64,000 nucleotides of DNA. Origin: Denitrobacterium detoxificans (GTDB taxonomy: Bacteria > Actinomycetota > Coriobacteriia > Coriobacteriales > Eggerthellaceae). Below the pieces are notes generated by a model, which did no database searches, was not told where the DNA came from, and saw only the letters and a list, made by a program, of their open reading frames with translations. Below, one piece after another: positions 1 through 64,000 of the stretch. Position 1 is the first letter of the stretch. The number at the start of each line of letters is the position of its first letter. The translations under genes were made by a program, and so were the position numbers. The stretch spans positions 16,061 to 80,060 of the forward strand of contig NZ_SUUH01000005.1 of the NCBI RefSeq assembly GCF_015062615.1, in the 5' to 3' direction.

Positions 1-298
1 CGGTGCCCGCGTTGGTGTAGGCGATGGCAATGATGTACGTTATTTGGCTTGCAAACAGGCCGAATACGCCAAAGAAGAGAATGTGGATGAGCGCCTTGGG
101 GTCGTGGAGGAGCTCTCGTGCGCTCGTGCGACGCCCCAATACGATGGCGATGGCGAAAAGGGCGCCCGAAGCTACCATGCGGATGGCGGTGACGAACAGG
201 GTCGATATGGCGTAGTTTTCGAGTAGGTATTGGGAGCACGTGCCCGAGAAGCCCCATAGCGCTGCGCCGAGCAGGGTGGATGCTACGCCCCACGCCAT
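1..298 (-). CDS. EamA/DMT-family transporter, N-terminal fragment (gene runs off left edge)
   Basis: Own translation of minus strand from ATG at 298..296: MAWGVASTLLGAALWGFSGTCSQYLLENYAISTLFVTAIRMVASGALFAIAIVLGRR..., a hydrophobic EamA-like first repeat. Absent from ORF track because it is open-ended. Confidence 0.6.
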   Translation of the reverse strand, partial: MAWGVASTLLGAALWGFSGTCSQYLLENYAISTLFVTAIRMVASGALFAIAIVLGRRTSARELLHDPKALIHILFFGVFGLFASQITYIIAIAYTNAGT

Positions 299-409
299 GC
301 GTCCTCGTTTTGCCTGTTTCTTTTGCTCCGCCTTCAAATGCTGCTCCTCAATAACGAAGGGGAAGCGCCAAACGCGTTTCCCCTTCGTTGCTTGCGTATG
401 GCACGCGGT

Positions 410-1063
410 TTACTTCGTGCCGAAGATGCGGTCGCCGGCATCGCCCAGGCCGGGCACGATGTAGGCGTCGTCGTTCAGGCACTCGTCTACGGCGCAGGTG
501 TAGATCTGCACGTCGGGGTCGGCGTCGAGCACGGCGCGCAGGCCTTCGGGTGCGGCTACGAGCACCATCAGCTTCAGCTGCTTGACGCCCTGTTCGCGCA
601 GGTAGCGGATGGCGTCGATGGAAGAACCGCCCGTGGCGAGCATGGGGTCGACGATGAGCACGTAGCGGCTGGCGATGTCGCTGGGCAGCTTGCCATAGTA
701 CACGTGCGGCACGTGCGTTTCCGGGTCGCGGTACATGCCCAGGTGGCCAATGTGGGCCGAGGGGATGAGCTCGAGCATGCCGTCGACCATGCCCAGGCCA
801 GCGCGCAGAATGGGCACGATGGCGACGTCGTGGCCCGCATCAACGTGATAGCAGGTGGTCTTGCAGATGGGCGTTTCCACCTCGACCTCTTCCAGGGTGA
901 GGTCACGCGTGGCTTCGTAGCCCTCGAACAGGGAAAGCTCTTTCACGAGCGTGCGGAATTGGCTGCAGGGCGTGTCCTTGCTGCGCAGAATCGAAAGCTT
1001 GTGGAGCACCATGGGGTGGTCGACGACGGTTACGCGCGGGCCGAATTCTTCGAGCACAGTCAT
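410..1063 (-). CDS. upp: uracil phosphoribosyltransferase
   Basis: ORF 410..1183 trimmed to ATG 1063 (MTVLEEF...). PRPP-binding VDPMLATGGS and PILRAGLGM motifs; 217 aa is a typical length. Confidence 0.95.
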   Translation of the reverse strand: MTVLEEFGPRVTVVDHPMVLHKLSILRSKDTPCSQFRTLVKELSLFEGYEATRDLTLEEVEVETPICKTTCYHVDAGHDVAIVPILRAGLGMVDGMLELIPSAHIGHLGMYRDPETHVPHVYYGKLPSDIASRYVLIVDPMLATGGSSIDAIRYLREQGVKQLKLMVLVAAPEGLRAVLDADPDVQIYTCAVDECLNDDAYIVPGLGDAGDRIFGTK

Positions 1064-1181
1064 GTTGATACCTTCCTGTTTTGTCGTAATGCTGGTAGTA
1101 GTATACCGCGCGTGCCTATAATGGCGCCGTAAACGGATGTATGCATGCCGAATGCATGGCATAAACGAAGGGAAAGCGCAC

Positions 1182-1616
1182 ATGGTTATCTCGATGGGCT
1201 CCGATCACGCCGGGTTCGAGCAGAAGGAACAGCTGAAGGCATACCTGCAGCAGCAGGGCCACACGGTGCTCGATAGGGGCTGCGATAGCGCCGATCGCGT
1301 CGATTATCCCGACTTTGCGCTTCCCGTTGCCCAGGATGTCGCCGCGGGCGAAGCCGCGCGTGGCGTCCTGGTGTGCGGCACGGGCATCGGCATGGCCCTG
1401 GCTGCCGACAAGGTGGCAGGCATTCGCGCTGCCAACATCATTACGCCCCAGTTCGCGGCCCTGTGTCGCGAGCATAATGATGCGAACGTCATTACGCTTT
1501 CCGGTCGCTTCGTGAGCTTTGAGACGAATTGCGAGATTCTCGACGCTTTCCTCTCCACGGAATTTGGCGGCGGTCGCCATGCTGGTCGCGTGGAAAAAAT
1601 CATGAGCCTCGATTAA
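1182..1616 (+). CDS. rpiB: ribose-5-phosphate isomerase B (RpiB/LacAB family)
   Basis: ORF 1137..1616 trimmed to MVISMGSDHAGFE...; CGTGIGMALAADK motif; 144 aa. Confidence 0.9.
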   Translation: MVISMGSDHAGFEQKEQLKAYLQQQGHTVLDRGCDSADRVDYPDFALPVAQDVAAGEAARGVLVCGTGIGMALAADKVAGIRAANIITPQFAALCREHNDANVITLSGRFVSFETNCEILDAFLSTEFGGGRHAGRVEKIMSLD

Positions 1617-1746
1617 TTCGCCCCACGCTTCTTATCTTGTGTCCCGCTGCCATCACTGTCTATGTGTAGTAGCCGATATCGGGGGTTCCTAATCGCCGCG
1701 GGAGTGCTAGCATGGCACGCATACTACTTCGAGCGAAAGGAACGCC

Positions 1747-3006
1747 ATGCCATTTCAGTTTATTGACAAGACTGATCCGCAAGTTGCTGCCGCCATCAGC
1801 GAAGAGCTGTCGCGTCAGCGTGGTACCATCGAGCTCATTGCTAGCGAGAATATCGTTTCACCTGCGGTAATGGAGGCCATGGGCAGCGTGCTCACCAACA
1901 AGTACGCTGAAGGCTATCCGGGCAAGCGTTACTATGGCGGCTGCGAGAAGGTCGACATCGTCGAAGACCTGGCGCGCGACCGTGCGAAGGAGCTCTTCGG
2001 CGCCAAGTTCGCCAACGTGCAGCCTCACTCTGGCGCTCAGGCCAACTACGCTGCGTATGCTGCCATCATCAAGCCGGGTGACACCATTCTGGGCATGAGC
2101 CTCGATAACGGCGGCCACCTCACGCATGGTTCGCCCGTGAATTTCTCGGGCAAGCTGTATCACGTGGAAGCCTATGGCGTGGGCGAAGACGAGCGCATCG
2201 ACTACGACGCGCTCCAGGCTCAGGCCGAAGAGGTGAAGCCCCAGGTCATCGTTGCTGGCGCGAGCGCCTATCCGCGCATCATCGATTTCGAGCGCCTGGC
2301 TCAGATTGCCCATGGCGTGGGCGCCTACCTCATGGTCGACATGGCTCACATTGCCGGCCTGGTTGCCGCGGGCGAGCATCCCAGCCCCGTGCCCTATGCC
2401 GACATCGTTACCTCTACCACGCACAAGACGCTGCGCGGTCCTCGCGGCGGCCTGATCCTCACCAACGACGAGGCCCTGGCCAAGAAGATCAACAGCGCGG
2501 TGTTCCCCGGTACGCAGGGCGGCCCGCTCATGCACGTTATCGCCGGCAAGGCCGTTGCCTTCGGCGAGGCTCTGAAGCCCGAATTCAAGACCTACATCCA
2601 TAATGTGGTTGTGAACTGCGCGGCTATGGGTCGCGGCATGACGGATGGCGGCCTTCGCCTGGTTTCCGGTGGCACCGACAACCATCTGTGCCTGGTCGAC
2701 CTTACGCCCGCCGATGTCACGGGTAAGGATGCCGAGCGCGTGCTCGAGGAAGTTGGCCTTACGGTGAACAAGAACACCATCCCCAACGAGACGCGTTCCC
2801 CGTTCGTCACCAGCGGTATCCGCGTTGGCACGGCTGCGGGCACCACGCGTGGCCTGAACGAGGAAGAGTTCTACACCATCGGTTCCTGCATCGCCGACGC
2901 TGTGTTCGCTTTCGCGCGCGACGATTCCGCCGCGCTGGCTGCTACGCGCGAGCGCGTGCAGGCCATCATTGATGCGCATCCGCTCTATCCAGAACTCGAC
3001 TTCTAA
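1747..3006 (+). CDS. glyA: serine hydroxymethyltransferase
   Basis: 419 aa; PLP-lysine motif [12 protein letters not shown] and [15 protein letters not shown]. Confidence 0.97.
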
Positions 3007-3033
3007 GCCAAAACGCATAGTTACGTTCTGGGG

Positions 3034-3063
3034 TGGCCGGCATACGTCGGCCATCTCTTTTTA
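3034..3063 (+). terminator. weak intrinsic terminator after glyA
   Basis: TGGCCG/CGGCCA 6-bp stem followed by TCTCTTTTTAT. Confidence 0.4.
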
Positions 3064-3145
3064 TGTCGGTGGGTTTTCGGAAGTGTGAATGCTCTTCTAT
3101 ATGTCGTATGGGGGAGTATAATGCTCGCAATATATCCGAGGCGTA

Positions 3146-3628
3146 ATGGCAGGGGAAGCAATGGAACAGGGTATCGACCGTCCTTCGTGGGACGAATACT
3201 TCATGACGCTCGCCGATGAGGTGGCTACGCGTTCCACGTGCCTGCGCCGTTCGGTTGGTGCGCTCATCGTGAAGGACCGTCGTATTCTGGCCACGGGCTA
3301 CAATGGCGTTCCCAGCGGCTTGCGCCATTGCTCGGAAACGGGGTGCTTGCGTCAGCAGCTCAACGTTCCCAGTGGACAGCGTCACGAGATCTGCCGCGGC
3401 CTGCATGCCGAACAGAACGCCATCATCCAGGCGGCGCGCTATGGCATCGACATTTCCGGTGCAAGCATCTACATCACCACCCAGCCGTGCGTGGTGTGCG
3501 CGAAGATGCTCATCAACGCTGGCATTAGCGAGATCGTGTACAAGAACCCGTATCCCGACGATCTTTCCGCCGAACTGCTTGCCGAGTCGGGCATCAAGAT
3601 GCGCGTGTATGACGAAAGCGCGAACTAG
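3146..3628 (+). CDS. dCMP deaminase (ComEB-type cytidine/deoxycytidylate deaminase)
   Basis: Zinc motifs HAEQNAI and [14 protein letters not shown]; 160 aa. Confidence 0.9.
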
Positions 3629-3659
3629 CGCCCTCATTGCACGTGAACCTTATGGACTA

Positions 3660-3700
3660 GATGCGCCCCAGCACATCCGCTGGGGCGCATCTTTCATGCA
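3660..3700 (+). terminator. intrinsic terminator after dCMP deaminase
   Basis: 13-bp perfect stem GATGCGCCCCAGC/GCTGGGGCGCATC followed by a T-rich tract. Confidence 0.7.
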
Positions 3701-3877
3701 TTTCTTTATACATGCTCTCGAAAGGCCCATGTAATGCATAACCCATTCCGGGCGATATTATGCATTTCTGTGAAAATACGGCTCACTTATCCAGTTTTTT
3801 ACGCTTTCTTCGGGGTCACATCCGAAAGTTAGTTATGATACGTACCGTTGTTTTGAGTCTGACGAGAAAGTGTAGAC

Positions 3878-4165
3878 GTGGCGTTACCTATCGTCCTTGG
3901 TGTCATTCTGGGAGCCCTTGGCTTCCTGCCCCTGCGGGGCGCGCTTACGGCCGCTCGTAAGGTCACGAGTACGTCTAATTTTTCTCATGCCAGCATTCTG
4001 CTGCTGGCGGTTGTCGGCTCATCCATCATTTTGTTCGGTTCGGCTGTGCTCTGCATCGTGCTCAGTCGTAGCAATGTTCTTCCCTTTGTCGGGGGAGAGG
4101 TCGCCGGCATCGTAGTCTGCGCCCTCGGCTTCGGCATTTGGAAGGCCGTATCAAGCGGGAAATAG
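3878..4165 (+). CDS. small 3-TM membrane protein at head of atp operon (AtpI-like position)
   Basis: 95-aa hydrophobic ORF with GTG start, immediately upstream of atpB. Assignment rests on position only. Confidence 0.45.
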   Translation: MALPIVLGVILGALGFLPLRGALTAARKVTSTSNFSHASILLLAVVGSSIILFGSAVLCIVLSRSNVLPFVGGEVAGIVVCALGFGIWKAVSSGK

Positions 4166-4178
4166 GGAAAGGCAAATA

Positions 4179-4952
4179 GTGGACGCGCTTACTCAGCTAG
4201 CAAATTCCGTTCCTGAGCTTCAGGAATCCCTGCAATCTCAGACCGTCTTCGGTCCTGTGACCACCTTCACGCTGTGGATGGTCATCGTGTTCGCGCTGGT
4301 GCTCGTTCTCGTGCTCACCGCCGCGAAGAAGCTCACCCTCGTTCCGAACAGCAAGTTCGTCAACCTGGTTGAGTATGGCTACGAATTCGTCCGTCGCGAC
4401 ATGGGCGAAAACGCCATTGGTCATGGCTACGAGAAGCACATTCCCTTCCTGGCCACGCTTTTCTTCTTCATCCTCATTTCGAACTTCATCGGCCTGGTGC
4501 CGGGCTTCAAGACCCCCACGGGCACGCTGAACAACACCTGGGCGTTGTCTCTCATCGCCTTCGTCTACTTCAACTACTACGGCATCAAGACCAAGGGTGG
4601 CTGGGGTTACATCAAGTCCATCGCTCCTTCGGGCCTGCCCGTGGTGATGGTTCCCATCATCTGGTTCTTCGAGCTTATCTCGCTGGTGCTGCGTCTGCTC
4701 ACCCTGGCCGTGCGACTCTATGGCAACATGTTCGCTGGCCACATGGTGCTCGGCATCTTCGCTTTGGCATCCAGCATCTTCCTTACGTCGGCCATCGCGG
4801 GTGGCGGCATCGTTCCCGGTGTCATCTCGCCCCTGTGGTTCGTTTTCCTCATCGCAATGTATGCGCTTGAGACTCTGGTAGCCTTCCTGCAGGCGTACGT
4901 GTTCACCATTCTTTCCGCGGTGTACATCTCGCTTGCCACGAGCGCTCACTAG
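4179..4952 (+). CDS. atpB: F0F1 ATP synthase subunit a
   Basis: 257 aa, polytopic; conserved Arg motif LAVRLYGNMFAGH. Confidence 0.95.
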   Translation: MDALTQLANSVPELQESLQSQTVFGPVTTFTLWMVIVFALVLVLVLTAAKKLTLVPNSKFVNLVEYGYEFVRRDMGENAIGHGYEKHIPFLATLFFFILISNFIGLVPGFKTPTGTLNNTWALSLIAFVYFNYYGIKTKGGWGYIKSIAPSGLPVVMVPIIWFFELISLVLRLLTLAVRLYGNMFAGHMVLGIFALASSIFLTSAIAGGGIVPGVISPLWFVFLIAMYALETLVAFLQAYVFTILSAVYISLATSAH

Positions 4953-5077
4953 GCCGCCTGCTCGCGGCGTCACGCGAGCCTTCTATCCCGGATCTATGTC
5001 GGCGGGTACACAGTCGGCAGATCATACATATCAGCTTGATTGCGAAGCGGTTTCGCAATCGAACAAAGGAGGAACAA

Positions 5078-5296
5078 GTGGAAACTATTTTCACCATCGC
5101 CGCCCTTAAGGTAGTCGGCTATGGCCTCGGCGCCATTGGGCCTGGCATCGGCATCGGCGTGGCCACCTACGGCTGCTGCGTTGCTACCGCCCGCCAGCCT
5201 GAACTGGCCGGCCGTATCTTCACCAACTTCATCATTGGTGCTGCTCTGGCCGAGGCACTGGCCCTCATCGGCTTCGTGCTGACGTTCATTATGTAA
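5078..5296 (+). CDS. atpE: F0F1 ATP synthase subunit c
   Basis: ORF 5036..5296 trimmed to GTG 5078, preceded by AAGGAGG. Hairpin protein of 72 aa with carboxylate in GAALAEALALIGF. Confidence 0.92.
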   Translation: METIFTIAALKVVGYGLGAIGPGIGIGVATYGCCVATARQPELAGRIFTNFIIGAALAEALALIGFVLTFIM

Positions 5297-5350
5297 ATTC
5301 AACCTTATAACGGATTCATCTGCCGTAATAAGGCTGAAAGGAGCAAGAGA

Positions 5351-5956
5351 GTGGAATTCAAGACGAACAAAGTACTGGCGGGTGCAAGCGCTTTCGCGCT
5401 GGCTACGTCGGTCCTCAGCGTCCCCACTGTCGCGTTCGCAGAAGAAAAGAGCGGTATCGCGGCCATCCTGCCCGATCCTATCGAGTTCGTGCCCATGCTC
5501 ATCGCCTTCGTCATCCTCTGGGTGATCCTGGCGAAGTTCGGCTGGCCCCTGTTCGATAAGATGCTGGAAAAGCGCGCCTCTACCATCAAGGAAAACCTTG
5601 AGCAGGCTGAAGAGGCACGTCAGGAAGGCGAGCGCGTACTGGCCGAGTACAAGCAGGAGCTTGCTCAGGCCAAGACGCAGGCTTCGCAGATCGTCGCCGA
5701 TGCCAAAGCTGCTGGTGAAGCCGCCAAGGCTGACATCACGGCTCAGGCTCAGCGCGAGGCTGCCGAAATGATCGCGAAGGCACAGGTTGCCATCGAGGCC
5801 GAAAAGAAGGCTGCCATCGCCGAACTGCAGGGCTCTATCGCCGATACGTCGATTGCCGTGGCTTCTAAGCTCATCGCCAACGATCTGACCGACGACGAGC
5901 ACCGCGCTCTGATCGAACGCTACGTGAGCGAGGCGGGTAGTTTCAATGCCAACTAA
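5351..5956 (+). CDS. atpF: F0F1 ATP synthase subunit b (with N-terminal signal-peptide-like extension)
   Basis: GTG start 7 nt after AAAGGAG. TM segment followed by a long charged Ala/Glu/Lys helix typical of subunit b. Confidence 0.9.
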   Translation: MEFKTNKVLAGASAFALATSVLSVPTVAFAEEKSGIAAILPDPIEFVPMLIAFVILWVILAKFGWPLFDKMLEKRASTIKENLEQAEEARQEGERVLAEYKQELAQAKTQASQIVADAKAAGEAAKADITAQAQREAAEMIAKAQVAIEAEKKAAIAELQGSIADTSIAVASKLIANDLTDDEHRALIERYVSEAGSFNAN

Positions 5957-6521
5957 TCGTCACGACATCCAGGCCGAAGCCGAAGTCTACGCATCCAATC
6001 TTCTGGATGCCGCTCAGGCTGCCGGTGGTCTCGACGCCGTGATGGCCGTACGTGCCCAGCTCGATCAGATCGTTGCCTACGATCGTTCGCATGTCGAGCT
6101 CACCGATGCCATGCAGGATCTTGCATACACGGTCGAGCAGCGCAGCGAGCTGATTAGGAACGTCTTTTCCGACTGCCGTCCTGAACTGGTTTCGGTGTTG
6201 GGCGTTATGGCCGAACGTGGCGATTGGGAAGACCTGGCCCGTATCCGGGCCGCATTCAACCAGCAGATTGTCGACAAGCTGAACGTGAACGTGATCGACG
6301 TGACCACGCGCGTTGCCCTCGACGACCATCTGCGCCAGGTTATCAAAGACAAGGCTGCCGCCGAACTGGGCGGAACCATCGTGCTCGTGGAGAGCATCGA
6401 CGATTCCATCCTGGGTGGCATCATCATGAACGCAAACGGCAAGCGTATCGATGCAAGCATGCGCACCATGCTCACGAACGCTCGCAGTGTGCTTAAAGAA
6501 ACTGATGGAGGTGAATGCTAG
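5946..6521 (+). CDS. atpH: F0F1 ATP synthase subunit delta
   Basis: 191 aa; position between atpF and atpA; overlaps atpF by 11 nt. Confidence 0.88.
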
Positions 6522-8092
6522 TGACTGAAATCACCGCACAGTCTATCGACGAGGCACTGCGCAAGCAGCTCGACGCTCTGAACACGAGCGTGGAATCTCG
6601 CGAGGTTGGCACGGTCATTCAGGTCGGCGACGGTATTGCCCGCATCGATGGCCTGAAGGGCGCGATGGCTGGCGAGCTGCTCGAGTTCACCGGGGCCAAC
6701 GGCCAGACCGTTTACGGTATGGCCCAGAACCTCGAAGAGGACGAAGTAGGCGCCGTTCTGCTGGGTGACGTCACCGCAATCAAGGAAAACGACCAGGTGA
6801 AGACCACCGGTCGTATCGTGGAAATCCCCGTCGGTCGCGGAATGTTCGGGCGCGTAGTAAACGCCCTGGGCATGCCCATCGACGGCAAGGGCCCCATCGA
6901 GGCCGAGGGCACGCGCCCCGTGGAGTTCAAGGCTCCCGGCGTTATCGCTCGTCAGCCTGTGTGCGAGCCCATGCAGACGGGTATCCTCGCTGTCGACTCG
7001 ATGATCCCCATCGGTCGCGGTCAGCGCGAACTTATCATTGGCGACCGCCAGACCGGTAAGACCGCTATCGCCATCGACGCGATCATCAACCAAAAGGGTC
7101 AGGACATGATCTGCATCTACGTGGCAATCGGCCAGAAGGCCTCCACGGTTGCGGGTCTGGTGGAGACCCTGGAAAAGCATGGCGCCATGGACTACACCAT
7201 CGTAGTCTCCGCCACCGCTTCCGACTCCGCTCCGCTGCAGTACATCGCCCCCATGGCTGGTGCTGCTATCGGCGAGTACTTCATGTACAACGGCAAGGAC
7301 GGCAAGCCGGCCAGCAAGGACAATCCTGGCGGCCACGTGCTCTGCATCTACGACGACCTGTCCAAGCAGGCTGTCGCCTACCGCCAGATGTCGCTGACGC
7401 TGCGTCGCCCGCCGGGACGCGAAGCTTACCCTGGCGACGTTTTCTACCTGCATTCTCGCCTGCTCGAGCGTGCAGTAAAGATGAACGACGAGAACGGTGC
7501 TGGCTCTCTCACGGCTCTGCCGATCATCGAGACCCAGGCTGGCGACGTTTCCGCCTACATTCCTACCAACGTGATTTCGATCACCGACGGTCAGATCTTC
7601 TTGCAGACCGACCTGTTCTTCCAGGGCCAGCGCCCTGCAATTAACGTGGGTATCTCCGTATCCCGTGTAGGCGGTTCTGCTCAGACGAAGGCCATGAAGC
7701 AGGTTGCCGGTTCGCTCCGTCTCGACCTTGCTTCCTACCGCGAGCTGCAGGCATTTACGCAGTTCGGTAGCGACCTCGACAAGGCTACGCAGGATCAGCT
7801 GAACCGTGGTGCCCGTATGACCGAGCTTCTGAAGCAGGGTCGTTACGTGCCGATGCCCTTCGAGGAGCAGGCTCTGGCCATCTATGCTGGTGGCAATGGC
7901 TTCCTCGACGACATCGCGGTCGAAGACATCGTTCGCTTCCGTGGCGAGATGCTCGACTTCGTGCGTGCTTCCCGCGGCGATCTCCTTGCGCACCTGCGCA
8001 CGGAAAAGAAGTGGACCGATGACATCAAGGCGGAAGCTAACGAGGCTATTGAAGCCTTCAAGCAGCAGTTCGCCGGTTCGGCCCAGGCTTAA
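6515..8092 (+). CDS. atpA: F0F1 ATP synthase subunit alpha
   Basis: Walker A GDRQTGKT; 525 aa. Alternative GTG start at 6521 has better spacing to GGAGG. Confidence 0.97.
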
Positions 8093-8105
8093 GAGGCGGT
8101 AACGG

Positions 8106-9029
8106 ATGCCAAACCTACACGACATTCAAAGGCGCATCAACTCCGTCAACTCGACGAAGCAGATCACCCGTACCATGGAAATGGTGTCGGCGGCCAAGAT
8201 TCGCAAGGCGACCGAACGCGTTGCCGCGACCACGCCGTATTCCGACTCCATGGCCGAAATGCTCGGGCATGTTGCCGAAAGTGCAGGTGGCTCGGAAAAT
8301 CCTCTGTTGCAGGAACATGATGAAGTAAAGAACGTGCTGGCCATCGCCGTGGTTTCCGACCGCGGTCTGGCCGGCGGGTTCAACGCGAACGTCCTTCGCA
8401 CCGTGGAAAAGCAGATCAAGAAGCTTTCCACGGATGGTGTGGATACTCACGTTATCGCGTGTGGCAAGAAGGCAATCTCGTACTTCAGCTTCCGCGGAAT
8501 CGAATTGGACATGGTGTTCAAGGACCTTTCCGCAGACCCGACGTTCGATGAAGCCGCCACTATCGCGCAGCGTGCCATCACCGGGTATACGAACGGCGAC
8601 TACGACAAGGTCGTCATCGTGTACAACCACGCGAAGAACGCGGCAGAGCAGACGCTTCGCACCGAAACGATTCTGCCCATCGATGCTAGCGCGCTTGCGC
8701 GCGAGGAGGATTTCTCCAAGGCACTCGAGGCAGGCGTGGCGGCCGAGGCCGAAGAGAACGTATCCACTGGCGATGTGGACTTCGAGCCCAGCGCCGAGGA
8801 CGTACTCGACAGCTTGCTTCCCGCATACGTGAAGATGATGATCTACCACGCACTGGTTGACAGCGCCTGTGGTGAGCAGGGCGCTCGCCGCAACGCCATG
8901 AAATCAGCAACCGATAATGCGACCGAGATGGTGGAAACGCTCGAGCGTTACTACAATCGAGTTCGCCAAGGTGCCATCACGACCGAGATCAACGAGATCG
9001 TCGGTGGCGCAGCAGCTTTGGAGGAATAA
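8106..9029 (+). CDS. atpG: F0F1 ATP synthase subunit gamma
   Basis: 307 aa; conserved ends ITRTMEMVSAAK ... ITTEINEIVGGAAAL. Confidence 0.96.
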   Translation: MPNLHDIQRRINSVNSTKQITRTMEMVSAAKIRKATERVAATTPYSDSMAEMLGHVAESAGGSENPLLQEHDEVKNVLAIAVVSDRGLAGGFNANVLRTVEKQIKKLSTDGVDTHVIACGKKAISYFSFRGIELDMVFKDLSADPTFDEAATIAQRAITGYTNGDYDKVVIVYNHAKNAAEQTLRTETILPIDASALAREEDFSKALEAGVAAEAEENVSTGDVDFEPSAEDVLDSLLPAYVKMMIYHALVDSACGEQGARRNAMKSATDNATEMVETLERYYNRVRQGAITTEINEIVGGAAALEE

Positions 9030-10462
<1,433 letters not shown>

Positions 10463-10463
<1 letters not shown>

Positions 10464-10879
10464 TGGCTAGCATTACCTGCGACATCGTCACCCCGGTCAA
10501 GAAGCTCTTCGGAGAAGACTGCTACATGGTGGTCGTGCCGGGCGTGGAAGGCAACATGGGCTTTCTGCCCGGACATGCACAGCTGATGTCGACGCTGGCC
10601 GACGGTGTTGTTCGCGTCTACTCCGATGCCAACACCGTGTCCTCTACGTACGCGCTGCAGGGCGGTTATGTGCAGGTGACCGGTGAAAAGGTCATCGTCC
10701 TGGCCGACCGTGCCGTACCGGTCGAGAGCATCGACCTGGAAGCTGTGCGCGCACAGATCGCCGAGACGGAAGAGGCCATCAAGGCCGAAACCGACGAGGC
10801 TGCCAAGGCTCTGGCTGAGGCAGATCTGGCGTGGTACAAGGTGCAGGAGCACGCTGCCAGCGGCAACGTTGCTGCGTAG
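10463..10879 (+). CDS. atpC: F0F1 ATP synthase subunit epsilon
   Basis: ORF 10373..10879 trimmed to ATG 10463 (TAATG overlap with the atpD stop); 138 aa. Confidence 0.92.
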
Positions 10880-10903
10880 TCTCCACTGCATAGCTTGAAG
10901 CGA

Positions 10904-10932
10904 ATGGGCACCCTTCGGGGTGCCCATTTTTT
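10904..10932 (+). terminator. intrinsic terminator of atp operon
   Basis: ATGGGCACCC-TTCG-GGGTGCCCAT followed by TTTTT. Confidence 0.9.
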
Positions 10933-11115
10933 GCGCCGTGCACCTACGAGTGATGTGGGAATTGGCTTTGCGAAGGCGCTCGGCTCCCCGGTGTAAACGG
11001 CATACCTAGGCGATATGCGCCCGAATTGGTAACAATCACTGGGCGGGCGCCCTCGCAGTATGCTTCTGAATGTATAATCACGCTATCTTCATAAGCACGA
11101 GAGGGGCGTGGTGTT

Positions 11116-12945
11116 ATGGGTATCAGTCGTAAGCTAGTCTCCGTTTTGCTCGCATGCGTGTTGTCGGTTGCCTGGGTGCCGGCAATGGCGTTTGGCGTGG
11201 CGGATGAATATGAGGTCGCCAATGCCCCCGATCAAAGTGCCGTGCAGCCTCAGGAGCCTTCCGCTCAGCCGGAGGGACAGAACGAGCTCGGGCCCCAATC
11301 AAATGAAGCAGGAGATGGTAGCGAGCTTGCGCCCGCGTCCACGGGGTCTCTTGAGACGCAATCTGTCGTCAATGATATAGCTACCTTCACTTATTCGTAT
11401 ACGGGCGAATTCGTTGACATGCGGGTTGGCGATGGTGGCGAAAATATGACCGATCTGCCTCAGGGCTCGTTCGAAGGCTATCAAACTACGTACTATTCCG
11501 ATCAGGGAAAAGTCGTTTTTCATTTCTCTGTGCTGTTCATCGAGAAAATGACGAGCCTGACCATCAATGGCGTTGATTACAGTAGCTACATTCCCGATAC
11601 GAAGCAGGAAAAGCTCGACGCGTTTACGTATCAGCATACGGAGTTCGACGTTACCGTTTCGAGATCTAATACGTACGAGATTGCTACGTCAACCGTTCGC
11701 GATGATGACCCTGCAGTAGGCAATTTCCTCTGGTCGTACATGGATGTCGATGCTGGTACCGATGATTACATCGACCGTGGAACGCTGGAATTCGTGAGCG
11801 TTGAATATGATGGCGATACCTATACCGAAGCGGACTTGAAAGAGGGCTCGGCATTCGATTGGGTGGCCGATGAGAACGAGGGTGGAGCGGTATTCCCCGC
11901 GGGCTCTCTGCTCACTGTGAGGCTTGTGCCCAATCACGGCATGCAGCTCATTTCCTTTGGTGTGAACGGCGGCACGTTCGACACGGGCGAAAATGCGTCG
12001 GAGTACTCGTTCGAGGTTGCCAAGGGCAATTTCCACCTAGCGGCCCATTTTGACGAGGTCGATGATGCGGTAGTGTCTGATGATGATGCTATTTCGGGCG
12101 GGTCGATTGTGCTGTCCGATAAAGACGTCGATTCTGGTTCGGCTATCTTGTCCGTTGATAGCGCCAAGGTGAGCGACGATGAGCTTAATGCGCTGCAGAC
12201 GGCTGCAACGGGGGCTGGGGAGTATACGGTGCAAAGTGTCGTTGACCTTTCTTTGAACCAGGTCATCTACAAGGGAGTGAACGATGCGTCGACTGCCTGG
12301 ACGGCCTCTCTTGGATCTGATGAGCCCCTTGAGGAGAACGCCGTTGTTTCCCTGAAGCTGGCTGACGGCGATCAATACGGTTCGGTCGTGGTGGTTCATC
12401 AGGAGCATGACGGCACCTGCGTGGCAGTGCCGACGCAGTATGATTCCGCGACGCAAACGGCTACGTTCGAGACGGATGGTTTTTCGAATTACGCCATTGC
12501 TACGACGGAGGCCGCGGTAGAGTCTGCGGCGGTGTATCGCCTGTACAATCCGAATTCTGGTGAGCACTTCTTTACGATGAGCGAGTCGGAATACGCAAAC
12601 GTGAAAGCGGCGGGCTGGAACGATGAGGGCGTTGCATGGCAGGCTCCGCTTGAGGGTGCTGAAGTGTATCGCTTGTACAACCCGAACGGGGGAGACCATC
12701 ACTTCACGATGAGCGTCGAAGAGCGCGATATGCTGAAGAAGCTTGGCTGGAACGACGAGGGTGTTGCCTTCTGCAGCGCCGATGAGAGTGGCGTTCCCGT
12801 TCATCGCCTCTACAATCCCAATGCTCTTGCGGGGAACCACATGTTTACGGCAAGCCAGGACGAGAGCGATTTCGTTAAGGCGGCAGGCTGGAACTACGAA
12901 GGCATTGGCTGGTATGCCGTCGATGTTGAGGGCGAGCCTGTATAG
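11116..12945 (+). CDS. secreted wall-associated protein with three C-terminal YRLYNPN..GW..EG (DUF5648-like) repeats
   Basis: Signal peptide MGISRKLVSVLLACVLSVAWVPAMAFG; three about 43-aa repeats at the C-terminus (about 12525-12945). Confidence 0.85.
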   Translation: MGISRKLVSVLLACVLSVAWVPAMAFGVADEYEVANAPDQSAVQPQEPSAQPEGQNELGPQSNEAGDGSELAPASTGSLETQSVVNDIATFTYSYTGEFVDMRVGDGGENMTDLPQGSFEGYQTTYYSDQGKVVFHFSVLFIEKMTSLTINGVDYSSYIPDTKQEKLDAFTYQHTEFDVTVSRSNTYEIATSTVRDDDPAVGNFLWSYMDVDAGTDDYIDRGTLEFVSVEYDGDTYTEADLKEGSAFDWVADENEGGAVFPAGSLLTVRLVPNHGMQLISFGVNGGTFDTGENASEYSFEVAKGNFHLAAHFDEVDDAVVSDDDAISGGSIVLSDKDVDSGSAILSVDSAKVSDDELNALQTAATGAGEYTVQSVVDLSLNQVIYKGVNDASTAWTASLGSDEPLEENAVVSLKLADGDQYGSVVVVHQEHDGTCVAVPTQYDSATQTATFETDGFSNYAIATTEAAVESAAVYRLYNPNSGEHFFTMSESEYANVKAAGWNDEGVAWQAPLEGAEVYRLYNPNGGDHHFTMSVEERDMLKKLGWNDEGVAFCSADESGVPVHRLYNPNALAGNHMFTASQDESDFVKAAGWNYEGIGWYAVDVEGEPV

Positions 12946-12966
12946 ATCTCGCTTGTGAATCGTTGC

Positions 12967-13203
12967 GGGCGCGGGGCGGGGTTGCCCTTCGGGGCACCCG
13001 CTCCGCTGCTCGCGTGGGCAAGGCCCCAGGCGGGCCTTGCCCTACGCTCGTGCGCTCGCTGGTTCATGCTTTCACTTGGCGCTGCCCGGACTTTCCTTGG
13101 CGTTTCGGAAACTGCGTTTCCGCCCCGCCTTCGGAAGGTCCGTATGCAACGCTTTTCTTATTGGCTTTCACAGTGCCCCTATGGGCAACCCCGCCCCGCG
13201 CTC
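12967..13203 (+). repeat. structured mosaic repeat, copy A (long type)
   Basis: 19-bp perfect closing stem GCGCGGGGCGGGGTTGCCC/GGGCAACCCCGCCCCGCGC around the conserved core blocks shared with copies C, D, G, H and B2. Confidence 0.9.
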
Positions 13204-13715
13204 CACGTAGTTCCGATCGGGTCAATTCTACCCACGCACCCCTACCCCTCGACAGCCTCCCATCCAAGTAGGACTTCTATAAATCGGGACGGGTTGTTGT
13301 TGCGCCGCTTATCGTGAAGATTATTATCTCGTTGCCTGCCTCAACTTCTCTGATGATGCGTAGTTTGACGAAGTCGCTTGCCTGTAATTCCGAAACTGTT
13401 GTTTGGTGTTTCATTACCTGTTAAGCACTATTCTGAATGCCTGATGGGGTTGTTTCCCGGGTTGGTTATTTACTCGGGAAGGGGTGAACAAGGAACGCAG
13501 GCGAAGCCGAACGTTCCGTAGTTCACCAGGGATGGAGCAAGCAGTGCCCGTGAACGGGGGACGGAGGCTTGTTCACGCGGAATCGGATGATTCCCGACCG
13601 GACGCGCCACCCGAAGAGCCTACCAGCGCTCTGCCATGCGAAGCGAGTGGAGCGCGATTAGGGCTGCCGCAGGTTGAGCGGCCAAGGATAGCGCCCAATC
13701 GGTCGGAGCCGGTAG

Positions 13716-13785
13716 CCCATAGGGGCACTGTGAGAGCAAGCTGGAAACACGCTACGTTTGGGATGCGGCGTGGAGGCGCAGCATC
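13716..13785 (-). repeat. structured mosaic repeat, truncated copy B1
   Basis: GGGGCACTGTGAGAGCAAGCTGGAAACACGCTACGTTTGGGATG... matches the 3' third of the element (compare copy D), then breaks off. Confidence 0.6.
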
Positions 13786-13905
13786 ATGCATAATTGTAGG
13801 CAACGGTGTTTATGCCCTCGGTTCTGGCCTCGACTTAAAGAAGAGCCTACCAGCGCTCCGGCAGGTATCAGGGTAGGGGACAACGGGACCTGCTTCTGGA
13901 CTGGC

Positions 13906-14101
13906 GATTGCTGCCCTGCCGGTGATGCTCGCAAGGTCACTGTGAAAACAAAAAAAGAAGTTGCTTGGCTTAGCCAAGCAACCCGATAAATGCATGAACC
14001 AGCGAGCGCACGAGCGGAGGTTTCGGCCCGTGCGGGGCCGAAACCACGCGAGCAGCGGAGCGGGTGACCTGAAGAGTATCACCGGCAGGGCAGCCGCGAT
14101 C
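13906..14101 (-). repeat. structured mosaic repeat, copy B2 (short type)
   Basis: Core blocks present in reverse orientation. Closing stem CTGCCCTGCCGGTGAT/ATCACCGGCAGGGCAG. Central module replaced by GTTGCTTGGC-TTA-GCCAAGCAAC hairpin plus A/T tract. Confidence 0.85.
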
Positions 14102-14102
14102 G

Positions 14103-14165
14103 GATAAAAAAGCAGGCCCCTTTCGGGACCTGCTCAAAATTCGTGGCGGAGAGCTGGGGATTCCG
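14103..14165 (-). pseudogene. duplicated tRNA-Ser 3' end (24 nt) plus duplicated terminator
   Basis: TTCGTGGCGGAGAGCTGGGGATTC is identical to 14335-14358. The adjacent hairpin CAGGCCCC..GGGACCTG parallels the tRNA terminator at 14300-14335 with a compensatory base-pair change. Confidence 0.75.
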
Positions 14166-14338
14166 GCGTTCGCTTCGCGAACCCCGAACCCTCCCTCGCA
14201 GGCTCGGTCGGGCGAATTCCTAAAAGCCGTCCACTGGACGGCTTTCTTAACGGAATTCCACCTCATCGGTTCGAATCCCCAGTAACGGATCCCGAATAAT
14301 AAAAAAACAGGTCCCATTCGGAACCTGCTAGGATTTCG

Positions 14339-14429
14339 TGGCGGAGAGCTGGGGATTCGAACCCCAGATACCCTTTTGGGGCATACTCGCTTAGCAGGCG
14401 AGCACCTTCGGCCTCTCGGTCAGCTCTCC
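14339..14429 (-). tRNA. tRNA-Ser (anticodon GCU)
   Basis: Hand-folded: acceptor GGAGAGC/GCTCTCC, anticodon loop CTGCTAA, long variable arm, T-loop GGTTCGAATCC, encoded CCA. Confidence 0.92.
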
Positions 14430-14574
14430 GCGGATGCGTCTTAGACGCGGTACGCTATGATACCGTGACATTTCCAAACATGCAAGCATTCGCTTTGCGT
14501 AAAACATAGGGTCTGCGCTTTCGGGTATAATCAGGCCAAATTGAACCAAAATCGCACGTAGAGAGGGGAATTGG

Positions 14575-16584
14575 ATGCTTTCGCGATTTATGTTGTCGCA
14601 AATGCGTCACAACGATGGGCCCGTATGCGCCAGCGCGGGGCGCACAGCGGCCACATGGGGGATGGGAACCCATGCGCTGCGCTCGCTTCTTCTTGCTACA
14701 TGTCTCATGGCGGTGGTGCTCCTTGCGTGCGTGATCGCTCCTTCGCATGCCTACGCCAAGGACTACACCATTCCGAAGGTGGACATTACCGCCGATGCGC
14801 AAAGCGATGGCTCGCTGCATGTTGTCGAGCAGCGCACATTCAGCTTCGATGGCACGTTTTCCTGCATCTGGTGGAACATGCGCAGCGGCAGTTTCACGGT
14901 AAATAGCGTTCAGATTGGCCAGGTGGATAGCAACGGCGACGTTGCGCTGGTCGATATGCCCAGCGTGGGCTTCGATTTGTCATGGCGCGATGCGGGCGGC
15001 CCTGGCTATACCTCGTACTCGGTCGATACGGGCAAGAACACGGTCTACGCGTTCTTCGATGCCAGCGATTGCGATGTCGTCATCCAAATCGACTACACGG
15101 TGAAGGCGGGCGTTACGCCGTATAAGGACTGTGCCGACCTGTACTGGCAGTACATCGGCACCGATTGGGCGGTTGCGAACGAGAACGTTACCTGCACCAT
15201 CACGATGCCCGTTCCCGCGGGCGCCGCTCCCGTTATTGGCTCGGACGTGTACGCCTGGGGCCATGGCCCACTTACGGGCACGCTGGCCTTCAACGACTCC
15301 GCCACGGCCGTAACGTACAAGGTCGACAAGGTGAAGCCGGGCGAATACGCCGAAGCGCGCGTGGTGTTCCCCCGCACGTGGCTTACGAACATCAGCTCCG
15401 ACGCCCTGGAATCCACGGGTGACACGGCATTTCTCGATAGCATCCTGCAGTCGGAAGAGGAATGGGCCGACGCGGCGAATTACCAGCGCATGTACTCCCA
15501 GCTCTACATTCTGTTCTGGGCGTTGCTTTCGGTGGCGCTTATCGTGTGGGCTGTCGTGATGTACTTCCGACATGGCAAGGAGCACAAGCCCACGTTTACC
15601 GAAGACTACTGGCGTGACGTGCCTAATCGCGACGTTCATCCCGCCACCATTGGGCGCTTGTGGCGCTTCGGCAAGGAAAGCTCCAACGACTTCATGGCCA
15701 CAATCATGCACCTGTCGCATGTGGGCGTGCTCACCATTGCGAAGGGAACGTATAACAAGGACAAGAAGGTCATCGAGGATTATTACATCACCATCAACGA
15801 CGAAGAGGCCGATGCGCTCAGCGATCCTATCGACAAGGAAGCCATCAAGCTTCTTCGCAAGGTTTCGAAGGGAAAGAATCCCTTCTGGTTGGGGTCCATT
15901 CGCGATTACGGTAAGTCGAGCCCCTCGAAGTTCAACGACGCTGTGAAGGCATGGCAGGGCAAGGTGACCGCCGCCCAGAACAAGGCCGATTACTTCGAGG
16001 AGGATGGCAATAAGTGGCAGGGCCGCATCATTTGCGTGGCACTGGGATATCCCATCATCTGCTTCCTGATCACGTTCTTCATCGTGGAGAATTACATTCC
16101 GCTCGTGTTTTCCATCGTTACGGGTATTGCGCTGTTTGCGCTGTCCAACTTTATGACGCGACGCACGCAGAAGGGCCTCGACGACTACATGCGCTGCAAG
16201 GCGCTTCGTAGGTGGTTGTGCGAGTTCTCGGCGCTCGACGAGCGTCCGCCCACAGACGTAAAGGTGTGGGGCGAGTTCATGGTGTACGCCTACATCTTCG
16301 GTGTGGCCAAGGAAGCCCTTGCCCAGCTGCGTAAGGCTGTTCCCCAAATCTTCCAGGAGGACGACGACCTCATGGGTCAGAACAGCTGGTACGTGCCCTG
16401 GTACGCCATGTACGGCACGCGTCATGGTGATTCGTTTGCCAGCGTGTTCAATACTACGTGGTCGAATACGGAATCCATCGTCAGCTCGGCGCTTTCATCT
16501 AGCTCGTCGGGCGGCGGCTTCGGCGGCGGGTTCTCCGGTGGCGGGGGCGGCGGCTTCGGTGGCGGTGGCGGCGGCGCACGCTAG
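14575..16584 (+). CDS. DUF2207-like membrane protein with glycine-rich C-terminal tail
   Basis: GAGGGG RBS before ATG 14575 (alternative ATG 14662). Signal-like segment, large extracytoplasmic domain, 3 TM segments, tail SSSGGGFGGGFSGGGGGGFGGGGGGAR typical of the family. Confidence 0.8.
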   Translation: MLSRFMLSQMRHNDGPVCASAGRTAATWGMGTHALRSLLLATCLMAVVLLACVIAPSHAYAKDYTIPKVDITADAQSDGSLHVVEQRTFSFDGTFSCIWWNMRSGSFTVNSVQIGQVDSNGDVALVDMPSVGFDLSWRDAGGPGYTSYSVDTGKNTVYAFFDASDCDVVIQIDYTVKAGVTPYKDCADLYWQYIGTDWAVANENVTCTITMPVPAGAAPVIGSDVYAWGHGPLTGTLAFNDSATAVTYKVDKVKPGEYAEARVVFPRTWLTNISSDALESTGDTAFLDSILQSEEEWADAANYQRMYSQLYILFWALLSVALIVWAVVMYFRHGKEHKPTFTEDYWRDVPNRDVHPATIGRLWRFGKESSNDFMATIMHLSHVGVLTIAKGTYNKDKKVIEDYYITINDEEADALSDPIDKEAIKLLRKVSKGKNPFWLGSIRDYGKSSPSKFNDAVKAWQGKVTAAQNKADYFEEDGNKWQGRIICVALGYPIICFLITFFIVENYIPLVFSIVTGIALFALSNFMTRRTQKGLDDYMRCKALRRWLCEFSALDERPPTDVKVWGEFMVYAYIFGVAKEALAQLRKAVPQIFQEDDDLMGQNSWYVPWYAMYGTRHGDSFASVFNTTWSNTESIVSSALSSSSSGGGFGGGFSGGGGGGFGGGGGGAR

Positions 16585-16607
16585 CCCCATTCAACGGCAT
16601 GCAATTA

Positions 16608-16641
16608 TGGGGAGCGAAGGAGACTTCGTTCCCTTTTTTTG
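16608..16641 (+). terminator. intrinsic terminator after DUF2207 gene
   Basis: GGGGAGCGAAG..CTTCGTTCCC hairpin followed by TTTTTTT. Confidence 0.75.
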
Positions 16642-16785
16642 TTGGGCACATTGCGGCCAGCGGTTTTGCCTGATTGTCGGGTGGCGAGTTCTGTGCAGGG
16701 CTTTCGCGCTTTTGCGTGCCGGTCTTTCGGTTTTGCTCCATTGCGCTATAGTGAGCTGAACATACCGATAGAGAGAGGAGCGCGC

Positions 16786-17307
16786 ATGGTAAAGAAAGAC
16801 AACGTGATTCTTATCGGCATGCCCGGCGCGGGCAAGAGCACGCTGGGTATCGTTGCGGCCAAGATCATCGGGTACGACTTCCTCGATGCCGACCTGCTCA
16901 TCCAGAAGCAGAGCGATAAGACGCTGCAGAAGATCATCGACGCCATGGGTCCCGACGGGTTCATCCAGGTGGAAAACGAGGTACTGTGCGGCATCGACGT
17001 GCATCGCACGGTGGTTTCCCCGGGTGGTTCGGCAGTGTACTCCGAAGACGCCATGAAGCACCTTTCCGAAATCGGCACCGTTGTGTACCTGAAGGTGTCG
17101 CTTGACGAGCTCATGGGCCGTTTGGGTGGCCTGCACGAGCGCGGCGTCGTCATGAAGGACGGCATGGGCGGTCTGGCGGATATCTACGAAGAGCGCATTC
17201 CCCTGTACGAAAAGTACGCCGAAGTGACCATCGACATGGATGGCACGACGGTACGCGATGCGGCTGCCAAGCTGGTTGATACGCTTTCCATGAGGGGAGC
17301 CATTTAG
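16786..17307 (+). CDS. aroK: shikimate kinase
   Basis: ORF trimmed to MVKKDNVILIGMPGAGKSTLG (P-loop); 173 aa. Confidence 0.9.
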   Translation: MVKKDNVILIGMPGAGKSTLGIVAAKIIGYDFLDADLLIQKQSDKTLQKIIDAMGPDGFIQVENEVLCGIDVHRTVVSPGGSAVYSEDAMKHLSEIGTVVYLKVSLDELMGRLGGLHERGVVMKDGMGGLADIYEERIPLYEKYAEVTIDMDGTTVRDAAAKLVDTLSMRGAI

Positions 17308-17357
17308 CCTGCAGGGTAGCGCATCCTGCGCGTTCTCTGTGGTAGAATGCCTTGTGC

Positions 17358-17433
17358 GCCTCCGTAGCTCAGGGGATAGAGCACCGCTCTCCTAAAGCGG
17401 GTGTCGTACGTTCGAATCGTATCGGGGGCACCA
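17358..17433 (+). tRNA. tRNA-Arg (anticodon CCU)
   Basis: Hand-folded: acceptor GCCTCCG/CGGGGGC, anticodon loop CTCCTAA, T-loop TTCGAAT, encoded CCA. Confidence 0.9.
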
Positions 17434-17441
17434 GGAATACA

Positions 17442-17475
17442 AAGGCCGAGCGCTTTGCGCCCGGCCTTTTCTGTT
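17442..17475 (+). terminator. intrinsic terminator after tRNA-Arg
   Basis: GGCCGAGCGC-TTT-GCGCCCGGCC hairpin followed by TTTTCTGTT. Confidence 0.85.
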
Positions 17476-17718
17476 GCGTGGTCCTGTTATGCTCGACGAG
17501 GAGTGTGTTCGATCGCTAGGGCGTGCGTTTTTCCGGAAAATGAAACACAGGATCGAGCAAAAGCCTCTCACGGAGCGATACGAATTTGTAAGAATCGGTT
17601 CAGCAGTGTTTAACGATAATGGATGAAGATGGTTTCAGGTCGACGTCGTGGGCCGAAGAGAAATCGGTCTGCGTGTTCGGATAGAAGGCTCCATTCGCAA
17701 ACTCTAGGAGGTTCTTTC

Positions 17719-19152
17719 ATGAAACAGTACCAGCTCTTCATCAATGGCGCGTTTGTGCCGAATGGCTCGCGCGAGATGGCCGATGTCATCAACCCGGCCA
17801 CCGAAGAGGTTATCGGCCAGGTGCCGAAGGCTACCGAAGCCGATGTGGCCGCCGCCGTAGACGCCGCCTACGAAGCCCAGAAATCCTGGGGCAAGCTTCC
17901 CGCCGTGGAACGTGCGAACTATCTGTTCGAGCTTGCACAGCTGGTTGAGGATAACCAGGAGCTCTTTGCCCAGACGAACACCGCCGAAATGGGAAAGCGC
18001 ATTTGCGAATCGCGCGATGAGGCTGGCTGGCTGGCGGAATATCTGCGCTTCTATGCACGTCAGGCGCGCCATATCAAGGGCGAGATCATCACGTCCGACC
18101 GCCCGAACGAGAACATCTTCCTGTACAAGAAGCCCATTGGCGTATGCGCGGGAATCATGCCGTGGAACTTCCCGTTGTTCCTCATTGGCCGCAAGGTGGC
18201 CCCTGCGCTGGTTGCGGGCGATACCGTGGTGCTGAAACCCTCCAGCGATTCGCCTATGGGCTGCTATGAATTTGCCAAGCTCGTTGAGCAAAGCTCGCTG
18301 CCGGCGGGCGTCATTAACGTGGTTTCGGGTGGCGGCGCCCTGGTGGGCAATGCCCTTTCCGGCAACGAAAAGGTTGCCCTGGTCACCATGACGGGTTCCA
18401 CGCCCGTGGGCAAGCAGATCATGAAGAACGCCGCCGACCATGTGGCGCGCGTATCGCTGGAACTGGGCGGCAAGGCGCCGGTCATCGTCATGGCCGACTG
18501 CGATCTCGATGCCACGATCGAAAACATCTTCAACAGCCGCTTCCTGAACTGCGGCCAGGTTTGCAATGCTGCCGAGCGCGTGTACGTGCAGGCGCCCATT
18601 TACGATGAGTTCGTGGCGAAGATGACCGAGCGCATTGCGCGCGCCACGTATGGCGACCCGCTTGATGACAGCGTCGACATGGGCCCCATGGTGAACCGCC
18701 GTCAGGTGGAAATCGTTATGGACCTGGTGAATAGCGCCAAGGAAGAGGGCGCGAAGATCGTTGTGGGCGGCAATGCCCCCACCGACAAGAAGGGCTATTG
18801 GATGGAGCCCACGCTCATCGTCGACTGCAAGCACGAAATGCGCGTCATGACCGAGGAAATCTTCGGGCCGGTGTTGCCCGTTGCCAAGTTCGAGACGCTC
18901 GACGAGGCTATCGAAATGGCAAACGACAGCACGTATGGCCTAACCAGCTCTATTCACACCACCGACCACGATACGGTGATGCGTGCGCTGAACGAAATCA
19001 ACTTCGGCGAGATTTACGTGAATCGTGAGCACTTCGAAGCGTTCCAGGGCTTCCATGCGGGCGTGCGTCAGTCGGGCCTGGGTGGCGATGACGGCGAGCA
19101 CGGCCTTGAGGAGTTCCTCGAGACGCACGTTGCCTACGTCGACTGGAAGTAA
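17719..19152 (+). CDS. NAD(P)-dependent aldehyde dehydrogenase
   Basis: ORF trimmed to MKQYQLFINGAF after AGGAGG. ELGGKAP and catalytic-Cys motif FLNCGQVCNAAER; 477 aa. Confidence 0.93.
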   Translation: MKQYQLFINGAFVPNGSREMADVINPATEEVIGQVPKATEADVAAAVDAAYEAQKSWGKLPAVERANYLFELAQLVEDNQELFAQTNTAEMGKRICESRDEAGWLAEYLRFYARQARHIKGEIITSDRPNENIFLYKKPIGVCAGIMPWNFPLFLIGRKVAPALVAGDTVVLKPSSDSPMGCYEFAKLVEQSSLPAGVINVVSGGGALVGNALSGNEKVALVTMTGSTPVGKQIMKNAADHVARVSLELGGKAPVIVMADCDLDATIENIFNSRFLNCGQVCNAAERVYVQAPIYDEFVAKMTERIARATYGDPLDDSVDMGPMVNRRQVEIVMDLVNSAKEEGAKIVVGGNAPTDKKGYWMEPTLIVDCKHEMRVMTEEIFGPVLPVAKFETLDEAIEMANDSTYGLTSSIHTTDHDTVMRALNEINFGEIYVNREHFEAFQGFHAGVRQSGLGGDDGEHGLEEFLETHVAYVDWK

Positions 19153-19214
19153 CGGCATAGCTTGCGCATAGCCCGCGAAGCGGTAGCGCTCGAGCGGCGA
19201 TGCATATGAAGGCG

Positions 19215-19248
19215 AGGGCCAGCTGCGGTATGCGGCTGGCCCTTTCTA
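19215..19248 (+). terminator. terminator hairpin between convergent aldH and GIY-YIG/AlkD genes
   Basis: AGGGCCAGC/GCTGGCCCT stem followed by TTCTATC. Confidence 0.55.
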
Positions 19249-20262
19249 TCGCCTCAGCGCGGCGAGTTCGTTTTTCATTTCCGGGGAAACGCGACGGCTT
19301 TCGCGAGCCTTCTGGATGGCTTTGTTGTGGGTCCAGGTGTCGAGAGCTCCTCGTTCCAGTACGTCATGTGCGTCGGCGGGCTGCTTCACGATTGCTTCGG
19401 CAACGTACCACGCACGCATCATGTCAATGTAGTATTCGCCTGGCTGAACGCCCACGACGGCATCCGTGAAGGCGGGGTCGTACTGTTCGTCGAGAAACCA
19501 GCGCATGAGCACGCCGATGCCGAAGCGCGTCATGTATGTCATGCCCTCGCGTTGCCCGCGTTCTATCCAGGAGAGGGCGAGCGCGGCCGTTTGCTCGGGG
19601 CGTTTTGCCAGCACGGGCGGGCGCATTTGGTCGCAGGTCGCCCAGTTGTCGACGTGGGGCAGGAAGGCCTCGAGCGCTTCGATAAGGGCGTCGTAGTCCT
19701 TCTGGCCGTTCAGCACGAATGCATGCAGCTGGTTTTCCTCGAAGGTGCGATGGGGAAGCGCGTTCAGGAACAGCTCGATGTCGTCGCGCTTGGCGAGCGT
19801 TTTTGCGAGCTTCTTGAGATCGGGCGTTCGCACGCCGATGATCCGATCGGGGGTAACGGTTGGCATGAGGGGCGCCATGAACTGGGCATATTTCTTGTCG
19901 CGCAGGCTCTGCAGGCTTGATTCGACGTCGTAGGCGATGTCGTTCTGGCGTACGTCGATGTCAAATGCCTCCGCAAGCAGCGCTTCGAAGGGCTGCTCGT
20001 TGGTAACCGCTTCGAGCATTCGTTCCTTTTCGGCGCGCGAAAGCTGCTTGAAGTGCCATTCCGCGCTCATGGCCGCATGCCTTGATGCGAAGCGTGCGTA
20101 TGTTACAAGCTCTACGGGGCGACGGCATTTGGTGTACTTTGCGCCTTGTCCGGCGTTGTGCGTTGCGACGCGAGCGTCAACATCGGTGGAATAACCGCAG
20201 TACAGCGTGTCGTCGGCGCAGCGAAGCACGTAGGTAAAGTATGTTGGGGGCTGCTTGGTCAT
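19246..20262 (-). CDS. fusion protein: N-terminal GIY-YIG nuclease domain plus C-terminal DNA alkylation repair (AlkD/AlkC-like HEAT-repeat) domain
   Basis: N-terminus [35 protein letters not shown] (GIY-YIG). The remaining about 240 aa resemble the DNA alkylation repair enzyme family (..NWATCDQ..). Confidence 0.8.
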
Positions 20263-20328
20263 GTGGGTATTGTACCCCGCCGTGCTTGCGCTTCCGCGAC
20301 GAGGGGCTGCCTGCGTGCAATTGCCGTT

Positions 20329-21042
20329 TTATTCCATTCCCAGAAATTTTCGAATCTCGGGGGAGTGGTCCTGGTCGAACAGCTCGTTTGCGGGAACAAC
20401 GCACTGAAGCCGCCCGTTCAGGATGATGCCGACGCGATCGGCGAGCGTTTGCGCTTCGTGAAAGTCGTGCGTTACGAATACGATGGTGCACCCAAACTGG
20501 CTGTGAATGCAGCGGAGCATGCGATACATGGCCTGTTTCGTGGTGGGGTCGAGCGCGGAAAAGGGCTCGTCGAGGATGAGAATGTCAGGCTCTAGCACGA
20601 GTGCGCGGGCAAGCGCGCATCGCTGCGCTTCGCCGCCGCTGATGATTCCAGGAAGCCGTTCGGCAATGTGTTCAATTTCGAATAGTTCGAGCATTTGGCT
20701 CGCGCGTTTGGCTATTTCCTCGCGGGGCACCTTGTGGCGTTTCAGGCCGTATGCAATGTTGTCGCGCACGGTCATGTGCGGGAATAGCGCGTAATCTTGG
20801 TACAGGATGCCCAGATGGCGCTGCTGGATGGGCAGGCCATCAACGTCTTTGCCGTCAAGCAGGATGCTGCCGCGTTCGATGGGGTATGCCCCCGCGATGG
20901 ATTCCATGAGCACGGTTTTCCCCGAGCCCGTTGTTCCCAGGATGGCAAATACCTCGCCTGGTTCAATATGCAGGTCGTCCACGTGCAATGTGAACTCGCC
21001 GCGTGTGACCATCAGGTTGTGCACGTCGATAAAGCCGGGCAT
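20329..21042 (-). CDS. ABC transporter ATP-binding protein (molybdate/tungstate-type, no TOBE domain)
   Basis: Walker A GTTGSGKT, signature ISGGEAQR, Walker B ILILDEPF; 237 aa. Confidence 0.9.
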   Translation of the reverse strand: MPGFIDVHNLMVTRGEFTLHVDDLHIEPGEVFAILGTTGSGKTVLMESIAGAYPIERGSILLDGKDVDGLPIQQRHLGILYQDYALFPHMTVRDNIAYGLKRHKVPREEIAKRASQMLELFEIEHIAERLPGIISGGEAQRCALARALVLEPDILILDEPFSALDPTTKQAMYRMLRCIHSQFGCTIVFVTHDFHEAQTLADRVGIILNGRLQCVVPANELFDQDHSPEIRKFLGME

Positions 21043-21900
21043 CTAGTCGTCCTTTCGAGGGCGTTTGCGATTGCTTACGCGGGCGGCGCCAATGGGCTTG
21101 GTAAGAACGTTCGATATGACGAGCGTTGCCGCAGATACCACGAGCATGATCATGGCGGTGGCCATGGCCGTGTCGGTGTTGCCCGTGGAAATGGAAAGGT
21201 ACACGCTGCCAGGCAGGGTTTCGGTGCGCATGCGCGTAACGCCCACCAGCATGAGCGTGGCGCCGAATTCGCCGATGCCGCGTGCCCAGGTGAGCACGAA
21301 CGTGGAGATGACGGTGTTGCGGCAGAGGGGGAGCAGCACGGTGCGAAATGTCTGAAACGAGCTTGCGCCCAGCGTCTTCGCGATGAACTCCATGCGGGGG
21401 TTCACGTCCTTGAAAGCCGTGAGCATCATGCGAATGGAGAAGGGCAGGTTCACGATAAGCTGGGCGAACACAATGCCAACGGGTTGGAATACCACGGCGA
21501 ACCCAAAGTCTTTCAGCGCTTTGCCCGCAGGGGAGGAAAACATGAGCAGCAGGGCGAAGCCGAGCACGATGTACGGAAGCGACATGGTGAGCTGCATGAG
21601 CGTTTCGGCAGCGCGCTTGCACGGCATGTTGGTGCGCGTGAATGCGTACGCCGTTGGCAGCGCGATGAGCAGGCAGAGCGCCGTGGAAATGGTCGATGTT
21701 GCAACGCTCATCTGCAGCGAGAAGAGAACTTCCGCCGAAGAGACGGCTTCGGAAAGGTGCGTTACGCCACCTGCGATGATGGTTAGGATGGCGCACCCGA
21801 TGAAGAGGAGCGGAATGCAAGCGATGGCAATGCACACCGCACTGAAGCGGTCTTTCAGCCGCCCAGCATGCTTTATGGGAGGTTTGTTGCGTTGAATCAT
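21043..21900 (-). CDS. ABC transporter permease (ModB/CysTW-type)
   Basis: ORF trimmed to ATG 21900 (MIQRNKPP..), so it does not overlap the upstream gene. Six hydrophobic segments and an EAA-like loop. Confidence 0.85.
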   Translation of the reverse strand: MIQRNKPPIKHAGRLKDRFSAVCIAIACIPLLFIGCAILTIIAGGVTHLSEAVSSAEVLFSLQMSVATSTISTALCLLIALPTAYAFTRTNMPCKRAAETLMQLTMSLPYIVLGFALLLMFSSPAGKALKDFGFAVVFQPVGIVFAQLIVNLPFSIRMMLTAFKDVNPRMEFIAKTLGASSFQTFRTVLLPLCRNTVISTFVLTWARGIGEFGATLMLVGVTRMRTETLPGSVYLSISTGNTDTAMATAMIMLVVSAATLVISNVLTKPIGAARVSNRKRPRKDD

Positions 21901-21950
21901 GGTTGTGTTTTGGCCGAGGCGCGAGTGGACGCCCCGGCCAAAGGGGAGGC

Positions 21951-22802
21951 CTATTTGCCGGCCAGTTCGTAGCCGTATTTCTGCCAAATGTCGTTGGCCG
22001 TGCTGGTCTGCAGGAATGCGTCAAATGCGTCGGCTGCGTCCTTGTTAGCAACGCTGGTAAGGCGTGCGGCGGGAACGGTTTTCACGTATTTGTCCATGTC
22101 GCTCGTTTCCAGGATGGAGGCGCCGTCGGCCTTCACGTTTTCCTTCCACACGATGCCTGCGTCGCCTTCGCCCGACGCCAGTGCCGTGGCGATTTGCGGA
22201 GCGGTGGTTGTGGTAGTGATGGCGTTCTTTTCCTGAAGGGCATCCCAGATACCGGCGTCGGTGAGCGCCTTCTGGGCGATCTTGCCGATGGGCGTGGATT
22301 CGGGGTCGCCAATGAGCAGCGTGTCGCAGTTCGCCAGGTCGCCCAGTGCGGTAATGCCCTTCGGGTTTGCGGTTGGCACGGCGATAACGGGGATATGCTT
22401 TACCAGGTCGGTACTGGTCTCTACGTAATCCGCCACGGGCTTCAATTCGTCGGCGGAGCCAGCGATGAAGTAGTCGCCCTCTTGCGTGGCGGTAATCTGC
22501 GTTTGGATCTGCGCAGCATTCGCGAAGGTGATGTTCATCTCGCAGCCCGTTTCGGCTTTGAACGCATCGGCGATTTCCTGGAACGGGTCGGTCATGCCGG
22601 CGCCGCAGTAGATGTTCAATGCGCTTCCCGCAAGCGATGCAGTAGTTGCAGCGTTGTCCGTGTTGGCGCTTGCCGTTTCGCTTTGCGTGGACTGCTTGGC
22701 GCAGCCAATGAATACGCCACCTGCGGCGAGCGTGAGGGCGGCGACGCCCGAGTATTTGAGTATGTCACGACGTGTGTACTGGTTTGCGAATGATTCTTCC
22801 AT
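21951..22802 (-). CDS. ModA/WtpA-like periplasmic oxyanion-binding lipoprotein
   Basis: ATG 22802 preceded by GGGAGAGG. Tat/lipobox-like N-terminus RRDILKYSGVAALTLAAGGVFIGC; first gene of a 3-gene ABC operon. Confidence 0.8.
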   Translation of the reverse strand: MEESFANQYTRRDILKYSGVAALTLAAGGVFIGCAKQSTQSETASANTDNAATTASLAGSALNIYCGAGMTDPFQEIADAFKAETGCEMNITFANAAQIQTQITATQEGDYFIAGSADELKPVADYVETSTDLVKHIPVIAVPTANPKGITALGDLANCDTLLIGDPESTPIGKIAQKALTDAGIWDALQEKNAITTTTTAPQIATALASGEGDAGIVWKENVKADGASILETSDMDKYVKTVPAARLTSVANKDAADAFDAFLQTSTANDIWQKYGYELAGK

Positions 22803-22829
22803 GTGTGCCTCTCCCAATGTTCAAATATA

Positions 22830-22855
22830 CTCGTATGAGGTTATTCACATACGAG
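22830..22855 (-). promoter_or_regulatory. candidate operator palindrome in modA-like promoter
   Basis: CTCGTATG-N10-CATACGAG inverted repeat, 28 nt upstream of the start codon and adjacent to the LysR gene. Confidence 0.3.
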
Positions 22856-22958
22856 GTTAAACATGGATAAATATATCCCAATATGAGGATAAAATCAGTA
22901 CGAAATTGATGAATGTGCGCCCTTTTCGGGATGCGCAGAATTGTGCCTGGTTGTAGCT

Positions 22959-23840
22959 CTATTTGGACTGCTGCGCGCCGATCCAGTTGCGCGTGCATTC
23001 AATGAATGCCTTTGCGGCGATGGAAGCCTTTTCGTAGCTGCGTACCGCGATGGCAACCTGGCGCTGCATGGGGATTTCCGGCTCGAGCATGGCTAGGTCG
23101 TACGGCATATCGCGCAGGAGCAGCTGGGGGAATAGCCCATAGCCCAGCCCCTGGTTCACCATGGCCATAACGGCATAGTCGTTGTCGATCTCCATTTTCA
23201 CGTGCGGTTTTACGTTGTGGTTCTCGAAGAGCGCATCCATTTCGGTGTGCGTGTCGTTGCGGACCTTGATGTACGGTTCGCTTTCCATGGCTTCGGTGGG
23301 GAAGAAGTCGGCGTTGGCCAGCGGATGGTCCTTTGCCACCACGAAGTACATGGGGTCTTGCGCAAGGGGGATAGTGAAGAAGTGCTTCGACGTGGGCAGC
23401 ACCAAAAAGCCGCAGTCGTATTCACCGTGCCAGAGGGTTGCTTCTTGCGCGTCCTGCTCCTCGTATACCGCAATGTCGAATTCCACGTTGGGATGGTCTT
23501 GCTGAAACTCGCGAATGATGTGGGGGAGCCAGTGAATTGCGATGCTGGCGAAGGCCGAGATGCGCACCGTGCCGCCCTCTACGTGGCGTACGTCGTCAAG
23601 GCGTGTCTGGAGGGCGCGTTCGGCGTTGCAGACGTCTTGAACCCAAGGGAGAAGCGCGCGTCCGTCAGGCGTAAGGCGTGCTCCGGCGTGGTCGCGGATG
23701 AACAGCGATGTTCCCATTTCGTTTTCGAGGGCGTTGATGATGTAGCTAATGCCAGCCTGGGTGTAGCCCAGTTCTTCCGCGGCCGCCTTGAAGCTGCCCG
23801 TTTCGGCTGCTTTTACAAACGCTTCATACTTCTGGTTCAT
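22959..23840 (-). CDS. LysR-family transcriptional regulator
   Basis: N-terminal HTH FKAAAEELGYTQAGISYIINALE; 293 aa. Confidence 0.92.
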   Translation of the reverse strand: MNQKYEAFVKAAETGSFKAAAEELGYTQAGISYIINALENEMGTSLFIRDHAGARLTPDGRALLPWVQDVCNAERALQTRLDDVRHVEGGTVRISAFASIAIHWLPHIIREFQQDHPNVEFDIAVYEEQDAQEATLWHGEYDCGFLVLPTSKHFFTIPLAQDPMYFVVAKDHPLANADFFPTEAMESEPYIKVRNDTHTEMDALFENHNVKPHVKMEIDNDYAVMAMVNQGLGYGLFPQLLLRDMPYDLAMLEPEIPMQRQVAIAVRSYEKASIAAKAFIECTRNWIGAQQSK

Positions 23841-24057
23841 TGTTTGCCCACTTCATATTGGTAAACAAGCACGTCAAGAGGTATATAAGATACTCTTGTA
23901 TATGCTTAGAATACTCTCGATATACTTTTTTATGCAAGCGCGATAGTATGAGCGTAGCAAGTCGGCGTATAGCGCGTTGCGCGAGCCAAGCATCAGTTGC
24001 ATATGCAGCAAGCGGGGTAGCCCCTGCTTAGGTTCGTGCGCGCAGGAAGGCAAAGCG

Positions 24058-24966
24058 GTGTTCAACAAGAGGTGGATATTCATTGGGCTCGTTGTCATGC
24101 AGACGGCCATCTACGGGATGGGTAACGTCGTCATGAAGATTGCCTACGAGGGTATTTCTCCCCTGTGGTGCGCTGCCTTGCGCTTTGGTATTGCATTCGC
24201 CGTGTTCATGCTCGTGTTTGGGCGCAAGGTTGTCCCTCTGCTGCGTGGTGTCCGCCTAGGCGCCTGGCTGCCTTCGAGCGCCTTCATGGCCGTGAGCTAT
24301 CTTGCGTGCAGCTTGGCCGTCAACCTTACGAGCGCTACGAATGCTGGCTTCTTCATTGCTCTGCCCATGCTGTTTACGCCTGTGCTGTCGCTTCTCGTGA
24401 CGGGAAGCAAATTCGGCAAGAGCACGGTGTTTCTGCAGGGCATGGTCATAGCGGGTTTGTATCTGCTGTGCTGCAATGGTGGTGCGCTCCAGTTCGGATG
24501 GGGCGAGCTGTTCGGCCTGTTCAGCTCTGCTACGTTTGCCGCTTCCCTGGTGTTTGGCGAACGAGGCCTGGGCGAAGTTGATCCCATTGCCCTTTCCACT
24601 GCCCAGATAGGCGTTACGTTCGTTGCCGCTTTGGGCGCTGCTATCGCTTTCGAGTCGATGCCCGTCTTCTCCGCGGTGCCTGTTGCCAGCTGGGCGTCCA
24701 TCGTCTTCTTGGGGCTGTTCGGAACCTGTTTGGCGTTCTTCCTGCAGAACTTCGCGTTGGCTCATGTGCCTTCCGCGACCGTTTCCGTCATCCTGTGCGC
24801 CGAGCCCGTCTTCACCGCTGCTATCAGCGCCGTGGCTCTGGGGGAGGTGCTTACTGGCCTAGGGGTCGCCGGTGCCGCCCTCATCGTGGCCTCCACCGTT
24901 GTGGCTTCGCGCCTCGAATCCAAGCCCGCCGCTGAACAGGGGCAGCTTTCCGCCGCTGAAGCCTAG
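24058..24966 (+). CDS. EamA/DMT-family transporter
   Basis: ORF trimmed to GTG 24058 after AGGAAGG; 10 hydrophobic segments in two EamA-like halves. Confidence 0.8.
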   Translation: MFNKRWIFIGLVVMQTAIYGMGNVVMKIAYEGISPLWCAALRFGIAFAVFMLVFGRKVVPLLRGVRLGAWLPSSAFMAVSYLACSLAVNLTSATNAGFFIALPMLFTPVLSLLVTGSKFGKSTVFLQGMVIAGLYLLCCNGGALQFGWGELFGLFSSATFAASLVFGERGLGEVDPIALSTAQIGVTFVAALGAAIAFESMPVFSAVPVASWASIVFLGLFGTCLAFFLQNFALAHVPSATVSVILCAEPVFTAAISAVALGEVLTGLGVAGAALIVASTVVASRLESKPAAEQGQLSAAEA

Positions 24967-24977
24967 TTCGGTCCCGG

Positions 24978-25206
24978 GGCCGACCGGCATATGCCCTTCG
25001 GGGCACCCGCTCCGCTGCTCGCGTGGGCAAGGCCCCGCACGGGCCTTGCCCTACGCTCGTGCGCTCGCTGGTTCATGTTTTTACTTGCGCTGCCCGGGCC
25101 TTCCTTGGCGTTTCGGAAACTGCGTTTCCGCTCCGCCTTCGGAAGGCCCATTTGCAGCGCATTTGTTTGCTTTCACAGTGCCCCTGCGGGCATATCCCGG
25201 TCGGCC
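24978..25206 (+). repeat. structured mosaic repeat, copy C (long type)
   Basis: Closing stem GGCCGACCGGCATATGCCC/GGGCATATCCCGGTCGGCC (1 mismatch) around the conserved core; starts 11 nt after the EamA stop. Confidence 0.9.
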
Positions 25207-25581
25207 TAGCGTTCCGGGGTGCTTGTAGCGGATGTAAGCCTCTTGCGGGCGCCTCATGCTTGCTACGAGGTGCGAGGGCGTCATCGCCGTCCCGCAACGA
25301 TGAGTGCGGCCCTTTGTAAATCTTTATTTGGCTTGCAACCCGTTGGGCTCGCATGTCTTCGTTGTGGTCAATCGGGTTTAAAGGTTTAAACCTTCTCAGC
25401 TTCGGCAGCGCGGGCTCCGTGCGGGGTCGTGGCCCTTTCGAGGGGTTGGTTTGCTAACGAGTGTGTACCGTCTCGTGTGGGCATACGCGTTCCAGCAAGA
25501 CTCTTCGAGTTGCGACTGGCGTTTCGTGTGATGTTGAGGGGATAGCCAATCGTGGCGGGCCCACCCGAATCCGCGCTAGCG

Positions 25582-25822
25582 CCCGGGCGGCGCCCCTTCC
25601 CGAGGGCACTGTGAAAGCCAACCAGAAACGCGCTACGTTCGGGATGGGGCCGTAGAGGGCGGGAAGCGCAGCTTCACGCGTATCTACGCCCCATCCCGAA
25701 CAGCGCGAAGTGAAAGCATGAACCAGCGAGCGCACGAGCGTAGGCTTCGGCCCGTGTGGGGCCGAAGCCACGCGAGCAGCGGAGCGGGTGCCTCGGGGAG
25801 GGACGCCGCCTGTCCGCCCGGG
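25582..25822 (-). repeat. structured mosaic repeat, copy D (long type, degenerate closing stem)
   Basis: Core blocks in reverse orientation. Central stem replaced by TTCGGGATGGGGC/GCCCCATCCCGAA. Confidence 0.85.
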
Positions 25823-25835
25823 AGCGCATAGATAT

Positions 25836-25865
25836 GAAAAAGGGCCAGCCCCGAAGGACTGACCC
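25836..25865 (-). terminator. intrinsic terminator of pknB operon
   Basis: On minus strand: GGGTCAGTCC-TTCG-GGGCTGGCCC (two G.U pairs) followed by TTTTT. Confidence 0.85.
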
Positions 25866-25886
25866 GAAAACGAACAAGCCAGAAGA

Positions 25887-27845
25887 CTAGTTGGAACTCG
25901 ATGAGCTCGAACTGGAAGAGTCGGAGCTACTGGAGTCGCTCGACGACGAGCTGGAACCGCTCGAAGAGGAGCTGGAAGAGCTTGCGGGGCCCGTGCTGAC
26001 GTAGATGGAGATGGACCCATCGGAGTTCTTCTTCTGGTCGATGACGACGCCCTTGGCAACGGTGCTGCTGGACTGATCGACCACGTGTACGTCAAAGTCG
26101 CTCAGCTCGGAAAGCGCTTCCGACTGGGTGAGGCCAATTACGTTGGGGACGGACTGCTGTCCCAGCGATACCACGTAGGTGACCTTGGTGCCCTTTTCGA
26201 CCTTCGTGCTCTTCGAGGGGTTCTGCGAGATGATGCAACCCTTGGCGACCGTGGTGGAATACTGGGAATCGCTTGCGCTACCCGTAAGGCCAACGGCTTC
26301 GAGTGCTTCCTTGGCTTCGGATTCCGTCATGCCGGAAAGATCGGGCACGGAAACGTTCTGAGAGCCCTTGGACAGGTAGTACGTAACGGTGGTGCCCGTG
26401 TCTACCTTCGTGCCGGCGGTAACGTCCTGACGGGCTACCGTGCCTTCGGCGGCACTATCGGAGTATTCGGAGGTGCCTTCCTTGGCGGTGAGCCCCAGCT
26501 TGCTAAGCGCGGCTTTTGCCTGGTCGGCCGTCATGCCGGAAAGGTCGGGAACTTCGATTTGCTCCTTGCCCTTGGAAACGTTCAGATTCACCGTGGTGCC
26601 TTCGGCGGCCTTGGTGCCAGCCGAGGGGTCGGTGGAGACCACGTTACCTGCAGCAACGGTATCGCTGTACACCTCGGTGGTGGTGCCCACTTCGTAGCCA
26701 GATGCCTTCAGCGTTACGGCGGCTGCCTGCGCGCTTTGGCCCGTTACGTCGGGAACCGTGCCCTCCTTGTTGCCGGTAATGAGGAACACGGCTGCGGCGA
26801 TGACCGCAACGACAACAATGAGCAGCAAGGCTACCACGATGTTGCGATTGCGCTTCTTCTTGCGTAGCGCCTCTTCGTCGACCGCCTTCATGGTGCGCGC
26901 CGCCTGGGTGGGGGCGCCCGTAGCGCCGTCGACGGCAGGCATGACCTGCGTGCCGTCGGCCATGGGCGGCACGAATGCGCCTGCCATGACATGCGTTGCG
27001 TCGGCCATGTTCACCGGGCGACCGGCAAGGTAGTCGTTCAGCGCATGCTTCATGTCGCTTACGGTGGCGAAACGCGCCAGCGGATCCTTTTCCAGGGCGC
27101 GCATGATGATCTGCTCCAGGCCAGGGTCGACCTCGGGGTTGATTTCGCTCGGCGGAACGGGATATTCGCTCACCTGCTTCATGGCCACGCTTACGCTGTC
27201 GGGACCATCGAAGGGCAGCTTGCCCGTAACGGCCTCGTACATGACCACGCCAAGCGAGTAGATGTCGCTGGCGGGGGTGAGGTCTTTACCCTGTGCCTGT
27301 TCAGGCGAAATGTAATGCGCAGTGCCCAGCACGGCAGACGTCTGCTGCTTCATGGAGTTCTTCGCGCGTGCAATACCGAAGTCCATGACCTTCACGTTGC
27401 CGTCGGGCTGGACCATGATGTTTTGCGGCTTCACGTCGCGGTGAATGATGTCCTGGTTGTGTGCCACGGAAAGAGCCTGGCACACCTGGGAGCCAATTTC
27501 CGCGACCTTGCGCTGGCTAATGGCGCCACGCTGCGTGATGGCCGTCTTCAGGTCGCTGCCGCGCACGTATTCCATGACGATGAAGTACGTATCGCCGTCA
27601 TGGCCCCAGTCGTACACATTTACGATGTAGGGACTCTGCAGGTTGGCTGCCGATGCAGCTTCCTGGCGGAAACGCTGCGTGAAATCGGCGTCGGCGGCGT
27701 ATTGGGGGAGCATGACCTTCACCGCAACGACGCGACCGAGTACGCGGTCTTGCGCGCGGTATACTTCCGCCATGCCACCGATGCCAATGCGGTCGGTGAG
27801 CTGATAGCGGTTATTGAAGACTCTGCCTACCATGTTTCCGTTCAC
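25887..27845 (-). CDS. pknB: Ser/Thr protein kinase with PASTA repeats and poly-Ser tail
   Basis: GTG 27845 lies 7 nt after AAGGAG (ATG 27833 is an alternative). VAVK, HRDVKPQN, DFG and SPEQ motifs, TM segment, repeated PASTA-like units, C-terminal SSSSSSSSGSSSSSSDSSSSDSSSSSSSSSN. Confidence 0.93.
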   Translation of the reverse strand: MNGNMVGRVFNNRYQLTDRIGIGGMAEVYRAQDRVLGRVVAVKVMLPQYAADADFTQRFRQEAASAANLQSPYIVNVYDWGHDGDTYFIVMEYVRGSDLKTAITQRGAISQRKVAEIGSQVCQALSVAHNQDIIHRDVKPQNIMVQPDGNVKVMDFGIARAKNSMKQQTSAVLGTAHYISPEQAQGKDLTPASDIYSLGVVMYEAVTGKLPFDGPDSVSVAMKQVSEYPVPPSEINPEVDPGLEQIIMRALEKDPLARFATVSDMKHALNDYLAGRPVNMADATHVMAGAFVPPMADGTQVMPAVDGATGAPTQAARTMKAVDEEALRKKKRNRNIVVALLLIVVVAVIAAAVFLITGNKEGTVPDVTGQSAQAAAVTLKASGYEVGTTTEVYSDTVAAGNVVSTDPSAGTKAAEGTTVNLNVSKGKEQIEVPDLSGMTADQAKAALSKLGLTAKEGTSEYSDSAAEGTVARQDVTAGTKVDTGTTVTYYLSKGSQNVSVPDLSGMTESEAKEALEAVGLTGSASDSQYSTTVAKGCIISQNPSKSTKVEKGTKVTYVVSLGQQSVPNVIGLTQSEALSELSDFDVHVVDQSSSTVAKGVVIDQKKNSDGSISIYVSTGPASSSSSSSSGSSSSSSDSSSSDSSSSSSSSSN

Positions 27846-27905
27846 GTATAAACTCCTTTTGGGCACATGCTAGCGAGATATTACCTTAACGCTAGCATAC
27901 TCCAT

Positions 27906-30671
27906 TTACAGTGCTCCTTGTACTTTCAAAGCAGTGCTTAACACATTATTTGCTCGCGTTGCAGCATTCGTAGAGCCATCGTTTTCTTCGAGAACAATGG
28001 CGATGACGACTTTGCAATCCTCGGTGGGGCCCATGCCGACGAACCAGCTGTTGTCGAGTTCCTTGTCGGTTTGGGCCGTGCCCGTCTTGCCCGCGATGTT
28101 CACGCCCGAGATAGCGGCGCCCTTGCCGGTTCCGCTTTCCACAACGCCCTGCAGCACTTCCAGCACGCGATCGGCGGTGCTGGTGGACATGACGTTGGCG
28201 TATACGGTGGGCGAGGTTTCGCTCGCCTTCTCGCCTTCGGCGTTGTACACGCTATCTACCAGGTATGGCTGCATGATGGTGCCGCCGTTGGCAATGGCTG
28301 CACCCACCATGGCCATCTGCAGGACGGTTGCCTGCGGGCCAGCGGCGCTCTCGTGCTCGCCTACGGGCTGCCCAACTGCGGCCCATGCGGTTTCCCACGT
28401 GGTCATTTCGCTGGGGTCGGGCATGAGCGACATGGAGAGCGGAAGCTCGAAGGCGGTGGTGTTGTTGAACCCGTACTGTTCGGCGCTACGCACCAGCAAT
28501 TCGGGGCCAATCTGAACACCTACCTGGCCAAATACGGTATTGCTGGAGACTTCGGTGGCGCGGGCGAGGGTAATTTCGCCGTAGCTGGTGTCATCGAAGT
28601 TGGTAACGGGCGCATTGCCGATGTCCATGCTGCCCGGGGCGTCGTACACGGTGTCCTCGCTGGCGATGCCATTTTGCAGGGCCGTGGCAAGCGTGAGCAT
28701 CTTGAACGTGGAGCCGGGGGCGTACAACGCCTGGGTGGCACGGTTGTAGAGCGCATCGCTGGAAGACGAATCGGTGCTGTTGGAAAGCAGGCTCTCGAAT
28801 TCCGCGGCGTCGTAGGTGGGTGAGGAGGCCAGTGCCAGCACGGCGCCCGTTTCGGGGTCGAGCACGACGCAGGCACCCGAATAGCCATCGAGCGCGTCTT
28901 GCGCGGCCTGCTGAATCTCGGAATTGATGGTGAGTTTCACATCGTTGCCGCTCGTGGAGATGCCTGCGTAGTTGTTGATGACATCGGTCCAGGTGGCAAA
29001 GTCGGTGCTGCCGGAAAGCGTGTCGTTGCAAGCGCTTTCGATGCCGCTCGTGCCGTATTTCGTGCTGGAATAGCCCACCACGTGCGAAGCCAGAACGCCA
29101 GCAGGGTAAATGCGCGTGTACGTGCCGTCTTCGTTCTGGATGCTCTGCGCCAGCACCACGCCATCGCTCGTGGAAATGGTGCCGCGTTCGCGCGTGGCTT
29201 CCTTGGCCGTGGTGTGGTTGTTCGTGGAAAGGTTCTGATAGTAGTCGGCATTGACTACCATGAGCAGCGTGAGGTTGGCGACCAGCACGGCGAACATGAG
29301 GCAGATGACGATCATGAGGCCCGTGAGGCGCTTGCCCAGGGCTACGCGACCCAGCACGCCCGTTTGCGCGTGAGCAGAACCGCCGATGGCGCCGGTCATT
29401 TCGCGACCCACGCCCGTGGCCTCGTCGCCGCATTTCAGAAGCATGCCTACGGCGATGAAGCTTGCCAGCAGCGAAGAGCCGCCCTGGCTGATGAAGGGGA
29501 GCGTAAGGCCCGTAAGCGGGATGAGACGCGTAACGCCGCTGACGATGATGAATGCCTGAAGCACGATGGAGGCGGTGAGGCCCGTGGCGATGAACGAGCT
29601 TACGTCGCTCTTGGCACGTGCGGCGGTCACGATGCCGCGTACGGCGAACGCCACGAATAGCAGCAGCACGCCAGCGGCGCCCAGAAGGCCCGCTTCCTCG
29701 CAGATGGCGGCAAAGATGTAGTCGCTTTCCACGACGGGGATCTTGTCGCACAGACCGTTGCCGATGCCCACGCCGAAGATGCCGCCGTCGGCCATGGAGT
29801 AGATGGCCTGGCAGAGCTGGTAGCCCGTGCCCTGCGCATCGGCGAAGGGATCGAGCCACGTGCTCACGCGAATCTGCACGTGCGAGAACGCGCTGTAGGC
29901 GAACACGCCGCCGATGGCCAGCAGGATGATGGCTACGGCAATGTAGACGCGCTTGCCCGTTGTTACGTAGAGCATGGTAAGGAACACGAAGAAGACGACC
30001 AGGGCGCTACCCAGGTCCTTCTCGAAGATGACGACGATGAGCGCCAGGCCCCATACCAATAGCATGGGCAGCAGCGTGCGGATGTCGGGTAGGCGCAGCG
30101 GCCCCAGGCGCAGCGTGAAGACGGAGAGCATCTCGCGGTTCGCCGCAAGGTAGCCCGCAAGGAACAAGACGATGAGGATCTTCGCTATTTCGCCAGGCTG
30201 GAAGCTGAACGAGCCCAGAGAGAGCCAGATGCGGCTACCGGAGATTTCGGTGCCGACGCCCGGCAGCATAGGCGAGAGCAGCAGTAGTATGCCGAAGATC
30301 ATGAGCGTGTACTTGTAATTGGCTGTATGATCGATGTTCTTCATGAACACGAGCACGCCAATCATGCACACGATACCCAGGAACAGCCACATGACCTGGC
30401 GAATTGCCATATCGGGCGCCAGGCGCGTAATGAAGGCGATGCCAATGCCCGAAAGCGCGAACGCAATGGGCAGGATGGCCGGGTCGGCTGCGGGCGCCCA
30501 CTTGCGCACGGCCAGATGGGCTATGGCAAAGGAGCCGAATATGCCCAGGGGAACGCCGAGCGTTTCCATGCTGAGCGTTTGGCCCTCGTTCATGACGATC
30601 ATGGCGTAGAGCAGAATGACGATGGGCGCCGCAATGAGCAGCAGCAGGAGTTCGGTGTTGCGGCGCGTCAT
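27906..30671 (-). CDS. fused SEDS glycosyltransferase (RodA/FtsW) and class B penicillin-binding protein transpeptidase
   Basis: Single 921-aa ORF. N-terminal about 420 aa is a polytopic FtsW/RodA-like region. The C-terminal part has STFK, SSN and KTGT motifs. Confidence 0.9.
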   Translation of the reverse strand: MTRRNTELLLLLIAAPIVILLYAMIVMNEGQTLSMETLGVPLGIFGSFAIAHLAVRKWAPAADPAILPIAFALSGIGIAFITRLAPDMAIRQVMWLFLGIVCMIGVLVFMKNIDHTANYKYTLMIFGILLLLSPMLPGVGTEISGSRIWLSLGSFSFQPGEIAKILIVLFLAGYLAANREMLSVFTLRLGPLRLPDIRTLLPMLLVWGLALIVVIFEKDLGSALVVFFVFLTMLYVTTGKRVYIAVAIILLAIGGVFAYSAFSHVQIRVSTWLDPFADAQGTGYQLCQAIYSMADGGIFGVGIGNGLCDKIPVVESDYIFAAICEEAGLLGAAGVLLLFVAFAVRGIVTAARAKSDVSSFIATGLTASIVLQAFIIVSGVTRLIPLTGLTLPFISQGGSSLLASFIAVGMLLKCGDEATGVGREMTGAIGGSAHAQTGVLGRVALGKRLTGLMIVICLMFAVLVANLTLLMVVNADYYQNLSTNNHTTAKEATRERGTISTSDGVVLAQSIQNEDGTYTRIYPAGVLASHVVGYSSTKYGTSGIESACNDTLSGSTDFATWTDVINNYAGISTSGNDVKLTINSEIQQAAQDALDGYSGACVVLDPETGAVLALASSPTYDAAEFESLLSNSTDSSSSDALYNRATQALYAPGSTFKMLTLATALQNGIASEDTVYDAPGSMDIGNAPVTNFDDTSYGEITLARATEVSSNTVFGQVGVQIGPELLVRSAEQYGFNNTTAFELPLSMSLMPDPSEMTTWETAWAAVGQPVGEHESAAGPQATVLQMAMVGAAIANGGTIMQPYLVDSVYNAEGEKASETSPTVYANVMSTSTADRVLEVLQGVVESGTGKGAAISGVNIAGKTGTAQTDKELDNSWFVGMGPTEDCKVVIAIVLEENDGSTNAATRANNVLSTALKVQGAL

Positions 30672-31903
30672 TAGGCAACACCCTCTTGGGAATCAGATGC
30701 GCTCGCGCTTGCAGTGCTGCTAGCTTCCTCGGTTTCGGAGGTGCCCTCAGCCGATTCGCTCGAGGTGTCTTCCGTGCTTTCGGAAGACTCGCTCGAGGCG
30801 CTTGCAGATGCCGCCTTCGATTCCTCGATGTACTCCTCGTAGGTATCGACCAGCTGATTTGCCTTGTCGAGGTTGTCGACGCGAATGACGCCTTCGGAAA
30901 GGCGATTGGCTACGCCGGGTTCCAGGTCACTTACTTCCACGCTGGTCACATGGTCGAGATGCGATAGGGAAACGCCCAATACGGAATCGGGCACGCCTTG
31001 GTAGACGGCGACCTTGCCGTCCTGCGATGCCAGATAGGCGCATGTTTGCGTGTAATGGTATGCGCCGTAGCAAATGCCCAGCACGGTGGCGAGGATGGCA
31101 AGCACGATGACGATCGCCCAGGCACGCCCGCGGCGACGCGTCTTTTTTACGCGCTGCTCTTCGTTGCCTTCCACGTCGACCACCACGACAGTGATGTTGT
31201 CTTGCCCGCCTGCGGCGATGGCTTCGTTCACCAAGATGCTGGCGCAACGTTGCGGGTCGCGCGTGCGCATGAGAATAGTCTCGATTTCGCTATCCTCGAG
31301 CATGCCCGTAAGGCCGTCGGAACATAGCAGCAGGCGATCGCCCGTGCAGACGTCGAGTTCGTATAGGTCGGGCTGCATGGAGGGGTCGCTGCCCAATGCG
31401 CGCGTGATGATGGAGCGCTTGGGGTGGACGCGGGCTTCCTCGGGGGTGATCTCGCCAGCTTCGATCATGTCGGCCATAAGGCTATGGTCGCGCGTGAGCT
31501 GTTGCATCTGCCCCTGGTGGAGCAGATATGCTCGGCTGTCGCCTACCTGGGCGATAGCAAGGCGTTCCCCGCGCAGTACGGCGGCTGTCATGGTGGTGCC
31601 CATGCCCGAGCGGCCCTTTTCTTGGGCTGCGTTGATGACAGCGTAGTTGGCGGTGATTACGGCGTTGCCCAGCGCTTCCGTGTCGGCTTCGCTGGGAGCC
31701 TGCCTGGCCAGCGTGCGAACGGCGATTTCGCTCGCCACTTCGCCAGCGGCATGGCCGCCCATTCCATCGGCCACAGCATAGAGGGGCGGGGCCACGATAA
31801 GGCTGTCTTCGTTGTGCTCGCGAACGCAGCCGATATCGGTGCGGCTGCCGAATTTCGCGGAAGGGGCGCGTCGTACCTGCGCCTGAGTGCGTGCGGCCGC
31901 CAT
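30671..31903 (-). CDS. pstP: PP2C-family Ser/Thr phosphatase (PstP-like) with TM and extracellular acidic Ser-rich tail
   Basis: GMGGHAAGEVAS and LLCSDGL motifs. TAATG overlap with the downstream gene. Confidence 0.92.
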   Translation of the reverse strand: MAAARTQAQVRRAPSAKFGSRTDIGCVREHNEDSLIVAPPLYAVADGMGGHAAGEVASEIAVRTLARQAPSEADTEALGNAVITANYAVINAAQEKGRSGMGTTMTAAVLRGERLAIAQVGDSRAYLLHQGQMQQLTRDHSLMADMIEAGEITPEEARVHPKRSIITRALGSDPSMQPDLYELDVCTGDRLLLCSDGLTGMLEDSEIETILMRTRDPQRCASILVNEAIAAGGQDNITVVVVDVEGNEEQRVKKTRRRGRAWAIVIVLAILATVLGICYGAYHYTQTCAYLASQDGKVAVYQGVPDSVLGVSLSHLDHVTSVEVSDLEPGVANRLSEGVIRVDNLDKANQLVDTYEEYIEESKAASASASSESSESTEDTSSESAEGTSETEEASSTASASASDSQEGVA

Positions 31904-32316
31904 TATGCGAACCTCGCCCTCATTACCACGTCGCCAATGGTGACCGTGTCCTTGTCGCGCAGGGCGGTGGGCTCGAAGATGCGGTGCCCGTTAACCGTGG
32001 TGCCGTTGGTGCTGCCAAGGTCTTCCACGAACAGGTTCTGGCCCATGAGGGTGAAGCGCGCGTGGCGCCCGGAAACGTATCCTGCGCCAATGACGATGTC
32101 GGCTCCGGGGTTGCGGCCTACGATAACGGGGCCGTGTACGGCGATTTGCACGCCGCGCAGTTCCTTCGGGCCGCGCTCGACGGCGATCGTCCAGGATTTT
32201 TCCTTCTTGCGCTGCCCGCGCACCAGGCCAATGCCCGTTTTCATGATGGCGAACAGGAACAGATACAGGAGCGCCACGAAAAGAAGGCGCCCGACGAGCA
32301 GAGTCACGTTGATCAA
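31903..32316 (-). CDS. fhaB: FHA-domain protein (FhaB/FipA-like) with N-terminal TM segment
   Basis: GRNPGADIVI..SGRHARF..DLGSTNGTTVNG. Confidence 0.9.
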   Translation of the reverse strand: MINVTLLVGRLLFVALLYLFLFAIMKTGIGLVRGQRKKEKSWTIAVERGPKELRGVQIAVHGPVIVGRNPGADIVIGAGYVSGRHARFTLMGQNLFVEDLGSTNGTTVNGHRIFEPTALRDKDTVTIGDVVMRARFA

Positions 32317-32331
32317 GGATGATCCCTTCGT

Positions 32332-33516
32332 TTAGTTCTGCGTGAACATGAGGTCGGTCATGCCCAGGGAAATGCGGTCGCCTTCGTAGAGCGGCTGCGA
32401 GGTGATGCGCTGGCCGTTCACGTAGGTGCCGTTGGTGCTGCCAAGGTCGGTAATGGTCCATACTCCGTTGCCATCGCAGGTGAATTCCGCGTGGCTGCGG
32501 CTGGCGTTGATGTCGTCGACTACGATGCCGCAGCCGCTGCTGCGGCCCATGACCATGCGCGATACGGTGAGCGCATAGGCGCGGCCGGTTGCCGTGTTCA
32601 CCAGGCGTGCGGGGTAGACCGCCGCCGCGGGCGAGGCGTCGTTGAACGTGCGCGTTGCGGGAGCCTGCATGGGCTGCTGGCGCGCAGGTGCGGGAGCGGG
32701 CGTGGGGCGTGCTGGGGCGCCGAAGCCTGCGAACTGGTCTTCCTCGGGGAAGCCGCCTGCGTATGCGGGGTCGAGCGGCTGGGAGGTGCGACGGCCGTAT
32801 CCTTCGCGACCCTGGGCGGAAGGCGTGTAGGCTGCGCCGTTTTCCTCGTAGTTTTCGAAATCCTGGCTATTGAAGGTGTACTCGCCGTAGTCGATGGAAC
32901 GGTCGATTTCCTCTTCCGGCACGTAGGGAAGCGGTTCCTTGTGCGGAGGCTGCGCCATGGGCGGCTCTGCCGCATAGCCGCCACCAGCGGGAGCGTATGC
33001 TTGCTGCTGCTGGTAGGGGGCGTCGTAGCCCATCTGCGGGCCGCGCTGGGGAGCGTATGCCTGCTGCGGCGCGTAGCCTCCCATCTGGGGGCCACCTGCC
33101 AGGCCGTAACGCGCCATTTCCTCTTGGCGAAGCTGCGAGATGATGGGTGCCGAGACCATTTCGGCGATGACGTCGAACTTGCCGTGACGCAGCTCCTCGT
33201 CAACGATGAAGCGCACGAGCGGCTGGCCGTCCATGACCAGGCCGTTCTCGTTGGCCTTAGCGGCCAGGTACGTTTCGGTTTCGCCTGCCAGCGTGGGGTA
33301 GTACCCGAATAGGCGCTGGTCGTCGTCGGGGTTCACCAGGATGGTATACAGCGTGGGGGCGTATTGGCGGCCTGCGCCGACCATCTTTTCGCGGCGCATT
33401 GCCTTTTCGGCCTTTTTCGCTATCTGAACAGGAGAGATCGGGGCGTCGAACATCTTGTTCGCGGCGCCTTCCAGGCCGTCTTCCACATGGCCTTCGAATC
33501 GCGAGAATATGCCCAT
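32332..33516 (-). CDS. fhaA: FhaA-like protein (DUF3662-type N-domain, Pro/Gln-rich linker, C-terminal FHA)
   Basis: AAGGAG RBS; N-terminus MGIFSRFEGHVEDG..; C-terminal FHA GRSSGCGIVVDD..SRSHAEF..DLGSTNGTYVNG. Confidence 0.9.
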   Translation of the reverse strand: MGIFSRFEGHVEDGLEGAANKMFDAPISPVQIAKKAEKAMRREKMVGAGRQYAPTLYTILVNPDDDQRLFGYYPTLAGETETYLAAKANENGLVMDGQPLVRFIVDEELRHGKFDVIAEMVSAPIISQLRQEEMARYGLAGGPQMGGYAPQQAYAPQRGPQMGYDAPYQQQQAYAPAGGGYAAEPPMAQPPHKEPLPYVPEEEIDRSIDYGEYTFNSQDFENYEENGAAYTPSAQGREGYGRRTSQPLDPAYAGGFPEEDQFAGFGAPARPTPAPAPARQQPMQAPATRTFNDASPAAAVYPARLVNTATGRAYALTVSRMVMGRSSGCGIVVDDINASRSHAEFTCDGNGVWTITDLGSTNGTYVNGQRITSQPLYEGDRISLGMTDLMFTQN

Positions 33517-33622
33517 GAGTGCTCCTTGTATGCTTCGTTACTGGGTACTTAGTATACGGAGTCTATATTGCCACAAAAGGGTATCAGCGGGGCATTTTCA
33601 ATGTAACTTACACGGGCGCGCG

Positions 33623-33660
33623 GCTGGCGAGACGAGACGGCCTCCGCTCGTCTCGCCAGC
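33623..33660 (-). terminator. long GC hairpin without U-tract (I-shaped terminator candidate) after the 823-aa gene
   Basis: 14-bp perfect stem GCTGGCGAGACGAG/CTCGTCTCGCCAGC, 10 nt downstream of the stop. Confidence 0.45.
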
Positions 33661-33669
33661 GTTGGCCCA

Positions 33670-36141
33670 TTACGCGCCGTACCAGCCTATGCCCTCGTAG
33701 TTCCACCCGAGTTCGACGAGGTTGTTGGCTTCTGCCGCGCTCGTCGTGTAGTGGTGCGATCCGGTTTTGGCATTAGGGTTGTACAGGCGGTATAGGGGCG
33801 TCGTCTTATTTTCGTCGGAATACCAGCCTATGCCCTCGTAATTCCAGCCAAGGCTTACGAGCCAGTCCCGCTCCGATGCGCTCGCGGTGTAGTGGTGGTC
33901 TCCTCCGTTGGGGTTGTACAGGCGATAGACGGCGTTTCCGCTTTGGGGCGCTTGCCAGCCTATTCCTTCGTCCGTCCACCCCAGTTTCACGAGATGTGCC
34001 TGCTCTTCTGCGCTGGCAGTGTAGAAATGTTCGCCGGAATTGGGGTTGTACAGGCGATACATGGCAACGGTGCTCGTTGCGGAGCTCTGGTCGGAGTTCG
34101 TTTCCTCCGTGGTGCCGCCGGAGTTGCTTTCCCCGTCTGTCGCGTCTTGGCCCTGGGAGTCATTTCCGGTGCTTCCGGAGGACGTACCTTGGCTGGTGAC
34201 GCTCGCGAGCGTGTAGTTCGTGCCGCTCGCTAGCTCGGGTGATGAGTAGATGAGGTAGCTTGCGGAGCCCTTTGCCGTGTAGGTGCTCAATGGCGTGGAC
34301 GAATCATTCGCCGCATATATGCCAACGGTGTCGCCGGATGAAATACTCACGCTTCCCGAGCTCGTTCGTGGCGTGCTGCCCGAGGGCGTTTGCGCCGTTG
34401 CCGTTGCGTTGAGCGTGCTCGATTGGGTGCTGAGGGAAGAATCATCATCCGACGTGAAGGGCCTGAAGCCTCCGCCTGGAGTTCCCCCAGGGGTGCCGCC
34501 GGGAGTTCCGCCGCCGTTTCCGCCCCCGAACATCACGTAGGCTTGCGACCCGGACGTGGGCGTTACGGACATGCTGCTTCCGAATGCGGCAAGGGTACCG
34601 CCCGTTTGCGTCCAGCCATCGCTGTTCAGGTCGCCGTAATCGACTGCGCCGTTGTCGTTCGAACCTGCGTATACCTCGACGGTTCCTCCGCTCATGATGA
34701 TGCTTCCGTTGGAATCGAGCCCGTCGCCGCCAGACGCCCGGTTTCCCTCGTCATCGGTTCCCGTAGCCGTGGCGTTAACGAGGATGCTTCCTCCCTCTAT
34801 GGTGAGCAGGAAGGGGTATGCGTTGGAATTGCTTCCCAGCGTGGAATTGGCGGCGTTAATGCCATCGTCGCTGGTATATAGGTCGATGGCGCCCGAATAG
34901 ACGGACACGGTGGCCCCTTCGAGCCCTTCAAGCGCATAGCCTATTGTGATGGCGGGCTCTTCGGTTGCCTGGTTGGTTGACCCTATGACGAGGTCAACGT
35001 CGGCGTGAATGCCGTCATCATCGGAGGATGCGTTTATGGAGCCGCCCGAAATGGTTACCATGCCGCTTCCGTCGGACGCGATGGTGGTGGAGGTTCCGCT
35101 GGTGATTTCGGTGGCATTCGCGTGTATGGCGTCGTCTGCGCAATTGAGCGTGATGTCGCCATCGTTTATGGTAATCGCATGGTCGCTCTTCAGGCCCTTG
35201 GCCGATTGCGTGTCCGACGCGTCATCGGGGTCCGCGGGCAAGTCGTTTCCAACTTTGTTCGATCCACCGAACGTGGTTATGTCGATGTTTCCTCCTGTGA
35301 CGACGAGGTCTCCGGTGGCCTGAATGCCATCCCCGGTTGTGTCGCCTGTGCCCGTTTCTATGGAAATAGTGCCGCCGCTAATGGTAACGGTACCGTATGA
35401 TTCGCCGTCTACGCTGTTCAGGCCATTGTAGGTGTCGGCCTGAATGCCGTCTCCCGCGCTCTGGATATCTATGTCGCCGCCATTGATGGTTATGGTGCCG
35501 CGGCTGCTTGTATCCGTTTCGTCGGGCGCCGCCTTTATACCGTCGTTGCCCGCTTCTATGCTTATGGTGCCGCCGTTGATGACGACGCTGCCGTCGCTCG
35601 CAATGCCGTTGTTTGCGGCTTCGATGGCGAGGGAGAAATTGTTCTCCGCGTTGGTGTCGCCGCCAATCGTGACCGTTGCGTCCGTGGCTCCCTTGATGGC
35701 GTTTTTACCCGCACTTGTTGCGGTAAGCGTATTGTCGTTTTCGCTTTGTCCCACGATGGTGAGGGACGAGCCCGATTTCGCCTTGATTGCCGCACTGCCG
35801 GTAACGGTGTCGTTATTGGCGATAGTACTCGCTCCGTCTGTCACGATGGTAACCGATGCGTTTTTGCCAATCGTAATGGTGTCGGTTCCATCGGCGCTGG
35901 TAGCCAGCGAGAGATCGTCTAAGATGAGCGTGACCTCAAGCCCTTTGGCAATGTTGACGGTGCCTTCGCTGCACGAACCCGATAGGGTGTACGTTCCGTC
36001 CTCCGTGATTTCCAAAGAGGAGTTTTCTTCGGAAAACGTAAAGGCCGTGCTGCTCGAGTCGAGTGCAAGAGCGTAGGAAGGTGCAATGCCCAGCGCTAAT
36101 GCGCATGCGATTCCGAATGTGATGGGTGTCTTTGCACGCAT
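33670..36141 (-). CDS. secreted beta-helix (Cthe_2159-like carbohydrate-binding family) protein with three C-terminal DUF5648-like wall repeats
   Basis: Signal peptide MRAKTPITFGIACALALGIAPSYALA. Repeated ..GG.I.I.aGdDGI.A.. units, GGTPGGTPGGTPGG linker, three YRLYNPN..GW..EGIGW repeats. Confidence 0.85.
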   Translation of the reverse strand: MRAKTPITFGIACALALGIAPSYALALDSSSTAFTFSEENSSLEITEDGTYTLSGSCSEGTVNIAKGLEVTLILDDLSLATSADGTDTITIGKNASVTIVTDGASTIANNDTVTGSAAIKAKSGSSLTIVGQSENDNTLTATSAGKNAIKGATDATVTIGGDTNAENNFSLAIEAANNGIASDGSVVINGGTISIEAGNDGIKAAPDETDTSSRGTITINGGDIDIQSAGDGIQADTYNGLNSVDGESYGTVTISGGTISIETGTGDTTGDGIQATGDLVVTGGNIDITTFGGSNKVGNDLPADPDDASDTQSAKGLKSDHAITINDGDITLNCADDAIHANATEITSGTSTTIASDGSGMVTISGGSINASSDDDGIHADVDLVIGSTNQATEEPAITIGYALEGLEGATVSVYSGAIDLYTSDDGINAANSTLGSNSNAYPFLLTIEGGSILVNATATGTDDEGNRASGGDGLDSNGSIIMSGGTVEVYAGSNDNGAVDYGDLNSDGWTQTGGTLAAFGSSMSVTPTSGSQAYVMFGGGNGGGTPGGTPGGTPGGGFRPFTSDDDSSLSTQSSTLNATATAQTPSGSTPRTSSGSVSISSGDTVGIYAANDSSTPLSTYTAKGSASYLIYSSPELASGTNYTLASVTSQGTSSGSTGNDSQGQDATDGESNSGGTTEETNSDQSSATSTVAMYRLYNPNSGEHFYTASAEEQAHLVKLGWTDEGIGWQAPQSGNAVYRLYNPNGGDHHYTASASERDWLVSLGWNYEGIGWYSDENKTTPLYRLYNPNAKTGSHHYTTSAAEANNLVELGWNYEGIGWYGA

Positions 36142-36223
36142 GGTTGTCCCCTTTCCCTGTATGGATGAGGAGATTGTCCCATGCGAAGCTTAAATGAGAC
36201 TTAAATGATGGCAAATGCGCTCG

Positions 36224-38029
36224 CTATTCTTTGATCCAGGCGGTGAAGAGAGCGACGGCGCATGCTGCCACCAGGCCGAGGACGTCGGTGAACATGGGTG
36301 CGACCGACGATTGGCTGCTTGCCATCCATGCTGCCAGGCAGGTTCCTGCGGCAAGGATAAGACTGGCGATGATGGTGCCCGCCATGTACCAGGCGCGCGT
36401 CCCGCGCAGCGAGAACCCCGAAGCGGCAAGCGCCGCCGTAAGCCAGGTTGCGCCGATAATCCAGGTGGCGGGGTTGGAGAGCATGAGCCCAAGCCTTCCC
36501 AAGTACCCACCATCGATGCCCATCCAGAATGCAATGGGGTTCCAGAATGATAGGCTCGAGCTTCCGAGCGCGCCTAGGAATAGGGCACATGCGAAGCAGA
36601 AGATTGTCGTGGAGATGGCGTCTCGTATGCGCAGGTTCAACCCGCATACCAGAGGAGCAAGTGGGGCGCAGCCGATGGCTCCGCCTGTGGGTACGCATGC
36701 TGCGGAAGCACCTGCTTCCAGGATGTGAGAGCGTTGCCCCTCTTCGCGGGGCTCGCCCAAGCGAGCATGTCCGCTGATGGCCCACCATGCGATGGAGATG
36801 CCCACGAGGAGCATGCCCGCCCCCGTGGCGTTGCCCGCGATGAGCGCGCAGCCGAATATGATGGCGGCAACGGCAATGCCCACACTGGGCAATGCGGCCC
36901 CCAGAGCGATGGTGAGTGCGACGAGGCCCCAGAAAGGCGGGGCGGTCATGTCGCCAATGGCTGGCATGTTTGCGAATGCCGCAAAGCCAAGAAGGCCGGA
37001 GCCAATGCCCGACCAGGCGCGATATGCGATGCGGCGCGTGCGTTCCTGCAGGCGCTCGGCAAGGGGCAGGCTGGGTGTGGCGGGTTGCTTCGCTTCGCCC
37101 GTATCTTCGCAAGCGGCGTCTACGATGCTTGCGAGCTGCTTGTGGCCCGCGCGGGGCGAACCCAGGTGGGGGAGGAATTCCTCGGCGAATTCCTCCACGG
37201 AGTCGTAACGTTCGTCGCGGTCGGGGTCGAGCGCGTAGAAGAGCACGTCGTCTGCTTCAGGCGACAGTCCGTCGAGGCAGAGCGATGGCAGTACCAGCTC
37301 CGCTTCCTCGATGGCCGTTTGCGCGCGTTTCAAGTCGGGGGCAAAGAAGGGGTTTTCGCCCGCGATCATTTCGTACGTGAGCGCGGCAAGCGCCCATTCG
37401 TCGCAGCGTTCGTCGAGGGGCTCCAGCCTCATTTGCTCGAGCGGCATGTAGCCGATGGTCCCGCCACCTGCCTTCGAGAAGCCTTCTGCGTCGGAAAGTT
37501 TCGAGAGGCCGAAGTCGGCCACTTTTACTTGCCCCTGATGGTTGATGAGCACGTTGTCGGGCTTGATATCCAGGTGAAGCACCTGGTTTTCGTGGGCCGT
37601 CTGCAGCGCGTGAGAAACGTCTTGGAAGATGGCCGCCATGACGTCGGGCGTGAGGTCTTGCGGGAACTCGTCAAGAAGGCGCGTGAGCGTGATGCCGTCT
37701 ACGTACTCCATGATGAGGTAGGCGGTGCCGTTTTCGGCTTCGAAATCGATGATGCCCACGATGTTGGGGTCTTGAAGCATGGCTGCGGTGCGGGCTTCGT
37801 CGAGTCCGGGAATGTCGCTGGCGGAGATGGGCGATCCATCTGGGTCGAGCAGGGAGGAGGCATCGCCGTTTTCCGTGGCTGCCAGGATGCGCTCGTCGAT
37901 CTGCATGCTCTTCACGGCAACGCGGCGCTTGATGCGCGTATCGAAAGCAACTTGCACGGTACCGAACCCGCCTCGGCCAGCTTCGCCCAGGGGTTTGTAT
38001 CGGTTGAGTATGAGTTCGCCTTCGGCCAC
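36224..38029 (-). CDS. Ser/Thr protein kinase fused to a polytopic (about 8-10 TM) C-terminal membrane domain
   Basis: ORF trimmed to GTG 38029 after GAAGGA. GRGGFGTV, VAVK, HLDIKPDN and DFG motifs. The C-terminal 250 aa are almost entirely hydrophobic. Confidence 0.85.
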   Translation of the reverse strand: MAEGELILNRYKPLGEAGRGGFGTVQVAFDTRIKRRVAVKSMQIDERILAATENGDASSLLDPDGSPISASDIPGLDEARTAAMLQDPNIVGIIDFEAENGTAYLIMEYVDGITLTRLLDEFPQDLTPDVMAAIFQDVSHALQTAHENQVLHLDIKPDNVLINHQGQVKVADFGLSKLSDAEGFSKAGGGTIGYMPLEQMRLEPLDERCDEWALAALTYEMIAGENPFFAPDLKRAQTAIEEAELVLPSLCLDGLSPEADDVLFYALDPDRDERYDSVEEFAEEFLPHLGSPRAGHKQLASIVDAACEDTGEAKQPATPSLPLAERLQERTRRIAYRAWSGIGSGLLGFAAFANMPAIGDMTAPPFWGLVALTIALGAALPSVGIAVAAIIFGCALIAGNATGAGMLLVGISIAWWAISGHARLGEPREEGQRSHILEAGASAACVPTGGAIGCAPLAPLVCGLNLRIRDAISTTIFCFACALFLGALGSSSLSFWNPIAFWMGIDGGYLGRLGLMLSNPATWIIGATWLTAALAASGFSLRGTRAWYMAGTIIASLILAAGTCLAAWMASSQSSVAPMFTDVLGLVAACAVALFTAWIKE

Positions 38030-38252
38030 GTGGTTCCTTCGTTTGCGGTGCGTTTTAGTGGTGCATGCCAAGGCATGCGGGCTTTTCTTCGTGGTGTGGT
38101 CCACGATTTCGCCCGATAAACGCTGCGTTGGCGGCGAATCGTGCGAAAAATGTGTACCAGGCCATAATAACTTGTTTTTAGCGCTTGCCAAGGGCGACGG
38201 CGTACGCTAGTATTCTTTCCTGCCTGTTCGCGGCAAGCGAACGAAGCACCAT

Positions 38253-38339
38253 GCGGGTGTGGCGGAATTGGCAGACGCGTACGGTTCAGGTCCGTATGGG
38301 GGCAACCCCATGAAGGTTCAAGTCCTTTCACCCGCACCA
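38253..38339 (+). tRNA. tRNA-Leu (anticodon CAG)
   Basis: Hand-folded: acceptor GCGGGTG/CACCCGC, anticodon loop TTCAGGT, long variable arm, T-loop GGTTCAAGTCC, encoded CCA. Confidence 0.92.
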
Positions 38340-38346
38340 AAATGAT

Positions 38347-38377
38347 CGGCGGCCTCCGGGTCGCCGTTTTTGTTTTT
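38347..38377 (+). terminator. intrinsic terminator after tRNA-Leu
   Basis: CGGCGGCC-TCCG-GGTCGCCG followed by TTTTTGTTTTT. Confidence 0.9.
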
Positions 38378-38387
38378 CGGGATGGCA

Positions 38388-38460
38388 AGGTGACAGGGGG
38401 ACGTACCTACTGTCACCTGGTGATTTCCAAGGTGACAGTAGGTACGTCCCCCTGTCACCT
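38388..38460. repeat. nested perfect palindrome with four GGTGACAG/CTGTCACC half-sites at 21-bp phasing
   Basis: 31-bp perfect arms 38388-38418 / 38430-38460. Half-sites start at 38389, 38410, 38431 and 38452. Confidence 0.9.
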
Positions 38461-38553
38461 GGGCGTGGGGCGGGGCGTGTTCGCGGGCCTTGTGGGCCCC
38501 ATCGTGACCGAGCTTTCGTTTTCCGCTCGTCTTCCGTTCGCGCTCTCCGAAAT

Positions 38554-38595
38554 GCAACAGGGGGCGCGAAGTCGAAGTTCCGCGCCCCCTGTTGC
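38554..38595 (-). terminator. long GC hairpin (I-shaped terminator candidate) after pdxK
   Basis: 15-bp perfect stem GCAACAGGGGGCGCG/CGCGCCCCCTGTTGC, 18 nt downstream of the stop. Confidence 0.45.
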
Positions 38596-38613
38596 TAGCT
38601 TTGTGCTATCGGA

Positions 38614-39474
38614 CTACTGCAGCAATTTGGCGATTTCGCCCAGCAGCGGCTCGAAGCTCACGCCGCGGTTTTGGAAATCGGGCTGGTGGCTGGTGACCTT
38701 CATGGCGCGTACCACGAAGTCGCTGGCGAAGCGCGTGGCCTCCGCAACGTCGCGGCCGGCCATAACGGCGGCCATCAGGCTGGAAGCAAACAGGTCGCCC
38801 GTGCCATGCAGCATGTAGGGGAGCAGTTCGTTTTCGGTGACGGTGAAGTCTACCGATTCGCCCTGCACGTAGTTGTGGATCTTGCCGTCACCGTGGTCGA
38901 TGCCTTTCAACACGACGTTCTTGGCACCCTTCTCCAACAGGCCGTCGATCATGCTGTGGACGGTATCTTCGGAGATGTCGGCACCCGGCCATTCGATGCC
39001 CAGGATGATGGCGGCTTCGGTGAGGTTGGGCGTAAGAATGTCGGCGCCCGCGGCCAGTTCGCTCATGGCCTGGCACAACTCCGGCGTGTAGGTGGGGTAT
39101 ACCTTGCCATGGTCGGCCATAACGGGATCCACCACGCGAATGGCGTTTGGGTACGTTTCGTATACGTCGCGAATGCGGTCTACCTGTTCGGGTGCGCCCA
39201 AAAAGCCCGAGTACACGGCGTCGATATCCACGCCGATGCCCTTCCATGCGTTCAGGTAGTCTTCCATGATTTCGGTGGTGTCGTGCATGTACCATCCGGG
39301 GAAGGCCGTGTGGCTGCTGAACAGGCCCGTGGGGACGGGGCATACGTCGCAGCCTGCTGCCGAGAGAACGGGGATTGCCACGCCGAGCGAGCATTTACCG
39401 TATCCGCACAGATCGTGAATGGCGGCAATGCGAGGAATGTAGGCGCCTTCGCGCTGGTAGAGCGGCTTGTTCAA
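38614..39474 (-). CDS. pdxK: pyridoxal/pyridoxamine kinase
   Basis: PRIAAIHDLCGYGKCSLGVAIPVLSAAG N-terminus and ribokinase-like fold motifs. TTG 39474 follows GGAAGGA (ATG 39510 is an alternative). Confidence 0.85.
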   Translation of the reverse strand: MNKPLYQREGAYIPRIAAIHDLCGYGKCSLGVAIPVLSAAGCDVCPVPTGLFSSHTAFPGWYMHDTTEIMEDYLNAWKGIGVDIDAVYSGFLGAPEQVDRIRDVYETYPNAIRVVDPVMADHGKVYPTYTPELCQAMSELAAGADILTPNLTEAAIILGIEWPGADISEDTVHSMIDGLLEKGAKNVVLKGIDHGDGKIHNYVQGESVDFTVTENELLPYMLHGTGDLFASSLMAAVMAGRDVAEATRFASDFVVRAMKVTSHQPDFQNRGVSFEPLLGEIAKLLQ

Positions 39475-39676
39475 GGTAATTCCTTCCAGTTTGGTATGAT
39501 TTCGGCACATTCTACGACTAGGGTACGTTGCAATCAATGCCAAATTGGCTTCGGTTGCGGTTATTTACGTAAATGACTTTATTCGGCTGTAGCGTGTGCG
39601 GGCCCGTCCGCGCTTCTCCTTCGGAGCGGGTGTCCCGAAGGGGGATGCGCGGGCGGGTCTCCGGGGCCTTCCGGCG

Positions 39677-39705
39677 ACAAAAATGGGGCGCCCATCGGAC
39701 GCCCC
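39677..39705 (-). terminator. intrinsic terminator of small membrane-protein gene
   Basis: On minus strand: GGGGCGTCC-GAT-GGGCGCCCC followed by ATTTTTG. Confidence 0.8.
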
Positions 39706-39734
39706 AAAAGTTCCAGCAGTGTGCGTTGGGAGGA

Positions 39735-39929
39735 TTATTCCTCGTCGTCATCGTCGTCGTCGAAGAAGCTCCAGTCGTCTTCTGACTTCTCATGGTTCTT
39801 GTAGATCTGGCGCGTACGGCGTTCCATGATGACGCACGCAATGAGGCAGATGACGATGGTTGCGGCGAACAGTACGCCCAAGCCAGCGTACGATTCGAAC
39901 AGAAAATGATATACAGCCTCGAAATCCAT
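39735..39929 (-). CDS. 64-aa single-TM protein with poly-acidic C-terminus
   Basis: AAGAGG RBS, its own terminator, TM segment GLGVLFAATIVICLIACVIM, tail DDWSFFDDDDDDEE. Confidence 0.55.
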   Translation of the reverse strand: MDFEAVYHFLFESYAGLGVLFAATIVICLIACVIMERRTRQIYKNHEKSEDDWSFFDDDDDDEE

Positions 39930-40076
39930 GCATGCCTCTTACGTTGTAGTTTCAAAGGATAGTTGCTGAATAGAGTATACTATTCCATCGCATTAGCCCA
40001 GCGGATTTCGCGGTGCTCTGCCGCAAAACACAACAACCGCGGGCATGTAGAACTATCAGCTCTAGCAGGAGGCATC

Positions 40077-41360
40077 ATGCTCGACGCACGTTTCGTAAGA
40101 GAAAACCCAGAACTTGTCGCAACCGCGATGAAGAACCGCAACTTCCCCTGGGATTCTTCACGTTTCAGTGAGCTTGACGAAAAGCGTCGCGCTGTCATTA
40201 CCGAAGAAGAGGCCCTGCAGGCCGAGCGCAACGCCATGTCGAAGAGCATTGGCGCGCTCATGGGCCAGGGCAAGAAGGACGAGGCCGAAGAGGCCAAGGC
40301 CAAGGTTCGCGCCATCAACGAGAAGCTCGACGAGCTCGCCGTTGCCCATCGCGAGGCCGAAGAGGCCATGCATACGCTGCTCATGAGCGTTCCGAACATT
40401 CCGCACGAGTCCACTCCCGTGGGCAAGGATGAAACGGAGAACCCCGAGGTGCGCCGCTGGGGCACCCCGCGTGAGTTCGACTTCGAATACAAGGCCCATT
40501 GGGATCTTGGCACCGACCTGGGCATAATCGACTTCGAGCGTGCCACGAAGCTTTCCGGCAGCCGTTTCGTGCTGCTGGGTGGCATGGGCGCTCGCCTGGA
40601 GCGCGCAATCATCAACTTCATGGCCAACACGCATGCCAGCCGTGGCTTCAAGGAATGGTGGTGCCCCAGCCTGGTGAACCGTGAGACCATGACGGGCACG
40701 GGCCAGCTCCCCAAGTTTGAAGAGGACCTGTTCAAGACCAAGGATGAAAGCCTGTACCTCATTCCCACGGCCGAGGTTCCGCTTACGAACATCCACGCCG
40801 GCGAAGTGTTGGAAGCCTCCGACCTTCCGCTGTACTATACCGCGTTCACGAATTGCTTCCGCGAGGAAGCCGGCAGTGCGGGCCGCGATACGCGTGGTCT
40901 CATTCGCCTGCATCAGTTCGACAAGGTCGAAATGGTGAAGTTCGCCAAGCCCGAAGAGGCCTACGACGAGCTGGAAAGCCTTACGGAAGAGGCGGAATAC
41001 ATTCTGCAGCAGCTGGGTCTGCCGTATCGCGTCATTACGCTGTGCACGGGCGACCTGGGCTTTTCCGCTGCCAAGACGTATGACCTGGAAGTGTGGCTCC
41101 CCAGCTACAACGACTACAAGGAAATCAGCTCCTGCAGTTGCTGTGGCGATTTCCAGGCGCGTCGCGCGCACATCAAGTACCGCGACCCCGAGAACTTCAA
41201 GGGCACGCGCTATGTGAACACGCTGAATGGCTCGGGTCTGGCTGTTGGCCGTACCATGGCCGCCATCATGGAAAACTATCAGAACGCCGACGGCACCATT
41301 ACCGTGCCCGAGGTGCTCGTGCCCTACATGGGCGGGGTTACGGTCATTGAGCCGGAGTAA
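40077..41360 (+). CDS. serS: seryl-tRNA synthetase
   Basis: ORF trimmed to [12 protein letters not shown] after GCAGGAGG. Class II motifs [21 protein letters not shown] and [18 protein letters not shown]; 427 aa. Confidence 0.96.
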
Positions 41361-42066
41361 TCCCAAAAAGCCCACGCCCCGCAAGCGTTCGAAGGCGAGC
41401 GAGGCCAAAGAGAAGAAGGTTCAGGCAAGCGCGCAGGAGGAAACTTCTGCGCGTGCGCATGCTAGGCCCAGCGTTCGCAAGTCCGTGGGCGAAGATGCCA
41501 AGCAGCAGGCGCGTCGCGCAACGGTGAACGCTCGGGAGCGTGCTGCGCAGATGCGCTCGCAGCATGAAGCGCGCGAGCAAAAGGCGCAGGCGGTGGCAGA
41601 GGCGAAGTCTCAGCAAACGCCCAAGGATGCCGCGCCCAAACGAGCGTCCAAGGTATCGAAGCGCACGAAGATCGTGCTCGCTTGCGTGTTGGCGGTGGTG
41701 CTTGCCGTAGGCGCAACAGTGGCGTATTGCGTGTGGGATATCTGGTATCGCTACGACGATGCCGCCGATATCCAAGGCGAATGGATTTCCCAGGAGGGCG
41801 CTGCTCTCATTATCGATGGCAGCCAGATGCAGCTTACCGATACCGTTTCATATGCCTATACGATTGATACGCAGGCGAAAACGATATCATTTACGTATGC
41901 TAACGCGCAGGGGCAGGCAGCCTACCATTTCAGTCCCGACCGGCAGCAACTGGTTATCGAAGACGGTGGTACGACGGACTGGCTGGTTATCCTGGGCGTT
42001 GCCAGCGACAACGCATTGACGGAAACGCCGGGGGCGGGCACAACGGTGCTTACCCGCGTGAACTAG
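41347..42066 (+). CDS. hypothetical membrane-anchored protein (Lys/Arg/Ala-rich N-terminus, one TM, about 100-aa extracytoplasmic domain)
   Basis: Only a non-ATG start (TTG 41347, overlapping the serS end) gives a gene without a long overlap. The start is uncertain. Confidence 0.5.
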
Positions 42067-42077
42067 AAAGAGGACCT

Positions 42078-42566
42078 ATGGAAGAAGTGACGTCTCAGGC
42101 TCCCATGCAGGAGCAGGAAGGCAAACAGGCGGAGAATGCCCCGCGTGGAAAGCATTCCGTGGCGGGTTTGCCGCTTGTCATCGACCATATTACCGTGCGT
42201 TCCGATCGCATGGTGTGCCGCGTGCGCGTAAGCCCTGCGCTGCGTTATACCACGCCGGGCATGGCGCATCGCGCATTGGAGAAGATGCCCAGCCTGGCGC
42301 ATCATTCTTGCGTGAATGAGAATGGCGATACCTTTGCAAGCGCCATTGAGCATACTCCTTTGCCTCATTTGCTGGAGCATGTCACAATCGACCTGCTTAC
42401 GCAGCGAACGGAGCGTTCCGACTACGTATACGCGGGCGTGACCGAATGGCTCGACGAAGAGCGTGGCGTTGCGCGCGTGCAGGTATCCATGCTCAGCGAC
42501 ATTGAGTCGTTTGCCGCGTTCCGCGATGCCGCGAATTTCATCAATAACCTCATTGTGGGTGCGTAG
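42078..42566 (+). CDS. hypothetical 162-aa protein (motif resembling cyanophycin-synthetase N-terminal domain)
   Basis: AAAGAGGA RBS. Segment LAHHSCVNENGDTFASAIEHTPLPHLLEHVTIDLL is recalled as similar to the H.C....F......T...H..EH..I.L signature. Not verified. Confidence 0.6.
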   Translation: MEEVTSQAPMQEQEGKQAENAPRGKHSVAGLPLVIDHITVRSDRMVCRVRVSPALRYTTPGMAHRALEKMPSLAHHSCVNENGDTFASAIEHTPLPHLLEHVTIDLLTQRTERSDYVYAGVTEWLDEERGVARVQVSMLSDIESFAAFRDAANFINNLIVGA

Positions 42567-42587
42567 CGCATTTGTCCAGATAGAGCG

Positions 42588-42625
42588 TAAAAAGAGCCAC
42601 CGGCTTTGCTGGTGGCTCTTTTCGT
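42588..42625. terminator. bidirectional intrinsic terminator
   Basis: AAAAAGAGCCACC..GGTGGCTCTTTT, with A-tract and T-tract flanks, between convergent genes. Confidence 0.85.
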
Positions 42626-42642
42626 TGCTATGGAAGACCCTG

Positions 42643-43101
42643 TTACTTCAGGAGCTTGATCTTTCCCACGAGGGGCAGTTCCGTGAGCTCGCCGTGGTAG
42701 GCCTGAACGGTGCCCATGATGCCGACAACGAGCAGGAAGATGGCGAGGATGCCGCCAATGAGGATGATGGACAGGAAAGCTGAAATAATCGAACCGATGA
42801 AGATGACGAGCGCCTGGTTCAGATGGTGCTTGATGAAGGGATCGGTGTCCTTGTCGGCCACGCATGCGGCAAAGATGAGGGGGAGCAGACCCCAGTAGAC
42901 GCTCATGGCCAGGGCGCGCGAGGTGCCGGTGGTCTGGGCGTAGACCTTCTGATTGGCTGCAGGCTGGTAGTTGGGCTGCTGCGGTGCCTCGTAGGTGGCG
43001 TTTGCCTGCTGGGCGCTTTTCTGGTTGGGTACGGTCGTACCGCAGGAATCGCAGGTCGAGCTGCCTTCGGCAAGTTGCTTGCCGCAATTCGGACAAAACA
43101 T
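42643..43101 (-). CDS. zinc-ribbon membrane protein
   Basis: ORF trimmed to ATG 43101 after AAGGAG. MFCPNCGKQL..CDSCG zinc ribbon, Gln/Pro linker, 3 TM segments. Confidence 0.8.
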   Translation of the reverse strand: MFCPNCGKQLAEGSSTCDSCGTTVPNQKSAQQANATYEAPQQPNYQPAANQKVYAQTTGTSRALAMSVYWGLLPLIFAACVADKDTDPFIKHHLNQALVIFIGSIISAFLSIILIGGILAIFLLVVGIMGTVQAYHGELTELPLVGKIKLLK

Positions 43102-43462
43102 AGTTACACTCCTTGCTTCGATGATGCGCTTTTGTCGCGCAAGCAGATAGGGTATCACAACCTGGGAAAATGCAACTTGTGAACGTAGATGGTTGCGAAG
43201 GGCGTACTGTTTCTTTTCAAAGGCTTGTATGGCGCACCGGGCGGTTGCGCACGGGTAGATGATTGCCCTTTTCGACCTTTTCCCTTGGGGTGGCAAGAAT
43301 GAATATGTTTCGGCATAATATGCCCTTGACCAGGCAATGCAACTGCTGGTTGCCAGCTTTTGGCAGTTTGCCAAGCAGGGTGTATGGCCTTTTGCCGTTT
43401 GCAACCGCATTATTCTCGGTGCGCGCAACGAACGACAACGCAAAACCGCTAAGGAGTTAGAA

Positions 43463-44428
43463 ATGAAGTTTAGGGACAACCTGTTGCACCTCCGTCAGCA
43501 GCGCAACATGACGCAGGAGCAGCTTGCCATGCTGCTGGGCGTTTCCCGCCAGTCGGTGGCGAAATGGGAAGCTGGCCAGTCGACGCCCGATGTCGATAAG
43601 CTCATGCGCATGGCCGACCTGTTTGATTGTACGCTCGATGAGCTGGTCTCTGGCGATCTCACGCAGCGTGAGGTCGACGCGCGGGAGGTCATTCCCGAGG
43701 GCACGCCCGTAGATGATGTGTGCGGCTACGATGCCCACATGCGTTCGTTCGCCCTGAAAGTCGCGACGGGCGTCGCCATTATCATTGTCGGCTTTGCCCT
43801 GGCTGCGCTGTTTGACGCGCTGGCGCTGGGCAGCGTGTCGGAGGCTGCCTCCCCGGCGGCGTTCTTGCTGTGCGTTGCTCTAGGCTTGGCGTTTATCTTG
43901 CCGGCGGGCATGGCTCATTCGTCGTTCGCCAAGTCCCATCCCTTCGTGGAGGACTTCTATACCGAGAAGCAGAAAGCTGCCGAGCAGCGTAGTTTCGCTC
44001 GCTCCATTACGATTGGCATCGTGCTCATCGTGCTGGGGGTGGCCACTGCTGCGGTTGCGGATGTCTCCTCGAACGATCTTCTGCGCGAGTCTGGTGGTGC
44101 GGTAATGCTCGCCTTTATTGCAGTGGGCGTATGGCTCATTGTTCATGGCGGCATCATTCATGGCCTGATGGACGTCGAGAACTACAATCGCGAGCGCGAG
44201 GGCGAAAAGAACGAGTACAACGACCCGCGTATCTCGCGTGCATGTGGAATCATCATGCTGGTCGCAACGGCGCTTGGCCTGCTGATGCTCTTCGGCTCCA
44301 TGGCTGCTTCCGACATGGGTAATGCGACTCTCACTGCCGTCTGCTCGTACTTCTGGGCAGTGTGGCCGATTGGCGGTATTCTGTGCGCCATCGCGTCCGT
44401 AGCTATGAAAAGGCCTGAAGCAAAGTAG
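43463..44428 (+). CDS. XRE-family HTH protein fused to a multi-TM membrane domain
   Basis: ORF trimmed to ATG 43463 after TAAGGAG. LRQQRNMTQEQLAMLLGVSRQSVAKWE HTH, then about 6 hydrophobic segments. Confidence 0.85.
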   Translation: MKFRDNLLHLRQQRNMTQEQLAMLLGVSRQSVAKWEAGQSTPDVDKLMRMADLFDCTLDELVSGDLTQREVDAREVIPEGTPVDDVCGYDAHMRSFALKVATGVAIIIVGFALAALFDALALGSVSEAASPAAFLLCVALGLAFILPAGMAHSSFAKSHPFVEDFYTEKQKAAEQRSFARSITIGIVLIVLGVATAAVADVSSNDLLRESGGAVMLAFIAVGVWLIVHGGIIHGLMDVENYNREREGEKNEYNDPRISRACGIIMLVATALGLLMLFGSMAASDMGNATLTAVCSYFWAVWPIGGILCAIASVAMKRPEAK

Positions 44429-44455
44429 CCATTCGTTCTTTCAGCTGCCATAACG

Positions 44456-44494
44456 AAGAACCGCGCCTAGCCCACGGAAGCGCGGTTCTTTTTG
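44456..44494 (+). terminator. intrinsic terminator after the XRE-membrane gene
   Basis: GAACCGCGC..GCGCGGTTC followed by TTTTT. Confidence 0.85.
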
Positions 44495-44648
44495 GATATG
44501 CGAAGATAGCTTGCATCGATGCGCTCTGGCGAATAGCAAGAGAGAAAGGAAAAGCCAAGGCGCTTGTGGGCTTATGCGAAGCCTTTCGCATTGTTGGGAT
44601 ATTGTAGCCCGTTTCGCACTTCCGATTGTACGAAATTGGGGACAGTCA

Positions 44649-47600
44649 TTATTTCCTGCTCGCGGTTTTCTCGTCCTTGTACTTGGCATCTATCTCTTCA
44701 AGTGAGAGGGGTTTTGCAAAGTAGTAGCCTTGTAGGATGTCGCAGCCTGCTTCGGCTAGACGCGTTGCCTGCTCCTCGGTTTCCACGCCTTCCGCAAGCG
44801 TGCGCATTCCCAGCTTTTGCACCATGAGCACGATGCCCGCAATTACATCCCACGTGCGCGGGTTTTTATCGTCGCGCAGGAATTCCATGTCTAGCTTTAC
44901 GACATCGAAGTTGAAGTTCTTCAGCGAGTTCAGCGATGAGTATCCGCTTCCAAAGTCGTCCATCCACACTTCGAAACCCGCTGCCTTCAGTTCGTCGACG
45001 GCTTCCTGCAGCATTCCCGCATCGCTTATTGCCGCCGATTCGGTGAACTCGATATGTAGCAATGAACGCTCTACTCCCGCTTCATCCGCTCGTTTCGATA
45101 TTTCGTGCGTAACGTCAAATTTTGCAAGGTCATCCATCGAAATGTTTACGGAAATGGGAACGACGGGGAGACCCTGGCTCTTTTTTCGTGCGAGGTCGGC
45201 TGTTACGCAGTCGATCATATGGAGGTCTACCTTGTGCAGAACCCCTGCCTCTTCGAGTACGGGAATGAATTGAGCGGGAGAGAGAAAGCCAACGTTGGGG
45301 TCGATCCAGCGAGCGAGTGCTTCTGCGCCGCAGATGCGATGCGTATGGGCATCTACTTCGGCCTGATAATATGGTCTAATCCAGCGATGCTCTATGGCTT
45401 CGTCTACCGTTTCCAATACGTATGAGCGCATTTTCACTTCAGCGCCGAGTTCATCATCGTACCAGAGTAATTCCGATTCCCACGACTTCGAATGGCTATC
45501 GCAGGCGGTTCTCGCTCGATTGATTCCCGTTGTTGCGATGTCGTCGTCGGGCTGGCATGGAAATACGCCTGCTTTGAGGGGGAGGCGCAATGATTCGTGA
45601 TACGCGGAGCAAGCTTCGAAGACATTGAACGTTTTGGGTTCGACGTCTTCGAGTGGGGCGATTACGTAGAAATGTTCGTCTGACGCATGTGCGCAGTTTT
45701 CCCGTCCGAAAGCGGAGACGAGCTCCTTGCCAATTGCTCGCAGTATCTTGTTTCCGTTTTCATGGCCGTAATTCTCGATGTGGTTTTTGTAGCCCATCAA
45801 ACGGAATGCTATAAGCGCCGGCGTACCGCCGTTTTCCCGGATGCGCTCGGCGACTTCCGGCGCCGTTTCCAAAAAGCGCATCATGGAGGGGAGCCCCGTT
45901 ATGGGGTTGGTGTAGATGACAAGCCAGGTCTTGCCCAACTTATCGTCGCTTTCCCGGGCCCATCGTGACACGTGCGCGAAGTTCGTGATGAGCAGAATTG
46001 ATGCAAGGGTAAAGAGCCCCGCTGCCATGAGCATGGTGATGAGCCTGCGCTTTTGAAGATCCTGGATTTGCTCATGCAGCATGGTCTTGTTCGAGGCAAC
46101 GGTTTCGTTCGTTTCCGTATTGACGTCATACGACGAGGAAATGGCGGAATCGGCGGTTCGCTCGGATCCCATGAGCGTTTGATCCATCCAGGTAAACCCC
46201 ACGAACATGACGAGCGACAAAAGGCCAACCCATACGATGGTGGAGCGCCCGAAGCGCTTTTTCTTGTCGTGTGCGAGCAGGATGCGGAACGCGGCAAACC
46301 CCAATAGCCCCCAGATGGCAAAGAGGAAGTACGATTCGGGTTCCATGACGTCAGAGGAAATGAGGCCCGAAATGAGCAGGTAGCAGCCAAAAGCAATCAT
46401 GATCGCCGCACCCAACACTCCTGTGGTGCGCTCGGTGCGCTCGCCGCGCGCACGCGCTATTTTAAAGGTGGAGGCGGAGACGATTGCGTAGATGATGATG
46501 GCACCAATAGTGGTTACATCCACGATCCACCCAATGGCCGTTCGGCCAATGAAGGGCACCACGAACGATACAGCTCCTATTGCCAGCAATGCGTTCTGCG
46601 GGCTGCCCTGTTTGTTTACGTAGGCTAAACGCCCTGGCAATATGTCATCTTTTGCCAGGGCGTATGCCATGCGGCTGAGCGCGATGACGTTGCCGATGAG
46701 GCTTGTGAGAACGAGTGCGAGCAGGGCGAGCATCAGCAAGGCGACTCCGCCATCGCCTAGGAGGGCGTAGGCGGCATAAAACGCGGGCAGTGCTTCGATG
46801 CCGCTTAGATTGCCTAGGTCGGAAATGTATTCCAGCCAGTTTGCGTATTGCGGAGGATGCACCATCGTGGACATCAGCATTACGGCGATGTAGAGAATGG
46901 TGGTGAACACAATGGACGCAAGGAGGATCTTGAAGAGCTGCGTATGCGGAAAATTGAACTCGGGCGCCGAGTGAGATACGTTTTCGAAGCCTATAAATGC
47001 CCAGGGGGAAATGGATGCAATTAGGGCGATTTGCGATAGTTCGGAAGCGTTGGGAACAAAGCCGGGGTCGATGGAGAACGCCGGTGATCCCAGGCGTGAC
47101 GCACAGGCAATGAATGCCGCTAGGATGCTGATGGTGAACAGCGCCGACATGGCAACCATCGCTCGCATCGTCCACTTTCGCGAACGCATGCAAGCAAGCA
47201 CGGTAAGGATGATTGCCAGAATCGAGAGTGCGGCTTCGCCCAGGTAGATGTCGTAATCGAAGAGAGTGTAGTGGAAGCCGATTTTCAGTATGTCGCCTGC
47301 GAAGTATTGCGTGAACAACGGCAGGGAGGTCACGTTCGCCCAGAATACGGCTATGTACGTTAGGAAGAGGAACCAGGCCGTAAGGAAGCCGTGGTCGTGG
47401 CCAAATACTTCTTTCGCGTAGGTGTAGGCGCCTCCTGCGTCGGGAAAGCAGTTCACCATGTAATGGTAGTTCCGCGCGATGACGATCATGATGAGCGCTC
47501 CGAGCAGAAGTCCCAGGATGCTTCCCCATGCGCCGGCTTGGCGTAGGTAGCTGCTGGAAGTCACGATGAACGAGCCCCAGCCAATGCTGCAGCCTATTGA

Positions 47601-47669
47601 GAACGCCCAGACCCCAAGTTTGGATAGGTAGGGCGATAAAGAGGTTTCTGTCGATTCGTCCCTTCCCAT
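44649..47669 (-). CDS. APC-family amino-acid-permease-like domain fused to degenerate GGDEF and intact EAL (c-di-GMP phosphodiesterase) domains
   Basis: N-terminal about 470 aa form a 12-TM APC-like region, followed by extra TM segments. GGDEF position reads ASDEH. EAL motifs present: EALARW, VNIS, EFTES, DDFGSGYSS, KLD, AEGVETEEQ, QGYYF. Start uncertain (ATG 47669, 47708 or 47744). Confidence 0.85.
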   Translation of the reverse strand: MGRDESTETSLSPYLSKLGVWAFSIGCSIGWGSFIVTSSSYLRQAGAWGSILGLLLGALIMIVIARNYHYMVNCFPDAGGAYTYAKEVFGHDHGFLTAWFLFLTYIAVFWANVTSLPLFTQYFAGDILKIGFHYTLFDYDIYLGEAALSILAIILTVLACMRSRKWTMRAMVAMSALFTISILAAFIACASRLGSPAFSIDPGFVPNASELSQIALIASISPWAFIGFENVSHSAPEFNFPHTQLFKILLASIVFTTILYIAVMLMSTMVHPPQYANWLEYISDLGNLSGIEALPAFYAAYALLGDGGVALLMLALLALVLTSLIGNVIALSRMAYALAKDDILPGRLAYVNKQGSPQNALLAIGAVSFVVPFIGRTAIGWIVDVTTIGAIIIYAIVSASTFKIARARGERTERTTGVLGAAIMIAFGCYLLISGLISSDVMEPESYFLFAIWGLLGFAAFRILLAHDKKKRFGRSTIVWVGLLSLVMFVGFTWMDQTLMGSERTADSAISSSYDVNTETNETVASNKTMLHEQIQDLQKRRLITMLMAAGLFTLASILLITNFAHVSRWARESDDKLGKTWLVIYTNPITGLPSMMRFLETAPEVAERIRENGGTPALIAFRLMGYKNHIENYGHENGNKILRAIGKELVSAFGRENCAHASDEHFYVIAPLEDVEPKTFNVFEACSAYHESLRLPLKAGVFPCQPDDDIATTGINRARTACDSHSKSWESELLWYDDELGAEVKMRSYVLETVDEAIEHRWIRPYYQAEVDAHTHRICGAEALARWIDPNVGFLSPAQFIPVLEEAGVLHKVDLHMIDCVTADLARKKSQGLPVVPISVNISMDDLAKFDVTHEISKRADEAGVERSLLHIEFTESAAISDAGMLQEAVDELKAAGFEVWMDDFGSGYSSLNSLKNFNFDVVKLDMEFLRDDKNPRTWDVIAGIVLMVQKLGMRTLAEGVETEEQATRLAEAGCDILQGYYFAKPLSLEEIDAKYKDEKTASRK

Positions 47670-47880
47670 GGGAATAAGTGTAGTGCGTTTGTGCCATTTC
47701 GGATGCATTTGTGGTGCAAAGGTTATTTTGCGCGGGGAGTGCAATGTGGCTCGCCGGGGGCTTGGCTCATTGCATGCCGTAGAAATTGCTATTTATACAC
47801 TCCGAGTTAATGAAACTGGCGTCTCGCAAGGTGAAACTTGGGACTGGCGTATGAAAACCACGTACAACAAAGGGGGACTT

Positions 47881-48282
47881 ATGAAAAACGCCGTAAAGCC
47901 GCTTCTCATCATCTCGTTGATTCTGGGGGTTCTGAATTTGGTAGGGTTTGGAGTCTACTATGCGTATATCAGTGCTGGCGCCAGTACGGCGCTGAGCGCA
48001 ACGGGATTGGGCGGGTTGTCGTCTATCGCTCAATACAGTATCGATTACGCGTTTTCGCGTCTTGTGCCGTGGGCGATTGTGTCGGCGGTTGCCCTTGCTA
48101 TGAACATTGCAGCTTTGGCAAAGCGCGACATTGCGTTGCTCGCTCTCTTTGCGGGCATCCTCTACTTCGTGGCTGTCTTTATTGCGTATGGCGATTTTTG
48201 GATGGGCACCATCTTCGAAGCGGTTTTGTGCGTCGTTGCGTTCGTGATTCAGTTTATGGCTAGCAAAAAGTCGGAAGAGTAG
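47881..48282 (+). CDS. small 4-TM membrane protein
   Basis: ATG 47881 after AAGGGGGA; 133 aa, hydrophobic. Confidence 0.6.
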   Translation: MKNAVKPLLIISLILGVLNLVGFGVYYAYISAGASTALSATGLGGLSSIAQYSIDYAFSRLVPWAIVSAVALAMNIAALAKRDIALLALFAGILYFVAVFIAYGDFWMGTIFEAVLCVVAFVIQFMASKKSEE

Positions 48283-48448
48283 ACAGCTGGGGCGCAATGC
48301 CCCAACCTCCTGCTTTTGACCGTCAATTCCTATTATTACGACTTGTAAACCGCACGTCTCATCTGCGAAGAGTATTCTATAATGGCTGAAAGCCCTCGTG
48401 GCACTACATTGGCACTGCAACCGTAAACACGGTGAATAGGAGGCAGCA

Positions 48449-48970
48449 ATGAGTGGAAAATTCGGATGGTTTGTAGCAGGTGCAGGCATCGGTGCGGCGC
48501 TCGCGCTGCTGTACGCTCCCCGCACGGGCGTGGAAACGCGCGCGCTGGTTGCAGATAAGGCCAACGATGCTTGGGGCAGCGCTCAGCAGTTCGGAGCCGA
48601 AGCTCAGTCTCGCGGCCAGCAGATCTATGCCAATATGAAGGTCAAGGGCCAGGAAGTGTACGATAGCGCCAGCGCGAGTGCTCGTACGGTATACGGCCAG
48701 GCTTCGGAAGCCGCCCAGGGCGCCATCAGCGACGTGTCCGATCGCATGCGTACGGCCACGGGCAACGTGAAGCCCGTCTTCACCGAGCGTAACGACGAGC
48801 TGCGTGAGAAGATCGATGCCGCGCGTGCGCGCATCGCTGCGCAGGTGGCCAAGAACGCCGAAGAGGCGAAGGAGGCAGAGGCTCCTGCCGAGCCCATTCA
48901 GGCAGAGGCCGAGGTTGCCGATGCTGCGGAAGAGCCGAAGGAAATTGCCGAAGGCGCTTCCGAAGAATAA
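48449..48970 (+). CDS. YtxH-like general stress protein
   Basis: AGGAGG RBS. N-terminus GWFVAGAGIGAALALLYAPRTG followed by a long Ala/Glu/Gln helical region. Confidence 0.8.
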   Translation: MSGKFGWFVAGAGIGAALALLYAPRTGVETRALVADKANDAWGSAQQFGAEAQSRGQQIYANMKVKGQEVYDSASASARTVYGQASEAAQGAISDVSDRMRTATGNVKPVFTERNDELREKIDAARARIAAQVAKNAEEAKEAEAPAEPIQAEAEVADAAEEPKEIAEGASEE

Positions 48971-48989
48971 TATGTAGTGGTTCTTTTTG

Positions 48990-49020
48990 GGCGGCACCTC
49001 TACGGGGGTGCCGCTTTGTG
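48990..49020 (+). terminator. intrinsic terminator after the YtxH gene
   Basis: GCGGCACC..GGTGCCGC followed by TTTGTG. Confidence 0.65.
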
Positions 49021-49037
49021 ATTATCTGGGGGTCCGC

Positions 49038-49874
49038 ATGGCGGCAAGAACATACAGTACCAAGGCGCTTTCCGGTACGCGCGTAGTGGGCGGAAAGAGT
49101 GGCACCAAGCACATTGGCAAGGTGCGCTACTTCGTGTTTCATCCGTCCGAGAAACGTTGCGTTGGCTTTCTGGTAAAGCGCCCCGATTTGGCGCTCATGT
49201 TCCGCCGTAAGGACGAATTCGTTGCGCTCGATGGCTTCGAAATGGAAGACGGGCGCATTCGCATTCACGACGAAGACAAGTACGCGTGCGGCCGTCCGGC
49301 CATCAAGCGCCTGGGGCTCGACTGGGATCGTTGCACCATCTGGGAGCACATGCCCATCCTCACGGTAAGCGGCAAGGAATGCGGTACGGTGGGCGACATC
49401 GAGTTTCTGCAGTCCAGCGGCAAGATCGTGGCCGTTCGCCCCGACAAGGGCTCGCTCGACGCGGCGCTTCTGGGTCGCACGGTTATTCCCTCGAAGATGA
49501 TTAAGGGGTTCCGCCTGGGCATTGGCGGTGTGGCGGTTGCCACACAGCAGCAGGTGGGCGAGCAGTTGGAAGACGACGACGTCCAAACGGGCGCCATTCT
49601 GGTTTCCGACGAGATCTTCAGCCTTCAGTCGGAGGGCGGCCTTGCGGAAAAAGCGGGCGCGAGTGCTGCGATTGCGCAGGAGAAGATCCGCGAGGTTGCC
49701 GAGTCCGCTAAGCCAGGCATGAAGAAGGCGGCGAAGGCCACGGGCGAGGCCGTCAACAAGGGCGCGTATCTTACGGGGCGCCAGCTCACGCGTGCCAAGG
49801 GCATGTTCTCGGCGTTCAAGGAAGAGTACGACAAGGCTGTTTCGGGTGACGACCAGCCGAAGTCGGGAAAATAG
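49038..49874 (+). CDS. PRC-barrel domain protein
   Basis: ORF trimmed to MAARTYSTKALSGTRVVGGKSGTKHIGKVRYFVF..; two PRC-barrel-like halves. Confidence 0.7.
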   Translation: MAARTYSTKALSGTRVVGGKSGTKHIGKVRYFVFHPSEKRCVGFLVKRPDLALMFRRKDEFVALDGFEMEDGRIRIHDEDKYACGRPAIKRLGLDWDRCTIWEHMPILTVSGKECGTVGDIEFLQSSGKIVAVRPDKGSLDAALLGRTVIPSKMIKGFRLGIGGVAVATQQQVGEQLEDDDVQTGAILVSDEIFSLQSEGGLAEKAGASAAIAQEKIREVAESAKPGMKKAAKATGEAVNKGAYLTGRQLTRAKGMFSAFKEEYDKAVSGDDQPKSGK

Positions 49875-49889
49875 TGTGCAGGAGTTTTC

Positions 49890-50669
49890 GTGGGTGAGCA
49901 GATGGGGCAGAAGAAGCAGGAAGGCACGCGGAATGCGGAGGCCGTAAACGTCTTTGGGCATGTGGTTCCCAAGGCCGACCTGTTCAAGCTGTTGGGGCTC
50001 ATTGCGTTTTTCGTCGTTTCTATTGCGGCGGTCGTGGCCGTGTGGCCGTTCATTGGCGAGCTTTTTGAAGAGGGTGGCGTGGAGCGCGTCATCGCCAAAG
50101 TGCAGGACGCCGGTGTGTTTGGCGTGTGCATTCTGCTTGCCATGCAATTGCTGCAGGTCATTGTTGCGTTCATTCCTGGTGAAGTCGTGCAAATCGCTGC
50201 GGGTATGTTGTATGGCCCTTGGTTTGGCGCGCTCATCATCCTTGTGGGCTGCCTTATCTCCAGCTTCATCATTTACCTGATCGTGCATCGTCTGGGTCAG
50301 CCATTCGTGGAGGACATGGTTCCCACGAAGCATCTCGAGCGCTTTCGGGCGTTCGAGAAAAGCGGCAAGCTCGACATCATGGTGATCATCCTGTTCCTTA
50401 TTCCTGGTCTGCCGAAAGACGTATTCACGTATCTGGTGCCCCTTACTGAGATGCCCATGGGGCGCTATTTAGCCATTACCACGCTTGCGCGCATTCCGGG
50501 GGTCGTTATGTCAACCCTTGCCGCGTCGGGCCTGGCCGAGGGCAACTTTGCCATGGGCATTGCGGTGTTTGTCATCGTGGGTGTGCTTGCGGTTCTTGGC
50601 TTCGTCTTCCGCGAGCGCATTATGGCGCTGGGGACGCATGGGAAAGGCGGGGGAGATTCGCATGAGTGA
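49890..50669 (+). CDS. TVP38/TMEM64 (DedA-related) membrane protein
   Basis: Motifs FIPGEVVQIAAGMLYG and LIPGLPKDVFTYL. Confidence 0.85.
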   Translation: MGEQMGQKKQEGTRNAEAVNVFGHVVPKADLFKLLGLIAFFVVSIAAVVAVWPFIGELFEEGGVERVIAKVQDAGVFGVCILLAMQLLQVIVAFIPGEVVQIAAGMLYGPWFGALIILVGCLISSFIIYLIVHRLGQPFVEDMVPTKHLERFRAFEKSGKLDIMVIILFLIPGLPKDVFTYLVPLTEMPMGRYLAITTLARIPGVVMSTLAASGLAEGNFAMGIAVFVIVGVLAVLGFVFRERIMALGTHGKGGGDSHE

Positions 50670-50937
50670 GCAAACGTATGCGCCCCATCGGAGCCGCGTC
50701 GTGGCGGGGCTGCTTGCCTTGTTCTTCGGGTGCCTTGGCTTGCATAAGTTCTACCTTGGCTATTTTGGCGCGGGCCTTATGATGATGGGCATGTCTTTGG
50801 TGCTTGGCATTTTGAGCTTCGGCATTTCCGCAGGTGCCATGGCTGTTATTGGCATTGTCGAGGGCGTTATCTACCTTACGCGCACGCCCGAGGATTTCGA
50901 AATGCTGTACGTTCGCGATCGTCGCGAGTGGTTTTAA
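50662..50937 (+). CDS. TM2-domain membrane protein
   Basis: ORF trimmed to MSEQTY..; GLLALFFGCLGLHKFYLGY signature; 8-nt overlap with the upstream gene. Confidence 0.8.
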   Translation: MSEQTYAPHRSRVVAGLLALFFGCLGLHKFYLGYFGAGLMMMGMSLVLGILSFGISAGAMAVIGIVEGVIYLTRTPEDFEMLYVRDRREWF

Positions 50938-51060
50938 ATTCCCCCTCTTCTTGTTTGCGCGTGCATTCTGGTTGCTTTCGCGTATTCGTATTGTTCCCCT
51001 TCCGTAACAATAGGGCTATAATTTCTCCGTTTTTAGAGTCTTGAAATGGAAGGTTGGGTA

Positions 51061-52374
51061 ATGGACGAGTTCTTCAAGATTTCCGCTCGTGGATCGAGTG
51101 TGCGAACGGAGGTTATAGCCGGTCTGACGACGTTTCTTACCATGGCATATGTGGTCGCCGTCAATCCGGCTATGCTGCAATTGGTGGGCATGTCGTTTAA
51201 CGCGGCGCTCACTGCCACGTGCTTCGGTGCGGCTATCATGACGCTGATCATGGGCCTAGTTGCCAACCGTCCTGTTGCTTTGGCCACGGGCATGGGCCTG
51301 AATGCTGTGGTCGTGTACAGCATCTGCCTGGGTACGGGCGTCGACTGGCGCGTAGCTATGGCGTGCGTGCTGTTGGAAGGCCTGGTCATTCTGCTGCTGG
51401 TTGCGTTTGGCCTGCGCGAGGCCATCCTGAACGCAATCCCCACCAGCCTGCAGCATGCCATCGGCATTGGTATTGGCCTGTTCATCGCTTTCATTGGCCT
51501 GAAGGGCGGCGGCCTTATCGTGGATAGCAGCGCTTCGCTGATTACTATGGGCAGCATTCGCCAGCCCGTGGCCGTGGTGTCCATCTTGTCGATTGTTCTG
51601 GCCATTGGGTTTACCGTGCTGAAGGTACGCGGTGCCCTCATGTGGTCCATTCTCATTTCCACGATCGTGGGCATTCCGCTGGGCGTTACCGTGCTGCCTA
51701 CCGATTGGAATTTCGGCCTGGACTTCAGCGCTTTCGCCGCTCCCATTCAGACTACGCCTGAAGGCACCATTGCCATTCTGCAGGTGTTCCTGGAGCCCGT
51801 TCTGCTGATGTTCGTATTCAGTATGATCATGAGCGACTTCTTCGATACCATCGGCACCGTGTTCGCCGTGGGCGAGAAGGCTGGTTTCGCCGAGCATAAC
51901 GGCCGCATCATCGGCCTGCGCAAGATCCTGGTTGTTGACTCCATCGCCGCTGCCGTTGGTGGCTGGATTGGCGCAAGCTCCATTACGAGCTACGCGGAAT
52001 CCACTGCCGGCGCCGCCGCTGGTGCTCGTACGGGTCTTTCCAACGTGGTCGTTGCCGTTTGCTTCGTGCTGTGCGCGTTCCTGGCTCCCATCATTGGCAT
52101 GATTTCCAGCTCTGCTACCTGCGGTGCCCTGGTGGTTGTTGGCTATCTGATGATGAGCTCGATTGCGGATATCGATTGGAAAGATCCTGCGATGGCCATC
52201 CCGTCGTTCCTGACGATCGCTGGCATCCCCATGACCTACTCCATCACCGATGGTATCGGTTTCGGCTTCATCTTCTACTGCTTCGTGATGTTCGCCATGG
52301 GCCGCTTCAAGGAAGTGCATCCGCTCATGTGGGGTACGTCGGCTGCGTTCCTGGTGGCATACTTCATGATTTAG
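51061..52374 (+). CDS. NCS2/AzgA-family purine (guanine/hypoxanthine/adenine) permease
   Basis: ATG 51061, 7 nt after GGAAGG. MDEFFKISARGSSVRTEVIAGLTTFLTMAYVVAVNP is a typical PbuG/AzgA N-terminus. Confidence 0.9.
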   Translation: MDEFFKISARGSSVRTEVIAGLTTFLTMAYVVAVNPAMLQLVGMSFNAALTATCFGAAIMTLIMGLVANRPVALATGMGLNAVVVYSICLGTGVDWRVAMACVLLEGLVILLLVAFGLREAILNAIPTSLQHAIGIGIGLFIAFIGLKGGGLIVDSSASLITMGSIRQPVAVVSILSIVLAIGFTVLKVRGALMWSILISTIVGIPLGVTVLPTDWNFGLDFSAFAAPIQTTPEGTIAILQVFLEPVLLMFVFSMIMSDFFDTIGTVFAVGEKAGFAEHNGRIIGLRKILVVDSIAAAVGGWIGASSITSYAESTAGAAAGARTGLSNVVVAVCFVLCAFLAPIIGMISSSATCGALVVVGYLMMSSIADIDWKDPAMAIPSFLTIAGIPMTYSITDGIGFGFIFYCFVMFAMGRFKEVHPLMWGTSAAFLVAYFMI

Positions 52375-52379
52375 TGTCC

Positions 52380-52589
52380 GCGCTGCGGGGTGGGGGATGC
52401 CCTTGGGGGCACCCGCTCCGCTGCTCGCGTGGTTTCGGCCCCGCACGGGCCGAAACCTACGCTCGTGCGCTCGCTGCTTCATGCATATACTTGGATTTTT
52501 CGCCCAAGGCGAAAAATCGGGCCCAGCTGAGCTGGGCCTTTTTGTTTGCTTTCAGAGTGCCCCCAAGGGCATCCCCCACCCCGCAGCGC
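52380..52589 (+). repeat. structured mosaic repeat, copy G (short type)
   Basis: 23-bp perfect closing stem GCGCTGCGGGGTGGGGGATGCCC/GGGCATCCCCCACCCCGCAGCGC. The central module is two hairpins, the second being GGGCCCAGC-TGA-GCTGGGCC followed by TTTTT. Confidence 0.9.
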
Positions 52590-52639
52590 TACCCAATCCG
52601 CTTGTGCCCCCAGAAGCGCGCGCTTTGGGGCGCGCTTTC

Positions 52640-52844
52640 CCGATCGGGAATCGCCTCACGGGCGCGGGCGCCCTGCTGCGCGCCCGTCCGACGACCCTTG
52701 CAGTTATGCAATAGGAACCCAGCCGCAGCAGGGCGCAAAGCGAAGCGAGCGCCCGTACGGCGACCTCACGACCCGGCGAGTGGAACCCAACCGCAGCAGG
52801 GCGCGCAGCGAAGCGCCCGCGCCCGTGAGGCGATTCCCGATCGG
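52640..52844. repeat. second type of palindromic element: 31-bp perfect inverted arms enclosing two about 66-nt tandem units
   Basis: Arms CCGATCGGGAATCGCCTCACGGGCGCGGGCG (52640-52670) and its exact complement (52814-52844). Tandem units start with GGAACCCARCCGCAGCAGGGCGC at 52714 and 52782. Confidence 0.85.
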
Positions 52845-52905
52845 TCCCAGGTCCCCAAGAGGTCCCGCACGGATGGGACGGGCTGTGGCGCAACCACCGG
52901 TTGTA

Positions 52906-53140
52906 GGGCCGGCCCGCGTCCCCCTGCGGGGGCACTCTGAAAGCAAACCAGAAACGCGCTATGCCCGGGGCTTCCGGAGGCGGAGCGGAAACGCAGTTTC
53001 CGCAAACGCCTCGGAAGCCCCGGGCAGCGCGAAGTAAAAGCATGAAGCAGCGCAGCGCACGAGCGTAGGCCTGGGCCCGTGAGGGGCCCAGGCCACGCGA
53101 GCAGCGGAGCGGTGCCCCGCAGGGGGACGCGGGCCGGCCC
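52906..53140 (-). repeat. structured mosaic repeat, copy H (long type)
   Basis: Closing stem GGGCCGGCCCGCGTCCCCC/GGGGGACGCGGGCCGGCCC. Lies 24 nt downstream of the stop of the 1282-aa gene. Confidence 0.9.
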
Positions 53141-53164
53141 CGGGACAGAACGAGGGGGTAAGGG

Positions 53165-56100
53165 CTACAGCCCGTACCAGCCGATGCCCTCGTACTTCCA
53201 GCCGAGTTTGCGCAGCCCGTCGCGTTCGCTCGCGCTCGTCGTGTAGTGGTGCGAGCCGGACTTGGCGTTCGGGTTGTACAGGCGGTAGAGCGGCGTCGTC
53301 TTGTTGTCGTCGGAGTACCAGCCGATGCCCTCGTACTTCCAGCCAAGGCCCCTCAGCCAGTCGCGCTCCTCGGCGCTCATGGTGTAGTGGTGGTCACCAC
53401 CGTTGGGGTTGTACAGGCGGTACACGGGCGTGTTGCTCGTTGCGGGCGCCGTCCAGCCGATGCCCTCGTATTTCCACCCGAGCTTGCGCAGGCCGTCGCG
53501 CTCCTCGGCGCTGGCCGTGTAGAAGTGCTCGCCGCCGTTCGGGTTGTACAGGCGATACATGCTTTGCTTACTCGTGCCGCTGGAATCTACGATTTGGAAC
53601 GCAGCGACGCGCGAGCCCTTGTAATAGTGGCCGGTTGCAATGACGTATACCGTTGCGGTGCCAGGGTTGATATTGTTGACGTACTGCAGGGTGTAGTCGA
53701 CGTCCTTGCGCAGGGTTACGCCCTTCACGATGACCGAGGGGTTGGGCGTTACGGCCTTGCCCGTGTATGCCTGCGGGGAAACGACGTTGATGATCACGTC
53801 AGTTTCGGTGGTTAGATCCACAACGTTCGCGATGAAGACGGGGAAGTGGCCATTCACGTTGTTCGAGTCGAAATGGAAGGGCGTGCCCAGCGTGGTGTCG
53901 GCGAAGTCCACGCTCTGCATCACTTCGGACGTTTGTTTGGTGATGCCGTCCCCTGCCAGCCTTCCAGCCGCTTGCGTGCAGGAAAGCTCCAGGTAGTGGG
54001 TATTTTCGAAGGTTGCGTTCCCATTGGCAACGTCGCCGCAGATGGCGCCTGCCGCAGTTCCCGTAAGGTCTACTCCGTTGTACGTTACGAGCCCCGTGTT
54101 GTATGCGCGCTTTACGGTAAGCTGGCTCGTCGCCCAGCCCACCAGGCCGCCGGCATACGGTCCGTCGGCGGCAAGACCCGATACGGTAACGTATCCTGTG
54201 TTGTATGCACTTTCCACGCGTACGTTGTACCCGCAGCCTTCCAGGCCGCCTGCCATGCCGCGTGACGTGATGTTTCCACTGTTGTACGACGTCAGAAACT
54301 CGCTGCTGCTTGCGCAGGATTCGCCATTCGCACTGCCTGCAAAGCCCAGCAATCCGCCTACGCGCGTAGCGTTGGGCGCTTGGATGTTGCCGGTGTTGGC
54401 GCAGTCTTGGAACACGACGTGCGCGTTGGGGAGCGCGCGCCCCAACATGCCTCCCACGCCTTCGGTTTCCAGTCCGTCGGTGACGGAGCCCGATGTGAAG
54501 CAAGAATTGAACGTGAGCGAGCCTTCTTTCATGACGCCCACGAGTCCTCCCAGATCGGCCGCAGACGCGGAAACGGCTACGCTGCTACTGACGTTGTAGA
54601 ACGTCGTCTCTCCGCCGTTCACCGTCTCTGCAAGGGCAGGTCGCGACATGGTGCCGGCAAGCACGAGGTCTTTCACTTCCGTTTGCTCGTGTGACCCGGA
54701 AATGGCATTGAACAGGGGCTGCGTGGTGCCTGCATGCATGGTGATGGTGTGTCCGCCGCCATCGAAGCTTCCCGCAAAGGGCGACGCAATGCCAATGGAG
54801 GGCACAAGGGGCGAAGTGTCGGTGTTTACCAGGTCGAGGTCGGCGGTCAGCTTGTAATGCGCCGAGCCATAGGCGGGGAAGTCGTTTTCGATGCAGTACT
54901 GCATGTAGGCAAGTGCGCCTACGGAGTCGATGACGTAGGGGTCGTTTTCGGTGCCCGTGCTTGCGTTGGCGAACGAATCGGGGCCTGCGGCAACGGCAAA
55001 TTGAACTTGCATGCTGCCGCTGTAGTTGCCTCCGGGAACGGCTACCGCGTCAACGCTGCCAAGCGGTGCGGCGGTCTTCGTATTTCCGCTGTTCCAGTCC
55101 AGGGTGTAGTCGACGTTTTCCTGCAGCTGCTTGCCCGCGGCATTGGTAATGGTGATGGTGGGGCGCACCAGGTTGTTGCCGCCGAAGTTCCAGGTGCTGG
55201 TAGCGGTGTACGTGCAGTTGCTTGTGCCCAGGTTGGCTGGGTCGATGGTGAAAGCGTGCGGTCCGTTTTGCGTTCCCGCATAGGCGCCCGCACCCGTTAC
55301 GGTGAACGTTGCGGGGCTCGTGCTCGTGGTGACATTGGTGTTGTTGCTGCCCGTAACCGTGTAGTCGGAATCGGGATTGAGCTCGGTGCCGTTCAGCACG
55401 ACGCGGATGTCGGAAGGCAGAATTGCTTCGCCTGTATACGTTACCGTTTCGCTGTACGAGATAGTGGCGTCTTCCAGGTTGACCGAGGGCTCCTCCAGGC
55501 CCAGCTGCCAATAGAGCACGGGGTATCCGTAGTTGGGCTTTGAGCTTTCGTGGCCGTCGATGAAGTATGCCCCCAGTTTGCTTGCGCCCTGTCGCTTCAA
55601 ATCGTCGAACGAGAGGGGCAGGGCGTTTGATTGGCTAACGGTGGGTGCCACGAGTCCGCCGGTATCGGTTTCTCGCGTGCCTGCCCAGCCTGCGGCTGCA
55701 TCGCCGCGGAAGTAGCAGTTCCCAATGCGAATTTCGCTGCCTTCTTCGCCCACGCCTGCCAGGCCCACCATACCGCCTACGGAAGTGGATCCGTCGGCTT
55801 GGCTTTGCTTGCCCATGAGGCTTGCGCTATAGGTGTTCGTGATGGCCAGGCGGTATAGTCCGCCTTGCGCGCGTCCTACGATGCCTCCCAGGTACGCCGT
55901 TCCGCCTACGGGGGTTCCAATGACGGTGTATTCGCGATCGTTTTCCGCGGCGCTGAAGCAGTTGGAGATGGTCAGCTTGCAGCCGCTATTCGCGCCCACG
56001 AGGCCGCCGCCTGCGGCAGAGGCGGAAACGCTACCCGTGTTGCCACATGCGCTTATGGTTACCGTGGGTGGCGTGCTGGCGGATTCAGCTTCGCAGAGGC

Positions 56101-57013
56101 CTACGAGTCCGCCGGCGTTGCCAGCGTTTTCGCCCACGCTGCCCGCCCTAATGAGCCCCGTGTTGGTGCTTGCGGCGTTGAAGTCCAGGTAGTTGCGCGA
56201 TGCGTGCAGCGAGAGGTCGCAATCGAGCGCGTATCCCACCATGCCGCCTGCGGCCTTCATACCGCTTACGGGCCCGCAGGTTTCGCATCCGTCGATGGTG
56301 AGAGTCCCCGTCGCCTTGCCAACCAGGCCGCCAGCGATGCTGCTACTGCCGTTTGCTGTGGCTGCAACGGAACACGTGACGCCTTCGAACGTAACGTTGC
56401 CATCCGCAACGCCCAGCACGCCCGCGGCGATTTGTCCCACGCCTGTGGCCGTGGTGGTGCCCGAAAGGTCGAAATCCCTGAATGTGGCGTCGTACCCCGC
56501 TGCCGTGGCGCCGAAGAGCGACGCCATCTTGTATTGCAGCGTCATGTCGGTGATGCCAATTTGGTTGAGCTTGATGGAGTGCCCGTTGCCGTCGAAGGTG
56601 CCGCAGAAGTACGCGTAATCGACTACGCGTTCGCCTTCTTCGCCGATGGTCGTATGCTCGCCCCAGCCAATGGGTGACCAGGCGGTTTCTCCTGATGCGT
56701 CGATATTGGCGGTAAGCGCATAGTGGGCCGTCTGCGCGGCAGTGGGCGTGTACGTGCTGCCCGAGAGCTCTCCGGGCTTGTTCACCTCGCTCATCATGTA
56801 GCGCAGCTGGGCCACGTTGGCAATCTGATATGGATCGCTTGCCGTGCCCGTGCCCCCTGCATACGAGGTAGCAGGTTCGGTATCCGCAAAGGCGGATGCG
56901 GGCAGGAGAATCATCGCGACCGCGAAGAGGGCGCAGAGTAGAGCGCCCAGGCCCGCTTTGGAACGTGCCGTTTTCCGTGACTTCAGACTACCCAAGTGCG
57001 ACTGTACGTGCAT
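53165..57013 (-). CDS. giant wall-associated surface protein with GLUG-type repeats, Ig-like region and three C-terminal DUF5648-like repeats
   Basis: ATG 57013 after GGGGG (ATG 57025 is an alternative). Signal peptide ..ALLCALFAVAMILLPASAFA. Many GG(L/M)VG..N.G repeats. C-terminal YRLYNPNGGEHFYT..GWKYEGIGW x3. Confidence 0.88.
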   Translation of the reverse strand: MHVQSHLGSLKSRKTARSKAGLGALLCALFAVAMILLPASAFADTEPATSYAGGTGTASDPYQIANVAQLRYMMSEVNKPGELSGSTYTPTAAQTAHYALTANIDASGETAWSPIGWGEHTTIGEEGERVVDYAYFCGTFDGNGHSIKLNQIGITDMTLQYKMASLFGATAAGYDATFRDFDLSGTTTATGVGQIAAGVLGVADGNVTFEGVTCSVAATANGSSSIAGGLVGKATGTLTIDGCETCGPVSGMKAAGGMVGYALDCDLSLHASRNYLDFNAASTNTGLIRAGSVGENAGNAGGLVGLCEAESASTPPTVTISACGNTGSVSASAAGGGLVGANSGCKLTISNCFSAAENDREYTVIGTPVGGTAYLGGIVGRAQGGLYRLAITNTYSASLMGKQSQADGSTSVGGMVGLAGVGEEGSEIRIGNCYFRGDAAAGWAGTRETDTGGLVAPTVSQSNALPLSFDDLKRQGASKLGAYFIDGHESSKPNYGYPVLYWQLGLEEPSVNLEDATISYSETVTYTGEAILPSDIRVVLNGTELNPDSDYTVTGSNNTNVTTSTSPATFTVTGAGAYAGTQNGPHAFTIDPANLGTSNCTYTATSTWNFGGNNLVRPTITITNAAGKQLQENVDYTLDWNSGNTKTAAPLGSVDAVAVPGGNYSGSMQVQFAVAAGPDSFANASTGTENDPYVIDSVGALAYMQYCIENDFPAYGSAHYKLTADLDLVNTDTSPLVPSIGIASPFAGSFDGGGHTITMHAGTTQPLFNAISGSHEQTEVKDLVLAGTMSRPALAETVNGGETTFYNVSSSVAVSASAADLGGLVGVMKEGSLTFNSCFTSGSVTDGLETEGVGGMLGRALPNAHVVFQDCANTGNIQAPNATRVGGLLGFAGSANGESCASSSEFLTSYNSGNITSRGMAGGLEGCGYNVRVESAYNTGYVTVSGLAADGPYAGGLVGWATSQLTVKRAYNTGLVTYNGVDLTGTAAGAICGDVANGNATFENTHYLELSCTQAAGRLAGDGITKQTSEVMQSVDFADTTLGTPFHFDSNNVNGHFPVFIANVVDLTTETDVIINVVSPQAYTGKAVTPNPSVIVKGVTLRKDVDYTLQYVNNINPGTATVYVIATGHYYKGSRVAAFQIVDSSGTSKQSMYRLYNPNGGEHFYTASAEERDGLRKLGWKYEGIGWTAPATSNTPVYRLYNPNGGDHHYTMSAEERDWLRGLGWKYEGIGWYSDDNKTTPLYRLYNPNAKSGSHHYTTSASERDGLRKLGWKYEGIGWYGL

Positions 57014-57167
57014 AACGACCCCCATCGCCGCGCGTGAAATGTAATCTCAATTCTACCATTTTCTCAGTTCAGGTGCACTAAACAGCTGGTTTTCGTCTTC
57101 GCGACAGCTTGTTATTCAGGCTGTTTTAAGGCGTGGTTTGTAGAGTCGGGTACAGTCAACGAGAGGA

Positions 57168-58073
57168 ATGACGATGACTGACGCAAGTAAACCAAGCCCG
57201 AAGCCAATTGCCATCTTCGAGCGCACGGAAAAGAAGTACGTGATCACGCGTCGTCAGTTCGACCTGTTCATGCAGGCGATTGGCGATAAGCTCCGTGACG
57301 ACCAGTACGCGCGCAGCACGATTTCGAGCCTGTATTTCGACACGATGGAAGACACGCTCATCAATCGTTCCATGGAAAAGCCCTTCTACAAGGAGAAGCT
57401 GCGCATTCGGTCGTACGGTCCCGCAGCAGCGAGCGACCTGGTGTTCGTAGAGCTCAAGAAGAAGTTCGACGGCATCGTGTACAAGCGTCGCGTGCAGCTT
57501 CCGCGCGACTTGGCCATCGCCTATATGCAAGGTGATGTGTCGTACCAGGAGGCCGTGCGCGTGGCGGCAAGTTTTGGCGCGCTGGATGCCGAGGAGGCGC
57601 TGTCCGCCAGCAAGTTGCAGACGGTGCGCGAAATCGACGCCACCATTGCGCGCTACCCGAAGCTGCGTCCGCGCATCATGGTAGTGGTGAACCGCCTGTC
57701 CCTGAAGAGTATCGACGGTAGCAACATTCGCTTCACCTTCGACTTCAACGCGCGGTGGCGTCATCAGAACCTGACGTTTGACCAGGGTGAAGGCGGTCAT
57801 CTCATCTATGGCGAAGATGAGCGCAACATCATCCTGGAAATCAAATGCCAGAAGGCGTACCCCCTGTGGCTGGTGCATGCGCTGTCCAACTTGCGGATGT
57901 ATCCGCAGCCCTGTTCGAAGATTGCGGGCGCCTATACGGCCCTTGTGCCGGTGGCCCAGGTGGGTGGCAAGCGCGTTCCCATCTACCAGAAGCAGCCGCT
58001 TGAACGCATTCAGACGAAAGACCGATACGGCGCGCCTGTCGCGCGTCGCGTGAAAGGAGCTCATTGTGCTTGA
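57168..58073 (+). CDS. VTC-domain (polyphosphate-polymerase-like, triphosphate-tunnel) protein
   Basis: FERTEKKYVI, SLYFDT, PFYKEKLRIRSYG and VFVELKKKFDGIVYKRR are recalled as signatures of bacterial VTC-domain proteins. ATG 57174 has better RBS spacing. Confidence 0.8.
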   Translation: MTMTDASKPSPKPIAIFERTEKKYVITRRQFDLFMQAIGDKLRDDQYARSTISSLYFDTMEDTLINRSMEKPFYKEKLRIRSYGPAAASDLVFVELKKKFDGIVYKRRVQLPRDLAIAYMQGDVSYQEAVRVAASFGALDAEEALSASKLQTVREIDATIARYPKLRPRIMVVVNRLSLKSIDGSNIRFTFDFNARWRHQNLTFDQGEGGHLIYGEDERNIILEIKCQKAYPLWLVHALSNLRMYPQPCSKIAGAYTALVPVAQVGGKRVPIYQKQPLERIQTKDRYGAPVARRVKGAHCA

Positions 58074-58770
58074 TTCCCTGTTCACCAGCGTGCTAACCGC
58101 TAGCACCGATTCGACGGCTGCGGCAATGTCCGGCGTCGACTTCTTCCTTTGCTCGGCCGTCTCGCTCGTGCTTGGCGTGGCGATCGCGTTCATCTACATG
58201 TTCAAGCACTCATATTCGAAGAGCTTCGTTGTGACGCTCGCTCTGCTGCCCATCATCGTGCAGATGGTAATCAGCCTGGTGAACGGCAACATTGGTGCCG
58301 GCATTGCCGTCATGGGCGTGTTCAATTTGGTGCGCTTCCGCAGTATTCCGGGTAGCGCAAAGGACATCGGTTCGGTGTTCCTGGCCATGGCAGTGGGCCT
58401 GGCTACGGGCATGGGCTACCTGGCGCTGGCGTGCGTGTTCACGGTCATCGTGGCCATCGCGAACATCGTATTCGTGCTTTCCCCGCTGGGCAGCCAGATG
58501 GGCGAACGCGTGGAGCGCGCCCTTACCGTTACCATCCCTGAGGACATCGACTATACGAATCTCTTTGACGACCTGTTTGAACGCTTTACTTCCAAGCACG
58601 AACTCGTCAATACCCGTACCACCAACATGGGCAGCCTGTACAAGTTGGAATACCTTGTCACGCTGAAGGATGCGCGCGCAGAGAAGACGCTGCTCGATGC
58701 CATCCGCACGCGTAACGGCAATCTGACCGTCCAATGCGGTAGGCCCACCATGTTTCAGGAAAGGCTCTAA
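58066..58770 (+). CDS. DUF4956-like membrane protein (4 TM plus soluble C-terminal domain)
   Basis: GTG 58066, 6 nt after AAAGGAG, overlapping the VTC gene by 8 nt. NLVRFRS motif after TM3; MgtC-like architecture. Confidence 0.75.
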   Translation: MLDSLFTSVLTASTDSTAAAMSGVDFFLCSAVSLVLGVAIAFIYMFKHSYSKSFVVTLALLPIIVQMVISLVNGNIGAGIAVMGVFNLVRFRSIPGSAKDIGSVFLAMAVGLATGMGYLALACVFTVIVAIANIVFVLSPLGSQMGERVERALTVTIPEDIDYTNLFDDLFERFTSKHELVNTRTTNMGSLYKLEYLVTLKDARAEKTLLDAIRTRNGNLTVQCGRPTMFQERL

Positions 58771-58772
58771 CA

Positions 58773-60989
58773 ATGACTACACCCAAACACGCTCGCTCTG
58801 GGTATTCGATACCGAATACCAGTGCGCAGCCGCAGGACCGCTCGAGCGGCGCGTGGCATGAGCACGAATCGGCGGGTACGTACCCCACGGTGGATTCCCC
58901 GCAGTTTCATGCGATGGGCGCAAGCCGCCGGTTTGCAAACCGTACGGCGGCTGCGCGGAAGCGCACGGTGCGCGATCGTCTGAACGCGCTTGCGCACCCC
59001 GTGCGCGCCATGGCCGTGGCCGGTCTCACGTTGGCACTGGTCGGCGTGGTGGGATGCTCCGCTCTCTCGTCGCTTGCGTCGAGCAGCGATTCCGATTCTT
59101 CGACGAGCACGACCACCACGACGGAAAGCACGGCAACGCATGCTAAGGGAGCCGTTGCCGCCGATACCGCGTCGATGACGTTCGAGTATTCCAATCGCGA
59201 TAGCGATGCCAGCTACGATGCGTCCAGCGCGACCACCATTACGCTGAGCGATTCTTCCGCCACGGTAAGCGGGTCGGGCGCCACGGCCGATGGCTCCACG
59301 GTAACCATCACCACTGCTGGTACGTACGTTATCTCGGGTAGCTCAAGCGACGCCCAGATCGTGGTGGCTGCGGCTGACGACGAAAAGGTGCAGCTGGTAC
59401 TTGATGGCGTGACCATGAGTTGCTCCAGCGGGCCGTGCATTAACGTGCAAACCGCTGACAAGGTGTTCATCACGCTCGATAGCGGTTCCACCAACACGCT
59501 TTCCGATGGCAGCGGCTGGACTCTGACGGGTGAGGATGGCGAACCGAACGCGACCATTTACAGCGAATGCGACCTTACGATCAACGGCAGCGGATCGCTT
59601 ACGGTGAATGCCACGGTGAACCATGGCATCTCCAGCAAGAACGACCTTACCATCACGGGTGGCACGATTGACGTTACCTCGGTGGGCGATGGCTTGCATG
59701 GCAAGGATAGCGTGCAGATTTCCGATGGCGACATCACTATCGATTCCCAGTCCGATGGCATCAAGTCCACGGAAACGGACGAAGATGACAAGGGCTATGT
59801 CTCCATCGATGGCGGCACGATTGCCATCACCGCGGTTGACGATGGTATTCAGGCGAGCAAGCTCGTGCGCATTGCCGGTGGCGAGCTGGAGATTGACGTC
59901 GAGGGCGATGCCATTCATGGCGACTACGACGTGCAGATTGCGGATGGCGAGCTGGTCATCAACGCAGGCGACGACGGCGTGCACGCCGAGTACAACCTGA
60001 GTATCGAGGGTGGCCAGACTACGGTTGAGACGAGCGTCGAGGGCCTGGAAGGCCAGTGCGTGGAAATTTCGGGCGGCGAGAACCTGGTGTACTCCAGCGA
60101 CGACGGCATCAATGCCGCGGCTGTCACTACCGATACCGTGACGACCGATGTTGCCGCCACGAACGCAACGAGCACAGCCGCAACGTCGGATAGCACCCAG
60201 ACGACGGGTGAGGCCCCCCAGGCGCCGAGCGGCGACGCAGCGGGTGGCACGGCTCCTTCGGGTGACATGCCGAGCGGCGAAGCCCCTAGTGGCGAGCTTC
60301 CCAGCGATGCGGGTGGTACGCCCCCCGACGCTTCCGGCTCTACCGGTGGCGGCATGGCTGGCGGAAATGCCGGAGGCGGCATGGCTGGCGCGTCGAGCGC
60401 CTGCAACATCACGATTTCCGGTGGCTCCACCACGCTTGTCTGCACTGCCGATGGCGACAGCATGGACTCCAACGGCAATATCGAAATGACCGCGGGCGAG
60501 CTGTATATCTCGGGCGTATCGGGTGGTGATAATGGCGCTATCGACTATGAGTCCACGGCTACGATTACGGGCGGAACGGCTTTCGTCGTGGGCAACTCGG
60601 GCATGGACGGTGCGTTCACCAGCGATAGTACGCAGCCCTTCATTGCGGTAAGCGCCAGCGGGCAGGCCGGCTCTACGGTTACCGTGGAAGATGCCTCGGG
60701 CAATGTGGTGGCTAGCTATACCTCGGTCAATGGATTTAGCTATGTGGTTGTTTCCAACGCGAGCCTGGTGGATGGCCAAGAGTACACCATCTTGGTGAAT
60801 GGCCAGGAAGCTACCACGGCAACGGCCAGTACCGAGGCTGCTACGACGACCATGGGGTCTGGTGGCGGCATGGCTGGCGGTAATGGCGGCGGCGGATTTG
60901 GCGGTCGCGGTGGTGGCGACATGGCCAATGGCGATGCTTCTTCGGGGCAAAGCCAGCAGTCCGGCACGACGCAGACGACCACCGTATAG
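58773..60989 (+). CDS. Cthe_2159-like beta-helix (carbohydrate-binding family) lipoprotein with Gly-rich tail
   Basis: Starts 2 nt after the previous stop. Lipobox-like LALVGVVGCS. Repeats ..DGI.S/DDGIQA/GDAIHG/DDGVHA/SDDGINA..DSMDSNG. Tail GGGMAGGNGGGGFGGRGGG. Confidence 0.85.
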   Translation: MTTPKHARSGYSIPNTSAQPQDRSSGAWHEHESAGTYPTVDSPQFHAMGASRRFANRTAAARKRTVRDRLNALAHPVRAMAVAGLTLALVGVVGCSALSSLASSSDSDSSTSTTTTTESTATHAKGAVAADTASMTFEYSNRDSDASYDASSATTITLSDSSATVSGSGATADGSTVTITTAGTYVISGSSSDAQIVVAAADDEKVQLVLDGVTMSCSSGPCINVQTADKVFITLDSGSTNTLSDGSGWTLTGEDGEPNATIYSECDLTINGSGSLTVNATVNHGISSKNDLTITGGTIDVTSVGDGLHGKDSVQISDGDITIDSQSDGIKSTETDEDDKGYVSIDGGTIAITAVDDGIQASKLVRIAGGELEIDVEGDAIHGDYDVQIADGELVINAGDDGVHAEYNLSIEGGQTTVETSVEGLEGQCVEISGGENLVYSSDDGINAAAVTTDTVTTDVAATNATSTAATSDSTQTTGEAPQAPSGDAAGGTAPSGDMPSGEAPSGELPSDAGGTPPDASGSTGGGMAGGNAGGGMAGASSACNITISGGSTTLVCTADGDSMDSNGNIEMTAGELYISGVSGGDNGAIDYESTATITGGTAFVVGNSGMDGAFTSDSTQPFIAVSASGQAGSTVTVEDASGNVVASYTSVNGFSYVVVSNASLVDGQEYTILVNGQEATTATASTEAATTTMGSGGGMAGGNGGGGFGGRGGGDMANGDASSGQSQQSGTTQTTTV

Positions 60990-61035
60990 CTCTTCTTGCG
61001 TAATGCAGGGCGGGGAGGAGCGCCCCGCATGCTTG

Positions 61036-61067
61036 GGCGGTTGACCTTGGGGTCAACCGCCTTTTTG
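61036..61067 (+). terminator. strong intrinsic terminator of the VTC operon
   Basis: GGCGGTTGACC-TTGG-GGTCAACCGCC followed by TTTTT. Confidence 0.9.
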
Positions 61068-61166
61068 CGTCCTTTTTCGGCAAAAAGCCAGCCCGATATG
61101 CTGGCATCGCGTACAATAGTCTGGTTACATCGGTAACAGTATGACCTTTCCTTAAGGAGGAACCAC

Positions 61167-62105
61167 ATGCCAAGCATTACTCGTGATCAGGTGAAAGTCC
61201 CTGCCGACGTTATGCCTGAGGTCCGTGAAACCTACATCGACAACTATCTGAAGGCAACCCGCAACACCGGTCGCCTCATGCTGTTCGCCTGCGACCAGAA
61301 GATGGAGCACCTGAACGGCGACTTCTACGGCGAGGGCATCGATCCCTCCGATAACGATCCCGAGCATCTGTTCCAGATTGGCCAGGAAGGCGTCATTGGC
61401 GTTCTGGCTGGTCAGCGTGGCCTTATTGCTCGCTATGCTCCCGATTACCCGGAAATCAACTTCCTGGTGAAGATGAACTCCAAGACGAACCTGGTGAAGA
61501 CGGCTCAGGACGATCCGTATTCTCCCCAGCTGCACGACCTCGAGGCCGTTCTGGCCATGCGCGAGGCTGGCGTCAACATCGTGGGCCTTGGCTACACCAT
61601 CTACCTGGGCAGCGAATATGAATCCACCATGCTGGCCGAGGCTGGCGAACTCATCGCTCAGGCACATGCAAACGGCCTGATCGTGGTCCTGTGGATCTAT
61701 CCTCGCGGCAAGGCCGTTGCCGACGAGAAGGCCCCCGCACTCATCGCTGGTGCTGCTGGTGCCGCCCTGTGCCTGGGTGCCGACTTCGTGAAGGTCAACC
61801 CTCCGAAAGACACCGAGGAAGCTACCAGCGCCCAGAGCCTGGCCATCGCTTCCCAGGCTGCTGGCCGCACCGGCCTGGTGTGCGCTGGCGGTTCCAAGGC
61901 CGACGCCAAGGAATTCCTGTCCAACCTGTACGATCAGATTCATGTGGGCGGTGCCTGCGGTAACGCCACGGGCCGCAACATCCACATGCGTTCGCTGGAA
62001 GAGGCCGTGCGCCTCACGAAGGCCATCAGCGCCATCACGCTGGCCGACTACGAGGTCGACGACGCTCTGGCCGTTTACAACGGCGAAGCCGACTTCGCGC
62101 TGTAG
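61167..62105 (+). CDS. class I fructose-bisphosphate aldolase family (DhnA/FbaB-type)
   Basis: AAGGAGG RBS. DQKMEH.. and GADFVKVNPP (Schiff-base Lys region); 312 aa. Confidence 0.8.
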   Translation: MPSITRDQVKVPADVMPEVRETYIDNYLKATRNTGRLMLFACDQKMEHLNGDFYGEGIDPSDNDPEHLFQIGQEGVIGVLAGQRGLIARYAPDYPEINFLVKMNSKTNLVKTAQDDPYSPQLHDLEAVLAMREAGVNIVGLGYTIYLGSEYESTMLAEAGELIAQAHANGLIVVLWIYPRGKAVADEKAPALIAGAAGAALCLGADFVKVNPPKDTEEATSAQSLAIASQAAGRTGLVCAGGSKADAKEFLSNLYDQIHVGGACGNATGRNIHMRSLEEAVRLTKAISAITLADYEVDDALAVYNGEADFAL

Positions 62106-62124
62106 TTCAGCTTCATAGCGTATG

Positions 62125-62160
62125 GGGGGCAGCTAGCTCATGCTAGCTGCCCCTTCTTGT
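62125..62160 (+). terminator. intrinsic terminator after the aldolase gene
   Basis: GGGGCAGCTAGC-TCAT-GCTAGCTGCCCC followed by TTCTTGT. Confidence 0.85.
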
Positions 62161-62225
62161 ATTCAGGGGCGTTTCAGGTTCGTTGATACAATAGGGATGT
62201 ATATGTATGAGGGGAAAGGACCGAC

Positions 62226-62912
62226 ATGCAAATACTGGTTGTAGAAGACGACATCCGCCTCGCTGATGCCCTTGCCACTATCCTGCGTAACAATGACTAT
62301 CAGGTCGACGTGGTGAACGATGGCGAAGAGGGCCTGTATTACGCCCAGAGCGGCATCTACGACTGCATCGTGCTCGACGTGATGCTTCCCCATAAGGACG
62401 GGTTCGAGATCTCGCAGCAGCTGCGTCGCGAGAAGAATCCCGTGCCCATTCTCATGCTCACCGCCCGTAGCGCTATCGCCGATAAGGTGGGTGGCCTGGA
62501 CAGCGGCGCCGACGATTACATGACCAAGCCCTTTGCCCCCGTGGAACTCCTTGCGCGCATTCGTTCGCTTACGCGCAGGCAGGGCGATGTGGTGTTCGAG
62601 TCGCTGGAGTTCGGCAACGTGAAGCTCGATCTGGATACGTGCGAGCTTTCGTGTGGCGCGAAGAGCATTCGCCTGTCGCAGAAGGAATTCGCCATCATGA
62701 AAATCCTGCTGGCAAATCCCTCGCGCGTAACTTCGAAGGAAACGCTCATAACCAAGGTATGGGGCTACGATTCCTCTGCGGAAGATAACAATGTGGAAGC
62801 GTACATTTCCTTTCTGCGCAAGAAGCTCGATTTCGTAGGTTCGTCCGTGCATATCGAAACGCTACGCAAGCTTGGCTATCGCCTAAGGGACGACAATGGT
62901 GAAGACGCATAA
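62226..62912 (+). CDS. OmpR-family response regulator
   Basis: Receiver domain MQILVVEDD..DVMLPHKDG plus winged-helix C-terminus ..LRKLGYRL. Confidence 0.95.
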   Translation: MQILVVEDDIRLADALATILRNNDYQVDVVNDGEEGLYYAQSGIYDCIVLDVMLPHKDGFEISQQLRREKNPVPILMLTARSAIADKVGGLDSGADDYMTKPFAPVELLARIRSLTRRQGDVVFESLEFGNVKLDLDTCELSCGAKSIRLSQKEFAIMKILLANPSRVTSKETLITKVWGYDSSAEDNNVEAYISFLRKKLDFVGSSVHIETLRKLGYRLRDDNGEDA

Positions 62913-64000
62913 GAAACGCAAGGGGAACACGGCGTTCGAAGGCTTTCGCCGGAAGTTCGTCGTTACGAACATGGCGTTCGTACTCGTCGTTTTGGTGGCG
63001 GTGCTTTCTGCCGTGGGCGTGGCCAATTATTCGCAGCGTGTAAGCGAAGTGTACGATTCGTTGCAGCATCGCGTGGGCATGGATGTAGCGCAATCGAAGG
63101 CTTCGAACGCGGGTGGCGACGAAGTGAATTGGGGGAGCGTACCCCCTGCGTCCACTACTCCACTCTCTGGGTCGGATGAATCTATTTCCGCAGGAAATGC
63201 GGGGGAGGGTACCCCCTCTGAAGCGAATGCTGCAAATTCTTCCGAAGCGGAATCGGGCCAGAGCGAACAAGCACCCAATGCTGCGGAGGGTGATGCGTCC
63301 CAGCAACCTAGCGGGGATGGTATCGACGGTGCCCAGATGGGCCGCGACGGCATAGGCAGCCAGATGGTGGCAACGTCCTCGTTTTCCGTTGACGCCGATA
63401 GTGGCGAGATAACCGTTCTCTCCGATACGCTTGGCATGGATTCCGACGTGCTTGCCTCGGCTGCTTCCGTTGCGCAAGACGCCATTGCTGAGTCGGGCGA
63501 ATCCATGGTCCAGGGGCATGCCGATGGTCTGGGGTACTACTACCGCATCGAAAAGACCGAATCGGGGTACATGCTTGCCTTTGCGTCCGATACGTACGTA
63601 AGCCAGGGAACGCTTTCTCTGCTGGGTCCCTTCCTGCTTGCGGGCTTGGGTGCCTTGGCGGCCTTCTTCGTTGTGAGCGTGCTGCTTTCCAAGTGGGCGG
63701 TGCGCCCTGTGGAGCGTGCGTGGCGTCAGCAACAGCAGTTCATTGCCGATGCCAGCCACGAGCTGAAGACTCCGCTTACCGTGATTATCGCCAACGATTC
63801 CATTCTTGCCTCCCAGCCCGATGCCACGGTGGCGTCTCAGATGCAGTGGATCGAAAGCACGGAAACCGAAGCGCGCCTCATGCAGGGCCTGGTAAACGAC
63901 ATGCTTTATTTGGCCCAGATGGAAGACGGGGAACGAGAGCATGTGCTCAGTCGCTTGGATTTCAGCGATGTGGTGCAAAATGTCGCCCTACAATTCGAGA
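62896..64000 (+). CDS. sensor histidine kinase (partial, runs off right edge)
   Basis: Own translation from ATG 62896 (17-nt overlap with the RR gene): TM1, about 190-aa Ser/Ala/Glu/Gly-rich extracytoplasmic region, TM2, H-box ADASHELKTPLT. No stop before the window end. Confidence 0.88.
   Translation, partial: MVKTHKKRKGNTAFEGFRRKFVVTNMAFVLVVLVAVLSAVGVANYSQRVSEVYDSLQHRVGMDVAQSKASNAGGDEVNWGSVPPASTTPLSGSDESISAGNAGEGTPSEANAANSSEAESGQSEQAPNAAEGDASQQPSGDGIDGAQMGRDGIGSQMVATSSFSVDADSGEITVLSDTLGMDSDVLASAASVAQDAIAESGESMVQGHADGLGYYYRIEKTESGYMLAFASDTYVSQGTLSLLGPFLLAGLGALAAFFVVSVLLSKWAVRPVERAWRQQQQFIADASHELKTPLTVIIANDSILASQPDATVASQMQWIESTETEARLMQGLVNDMLYLAQMEDGEREHVLSRLDFSDVVQNVALQFE

Follow-up and report, generated by a model that had tools for sequence, protein, structure and literature searches.

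Intergenic repeats of bacteria normally keep their ends while the interior drifts. The REP and BIME elements of Proteobacteria, and the REPINs with their RAYT transposases, are extragenic hairpin repeats enriched 3' of genes and between convergent genes; they are inherited vertically at orthologous sites for long periods, and BIMEs are mosaic. ERIC, Correia (CREE) and the pneumococcal BOX and RUP elements are imperfect palindromes of 100-300 bp that are co-transcribed with neighbouring genes. BOX repeats are modular, and some Correia elements act as terminators or RNase III substrates. Template switching within quasi-palindromes (Ripley model) produces concerted changes of both arms and clustered, slipped-register templated changes.

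The family described here reverses the usual pattern, its core being conserved and its ends locus-specific. Its members, modular intergenic repeats of 190-290 bp that fold strongly, occur in the Denitrobacterium detoxificans species complex and are uncatalogued; they were analysed in one stretch of 64,000 nucleotides (the window) together with related genomes. The family resembles REP, BIME and REPIN elements in being extragenic, strongly hairpin-forming, located 3' of genes, vertically persistent and mosaic. In those elements, however, the arms are conserved and the loop is variable, whereas here the arms are locus-specific, and hence not REP palindromes, and a 'loop' of 130-220 nt is conserved; moreover, the present host is an actinobacterium of the rumen. 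ERIC, Correia, BOX and RUP are likewise palindromic intergenic repeats of similar size, BOX also being modular, but all of them have conserved terminal inverted repeats, to which Correia and RUP add target-site duplications; neither feature occurs here, and no sequence or covariance-model similarity links them to the present element.

Integron attC sites are comparable as folded single-strand sites directly 3' of ORFs, in fixed orientation and with structure kept while sequence varies. Their outer boxes (R''/R') are conserved and their centre is variable, the reverse of the pattern seen here, and the neighbours here are convergent housekeeping genes, not cassette arrays. Changes of the Ripley type are seen in copy L044b and in copy D of the window, but the model describes a general mutational process, not an element, and leaves the conserved core and the position unexplained.

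The evolutionary record of the family is legible: whole helices were exchanged, both arms of a stem were sometimes changed together, and deletions and rearrangements were caused. Since the host is cultured and a complete genome is available (strain NPOH1), the family is a tractable system for the creation and upkeep of long palindromes in chromosomes. It also bears on the concerted evolution of dispersed repeats and on whether such modules supply genes with terminators or 3'-end protection.

Copies in the window and distribution

An nhmmer profile built from the six full copies returned these six, fragment B1, a weak match at 39622-39646 and nothing else in the window. The census of an earlier sequence-only reading, six full copies plus the fragment, is thereby confirmed, and one further remnant (39601-39659) has been added. 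The near-identical blocks reported in that reading were recovered as well, with 5-6 matches each versus 0 by chance.

12967-13203, + strand: copy A (profile match 12957-13208), 22 nt past the stop codon of a DUF5648 gene (11116-12945)
12967-12994, + strand: copy A, 5' arm
12995-13017, + strand: copy A, block 1
13018-13040, + strand: copy A, P2 tip
13041-13078, + strand: copy A, block 2
13079-13153, + strand: copy A, P3 hairpin
to 13175, + strand: copy A, block 3
13176-13203, + strand: copy A, 3' arm
13710-13789, - strand: fragment B1 (nhmmer profile positions 162-251, E=9e-9)
13906-14101, - strand: copy B2 (profile match 13896-14115), whose short P3 is a canonical terminator (13984-13958)
24978-25206, + strand: copy C (profile match 24961-25223), 12 nt past the stop codon of an EamA transporter gene
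25582-25822, - strand: copy D (profile match 25566-25840), 3' of a PASTA kinase gene (25887-27866)
39601-39659, - strand: remnant of a convergent pair, X1/X2 (weak profile match 39622-39646 and strain comparison)
52380-52589, + strand: copy G (profile match 52364-52603), 5 nt past the stop codon of an NCS2 permease gene
52906-53140, - strand: copy H (profile match 52895-53150), 25 nt past the stop codon of a DUF5648 gene (53165-57025)

Fragment B1 holds the 3' part alone, i.e. half of P3, block 3 and the beginning of the 3' arm CCCCTATGGGCTAC. The DUF5648 protein encoded upstream of copy H has 1286 aa.

A search of the whole window against Rfam 15 at the gathering threshold gave two tRNAs only, and at E<=10 nothing relevant was found between 12900 and 14400. 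The comparison with known RNA motifs that had been recommended, Collinsella-1 and other actinobacterial motifs included, thus yielded no covariance-model match to the element. Blastn against plasmid and phage collections gave no match. A two-block DNA pattern scan with one genome per species returned only the MAG RUI283 (Eggerthellaceae), besides chance matches in GC-rich genomes; the scan was not exhaustive, as the complete genome of NPOH1 (CP011402.1) carries the exact pattern yet was not returned. The same type of scan gave four chance matches in metagenomes and none in viruses. Exact-protein look-ups for EamA and DUF2207 led to the same strain only. Proteins of the window fall into 90%-identity clusters that carry the name Denitrobacterium detoxificans. 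The nearest other genera are Cryptobacterium and Curtanaerobium, 76-80% identical at the protein level.

Family-wide terminal inverted repeats are absent among 17 sites, and no direct target-site duplication was found outside the stems in the flanks inspected. The element is therefore not a classical MITE, as the sequence-only reading had argued. The spacing of the end anchors is at most about 225 nt in all 30 complete copies with both anchors. As the defining features of the MITE, REP/REPIN, attC and Rfam families were tested and found lacking, the element stands outside all of these.

Many short-read metagenome contigs end inside or at the edge of an element (L003, L005, L006, L091, L092, L109-L112). 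The family thus breaks assemblies of this organism, with a practical effect on rumen metagenomes.

Architecture and exchange of modules

The anatomy of the element was taken from alignments of about 30 copies. Three family-wide sequence blocks build a three-way junction of P1, a P2 arm and a P3 hairpin, and a locus-specific stem closes the whole. From the 5' end, the locus-specific 5' arm is followed by the semi-conserved CCC-N4-GGGGCA (P1), block 1 (CCCGCTCCGCTGCTCGCGTGG), the P2 tip, block 2 (CCTACGCTCGTGCGCT(G)CGCTGSTTCATGCWTTTACTT), P3, block 3 (GCTTTCASAGTG), CCCC-N4-GGG and the 3' arm. The base of the P2 arm is conserved and its tip exchangeable: some copies have a 23-nt hairpin there, others a branched variant of about 75 nt. 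P3 is one of several unrelated, exchangeable hairpins, and about half of the copies have a U-rich tract after it. Conservation extends to the junction strands, which are single-stranded and AU-rich.

RNA folds of whole elements reach z-scores of -8.7 to -14.3 against shuffled sequence; folded as single-stranded DNA the architecture is unchanged (z-score -7.5). As RNA, antisense folds are slightly more stable than sense folds, and there is no clear strand signal, so that nothing singles out a sense RNA.

Covariation of internal helices, claimed earlier from the window copies, was found for the P2 arm and for P1. In the P2 arm 98.7% of the cells are paired and 9 of the 21 pairs carry double-sided changes; among 378 cells 34 have both sides altered, and a one-sided change is seen in none. 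This level was attained by 0 of 500 shuffles, and the signal was lost when partners were slid. An indel covaries as well, CACCCGC occurring with GCT-CGCTG and CACC-GC with GCTGCGCTG. P1 occurs in the paired variants GGGCA/TGCCC, GGACA/TGTCC and GGTCA/TGACC.

Strains that are 92-97% identical hold copies at the same loci, which indicates that the copies are old. Orthologues of A and B2 are present in RUI283, those of C and D in NODE_211 and NPOH1, and those of H in all three (L012, L088, L107), with unchanged stem and different P2/P3. The G site is filled in eight strains, NPOH1 included, and the copy is absent from two contigs. Copies L044a and L044b are common to RUI283 and NPOH1. Long vertical persistence at orthologous extragenic sites is thus observed for A, B2, C, D, G, H and L044a/b.

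Modules differ between these orthologues. Copy A and its counterpart in RUI283 have an identical stem and a different P2. In NODE_211, copy C carries the 75-nt P2 variant and another P3. The P3 of copy D is long in the window, but at this locus NODE_211 and NPOH1 have a short, terminator-type P3. Copy H has CCTGG/CCAGG or CTTAG/CTAAG, depending on the strain. The core of copy D in the window resembles that of RUI283 copy L074a, which lies at another locus. P2 and P3 differ between orthologues but are common to paralogues, which argues that cores have been shuffled between loci; the aligned alleles point to module swaps of the kind expected if the conserved blocks serve as sites of recombination or gene conversion. 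The closing stems are private to each locus because the arms lie outside the shared homology. That the cores are nearly identical is due to exchange among old copies and not to recent transposition.

In one strain (L108, 10314-10800) the G copy is a recombinant of the G 5' half with a foreign 3' half and arm, and the downstream gene order is altered, with genes for a nitrate-reductase chaperone and for S8 peptidase; the repeats thus mediate rearrangements. At 39601-39659 a deletion between the convergent copies X1 and X2 has left the remnant: the X1 5' arm with 14 nt of core is joined to the X2 arm through GCTCC microhomology. X1 is complete in NODE_211 and NPOH1, and X2 is partial in NPOH1. 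Copies are shown by strain comparison to be substrates for deletion and rearrangement.

The X locus differs between strains by a 3.3-kb indel (window 39603-39622 versus L087/L088 of NODE_211). NODE_211 has genes for an FAD-binding oxidoreductase and a LysR regulator, both missing from the window.

Closing stems and position at gene ends

The closing sequences had been described as unrelated between copies yet self-complementary within each, around a conserved core. This pattern extends to 17 distinct sites, related genomes included: own-partner arm duplexes average -49.6 kcal/mol versus -25.5 kcal/mol for arms of different copies, and the own partner is the best partner in 17/17 sites. Arm complementarity amounts to 33/33 in G, 93% over 29 nt in A and 87% over 31 nt in B2. 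Counted from the core, nearly all copies have a locus-specific helix of 26-30 bp that runs uninterrupted into P1, with zero leftover loop bases. The outer 15-20 bp of the arms are unrelated among the 17 sites, and the inner CCC-N4-GGGGCA / TGCCCC-N4-GGG is semi-conserved. Stem boundaries were read by eye, as automatic MFE calling over-extends stems; by this count C precedes the stem and T follows it in 12/17 sites. No further match to the arms was found in about 330 kb of species-complex DNA, and a role as guides was rejected on this ground.

Most stem changes between orthologues are uncompensated (C, D, X, L044a), which indicates stems that decay rather than stems under strict selection. In copy D the 3' arm is partly decayed in the window strain, and orthologues have a perfect 27-bp stem. 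Concerted changes also occur: one base pair of the G stem changed from T:A to C:G, and in L044b a 3-nt block changed in both arms, from GCA/TGC to ATG/CAT. A clustered change in the 3' arm of copy D in the window recreates a 9-mer located 8 nt away in the 5' arm and is, by analogy with the Ripley model, a signature of slipped, hairpin-templated copying. Of the earlier proposal of helices under selection in an RNA or single-stranded DNA, the covariation of the P2 arm and P1 is supported; the closing stems do not look selected pair by pair, and neither strand is clearly the better folder.

Each copy in the window lies directly 3' of a gene and in the orientation of that gene, B2 following a duplicated tRNA-Ser 3' end and a terminator. 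In the window, RUI283 and NPOH1 taken together, at least 15/17 sites are in sense orientation downstream of a gene or its terminator, and none is antisense. The neighbours in the window are chromosomal housekeeping genes (ATP synthase operon, PASTA kinase, NCS2 permease). A canonical terminator is found 10-90 nt upstream of 7/17 copies, which may therefore be transcribed very little; in the window, a terminator after the duplicated tRNA-Ser end (14135-14110) is closely upstream of B2, and that of the PASTA kinase gene (25865-25842) precedes D. Copies B2 (13984-13958) and G (52519-52539, within the P3 region) themselves carry a canonical terminator as P3 module, a GC-rich hairpin followed by a T run. 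In copies A, C, D and H the P3 hairpin is long and its T-rich tail interrupted, and none of them was called by the terminator scan; several RUI283 copies have poor T tracts.

Downstream of the tRNA-Ser(GCT) gene (14339-14429, - strand), its last ~25 nt and its terminator are repeated. Positions 14104-14163 are 87% identical to 14299-14358, with odd tRNA-like debris between. The duplication (14104-14429) has the appearance of a scar left by a former integration of an element at the 3' end of the tRNA gene.

At about an even chance, judged from the compared sequences, the family is an uncatalogued, taxonomically narrow mosaic intergenic repeat akin to REP/BIME, ERIC, BOX and Correia and a putative 3'-end gene module. 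Its stems would have been made perfect in one step, one arm being copied from the other, and would later decay, with hairpin-templated repair occasionally restoring symmetry. The element would be co-transcribed with the upstream gene and might terminate transcription, protect the 3' end by its structure or insulate convergent genes from each other. A rather low probability is given to the broader alternative that the private stems arise from the element's own propagation or maintenance (an inverted target-site duplication), or that the family is a new class of structured RNA with processing or identity helices.

More specifically, the copies could be functional structured RNAs in multiple copies, e.g. 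small RNAs derived from 3' UTRs, the closing stem being an RNase III-type processing stem that releases the core. Such RNAs would agree with the strong P2 covariation with almost no broken pairs, with the character of the junction strands and with the placed copies being all sense and 3' of genes. We nevertheless consider them unlikely, as one-sided changes (G-C to G-U) are found in 0/378 P2 cells, antisense folding equals or beats sense, closing stems mostly decay between orthologues and 7/17 copies stand behind a canonical terminator. G.T mismatches in the stems outnumber A.C by 18 to 6 in the raw count, as a paired RNA would predict, but by about 12 to 6 for independent events without orthologous repeats, which is not significant.

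Origin of the stems and empty sites

The sequence-only reading had also suggested a mobile cassette that enters the apical loop of pre-existing long hairpins. In this form the gene-end hairpins (terminators) are the hosts and the private stems are older than the core. The copies do occupy places where terminators belong, and one part of the suggestion stands, as core modules at orthologous loci vary from strain to strain around an unchanged stem. The stretch of stem that is fully variable (15-20 bp) barely exceeds ordinary terminator stems, and the nesting of a second hairpin repeat within one copy's P2 tip shows that apical loops of this genome can accept insertions. Pre-existing long hairpins are nevertheless unsupported: the helices are continuous up to 33 bp (the perfect closing helix of copy G), lack leftover loop bases and are of uniform length (26-30 bp), and 7/17 copies already have a canonical terminator just upstream. 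Other hairpins of the window have stems of <=15 bp, which also counts against it, the single exception in 64 kb being an empty 31-bp hairpin at 38388-38460. The sole empty allele has one arm and no hairpin. Insertion into a loop is judged improbable.

The exception, 3' of a tRNA-Leu gene, is a perfect hairpin; its arms measure 31 bp and its loop 11 nt. In NODE_211 the corresponding region differs and has only a single-arm-like stretch, TCGTCCCCTGTTCAC. The hairpin may be a palindrome newly arisen in one strain.

The only empty allele was found at the G site in NODE_211 and L089 and reads TGTCC-GCCCCGCAGCGC-TACCC, i.e. flank, one arm and flank, with 12/20 variable nucleotides present. The empty strains nest among filled ones in a strain tree (midpoint rooting) and CCGC microhomology is present at the junction, which together make deletion likelier; from these alignments the allele is probably a deletion, and its reading as an untouched target is less likely. 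The recommended check for empty-site hairpins thus turned up an allele without one, and no untouched target site was found among the compared strains.

At the LPG-synthase/L23 locus two copies are present in the D. detoxificans complex, and the element is absent in two related genera (Curtanaerobium and a species with an LPG-synthase protein 80% identical). These loci were set aside as empty sites, the intergenic DNA being too diverged to align. In the S10 operon of Denitrobacterium and a related genus (L081, L113), glycosyltransferase and LPG-synthase-like genes lie between rplW and rplB, on the opposite strand.

The G-empty allele also bears on a model in which the insertion itself makes the stem, fold-back (snap-back) synthesis copying 15-20 nt of flank in inverted form as an 'inverted target-site duplication'. 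If true, this would be a mode of insertion and palindrome formation not described for bacterial repeats. The best stems are perfect, have a uniform length and run on into P1; the bases at the boundaries are biased (a preceding C, and a following T in 12/17 sites), and an allele of flank, one arm and flank is what such a target would look like. The slipped-register change in the 3' arm of copy D and the 3-nt block in both arms of L044b show arm-to-arm copying. Against the model, the position of the empty strains within filled ones and the CCGC microhomology favour deletion at this site, the allele holds only 12 of the 20 variable nucleotides, and copies A, L008 and L074b have a common motif 5' of unrelated stems. 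We know of no enzyme or precedent for fold-back creation of a stem at insertion, and regard this origin as doubtful. A protein-binding site at the DNA level is possible.

The motif shared by A, L008 and L074b is GCTTGTRAMTCGTYGC (window 12955-12966); in all three it stands directly 5' of the closing stem.

The second hairpin repeat family has arms like GGGACGGAGGTTTGTTCAC / GTGAACAAACCTCCGTCCC and was seen at 13484-13580 of the window, in L098 (7860-7950), in L012 (about 2380) and in L114 (5160-5250). The copy nested within a P2 tip is that in L044b of one strain (L114).

The spacer between G and H (52640-52850) is composed of repeated units of about 68 nt (GGAACCCAnCCGCAGCAGGGCGC..AGCGAAGCG), the number of which varies between strains (L088, L090, L107). 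It also contains a 46-nt inverted repeat of 93% identity (52640-52685 / 52799-52844).

What the first reader, a model, noticed from the sequence alone, without database searches (positions are those of the whole stretch)
24978..25822. Repeat copies sit as convergent pairs exactly at 3' ends of converging transcription units, always sense to the upstream unit
Three convergent junctions each carry one forward and one reverse copy:
- the 609-aa wall-protein gene (+) versus tRNA-Ser (-): copies A and B2
- eamA (+) versus pknB (-): copies C and D
- the purine permease (+) versus the 1282-aa wall-protein gene (-): copies G and H

Each full copy follows its upstream unit in the same relative orientation. 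Gaps after the stop codon are 21 nt (A), 11 nt (C), 5 nt (G) and 24 nt (H). D follows pknB's own terminator, and B2 follows the duplicated tRNA-Ser terminator by 1 nt.

If orientation were random, six out of six in sense would be (1/2)^6 = 1/64. Other convergent junctions in the window (19152/19246, 42566/42643, 44428/44649) use ordinary short terminators and have no copy. The element is therefore not obligatory but is strongly position- and orientation-biased. That fits either a 3'-UTR/terminator-associated function or targeting of terminator hairpins.
Basis: seen in the sequence. Interest (0 to 1): 0.65.

Follow-up and report, generated by a model that had tools for sequence, protein, structure and literature searches.

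The report
Terminator-carrying structured repeat at gene ends
A gut Eggerthellaceae bacterium carries dozens of copies of an undescribed, tightly folded 190-245 base repeat that sits just after genes, points the same way as them and contains a terminator-like hairpin, which makes it a GC-rich cousin of known bacterial gene-end repeats such as SPRITE and REP.

Summary
The window has six full copies of a 190-245 nt repeat in three convergent junctions, each sense to the nearest upstream unit. It also has a 5'-truncated copy and a deletion remnant, both likewise sense.

In a sister genome (MAG RUI283, 93-96% identical), about 12 further copies show the same bias. The combined count is 14 of 16 independent copies sense-downstream, with two exceptions.

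Each copy folds into a long closing stem (P1) enclosing two hairpins (P2, P3).
- The joining sequences are nearly invariant.
- The stems differ between copies but stay Watson-Crick: 97.7% of cells are paired and 36 of 56 pairs show double changes.
- P1 is specific to each locus.
- P2 and P3 are swapped between orthologous copies.
- P3 is followed by a T-rich tract (about 6.4 T in 10 nt, against 2.2 expected), so it looks like a one-way intrinsic terminator facing incoming transcription.

Metatranscriptome contigs run from the genes into the elements, and depth usually falls inside them.

There is no Rfam match, no conserved terminal repeats and no target duplication. The family was found only in this species group.

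Best reading: a new variant of the gene-end interspersed repeats (SPRITE, REP/BIME, ERIC), acting as a terminator and 3'-end module. Whether it is host-adaptive or a selfish, terminator-seeking element is unresolved.

The parts
12966..13201 (+). Copy A, full element. It starts 21 nt after the stop codon of the 609-aa DUF5648 wall-protein gene.
   Evidence: 254 bits.
13701..13840 (-). Copy B1, 5'-truncated. It keeps P3, the T-rich linker, block 3 and the 3' arm of P1. It lies downstream of B2 on the same strand.
   Evidence: E = 0.02.
13907..14098 (-). Copy B2, the short-P3 variant. It sits directly behind the duplicated tRNA-Ser 3' end and its terminator. Its own P3 plus T7 (13958-13984) is called terminator-like.
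14104..14163 (-). Duplicate of the tRNA-Ser 3' end plus its terminator (87% identical to 14299-14358). This is the unit that B2 follows.
   Evidence: (repeat D8).
24976..25210 (+). Copy C, 11 nt after the eamA stop codon. Its sub-parts are:
- P1 5' arm, 24976-25006
- block 1, 25007-25026
- P2 tip, 25027-25050
- block 2, 25051-25086
- P3, 25087-25160
- T-rich linker plus block 3, 25161-25183
- P1 3' arm, 25177-25210
   Evidence: 250 bits.
25580..25824 (-). Copy D, about 14 nt behind the T-run of pknB's own terminator. Block 1 is at 25768-25787, the block 2 core at 25717-25740 and block 3 at 25604-25620.
25842..25865 (-). The canonical intrinsic terminator of pknB (hairpin plus TTTTT), lying between the gene and copy D.
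   Evidence: An RNA contig of run X14 ends at 25841.
52378..52590 (+). Copy G, 5 nt after the permease stop codon. It is a short, two-hairpin P3 variant. The hairpin at 52519-52539 plus TTTTTGTTTG is called terminator-like.
52906..53140 (-). Copy H, 24 nt after the stop codon of the 1286-aa DUF5648 gene. Its orthologue in MAG RUI283 (L002) has an identical P1 but a changed P2 tip and a swapped P3.
39600..39665 (-). Deletion remnant. Both P1 arms survive, joined by a loop that still contains CACCCGCTCCG from block 1. It lies behind the terminator of the 64-aa DUF6724 gene. The sister genome has a full copy here (L009).
   Evidence: E = 0.13.

Best explanation
**What it is.** This is a family of small, non-coding, interspersed structured repeats specific to one Eggerthellaceae species group, with roughly 35-40 copies per genome. 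It belongs to the same broad kind as SPRITE, REP/BIME and ERIC. Each copy carries a one-way intrinsic-terminator module and persists almost only just past the end of a transcription unit, pointing with it.

**Proposed mechanism.**
1. RNA polymerase leaving the upstream gene transcribes the P1 5' arm, the P2 hairpin, a conserved single-stranded joiner and then the GC-rich P3 hairpin with its U-rich tail.
2. A context-dependent fraction of transcripts ends there, or is trimmed back to P2/P3. These hairpins then protect the mRNA 3' end.
3. Read-through transcripts complete P1, a 25-33 bp near-perfect duplex. In convergent pairs they also pair with the antisense partner copy. This creates long double-stranded RNA that would be cut by RNase III.
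4. In a convergent junction, one copy per gene insulates the two units from each other.

**Shown.** The anatomy, the covariation, the terminator polarity, the position and orientation bias in two genomes, co-transcription, the depth drop and the module exchange between orthologues.

**Inferred.** Actual termination at P3, stabilisation of the mRNA, RNase III cleavage, and the way copies spread.
For: **Copies and fold.** There are six exact block-1 matches in three convergent (-> <-) pairs. MFE folds range from -104 to -166 kcal/mol with the same architecture in every copy.

**Covariation.** On 17 copies, 97.7% of cells are paired, 36 of 56 pairs show double changes, and 0 of 500 shuffles reach the observed values. 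Slid-partner controls pair only 32-46%.

**Locus-specific P1.** Duplexes between a copy's own P1 arms average -64.6 kcal/mol, against -35.8 for arms taken from different copies.

**Terminator module.**
- P3 is followed by about 6.4 T in 10 nt on the sense strand, read. The window is 22% T.
- The scan calls it a terminator in B2 and G.
- This genome does use hairpin+T terminators.

**Census.** Of 16 independent copies, 14 are sense-downstream. These include single copies in co-directional junctions (L014, L002) and a second convergent pair in a convergent junction (L011).

**RNA.**
- Contigs run from genes into the elements.
- Depth falls 255 to 86 and 56 to 21 at A, 19 to 0 at C, and 32.5 to 0 at H in run X11.
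- The centres of the C/D and G/H pairs are nearly silent in X11.

**Orthologues.** Between H and L002, P1 has no substitutions while the flanks are about 6% diverged.

**Precedents.**
- SPRITE is a terminator-like repeat. It is the pneumococcal repeat most enriched between convergent genes and lies close to 3' ends (PMC3049150).
- REP325 acts as both terminator and stabiliser (bioRxiv 10.64898/2026.03.23.713779).
Against: - The RNA evidence comes from assembled contigs only. These break at repeats and give flat mean depths, so no 3' end is mapped.
- Where depth does fall (C in X10, H in X11), it falls before P3 rather than after the U-tract. That fits processing or trimming as well as termination.
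- Read-through is large in some samples: about 50% at H and about 40% at A and D in X10. Single contigs cross A in X14 and X25.
- Five copies lie behind a canonical terminator, where a second terminator is redundant. D has no RNA contig coverage in X11, X12 or X14; in X14 the pknB contig ends at pknB's own terminator.
- Three of 17 tails are T-poor.
- Truncated and deleted copies exist, and the family is absent from relatives at about 80% nucleotide identity (L040, L036). A strictly required host function is therefore unlikely.
- The 3' arm of P1 lies downstream of the proposed terminator, so P1 cannot form in terminated RNA.
- Stem mismatches show no excess of G:U over A:C on the sense strand (12 against 15). 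The pairing constraint is therefore not demonstrably at the RNA level.
Confidence: 0.5

Rival explanations
1. It is a purely selfish, non-autonomous mobile element. Its insertion machinery recognises the DNA or RNA just past a transcription end (a stop-codon-proximal region or terminator hairpin) in an orientation-specific way, as class C group II introns do. The terminator-like P3 and the position bias would then be by-products of targeting and of purifying selection against harmful insertions, not a host function.
For: - Five copies lie within about 6-60 nt behind a canonical terminator T-run: D, B2, L009, L003a and L019b.
- The phylogenetic range is narrow. The element is absent at the same junction in relatives and from the JGI and viral scans.
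- Decayed copies exist (B1, the 39600 remnant, L005), and a second repeat family is nested in the P2 loop of L008 and L009.
- Copy number is about 35-40 per genome.
- The L003 pair is convergent (-> <-) even though its right-hand neighbour is not a convergent gene.
Against: - There are no conserved terminal inverted repeats beyond GGCAC/GTGCC, and no target-site duplication.
- No transposase or reverse transcriptase is seen next to any copy.
- No clean filled-versus-empty site pair was found.
- Group II intron models give no hit, even at E <= 5.
- P1 is unchanged between orthologues while the flanks diverged about 6%. This suggests constraint in place, which an inert insertion would not have.
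Confidence: 0.25
2. It is a family of structured non-coding RNAs released from 3' UTRs. P1 would be a processing stalk cut by RNase III, as in rRNA precursors. It would free a roughly 170-nt RNA whose invariant unpaired joiners bind a common protein or target.
For: - The unpaired joiners are nearly invariant, while all helices covary freely.
- No promoter is conserved, so the RNA would depend on the upstream gene for transcription. This would explain the sense orientation.
- In X10 the 3' end of the wall-protein gene plus the 5' half of H is 5-6 times deeper than the gene body (62.9 against 11.2).
Against: - The internal terminator-like P3 precedes the 3' arm of P1.
- Copies behind strong terminators would rarely be made.
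- P2 and P3 can be swapped, shortened or carry 150-nt insertions.
- There is no G:U excess and no Rfam relative.
- The taxonomic range is very narrow.
Confidence: 0.1
3. It is a DNA-level element. The fold would matter in single-stranded or cruciform DNA, for example as a recombination site, a protein-binding site or a replication-related site. Stem complementarity would be kept by arm-to-arm templated correction rather than by selection on RNA.
For: - The stems are almost purely Watson-Crick, with many GC<->CG flips and few wobble intermediates. About 12 cells changed on one side only, against 175 changed on both sides.
- G:T and A:C mismatches are symmetric.
- Rearrangement breakpoints between the two genomes fall inside elements.
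Against: - The T-rich tail and the orientation rule are strand-specific and follow the direction of transcription, not of replication. Both orientations occur at a single locus.
- No recombinase is nearby.
- attC-type core sites are not visible at the ends (inspected by eye only).
Confidence: 0.1
4. The convergent pair, not the single copy, is the unit. It would be a composite or foldback element with roughly 200-bp structured inverted ends and a cargo in the middle, so the sense-to-both-genes pattern would be automatic.
For: - There are five convergent (-> <-) pairs, no divergent (<- ->) pairs and no adjacent tandem pair among about 23 copies.
- The L003 pair is not in a convergent gene junction.
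- The pair centres (315-700 nt) are transcribed in some samples.
Against: - The centres of the five pairs share no similarity.
- Spacing varies from 315 to 703 nt.
- Single copies in the sense orientation are common (L001, L002, L009, L013, L014).
- The orthologue of H is single in the sister genome.
Confidence: 0.05

Closest known systems
[quoted passage not shown] 2011, PMC3049150)
   Same: - It is a small non-coding interspersed repeat with about 30 copies per genome.
- It has a hairpin followed by a U-rich tract.
- Among pneumococcal repeats it is the one most enriched between convergently transcribed genes, and it lies close to 3' ends.
- It is restricted to one species group.
- No parent insertion sequence and no target duplication are known.
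   Different: - SPRITE is AT-rich, with one simple 18-bp duplex and AAAA/TTTT ends.
- The present element is 61-73% GC and 190-245 nt long.
- It forms a three-way structure closed by a locus-specific 25-33 bp stem.
- It has exchangeable P2 and P3 modules.
- The two share no sequence relationship.
REP/BIME elements of enterobacteria (REP325 as dual terminator/stabiliser, bioRxiv 10.64898/2026.03.23.713779)
   Same: - They are extragenic and lie in 3' UTRs, where they are co-transcribed.
- They are built as mosaics of modules.
- Their termination and mRNA protection are partial and depend on context.
- They are frequent between convergent genes.
   Different: - REPs are 20-40 nt imperfect palindromes with a conserved sequence, and they are mobilised by RAYT transposases.
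- Here the conserved parts are the unpaired joiners, the stems are free to vary, and no RAYT is known.
ERIC/IRU, YPAL and Correia (NEMIS) elements (reviewed in PMC10969869)
   Same: - They are 100-170 nt repeats that fold end to end into a long hairpin when co-transcribed.
- Their effects on mRNA depend on orientation, through RNase E (ERIC) or RNase III cleavage of the paired ends (Correia).
   Different: - Those elements have conserved terminal inverted repeats and TA or similar target duplications.
- Here the paired ends differ at every locus, and no duplication is seen.
Class C group II introns (insertion just after intrinsic terminators, in sense; recalled from Robart, Seo and Zimmerly 2007, not re-read here)
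   Same: Their position is immediately behind terminator hairpins, in the orientation of the upstream gene.
   Different: - The present element has no intron domains, no reverse transcriptase and no Rfam hit.
- It is far too small to be such an intron.

Membership tests
Intrinsic (Rho-independent) terminator | A GC-rich hairpin immediately followed by a U/T-rich tract on the transcribed strand. | tested here: met
   - P3 is followed by a mean of about 6.4 T in 10 nt across 17 copies; 14 of 17 have at least 5 T in the first 9 nt.
- The scan calls it a terminator in B2 and G.
- Three tails are T-poor.
Intrinsic (Rho-independent) terminator | RNA 3' ends map to the U-tract. | tested here: inconclusive
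   - Only assembled metatranscriptome contigs were available.
- Depth drops inside the elements, but in two cases the drop comes before P3.
- Read-through is 0-50%, depending on the sample.
MITE (miniature inverted-repeat transposable element) | Terminal inverted repeats that are conserved between copies and match a parent insertion sequence. | tested here: not met
   - The paired ends (P1) differ at every locus. Own-arm duplexes average -64.6 kcal/mol, against -35.8 for arms of different copies.
- Only GGCAC/GTGCC is shared.
- No parent insertion sequence is known.
MITE (miniature inverted-repeat transposable element) | A target-site duplication flanking each copy. | tested here: not met
   No direct repeat was seen at the P1 boundaries. 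No local source of the arm sequences was found within 400 nt.
MITE (miniature inverted-repeat transposable element) | Small, non-coding, many dispersed copies, and presence/absence differences between close genomes. | tested here: met
   - Copies are 190-245 nt, with about 35-40 per genome.
- The same site holds a full copy in one genome and a remnant in the other.
- The element is absent from the same junction in relatives.
REP/BIME | Imperfect palindromic units of 20-40 nt with a conserved sequence, associated with a RAYT gene. | tested here: not met
   The size and architecture differ. No P1-like solo palindromes exist in the window. The presence of a RAYT gene could not be tested without the whole genome.
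SPRITE-type terminator-like interspersed repeat (a functional class, not a homology group) | An interspersed repeat that contains a terminator-like hairpin plus U-tract, is enriched between convergent genes and lies near 3' ends. | tested here: met
   - All three element-bearing junctions of the window are convergent (P about 0.0025).
- Of 16 independent copies, 14 are sense-downstream.
- The P3 tail is T-rich.
Described structured RNA family (Rfam 15) | A match to a curated covariance model. | tested here: not met
   There were no hits at gathering thresholds over the window. Only chance-level hits appeared at E <= 5 over the two junctions searched.
Integron attC site | R''/R' core sites (GTTRRRY) at the ends, a position 3' of cassette genes, and an array next to an integrase. 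| tested here: not met
   - No core-site motif was seen at the ends (by eye).
- The flanking genes are housekeeping genes in mixed orientation.
- There is no cassette array.

The most novel reading that the evidence does not exclude
The element may be more than a passive gene-end repeat. Its invariant unpaired joiners, its freely varying but strictly Watson-Crick helices, its locus-specific closing stem and its fixed polarity just past transcription ends would fit one of two things. The first is a 3'-UTR ribonucleoprotein domain released by cleavage of P1. The second is a new kind of mobile element that copies itself to transcript ends through an RNA or single-strand intermediate, in which one P1 arm templates the other.
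Probability: 0.12. Interest if true: 0.75.

Novelty: new variant of a known kind. Interest (0 to 1): 0.42.

Why it matters
Eggerthellaceae are medically relevant gut Actinomycetota, and their transcription signals are almost unstudied. A repeat that supplies or reinforces the 3' ends of dozens of genes, and that differs between close strains, would be a source of expression diversity. It would also be a cause of assembly breaks and rearrangements.

The family is a clean natural experiment in helix evolution. About 20 paralogues show near-total Watson-Crick covariation and module swapping. It could yield compact, orientation-specific terminator or insulator parts for high-GC gut bacteria. If the locus-specific closing stem reflects how copies are made, it would point to an undescribed mobilisation route.

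Tried and rejected
- **Rfam.** A search of the whole window at gathering thresholds, and E-value searches of two junctions, found nothing.
- **Public collection scans with the 20-mer.**
  - Among GTDB species genomes it found only MAG RUI283; the other matches are chance.
  - All 16 JGI metagenome matches are chance.
  - Viral contigs gave none.
- **Pair as a composite element.** The pair centres share no similarity. The C/D centre has no convincing ORF and only a mild folding z-score of -2.5.
- **P1 as a split, pre-existing terminator or REP palindrome.**
  - No T-tract follows P1.
  - There are no solo P1-like hairpins.
  - There is no local source of the arms.
  - A relative without the element could not be aligned in the spacer.
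- **Target-site duplication.** None was seen.
- **Peptide coding on the reverse strand.** Rejected, because P2 varies by compensated changes and by large insertions.
- **RNA-strand signature (G:U against A:C).** No asymmetry was found.
- **Excision or inversion variants in DNA runs.** The only joints seen are explained by cross-mapping of paralogues.
- **Widening the census through DUF5648 paralogues.** The protein search returned unrelated taxa and was useless for this purpose.
- **UGA reassignment.** TGA is rare as a stop codon, but long genes contain no in-frame TGA, so the standard code applies.
Full report
**What is in the sequence**

The window is a 59% GC stretch of an uncultured Eggerthellaceae genome. 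It corresponds to JGI contig Ga0187895_1000383. It is present at about 98% of sampled words in faecal metagenome runs and, in diverged form, in bovine gut runs.

The 20-mer CCGCTCCGCTGCTCGCGTGG occurs exactly six times, three on each strand, against 0.01 expected. Two other conserved blocks co-occur with it. The six copies form three convergent (-> <-) pairs:
- A 12966-13201(+) and B2 13907-14098(-)
- C 24976-25210(+) and D 25580-25824(-)
- G 52378-52590(+) and H 52906-53140(-)

There is also a 5'-truncated copy, B1 (13701-13840, -), and a deletion remnant at 39600-39665 (-).

- two DUF5648 wall-type proteins of 609 and 1286 aa
- EamA
- PknB with PASTA domains
- a xanthine/uracil permease
- tRNA-Ser

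I reproduce the gaps to the stop codons (21, 11, 5 and 24 nt). D lies behind pknB's own hairpin+T5 terminator. B2 lies behind a duplicated tRNA-Ser 3' end with its terminator. The other convergent junctions have ordinary hairpin+T terminators and no copy.

**Is it more than chance?**

Roughly 52 intergenic junctions can be counted in the window, and 7-8 of them are convergent (plus the tRNAs). All three element-bearing junctions are convergent. That gives a probability of about 0.0025 (C(8,3)/C(52,3)).

I therefore looked for an independent sample. A scan of GTDB species genomes found the 20-mer in one MAG, Eggerthellaceae RUI283. This MAG is 93-96% identical to the window in syntenic blocks.

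nhmmer and a covariance model find 11 full copies there, plus two that are partial or cut by a contig end. With Pfam-checked neighbours, they fall into these groups:
- **Single copies in the sense orientation after a gene:** L001 (NifU-like), L013, L014 (a co-directional junction) and L005 (a partial copy).
- **Orthologues of window copies, not counted as independent:** L002 (orthologue of H) and L008 (orthologue of C).
- **Sense copies directly behind a canonical terminator:**
  - L009, after a DUF6724 gene
  - L003a, after a tRNA gene
  - L019b, after rpmE
- **A convergent pair in a convergent junction:** L011a and L011b.
- **Two exceptions:**
  - L019a lies in a divergent junction, upstream of the likely rpmE promoter.
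  - L003b lies 80 nt upstream of, and antisense to, a HAD hydrolase gene. It nevertheless forms a convergent pair with L003a.

Counting orthologues once, 14 of 16 copies are sense and immediately downstream of a unit (binomial P about 0.002).

**Anatomy**

Every copy folds the same way (MFE -104 to -190 kcal/mol):
- A closing stem, P1, of 25-33 nearly perfect base pairs.
- A hairpin, P2, with an invariant base and a variable tip.
- A conserved single-stranded joiner (UCGCUGGUUCAUGCUUUUACUU).
- A hairpin, P3, of very variable length and type.
- A T-rich linker running into the conserved GCUUUCA(C/G)AGUGCC.
- The 3' arm of P1.

On a model-based alignment of 17 copies:
- 97.7% of cells form standard pairs. 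Shuffled partners give 76% and slid partners 32-46%.
- 36 of 56 pairs have changes on both sides, spread over 175 cells.
- No shuffle out of 500 reaches any of the observed measures.
- All 18 pairs of outer P1 covary.

The alignment was fitted to the model, which favours the structure. The size of the effect and the independent MFE folds make the fold secure all the same.

P1 is locus-specific. A copy's own arms give duplexes averaging -64.6 kcal/mol, against -35.8 for arms taken from different copies. Only the orthologous pair H/L002 cross-matches. Even so, P1 sequences of different loci are visibly related (for example H, L014 and L009; or A, L001 and G). P1 is therefore part of the element, not a captured target.

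**How the copies evolve**

H and its orthologue L002 differ as follows:
- P1 arms: no substitutions, although the flanks are about 6% diverged and the downstream spacer about 13%.
- P2 tip: two fully compensated pair changes.
- Inner part of P3: wholesale replacement by another module type, one that also occurs in other copies.

C and its orthologue L008 share the P1 5' arm. However, L008 has a roughly 150-nt hairpin of a second repeat family nested in the P2 loop, and a different P3.

So modules are exchanged between paralogues. This most simply reflects gene conversion anchored in the invariant blocks, and it would also homogenise those blocks. P1 lies at the edge next to unique DNA, so it stays locus-specific.

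Stems are almost purely Watson-Crick, with many GC<->CG flips and few wobble intermediates. One-by-one mismatches show no excess of G:T (12) over A:C (15) on the sense strand. The pairing constraint therefore cannot be assigned to RNA of one strand. Duplex RNA, single-stranded DNA, or arm-to-arm correction all remain possible.

Further observations bear on age and mobility:
- Truncated and deleted copies exist (B1, L005, the 39600 remnant).
- Synteny between the two genomes breaks inside an element.
- Relatives whose EamA is 89% and 69% identical lack the element in the same junction.
- DNA depth of the conserved block, relative to single-copy sequence, suggests about 35-40 copies per genome. 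This is a rough figure.

**The terminator module and the RNA evidence**

On the sense strand only, P3 is followed by a T-rich tract whose sequence varies while its composition is kept.
- The mean is about 6.4 T in the first 10 nt, read. The window is 22% T.
- 14 of 17 copies have at least 5 T in the first 9 nt.
- The simple terminator scan calls this feature in the two short-P3 copies, B2 and G. The long P3 variants fall outside the scan's loop rule.
- No A-tract lies upstream of P3, so the module works in one direction only.
- In 14 of 16 copies it faces the transcription arriving from the nearest upstream unit.

Only assembled contigs of faecal metatranscriptomes were available. They break at repeats and carry flat mean depths. 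With that caveat, the evidence is as follows.
- Contigs run from eamA, pknB and both wall-protein genes into the 5' half of the elements.
- Depth then falls.

| Copy | Run | Depth upstream | Depth after |
|---|---|---|---|
| A | X11 | 255 | 86 |
| A | X10 | 56 | 21 |
| C | X10 | 19 | 0 |
| H | X11 | 32.5 | 0 |

- The centres of the C/D and G/H pairs are nearly silent in X11.
- The same elements are read through at about 40-50% in X10, and single contigs cross A in X14 and X25.
- Where the fall is sharp, it lies before P3 rather than after the U-tract. That would fit processing or exonucleolytic trimming back to P2 as well as termination.
- In X14 the pknB contig ends at 25841, exactly at pknB's own terminator, so D is hardly transcribed there.

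**Best explanation and rivals**

I judge it most likely (about 0.5) that this is a species-group-specific family of interspersed structured repeats. It would be of the same kind as SPRITE, REP/BIME and ERIC, would carry a one-way terminator and 3'-end module, and would persist almost only in sense at the ends of transcription units.
- Incoming polymerase would meet P2 and then P3 with its U-tract.
- A context-dependent share of transcripts would end there or be trimmed to there.
- Read-through RNA would complete the long P1 duplex and, in pairs, would base-pair with the antisense partner. This would create RNase III substrates.
- In convergent junctions, one copy per gene would insulate the two units.

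Termination, stabilisation and RNase III cutting are inferences.

The main rival (0.25) is a purely selfish element that targets transcription ends in an orientation-specific way.
- **For:** five copies behind canonical terminators, the narrow distribution, the decayed copies, the nesting, and the L003 pair.
- **Against:** no conserved terminal repeats, no target duplication, no partner enzyme seen, and an unchanged P1 between orthologues.

Lesser rivals are:
- a released 3'-UTR RNA with P1 as a processing stalk (0.1)
- a DNA-level site (0.1)
- the pair as a composite unit (0.05). This last is weakened by unrelated pair centres and by frequent single copies.

**Comparison with what is known**

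No Rfam family matches. Four literature searches found no description of such a repeat in Eggerthellaceae.

- **SPRITE** of S. pneumoniae is the closest functional analogue. It is a terminator-like repeat of about 30 copies, the pneumococcal repeat most enriched between convergent genes and close to 3' ends, and it has no known parent insertion sequence or target duplication (PMC3049150).
- **REP elements** act as partial terminators and stabilisers in 3' UTRs, and they correlate with expression at convergent pairs (bioRxiv 10.64898/2026.03.23.713779).
- **ERIC and Correia elements** fold end to end in mRNA and are cut by RNase E or RNase III (PMC10969869).

The present family differs in several ways:
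- It is GC-rich and larger.
- It forms a three-way fold in which the unpaired joiners are the conserved part.
- Its closing stem is unique to each locus.
- Its hairpin modules are exchangeable.

It fails the MITE criteria of conserved terminal repeats and target duplication, and it fails the REP criteria of size and sequence. I therefore file it as a new variant of a known kind, not as a member of any named family.

**Verdict**

The phenomenon (terminator-like repeats collecting at convergent 3' ends) has clear precedent, so interest is moderate (0.42). The unusual evolutionary pattern of the stems, and the unresolved way in which copies arise, leave a small chance (about 0.12) of something more novel.

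Noticed in passing
window 13480-13600; L009 1385-1495; L008 (inside P2): A second repeat family forms long hairpins built on CCCGTGAAC(A)GGGGACGGAGG(C/T)TTGTTCACG. It is nested in the P2 loop of two RUI283 copies and is also present in the spacer between A and B2. This suggests that hairpin loops are insertion sites for it.
   Followed up: partly
window 14104-14163, 14299-14358, 13885-13900 and 14268-14282: The 3' end of tRNA-Ser and its terminator are duplicated (87% identical). A third partial copy of the terminator arm and a stray T-arm-like GGTTCGAATCCCC lie nearby. Together these look like att-site scars of an integrative element that has since been lost.
   Followed up: no
window 13200-13990: The spacer between A and B2 is covered at high depth in metatranscriptome contigs: 86 in X11 and 21 in X10, and it lies inside single contigs in X14 and X25. 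Coverage then stops dead at 14104. This is either a long read-through 3' UTR of the wall-protein gene or an unannotated transcript. There is no Rfam match.
   Followed up: partly
window 52591-52905: The centre of the G/H pair contains a 46-nt inverted repeat (52640-52685 and 52799-52844, 93% complementary) and direct repeats. It is 87% conserved in RUI283 (L002). In run X10 it is deeper (38-83) than both flanking genes, which may indicate a small RNA.
   Followed up: partly
window 38388-38460: A perfect 31-bp inverted repeat (AGGTGACAGGGGGACGTACCTACTGTCACCT and its complement, with an 11-nt loop) lies about 50 nt downstream of tRNA-Leu. This is far longer than the terminators seen elsewhere in the window.
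   Followed up: no
window 44493-47651, against L009 6383-7179: The 1031-aa amino-acid-permease/GGDEF/EAL fusion gene of the window is replaced by about 800 nt of different sequence in the 95%-identical sister genome. This is a strain-variable locus.
   Followed up: no
whole window: Stop-codon use among predicted genes is TAG 24, TAA 19 and TGA 4, which is unusual for a 59% GC genome. Long genes have no in-frame TGA, so the standard code still applies. A recent paper reports UGA-to-Trp reassignment in other Eggerthellaceae (PMC13462651).
   Followed up: partly
window 11116-12945, 33670-36141 and 53165-57025: Three paralogous surface proteins share a C-terminal DUF5648 domain, and their 3' coding segments are repeated (75-84% identical). 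Two of the three are followed by an element (A and H), and the 609-aa gene followed by A is among the most highly expressed genes in the metatranscriptomes.
   Followed up: partly
window 53035-53193 in run X10: The last 30 nt of the 1286-aa gene plus the 5' half of H are 5-6 times deeper (62.9) than the gene body (11.2). This suggests either a stable 3' fragment or an internal start. It remains unexplained.
   Followed up: no

Follow-up and report, generated by a model that had tools for sequence, protein, structure and literature searches.

Known VTC systems and related gene sets

The eukaryotic VTC complex is regulated by inositol pyrophosphates, whereas regulation of the bacterial module described here would run through a two-component system. 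Compared with the yeast and wider eukaryotic complex (Vtc4 with Vtc1/2/3; PDB 3G3Q, 7YTJ, 8I6V), the bacterial enzyme, g1, agrees in tunnel fold, in Pfam family, in the triphosphate-binding Lys/Arg set, in the Mn-binding Glu and in the Vtc4-specific Lys, and both systems tie the enzyme to a small multi-helix membrane protein. The bacterial module differs in lacking an SPX domain and in encoding its catalytic and membrane parts as separate genes.

Related bacterial gene sets are already described. A cotH/VTC/DUF4956/DUF4832 accessory set, with VTC named 'PPP' or 'poly-phosphate polymerase', adjoins Gram-positive pel loci (bioRxiv 10.1101/768473), and VTC, 'tubulin-like' (DUF4956) and CotH genes occur in C. 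perfringens NELoc-2 (PMC2879425). Both sets share the VTC and DUF4956 core pair and an extracytoplasmic partner with the module of the gut actinobacterium Denitrobacterium detoxificans, but a Cthe_2159 beta-helix lipoprotein fills the partner's place here, and CotH or DUF4832 does so there. In addition, the window (the whole stretch of 64,000 nucleotides analysed) has no pel locus, unlike the pel-associated set, and its module has an OmpR-type sensor pair attached. As the first-pass annotation had supposed, no functional study of the VTC/DUF4956/Cthe_2159 gene set was found in the literature searched; novelty does not extend to the VTC/DUF4956/CotH association itself, which is in print in both reports cited above.

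Organization of the locus

ORF translation confirmed three co-directional genes, g1, g2 and g3, on the plus strand at their initially annotated positions. The features of the locus are as follows.

33670-36141, minus strand, paralogous Cthe_2159 and DUF5648 protein
36224-38191, minus strand, Ser/Thr kinase adjoining this paralogue
53165-57025, minus strand, wall protein of 1286 aa with a DUF5648 C-terminus, divergent from g1
57026-57167, unstranded, divergent intergenic (promoter) region of 142 bp between the wall-protein gene and g1
57168-58073, plus strand, g1, soluble VTC-type triphosphate-tunnel enzyme, candidate polyphosphate polymerase (301 aa; Pfam VTC)
58066-58770, plus strand, g2, DUF4956 membrane protein (234 aa; Pfam DUF4956)
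58773-60989, plus strand, g3, acidic lipoprotein with Cthe_2159 beta-helix (738 aa; Pfam Cthe_2159)
61035-61067, plus strand, intrinsic-terminator-like hairpin at the end of the three-gene operon (12-bp stem, 8 G-C pairs, T tract)
61167-62105, DeoC-type aldolase gene
62124-62155, second terminator, downstream of the aldolase gene
62226-62912, plus strand, OmpR-family response regulator of the module-linked two-component system (Pfam Response_reg and Trans_reg_C)
62896-64000, plus strand, sensor histidine kinase (HisKA), cut by the window end

The three genes form an operon, as had been claimed: g1 and g2 overlap by 8 nt (58066-58073), g2 and g3 are separated by 2 nt (58771-58772), and the only strong terminator between g1 and the next gene is the hairpin at 61035, whose stem-loop occupies 61035-61062 with the tail after it (first placed at 61036-61067). 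The divergent promoter region, the paralogous beta-helix protein with its Ser/Thr kinase neighbour and the downstream OmpR-type two-component system were likewise found as annotated. A search of the 57026-57167 intergenic region for a sigma-70 consensus found none. The region upstream of g1 carries a direct repeat, ACAGCTGGTT / ACAGCTTGTT, at 57082-57091 and 57104-57113 with 22-bp spacing, a candidate response-regulator site that, as a short two-copy repeat, may be due to chance. The true start of g1 is probably the second ATG at 57174, because the NCBI protein has 299 aa and because of the position of an AGGA-like ribosome-binding site. The start of g3 is uncertain as well; ATG 58914 (M48) is a possible alternative since the signal peptides of homologues are short.

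Conservation of a five-gene module

Conservation was surveyed in 80 loci from 80 other species, those most closely related to the query clade; the co-occurrence figures accordingly hold for that clade rather than for all bacterial VTC proteins. DUF4956 lies directly downstream of VTC in 78 of the 80 species, and of 79 junctions, counting the window with these 78, 36 show the exact 8-nt overlap despite crude start calls. Cthe_2159 flanks the pair in 59/80 loci (57 immediately downstream and 2 upstream in divergent orientation), where about 69 of the 80 have downstream room for it to be counted. The trio is spread over Clostridia, Bacilli and Coriobacteriia, with isolated occurrences in one Bacteroides MAG and one spirochaete MAG, and thus co-occurs well outside this lineage; the sole archaeal locus (L086) has VTC and DUF4956 only. 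The recurrence of this arrangement in 80 other species places it far from chance. Correlating the identity matrices across the three families gave r 0.62-0.70 (Mantel p 0.001), and the strongest conservation within the trio is that of DUF4956, with a mean identity of 51% versus 44% for VTC and 37% for Cthe_2159.

An OmpR-type sensor pair adjoins the module in 43 of the 80 other species, about 12-fold over background, and 40 response regulators were observed near it against 3.2 expected. Among the module-adjacent kinases of other species, to which this comparison applies (the window kinase, incomplete at the window end, standing outside it), a private sensor domain is common to 39 of the 43 loci. 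In the window, the aldolase gene and two terminators stand between the trio and the sensor pair; the kinase has two transmembrane segments flanking an acidic, low-complexity extracytoplasmic loop of roughly 200 aa, followed by HisKA, and the response regulator scored below cut-off against every NCBIfam equivalog, PhoB included. The sensor pair, which was absent from the earlier claim as a member, is linked to the module statistically and inherited together with it, and is more than a mere neighbour. The unit is accordingly a five-gene module of VTC, DUF4956, Cthe_2159, sensor kinase and response regulator.

A Vtc4-like candidate polymerase

The VTC assignment of g1 was upheld by a Pfam match of 2.2e-32 (112.9 bits; cut-off 23), and the motifs quoted for it, FERTEKKYVI, PFYKEKLRIRSYG and VFVELKKKFDGIVYKRR, are present in the translation, which shares 98% identity with a Denitrobacterium detoxificans protein. 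The best Foldseek matches of its AF2 model (pLDDT 86.7) were Vtc4 3G3R/3G3Q (E about 1e-13), and Vtc4 catalytic domains (E 9e-14 to 1e-12, TM about 0.6) ranked above Vtc2/3 and far above generic CYTH proteins (1e-8); hhalign against fungal Vtc4 gave a probability of 98% and E 1.7e-13. Profile-profile alignment paired K23/K200, R79/R264, R81/R266, K97/K281, R176/R361, E224/E426, S250/S457 and K251/K458 (g1/Vtc4), and all eight equivalents are invariant or nearly so in 39 bacterial homologues. Of 8 triphosphate-contacting residues, g1 retains 7, among them the Lys equivalent to K458, and it also retains the Mn-binding Glu. In the VTC cryo-EM structure, the residues equivalent to this set bind triphosphate and Mn, and K458 is the one residue differing between active Vtc4 and inactive Vtc2/3 (bioRxiv 10.1101/2023.01.27.525886). 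Unlike Vtc4, g1 lacks the triphosphate-contacting Tyr359, which is Val at a position that is not conserved, and has an additional Glu, E21, invariant in the bacterial family where Vtc4 has Thr198. No experimental study of any bacterial VTC protein was found in the literature searched.

Characterised prokaryotic tunnel enzymes are mostly hydrolases or cyclases, and the next-best structural matches of g1 are of this type. g1 might then be a hydrolase or transferase of the tunnel fold (a tripolyphosphatase, a polyphosphatase or an enzyme of another triphosphate substrate), with the module degrading or sensing a phosphorylated compound at the membrane. In the hydrolase-type ExExK motif, the second acidic residue lies where g1 has E21, which keeps hydrolase chemistry conceivable for g1, and the loss of Y359 points the same way. 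However, g1 is far nearer to Vtc4 than to the hydrolase-type enzymes (1e-13 versus 1e-8), it keeps the Vtc4-specific Lys that is lost in the inactive paralogues, and the first acidic residue of ExExK is Arg, as in Vtc4; such a hydrolase or transferase role is improbable. Residue conservation and the predicted fold support a catalytically Vtc4-like g1 rather than a generic CYTH protein.

An acidic beta-helix lipoprotein

The third gene proved to be the annotated 738-aa Cthe_2159-type lipoprotein with a Gly-rich tail: it matches Pfam Cthe_2159 at 2.9e-86 (289 bits; cut-off 25.8) and has the lipobox VVGC, with Cys at residue 95 (59055-59057), a residue conserved in 92% of the Cthe_2159 third genes. 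After the lipobox, a Ser/Thr linker leads into the beta-helix (residues about 173-423), and a Pro/Gly/Ser linker separates this from a second conserved domain, whose GDxxDxNG motif (residues 561-568) is 100% conserved; the Gly-rich tail comes last. The beta-helix aligns with Clostridium thermocellum Cthe_2159 (PDB 4PEU/4PHB) over about 225 residues (E 1.7e-41 to 4PEU); unlike that protein, g3 is a lipoprotein, carries the second C-terminal domain, long low-complexity linkers and the tail, and is located in a VTC operon.

The protein had been read as polyanion- or polysaccharide-binding, and its composition weakens the first of these. K+R make up 1.7% of g3 against 13.5% for D+E, and all orthologues are strongly acidic (pI at or below about 4.7 family-wide) and nearly devoid of Lys/Arg, so that direct binding of a polyanion such as polyphosphate appears unlikely. 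The beta-helix lipoprotein bears Ca-site-like motifs, and cation-bridged binding, or a cation- or glycan-binding role, fits g3 better.

A glycan role for the whole module would mean that a phosphate polymer, or phosphate from it, is moved onto an exopolysaccharide or wall polymer or else crosslinks a cationic one, with the beta-helix or CotH as the extracellular glycan-binding or transfer part. Pfam names Cthe_2159 a carbohydrate-binding beta-helix, with 4PEU as founding structure, the VTC/DUF4956/CotH set adjoins pel loci in streptococci, clostridia and bifidobacteria (bioRxiv 10.1101/768473), and in locus L006 a GT2/GtrA glycosyltransferase and a phosphodiester glycosidase lie directly downstream. 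Nevertheless, the 80 loci share no conserved glycan-synthesis neighbour family, and an alignment of seven beta-helix sequences has no invariant Lys or Arg, K289 alone being conserved (95%) among 57 module-linked proteins. Such surface-glycan modification is highly improbable.

The DUF4956 membrane protein

The DUF4956 assignment of g2 also stood (7.8e-18, 65.2 bits; cut-off 30.6), and its motif NLVRFRS was found in the translation. The soluble C-terminal domain was correctly predicted, but the AF2 model (pLDDT 90.5) has five helices before it instead of four. The positive-inside rule predicts a cytoplasmic-face position for a conserved FxLxRFRS motif (residues 86-93). A fold search of the model against the PDB (including 7YTJ, 8I6V and 9UMG) matched nothing in the membrane part and gave only ACT/ferredoxin-like matches, confined to the C-terminal domain (residues about 150-225). 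Neither in fold nor in sequence was any relation detected between DUF4956, with its five helices and ACT-like domain, and the three-helix Vtc1-type domain or the Vtc1/Vtc4 membrane channel. MgtC matches recur instead in 26 of 73 DUF4956 members, all below threshold, and DUF4956 looks MgtC-like in its modelled architecture: MgtC/SapB/YhiD proteins (PF02308) likewise combine an N-terminal membrane domain of several helices with a small cytoplasmic domain of ACT type, whereas the RFRS motif is DUF4956-specific. MgtC-family proteins are regarded as regulators, not transporters, and to our knowledge none pairs with a tunnel enzyme. The membrane-conduit role first proposed for g2 is thereby left purely conjectural.

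These features suit a membrane-anchored g1-g2 polymerase whose polyphosphate stays cytoplasmic, DUF4956 being an MgtC-like anchor or regulator with a metabolite-sensing ACT-like domain and the surface beta-helix being merely co-regulated (by cation, phosphate or envelope stress) without ever touching the polymer. The intact catalytic residues of g1 agree with it, and the acidic g3 and the acidic loop of the window kinase suit cation sensing or binding. It accounts, however, neither for the near-constant extracytoplasmic partner of the pair (Cthe_2159 or CotH) nor for the conservation of the membrane protein above the other two, and an invariant RFR motif would be superfluous in a simple anchor; we regard this alternative as rather unlikely. 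In loci without Cthe_2159 the partner can be CotH, likewise with extracellular-type domains, and this replacement indicates an extracytoplasmic destination.

Proposed pathway

The module is a real variant of a known enzyme system. In the split-VTC export scheme first proposed, the domains, the operon and its conservation held, and the export part lost ground, since DUF4956 shows no detectable similarity to the channel and g3 is acidic. For its mechanism we infer, tentatively, an envelope module in which VTC/DUF4956 carry out regulated polyphosphate synthesis and transfer to or across the membrane, with g3 outside. The two-component system would sense an extracytoplasmic signal and switch on the three-gene operon, and translational coupling would deliver g1 and g2 in fixed proportion to a membrane-bound complex; VTC-DUF4956 fusions are rare and apparently artefactual, so that this physical complex remains presumptive. 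As an active Vtc4-type enzyme, g1, held on the membrane by a DUF4956 oligomer, would build polyphosphate from the ATP gamma-phosphate on the inner side. The RFR motif at the cytoplasmic face may receive the chain while the ACT-like domain gates activity, and the chain would be handed on to the membrane or through it. On the outer side, the beta-helix lipoprotein, acidic and rich in Ca-site-like motifs, could retain or organise the polymer through bridging divalent cations. The module may thus represent a third bacterial route to polyphosphate, possibly one directed to the cell surface.

Organization of the operon and its surroundings

The genes considered here are g1, encoding a VTC-domain protein, g2, encoding a DUF4956 membrane protein, and g3, encoding a Cthe_2159 beta-helix lipoprotein; this trio and the adjacent sensor pair, an OmpR-type response regulator and a sensor histidine kinase, are together called the module.

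Features of the module and its neighbours in the window (coordinates, strand, description)
36224-38191, -, Ser/Thr protein kinase next to a Cthe_2159 paralogue, 655 aa
53165-57025, -, giant secreted wall protein divergent from the operon, 1286 aa
57168-58073, +, g1, 301 aa in the ORF list
58066-58770, +, g2, 234 aa in the ORF list
58773-60989, +, g3, 738 aa in the ORF list
61167-62105, +, DeoC/LacD-type aldolase adjoining the module (NCBIfam NF005321, 490 bits)
62896-64000, +, module-linked kinase, truncated, with an extracytoplasmic loop of about 200 aa

The first-pass annotation had described three packed genes on the same strand with an 8-nt overlap and a 2-nt gap, and the ORF list reproduced this layout exactly. 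The strong terminator assigned to the end of g3 was located as a hairpin with a 12-bp stem and a T tract at 61035-61062, every quoted peptide motif was found in the translations of the trio, and the promoter region said to be divergent from a giant wall-protein gene was recovered as a 142-bp spacer upstream of g1 with the 1286-aa wall protein on the opposite side. Proteins of Denitrobacterium detoxificans (Coriobacteriia) in NCBI match g1 with 98% and g2 with 100% identity. Since the NCBI protein for g1 has 299 aa and an AGGA-like ribosome-binding site matches the second ATG (57174), the latter is probably the true start of g1. A sigma-70 promoter scan upstream of g1 gave no match. Within the 142-bp divergent intergenic region, a direct repeat (ACAGCTGGTT at 57082-57091 and ACAGCTTGTT at 57104-57113, 22-bp spacing) was observed, which could be a candidate site for the OmpR-type regulator of the module, and two such short copies may equally have arisen by chance.

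In the giant wall protein, Gly/Ala-rich segments resembling a beta-helix recur, and DUF5648, its only Pfam assignment, is present in three copies at the C-terminus (YRLYNPN...HHYT). The same wall-binding-type repeats form the C-terminus of a Cthe_2159 paralogue at 33670-36141 (- strand), which is 30% identical to g3 and adjoins the Ser/Thr kinase, as had been noticed from the sequence alone. The DeoC/LacD-type aldolase also stands beside the module, on the opposite strand, in a related Coriobacteriia locus (L004/L005, 11730-12668), and this neighbourhood is not conserved in Firmicutes. The two-component system reported downstream of the trio was confirmed as an OmpR-family response regulator and a HisKA kinase, the kinase being cut by the window end.

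A Vtc4-like active site in g1

HMM searching upheld the assignment of g1 to the VTC family (Pfam PF09359, 2.2e-32, 112.9 bits versus a cut-off of 23), with the match spanning profile positions 2-231 of 235. VTC was the only Pfam domain detected, and neither an SPX domain nor the C-terminal three-helix membrane domain was present; NCBIfam holds no model for g1, g2 or g3. The AlphaFold (AF2) model of g1, built on a 39-sequence alignment (pLDDT 86.7), displays the eight-strand order of the triphosphate-tunnel beta-barrel. The top 13 Foldseek matches to this model in the PDB were all Vtc4, Vtc3 or Vtc2 (E 9e-14 to 8e-11), among which the catalytic domains of Vtc4, the polyphosphate polymerase of the eukaryotic VTC complex, ranked first (E 9e-14 to 1e-12, TM about 0.6), followed by the inactive paralogues Vtc3 and Vtc2, and CYTH cyclases and triphosphatases matched at 1e-8 or weaker.

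According to the VTC cryo-EM paper, the triphosphate ligands of Vtc4 are K200, R264, R266, K281, R361, K458, S457 and Y359, the Mn ligand is E426, and K458 is the sole residue replaced in the inactive Vtc2/3. Pairwise phmmer comparison of g1 with the PDB gave a marginal Vtc4 match (E 0.36), and the 39-sequence profile reached Vtc4 at 5e-13, covering only the N-terminal two thirds and pairing (g1/yeast Vtc4) R19/R196, K23/K200, R79/R264, R81/R266, K97/K281 and R176/R361; a profile of the C-terminal 80 residues of g1 alone found no relevant match. Because these pairwise and one-sided searches left the C-terminal equivalences unsettled, they were taken from an hhalign profile-profile alignment of the g1 family with fungal Vtc4 fragments (probability 98%, E 1.7e-13, 244 aligned columns). 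In this alignment ILEIK pairs with VLEVK, giving E224/E426 and K226/K428, and PCSKI pairs with KFSKF, giving S250/S457 and K251/K458.

Across the 39 bacterial homologues, each Vtc4-equivalent ligand residue of g1 is either invariant or conserved to at least 90%. The exception is Tyr359, which aligns to V174 of g1 in a column that is variable in the bacterial family, and an invariant Glu (E21) occupies the position of Vtc4 Thr198. E21 corresponds to the second acidic residue of ExExK, a motif found in tunnel enzymes that act as hydrolases. Despite the loss of Tyr359 and the presence of E21, the retained ligand residues indicate an active site that is Vtc4-like and apparently competent, so that polymerase chemistry is predicted for g1; some other chemistry, to which these two substitutions might point, is considered quite unlikely.

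The membrane protein DUF4956

The DUF4956 assignment of g2 held in the Pfam search (7.8e-18, 65.2 bits versus 30.6), and all 73 aligned relatives of g2 match DUF4956 (PF16316), a family of 3449 clusters at 50% identity with a uniform length of about 225 aa. The protein had been described as four transmembrane helices followed by a soluble C-terminal domain. The soluble domain was borne out, whereas the model (pLDDT 90.5) places five helices, at residues 23-45, 52-71, 76-93, 98-115 and 119-138, before a beta-alpha-beta-beta-alpha-beta domain. In DUF4956, helix 3 ends in a conserved FxLxRFRS motif (residues 86-93), and the conserved residues of the soluble domain are P158, E159, D211, R214, N217 and N219. 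The positive-inside rule would place the Lys-rich loop at 46-52, the loop bearing RFRS and the C-terminal domain in the cytoplasm, where g1 could reach all three.

A fold search of the g2 model against the PDB returned no significant whole-protein match, and its C-terminal domain gave only weak ACT/ferredoxin-like matches (IlvN, RelA-ACT and CutA; E about 1e-2). A Vtc1-like channel was considered and rejected, as no similarity to the membrane domains of Vtc1 or Vtc4 was detectable with 7YTJ, 8I6V and 9UMG in the fold library; the membrane conduit proposed in the first-pass annotation thus found no counterpart in the VTC channel and is retained only as a hypothetical role. MgtC (PF02308) matches were obtained in 26 of the 73 DUF4956 members, all below the Pfam threshold (best E 1.2e-4) and none in g2 of the window itself, and the architecture of g2, in which an ACT-like domain follows a multi-helix membrane domain, is compatible with the MgtC/SapB/YhiD family. 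On the grounds of these recurrent matches and the undetected channel similarity, DUF4956 is probably a distant MgtC-like protein and no homologue of the VTC channel. The lack of a channel signature speaks for the main alternative, a rather doubtful one overall, in which the polymerase is kept, DUF4956 serves as an MgtC-like regulator or anchor, and no export takes place.

Nine DUF4956 members also showed weak matches to a prokaryotic STING model. The g2 protein of D. detoxificans is named 'cell division protein FtsZ' in one source, which looks like a misannotation.

The acidic lipoprotein g3

Pfam PF14262 confirmed g3 as a Cthe_2159 protein (2.9e-86, 289 bits versus 25.8), and residues 168-393 match the Cthe_2159 crystal structure 4PEU at 1.7e-41. 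A lipobox (VVGC; pattern [LVI][ASTVI][GAS]C) follows a hydrophobic stretch with its Cys at residue 95, from which g3 is predicted to be a lipoprotein, and the Cys column is 92% conserved in 57 module-linked Cthe_2159 proteins. As the signal peptides of orthologues are short and the window ORF is extended by about 47 residues that are not conserved, g3 may alternatively start at ATG 58914; the lipobox is present with either start.

The module-linked Cthe_2159 proteins are all strongly acidic, with a computed pI at or below about 4.7, and g3 of the window contains 13.5% D+E versus 1.7% K+R. The module-linked proteins share, with 100% conservation, the motif GDxxDxNG of the C-terminal domain (residues 561-568), accompanied by several conserved Asp, Asn and His columns; K289 is their sole well-conserved basic residue. 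This composition disfavours the direct polyanion binding that had been suggested for the beta-helix. Judged by these features, g3 looks more like a Ca-type cation-binding surface scaffold than a polyanion binder or a beta-elimination lyase, and any contact with polyphosphate would need bridging cations.

Conservation of the gene set

The survey took one genome from each GTDB species; at least 586 species contained a relative, and the best 80 loci were kept, in which all six-frame ORFs were searched with HMMs built from this analysis. These 80 loci are the clade nearest to the query, and the proportions therefore hold for that clade. DUF4956 was found in all of the best 80 loci; in 78 it is the next gene after VTC on the same strand, so that the neighbourhood conservation proposed as a check was borne out. 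About 69 of the 80 loci include 1.5 kb or more of sequence downstream; Cthe_2159 comes directly after the pair in 57 loci, and in 2 others it is divergent and upstream. Among 79 VTC/DUF4956 junctions, from 78 species loci and the window, the exact 8-nt overlap recurs in 36 despite naive start calls, and the identity matrices of VTC, DUF4956 and Cthe_2159 correlate pairwise (r 0.62-0.70, Mantel p 0.001).

Among seven g1 homologues of rising distance, the order VTC-DUF4956-Cthe_2159 was present in Coriobacteriia and Lachnospiraceae, often with a response regulator and a kinase alongside. Most carriers are Clostridia, some are Bacilli or Coriobacteriia, and isolated module loci occur in one Bacteroides MAG and one Sphaerochaetaceae MAG, so the co-occurrence of the trio extends beyond its own lineage. 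The gene set is real, exceeds chance and is far wider than one lineage. Clustering of 612 neighbouring ORFs revealed no sixth conserved gene, no family occurring in more than 12 loci and the most frequent being a generic ABC ATPase; since the flanks vary from locus to locus, the module behaves as a self-contained unit. The few fused VTC-DUF4956 ORFs (P0315, P0388) have truncated domains and resemble assembly or frameshift artefacts, and natural fusion was therefore rejected as an argument for a complex.

CotH-like kinases, whose presence had been proposed as a check, take the partner position in some loci without Cthe_2159 (L022, 10505-13594; L058, 5932-8376), where they carry lamin-tail, Fn3-associated or chitobiase C-terminal domains, which suggests that the extracytoplasmic partners of VTC-DUF4956 are interchangeable. 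That the pair almost always has an extracytoplasmic partner, and that its membrane protein is so well conserved, disfavours the alternative without export and favours a polymerase working to or across the membrane, whereas the missing channel signature and the acidity of g3 hold the export reading back.

In Anaerosporobacter faecicola (L006, 11458-13957), a GT2/GtrA-type glycosyltransferase and an NAGPA-type phosphodiester glycosidase directly follow the trio, which hints at a phospho-glycan connection in that lineage; glycan modification as the task of the module is a very unlikely reading. A decayed module was seen in L003 (8001-9512), with VTC intact, DUF4956 in pieces of 135 aa and 90 aa and Cthe_2159 missing, and its flanking genes match those of the intact locus L001. 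Close VTC homologues were also found in gut or host-associated archaea: in a Methanomassiliicoccaceae genome (L086, 8940-10711), VTC has a split DUF4956 divergently upstream and no Cthe_2159, and in a Thermoplasmata MAG (L007, 8001-8741) it stands alone. Both were probably acquired from Firmicutes by horizontal transfer.

The sensor pair

In 43 of the best 80 loci, the module has a regulator of the OmpR type and/or a kinase at most 1.5 kb away; this neighbour is upstream and co-directional in 25 of them, divergent in 12 and, matching the arrangement of the window, downstream in 6. Within 2.5 kb, 40 regulators were observed versus 3.2 expected from the outer flanks of the surveyed loci (Poisson P about 1e-29). 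The module-linked kinases possess an extracytoplasmic sensor domain of about 130 aa, lacking a Pfam model, that is mutually homologous in 39 of the 43 loci from Firmicutes to Coriobacteriia (the truncated window kinase was left out of this comparison), and on the strength of this common domain the sensor pair is assigned as an orthologous, co-inherited component of the module. PhoR/PhoB identity was rejected, as PhoB scored 190.9 versus the NCBIfam cut-off of 296 and PhoR, for the module-linked kinase of L018, 172.7 versus 334; the pair is a generic member of the OmpR family with its own sensor domain. The loop of the window kinase is acidic, of low complexity and rich in Ser, Ala, Glu, Asp and Gly, unlike the compact domain of most orthologues.

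Relation to known systems and proposed mechanism

Literature searches turned up no study of function for bacterial VTC, for DUF4956 or for the three genes together, DUF4956 genes appearing only in transcriptome tables; annotated ones are SMU_1946 of S. mutans and BT3498 of B. thetaiotaomicron. A group of cotH, 'poly-phosphate polymerase', DUF4956 and DUF4832 genes has been listed as accessory beside Gram-positive pel loci (bioRxiv 10.1101/768473), and VTC, 'tubulin-like' (DUF4956) and CotH genes in C. perfringens NELoc-2 (PMC2879425), in both cases with function unassigned, while reviews of 2023-2026 assign prokaryotic polyphosphate synthesis to PPK1/PPK2 and VTC to eukaryotes. Databases and publications already contain the domain families and some of their association, and the gene set is therefore not categorically new. 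An anti-phage defence system was also considered and rejected, PADLOC giving no match for g1, g2 or g3.

Eukaryotic Vtc4 carries an SPX domain and a three-helix membrane domain that forms a channel with Vtc1, whereas g1 has neither; the bacterial system differs further in its split genes, its unrelated membrane partner and its own two-component control. Of the split bacterial VTC analogue first proposed, the division into enzyme, membrane and surface genes stands; no kinship of the membrane partner with the VTC channel was detected. The genes are best regarded as a bacterial split VTC system with a proposed mechanism and possible export.

The best-supported reading, adopted tentatively, is an envelope module under the control of the two-component sensor pair, in which the Vtc4-type polymerase g1, held on the membrane by DUF4956, would make polyphosphate, the polymer would be passed to the membrane or through it, and outside it would be dealt with by the acidic lipoprotein g3. 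A bolder and unlikely version envisages a third, PPK-independent synthase of the VTC type in many Gram-positive gut anaerobes, with DUF4956, as a novel type of partner in the membrane, driving export during synthesis, an acidic Ca-binding lipoprotein (elsewhere CotH) using the surface polymer, and a dedicated envelope sensor.

There are reports of polyphosphate on the surface of bacteria and in their culture media, and no route for its export is known. An operon joining an intact Vtc4-like site, a membrane protein and a surface protein makes the question of polyphosphate export directly testable. Many carriers among the at least 586 species with relatives are gut commensals, and related sets occur in a pathogenicity-associated locus of C. 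perfringens and beside biofilm pel loci. Should g1 prove to be a hydrolase, or g2 merely a regulator, a family annotation problem of moderate interest would be left. The module would also bear on the origin of the eukaryotic VTC enzyme, and if the bolder version is true, it would be the first bacterial polyphosphate export machine and an evolutionary counterpart, or the source, of the eukaryotic VTC complex.
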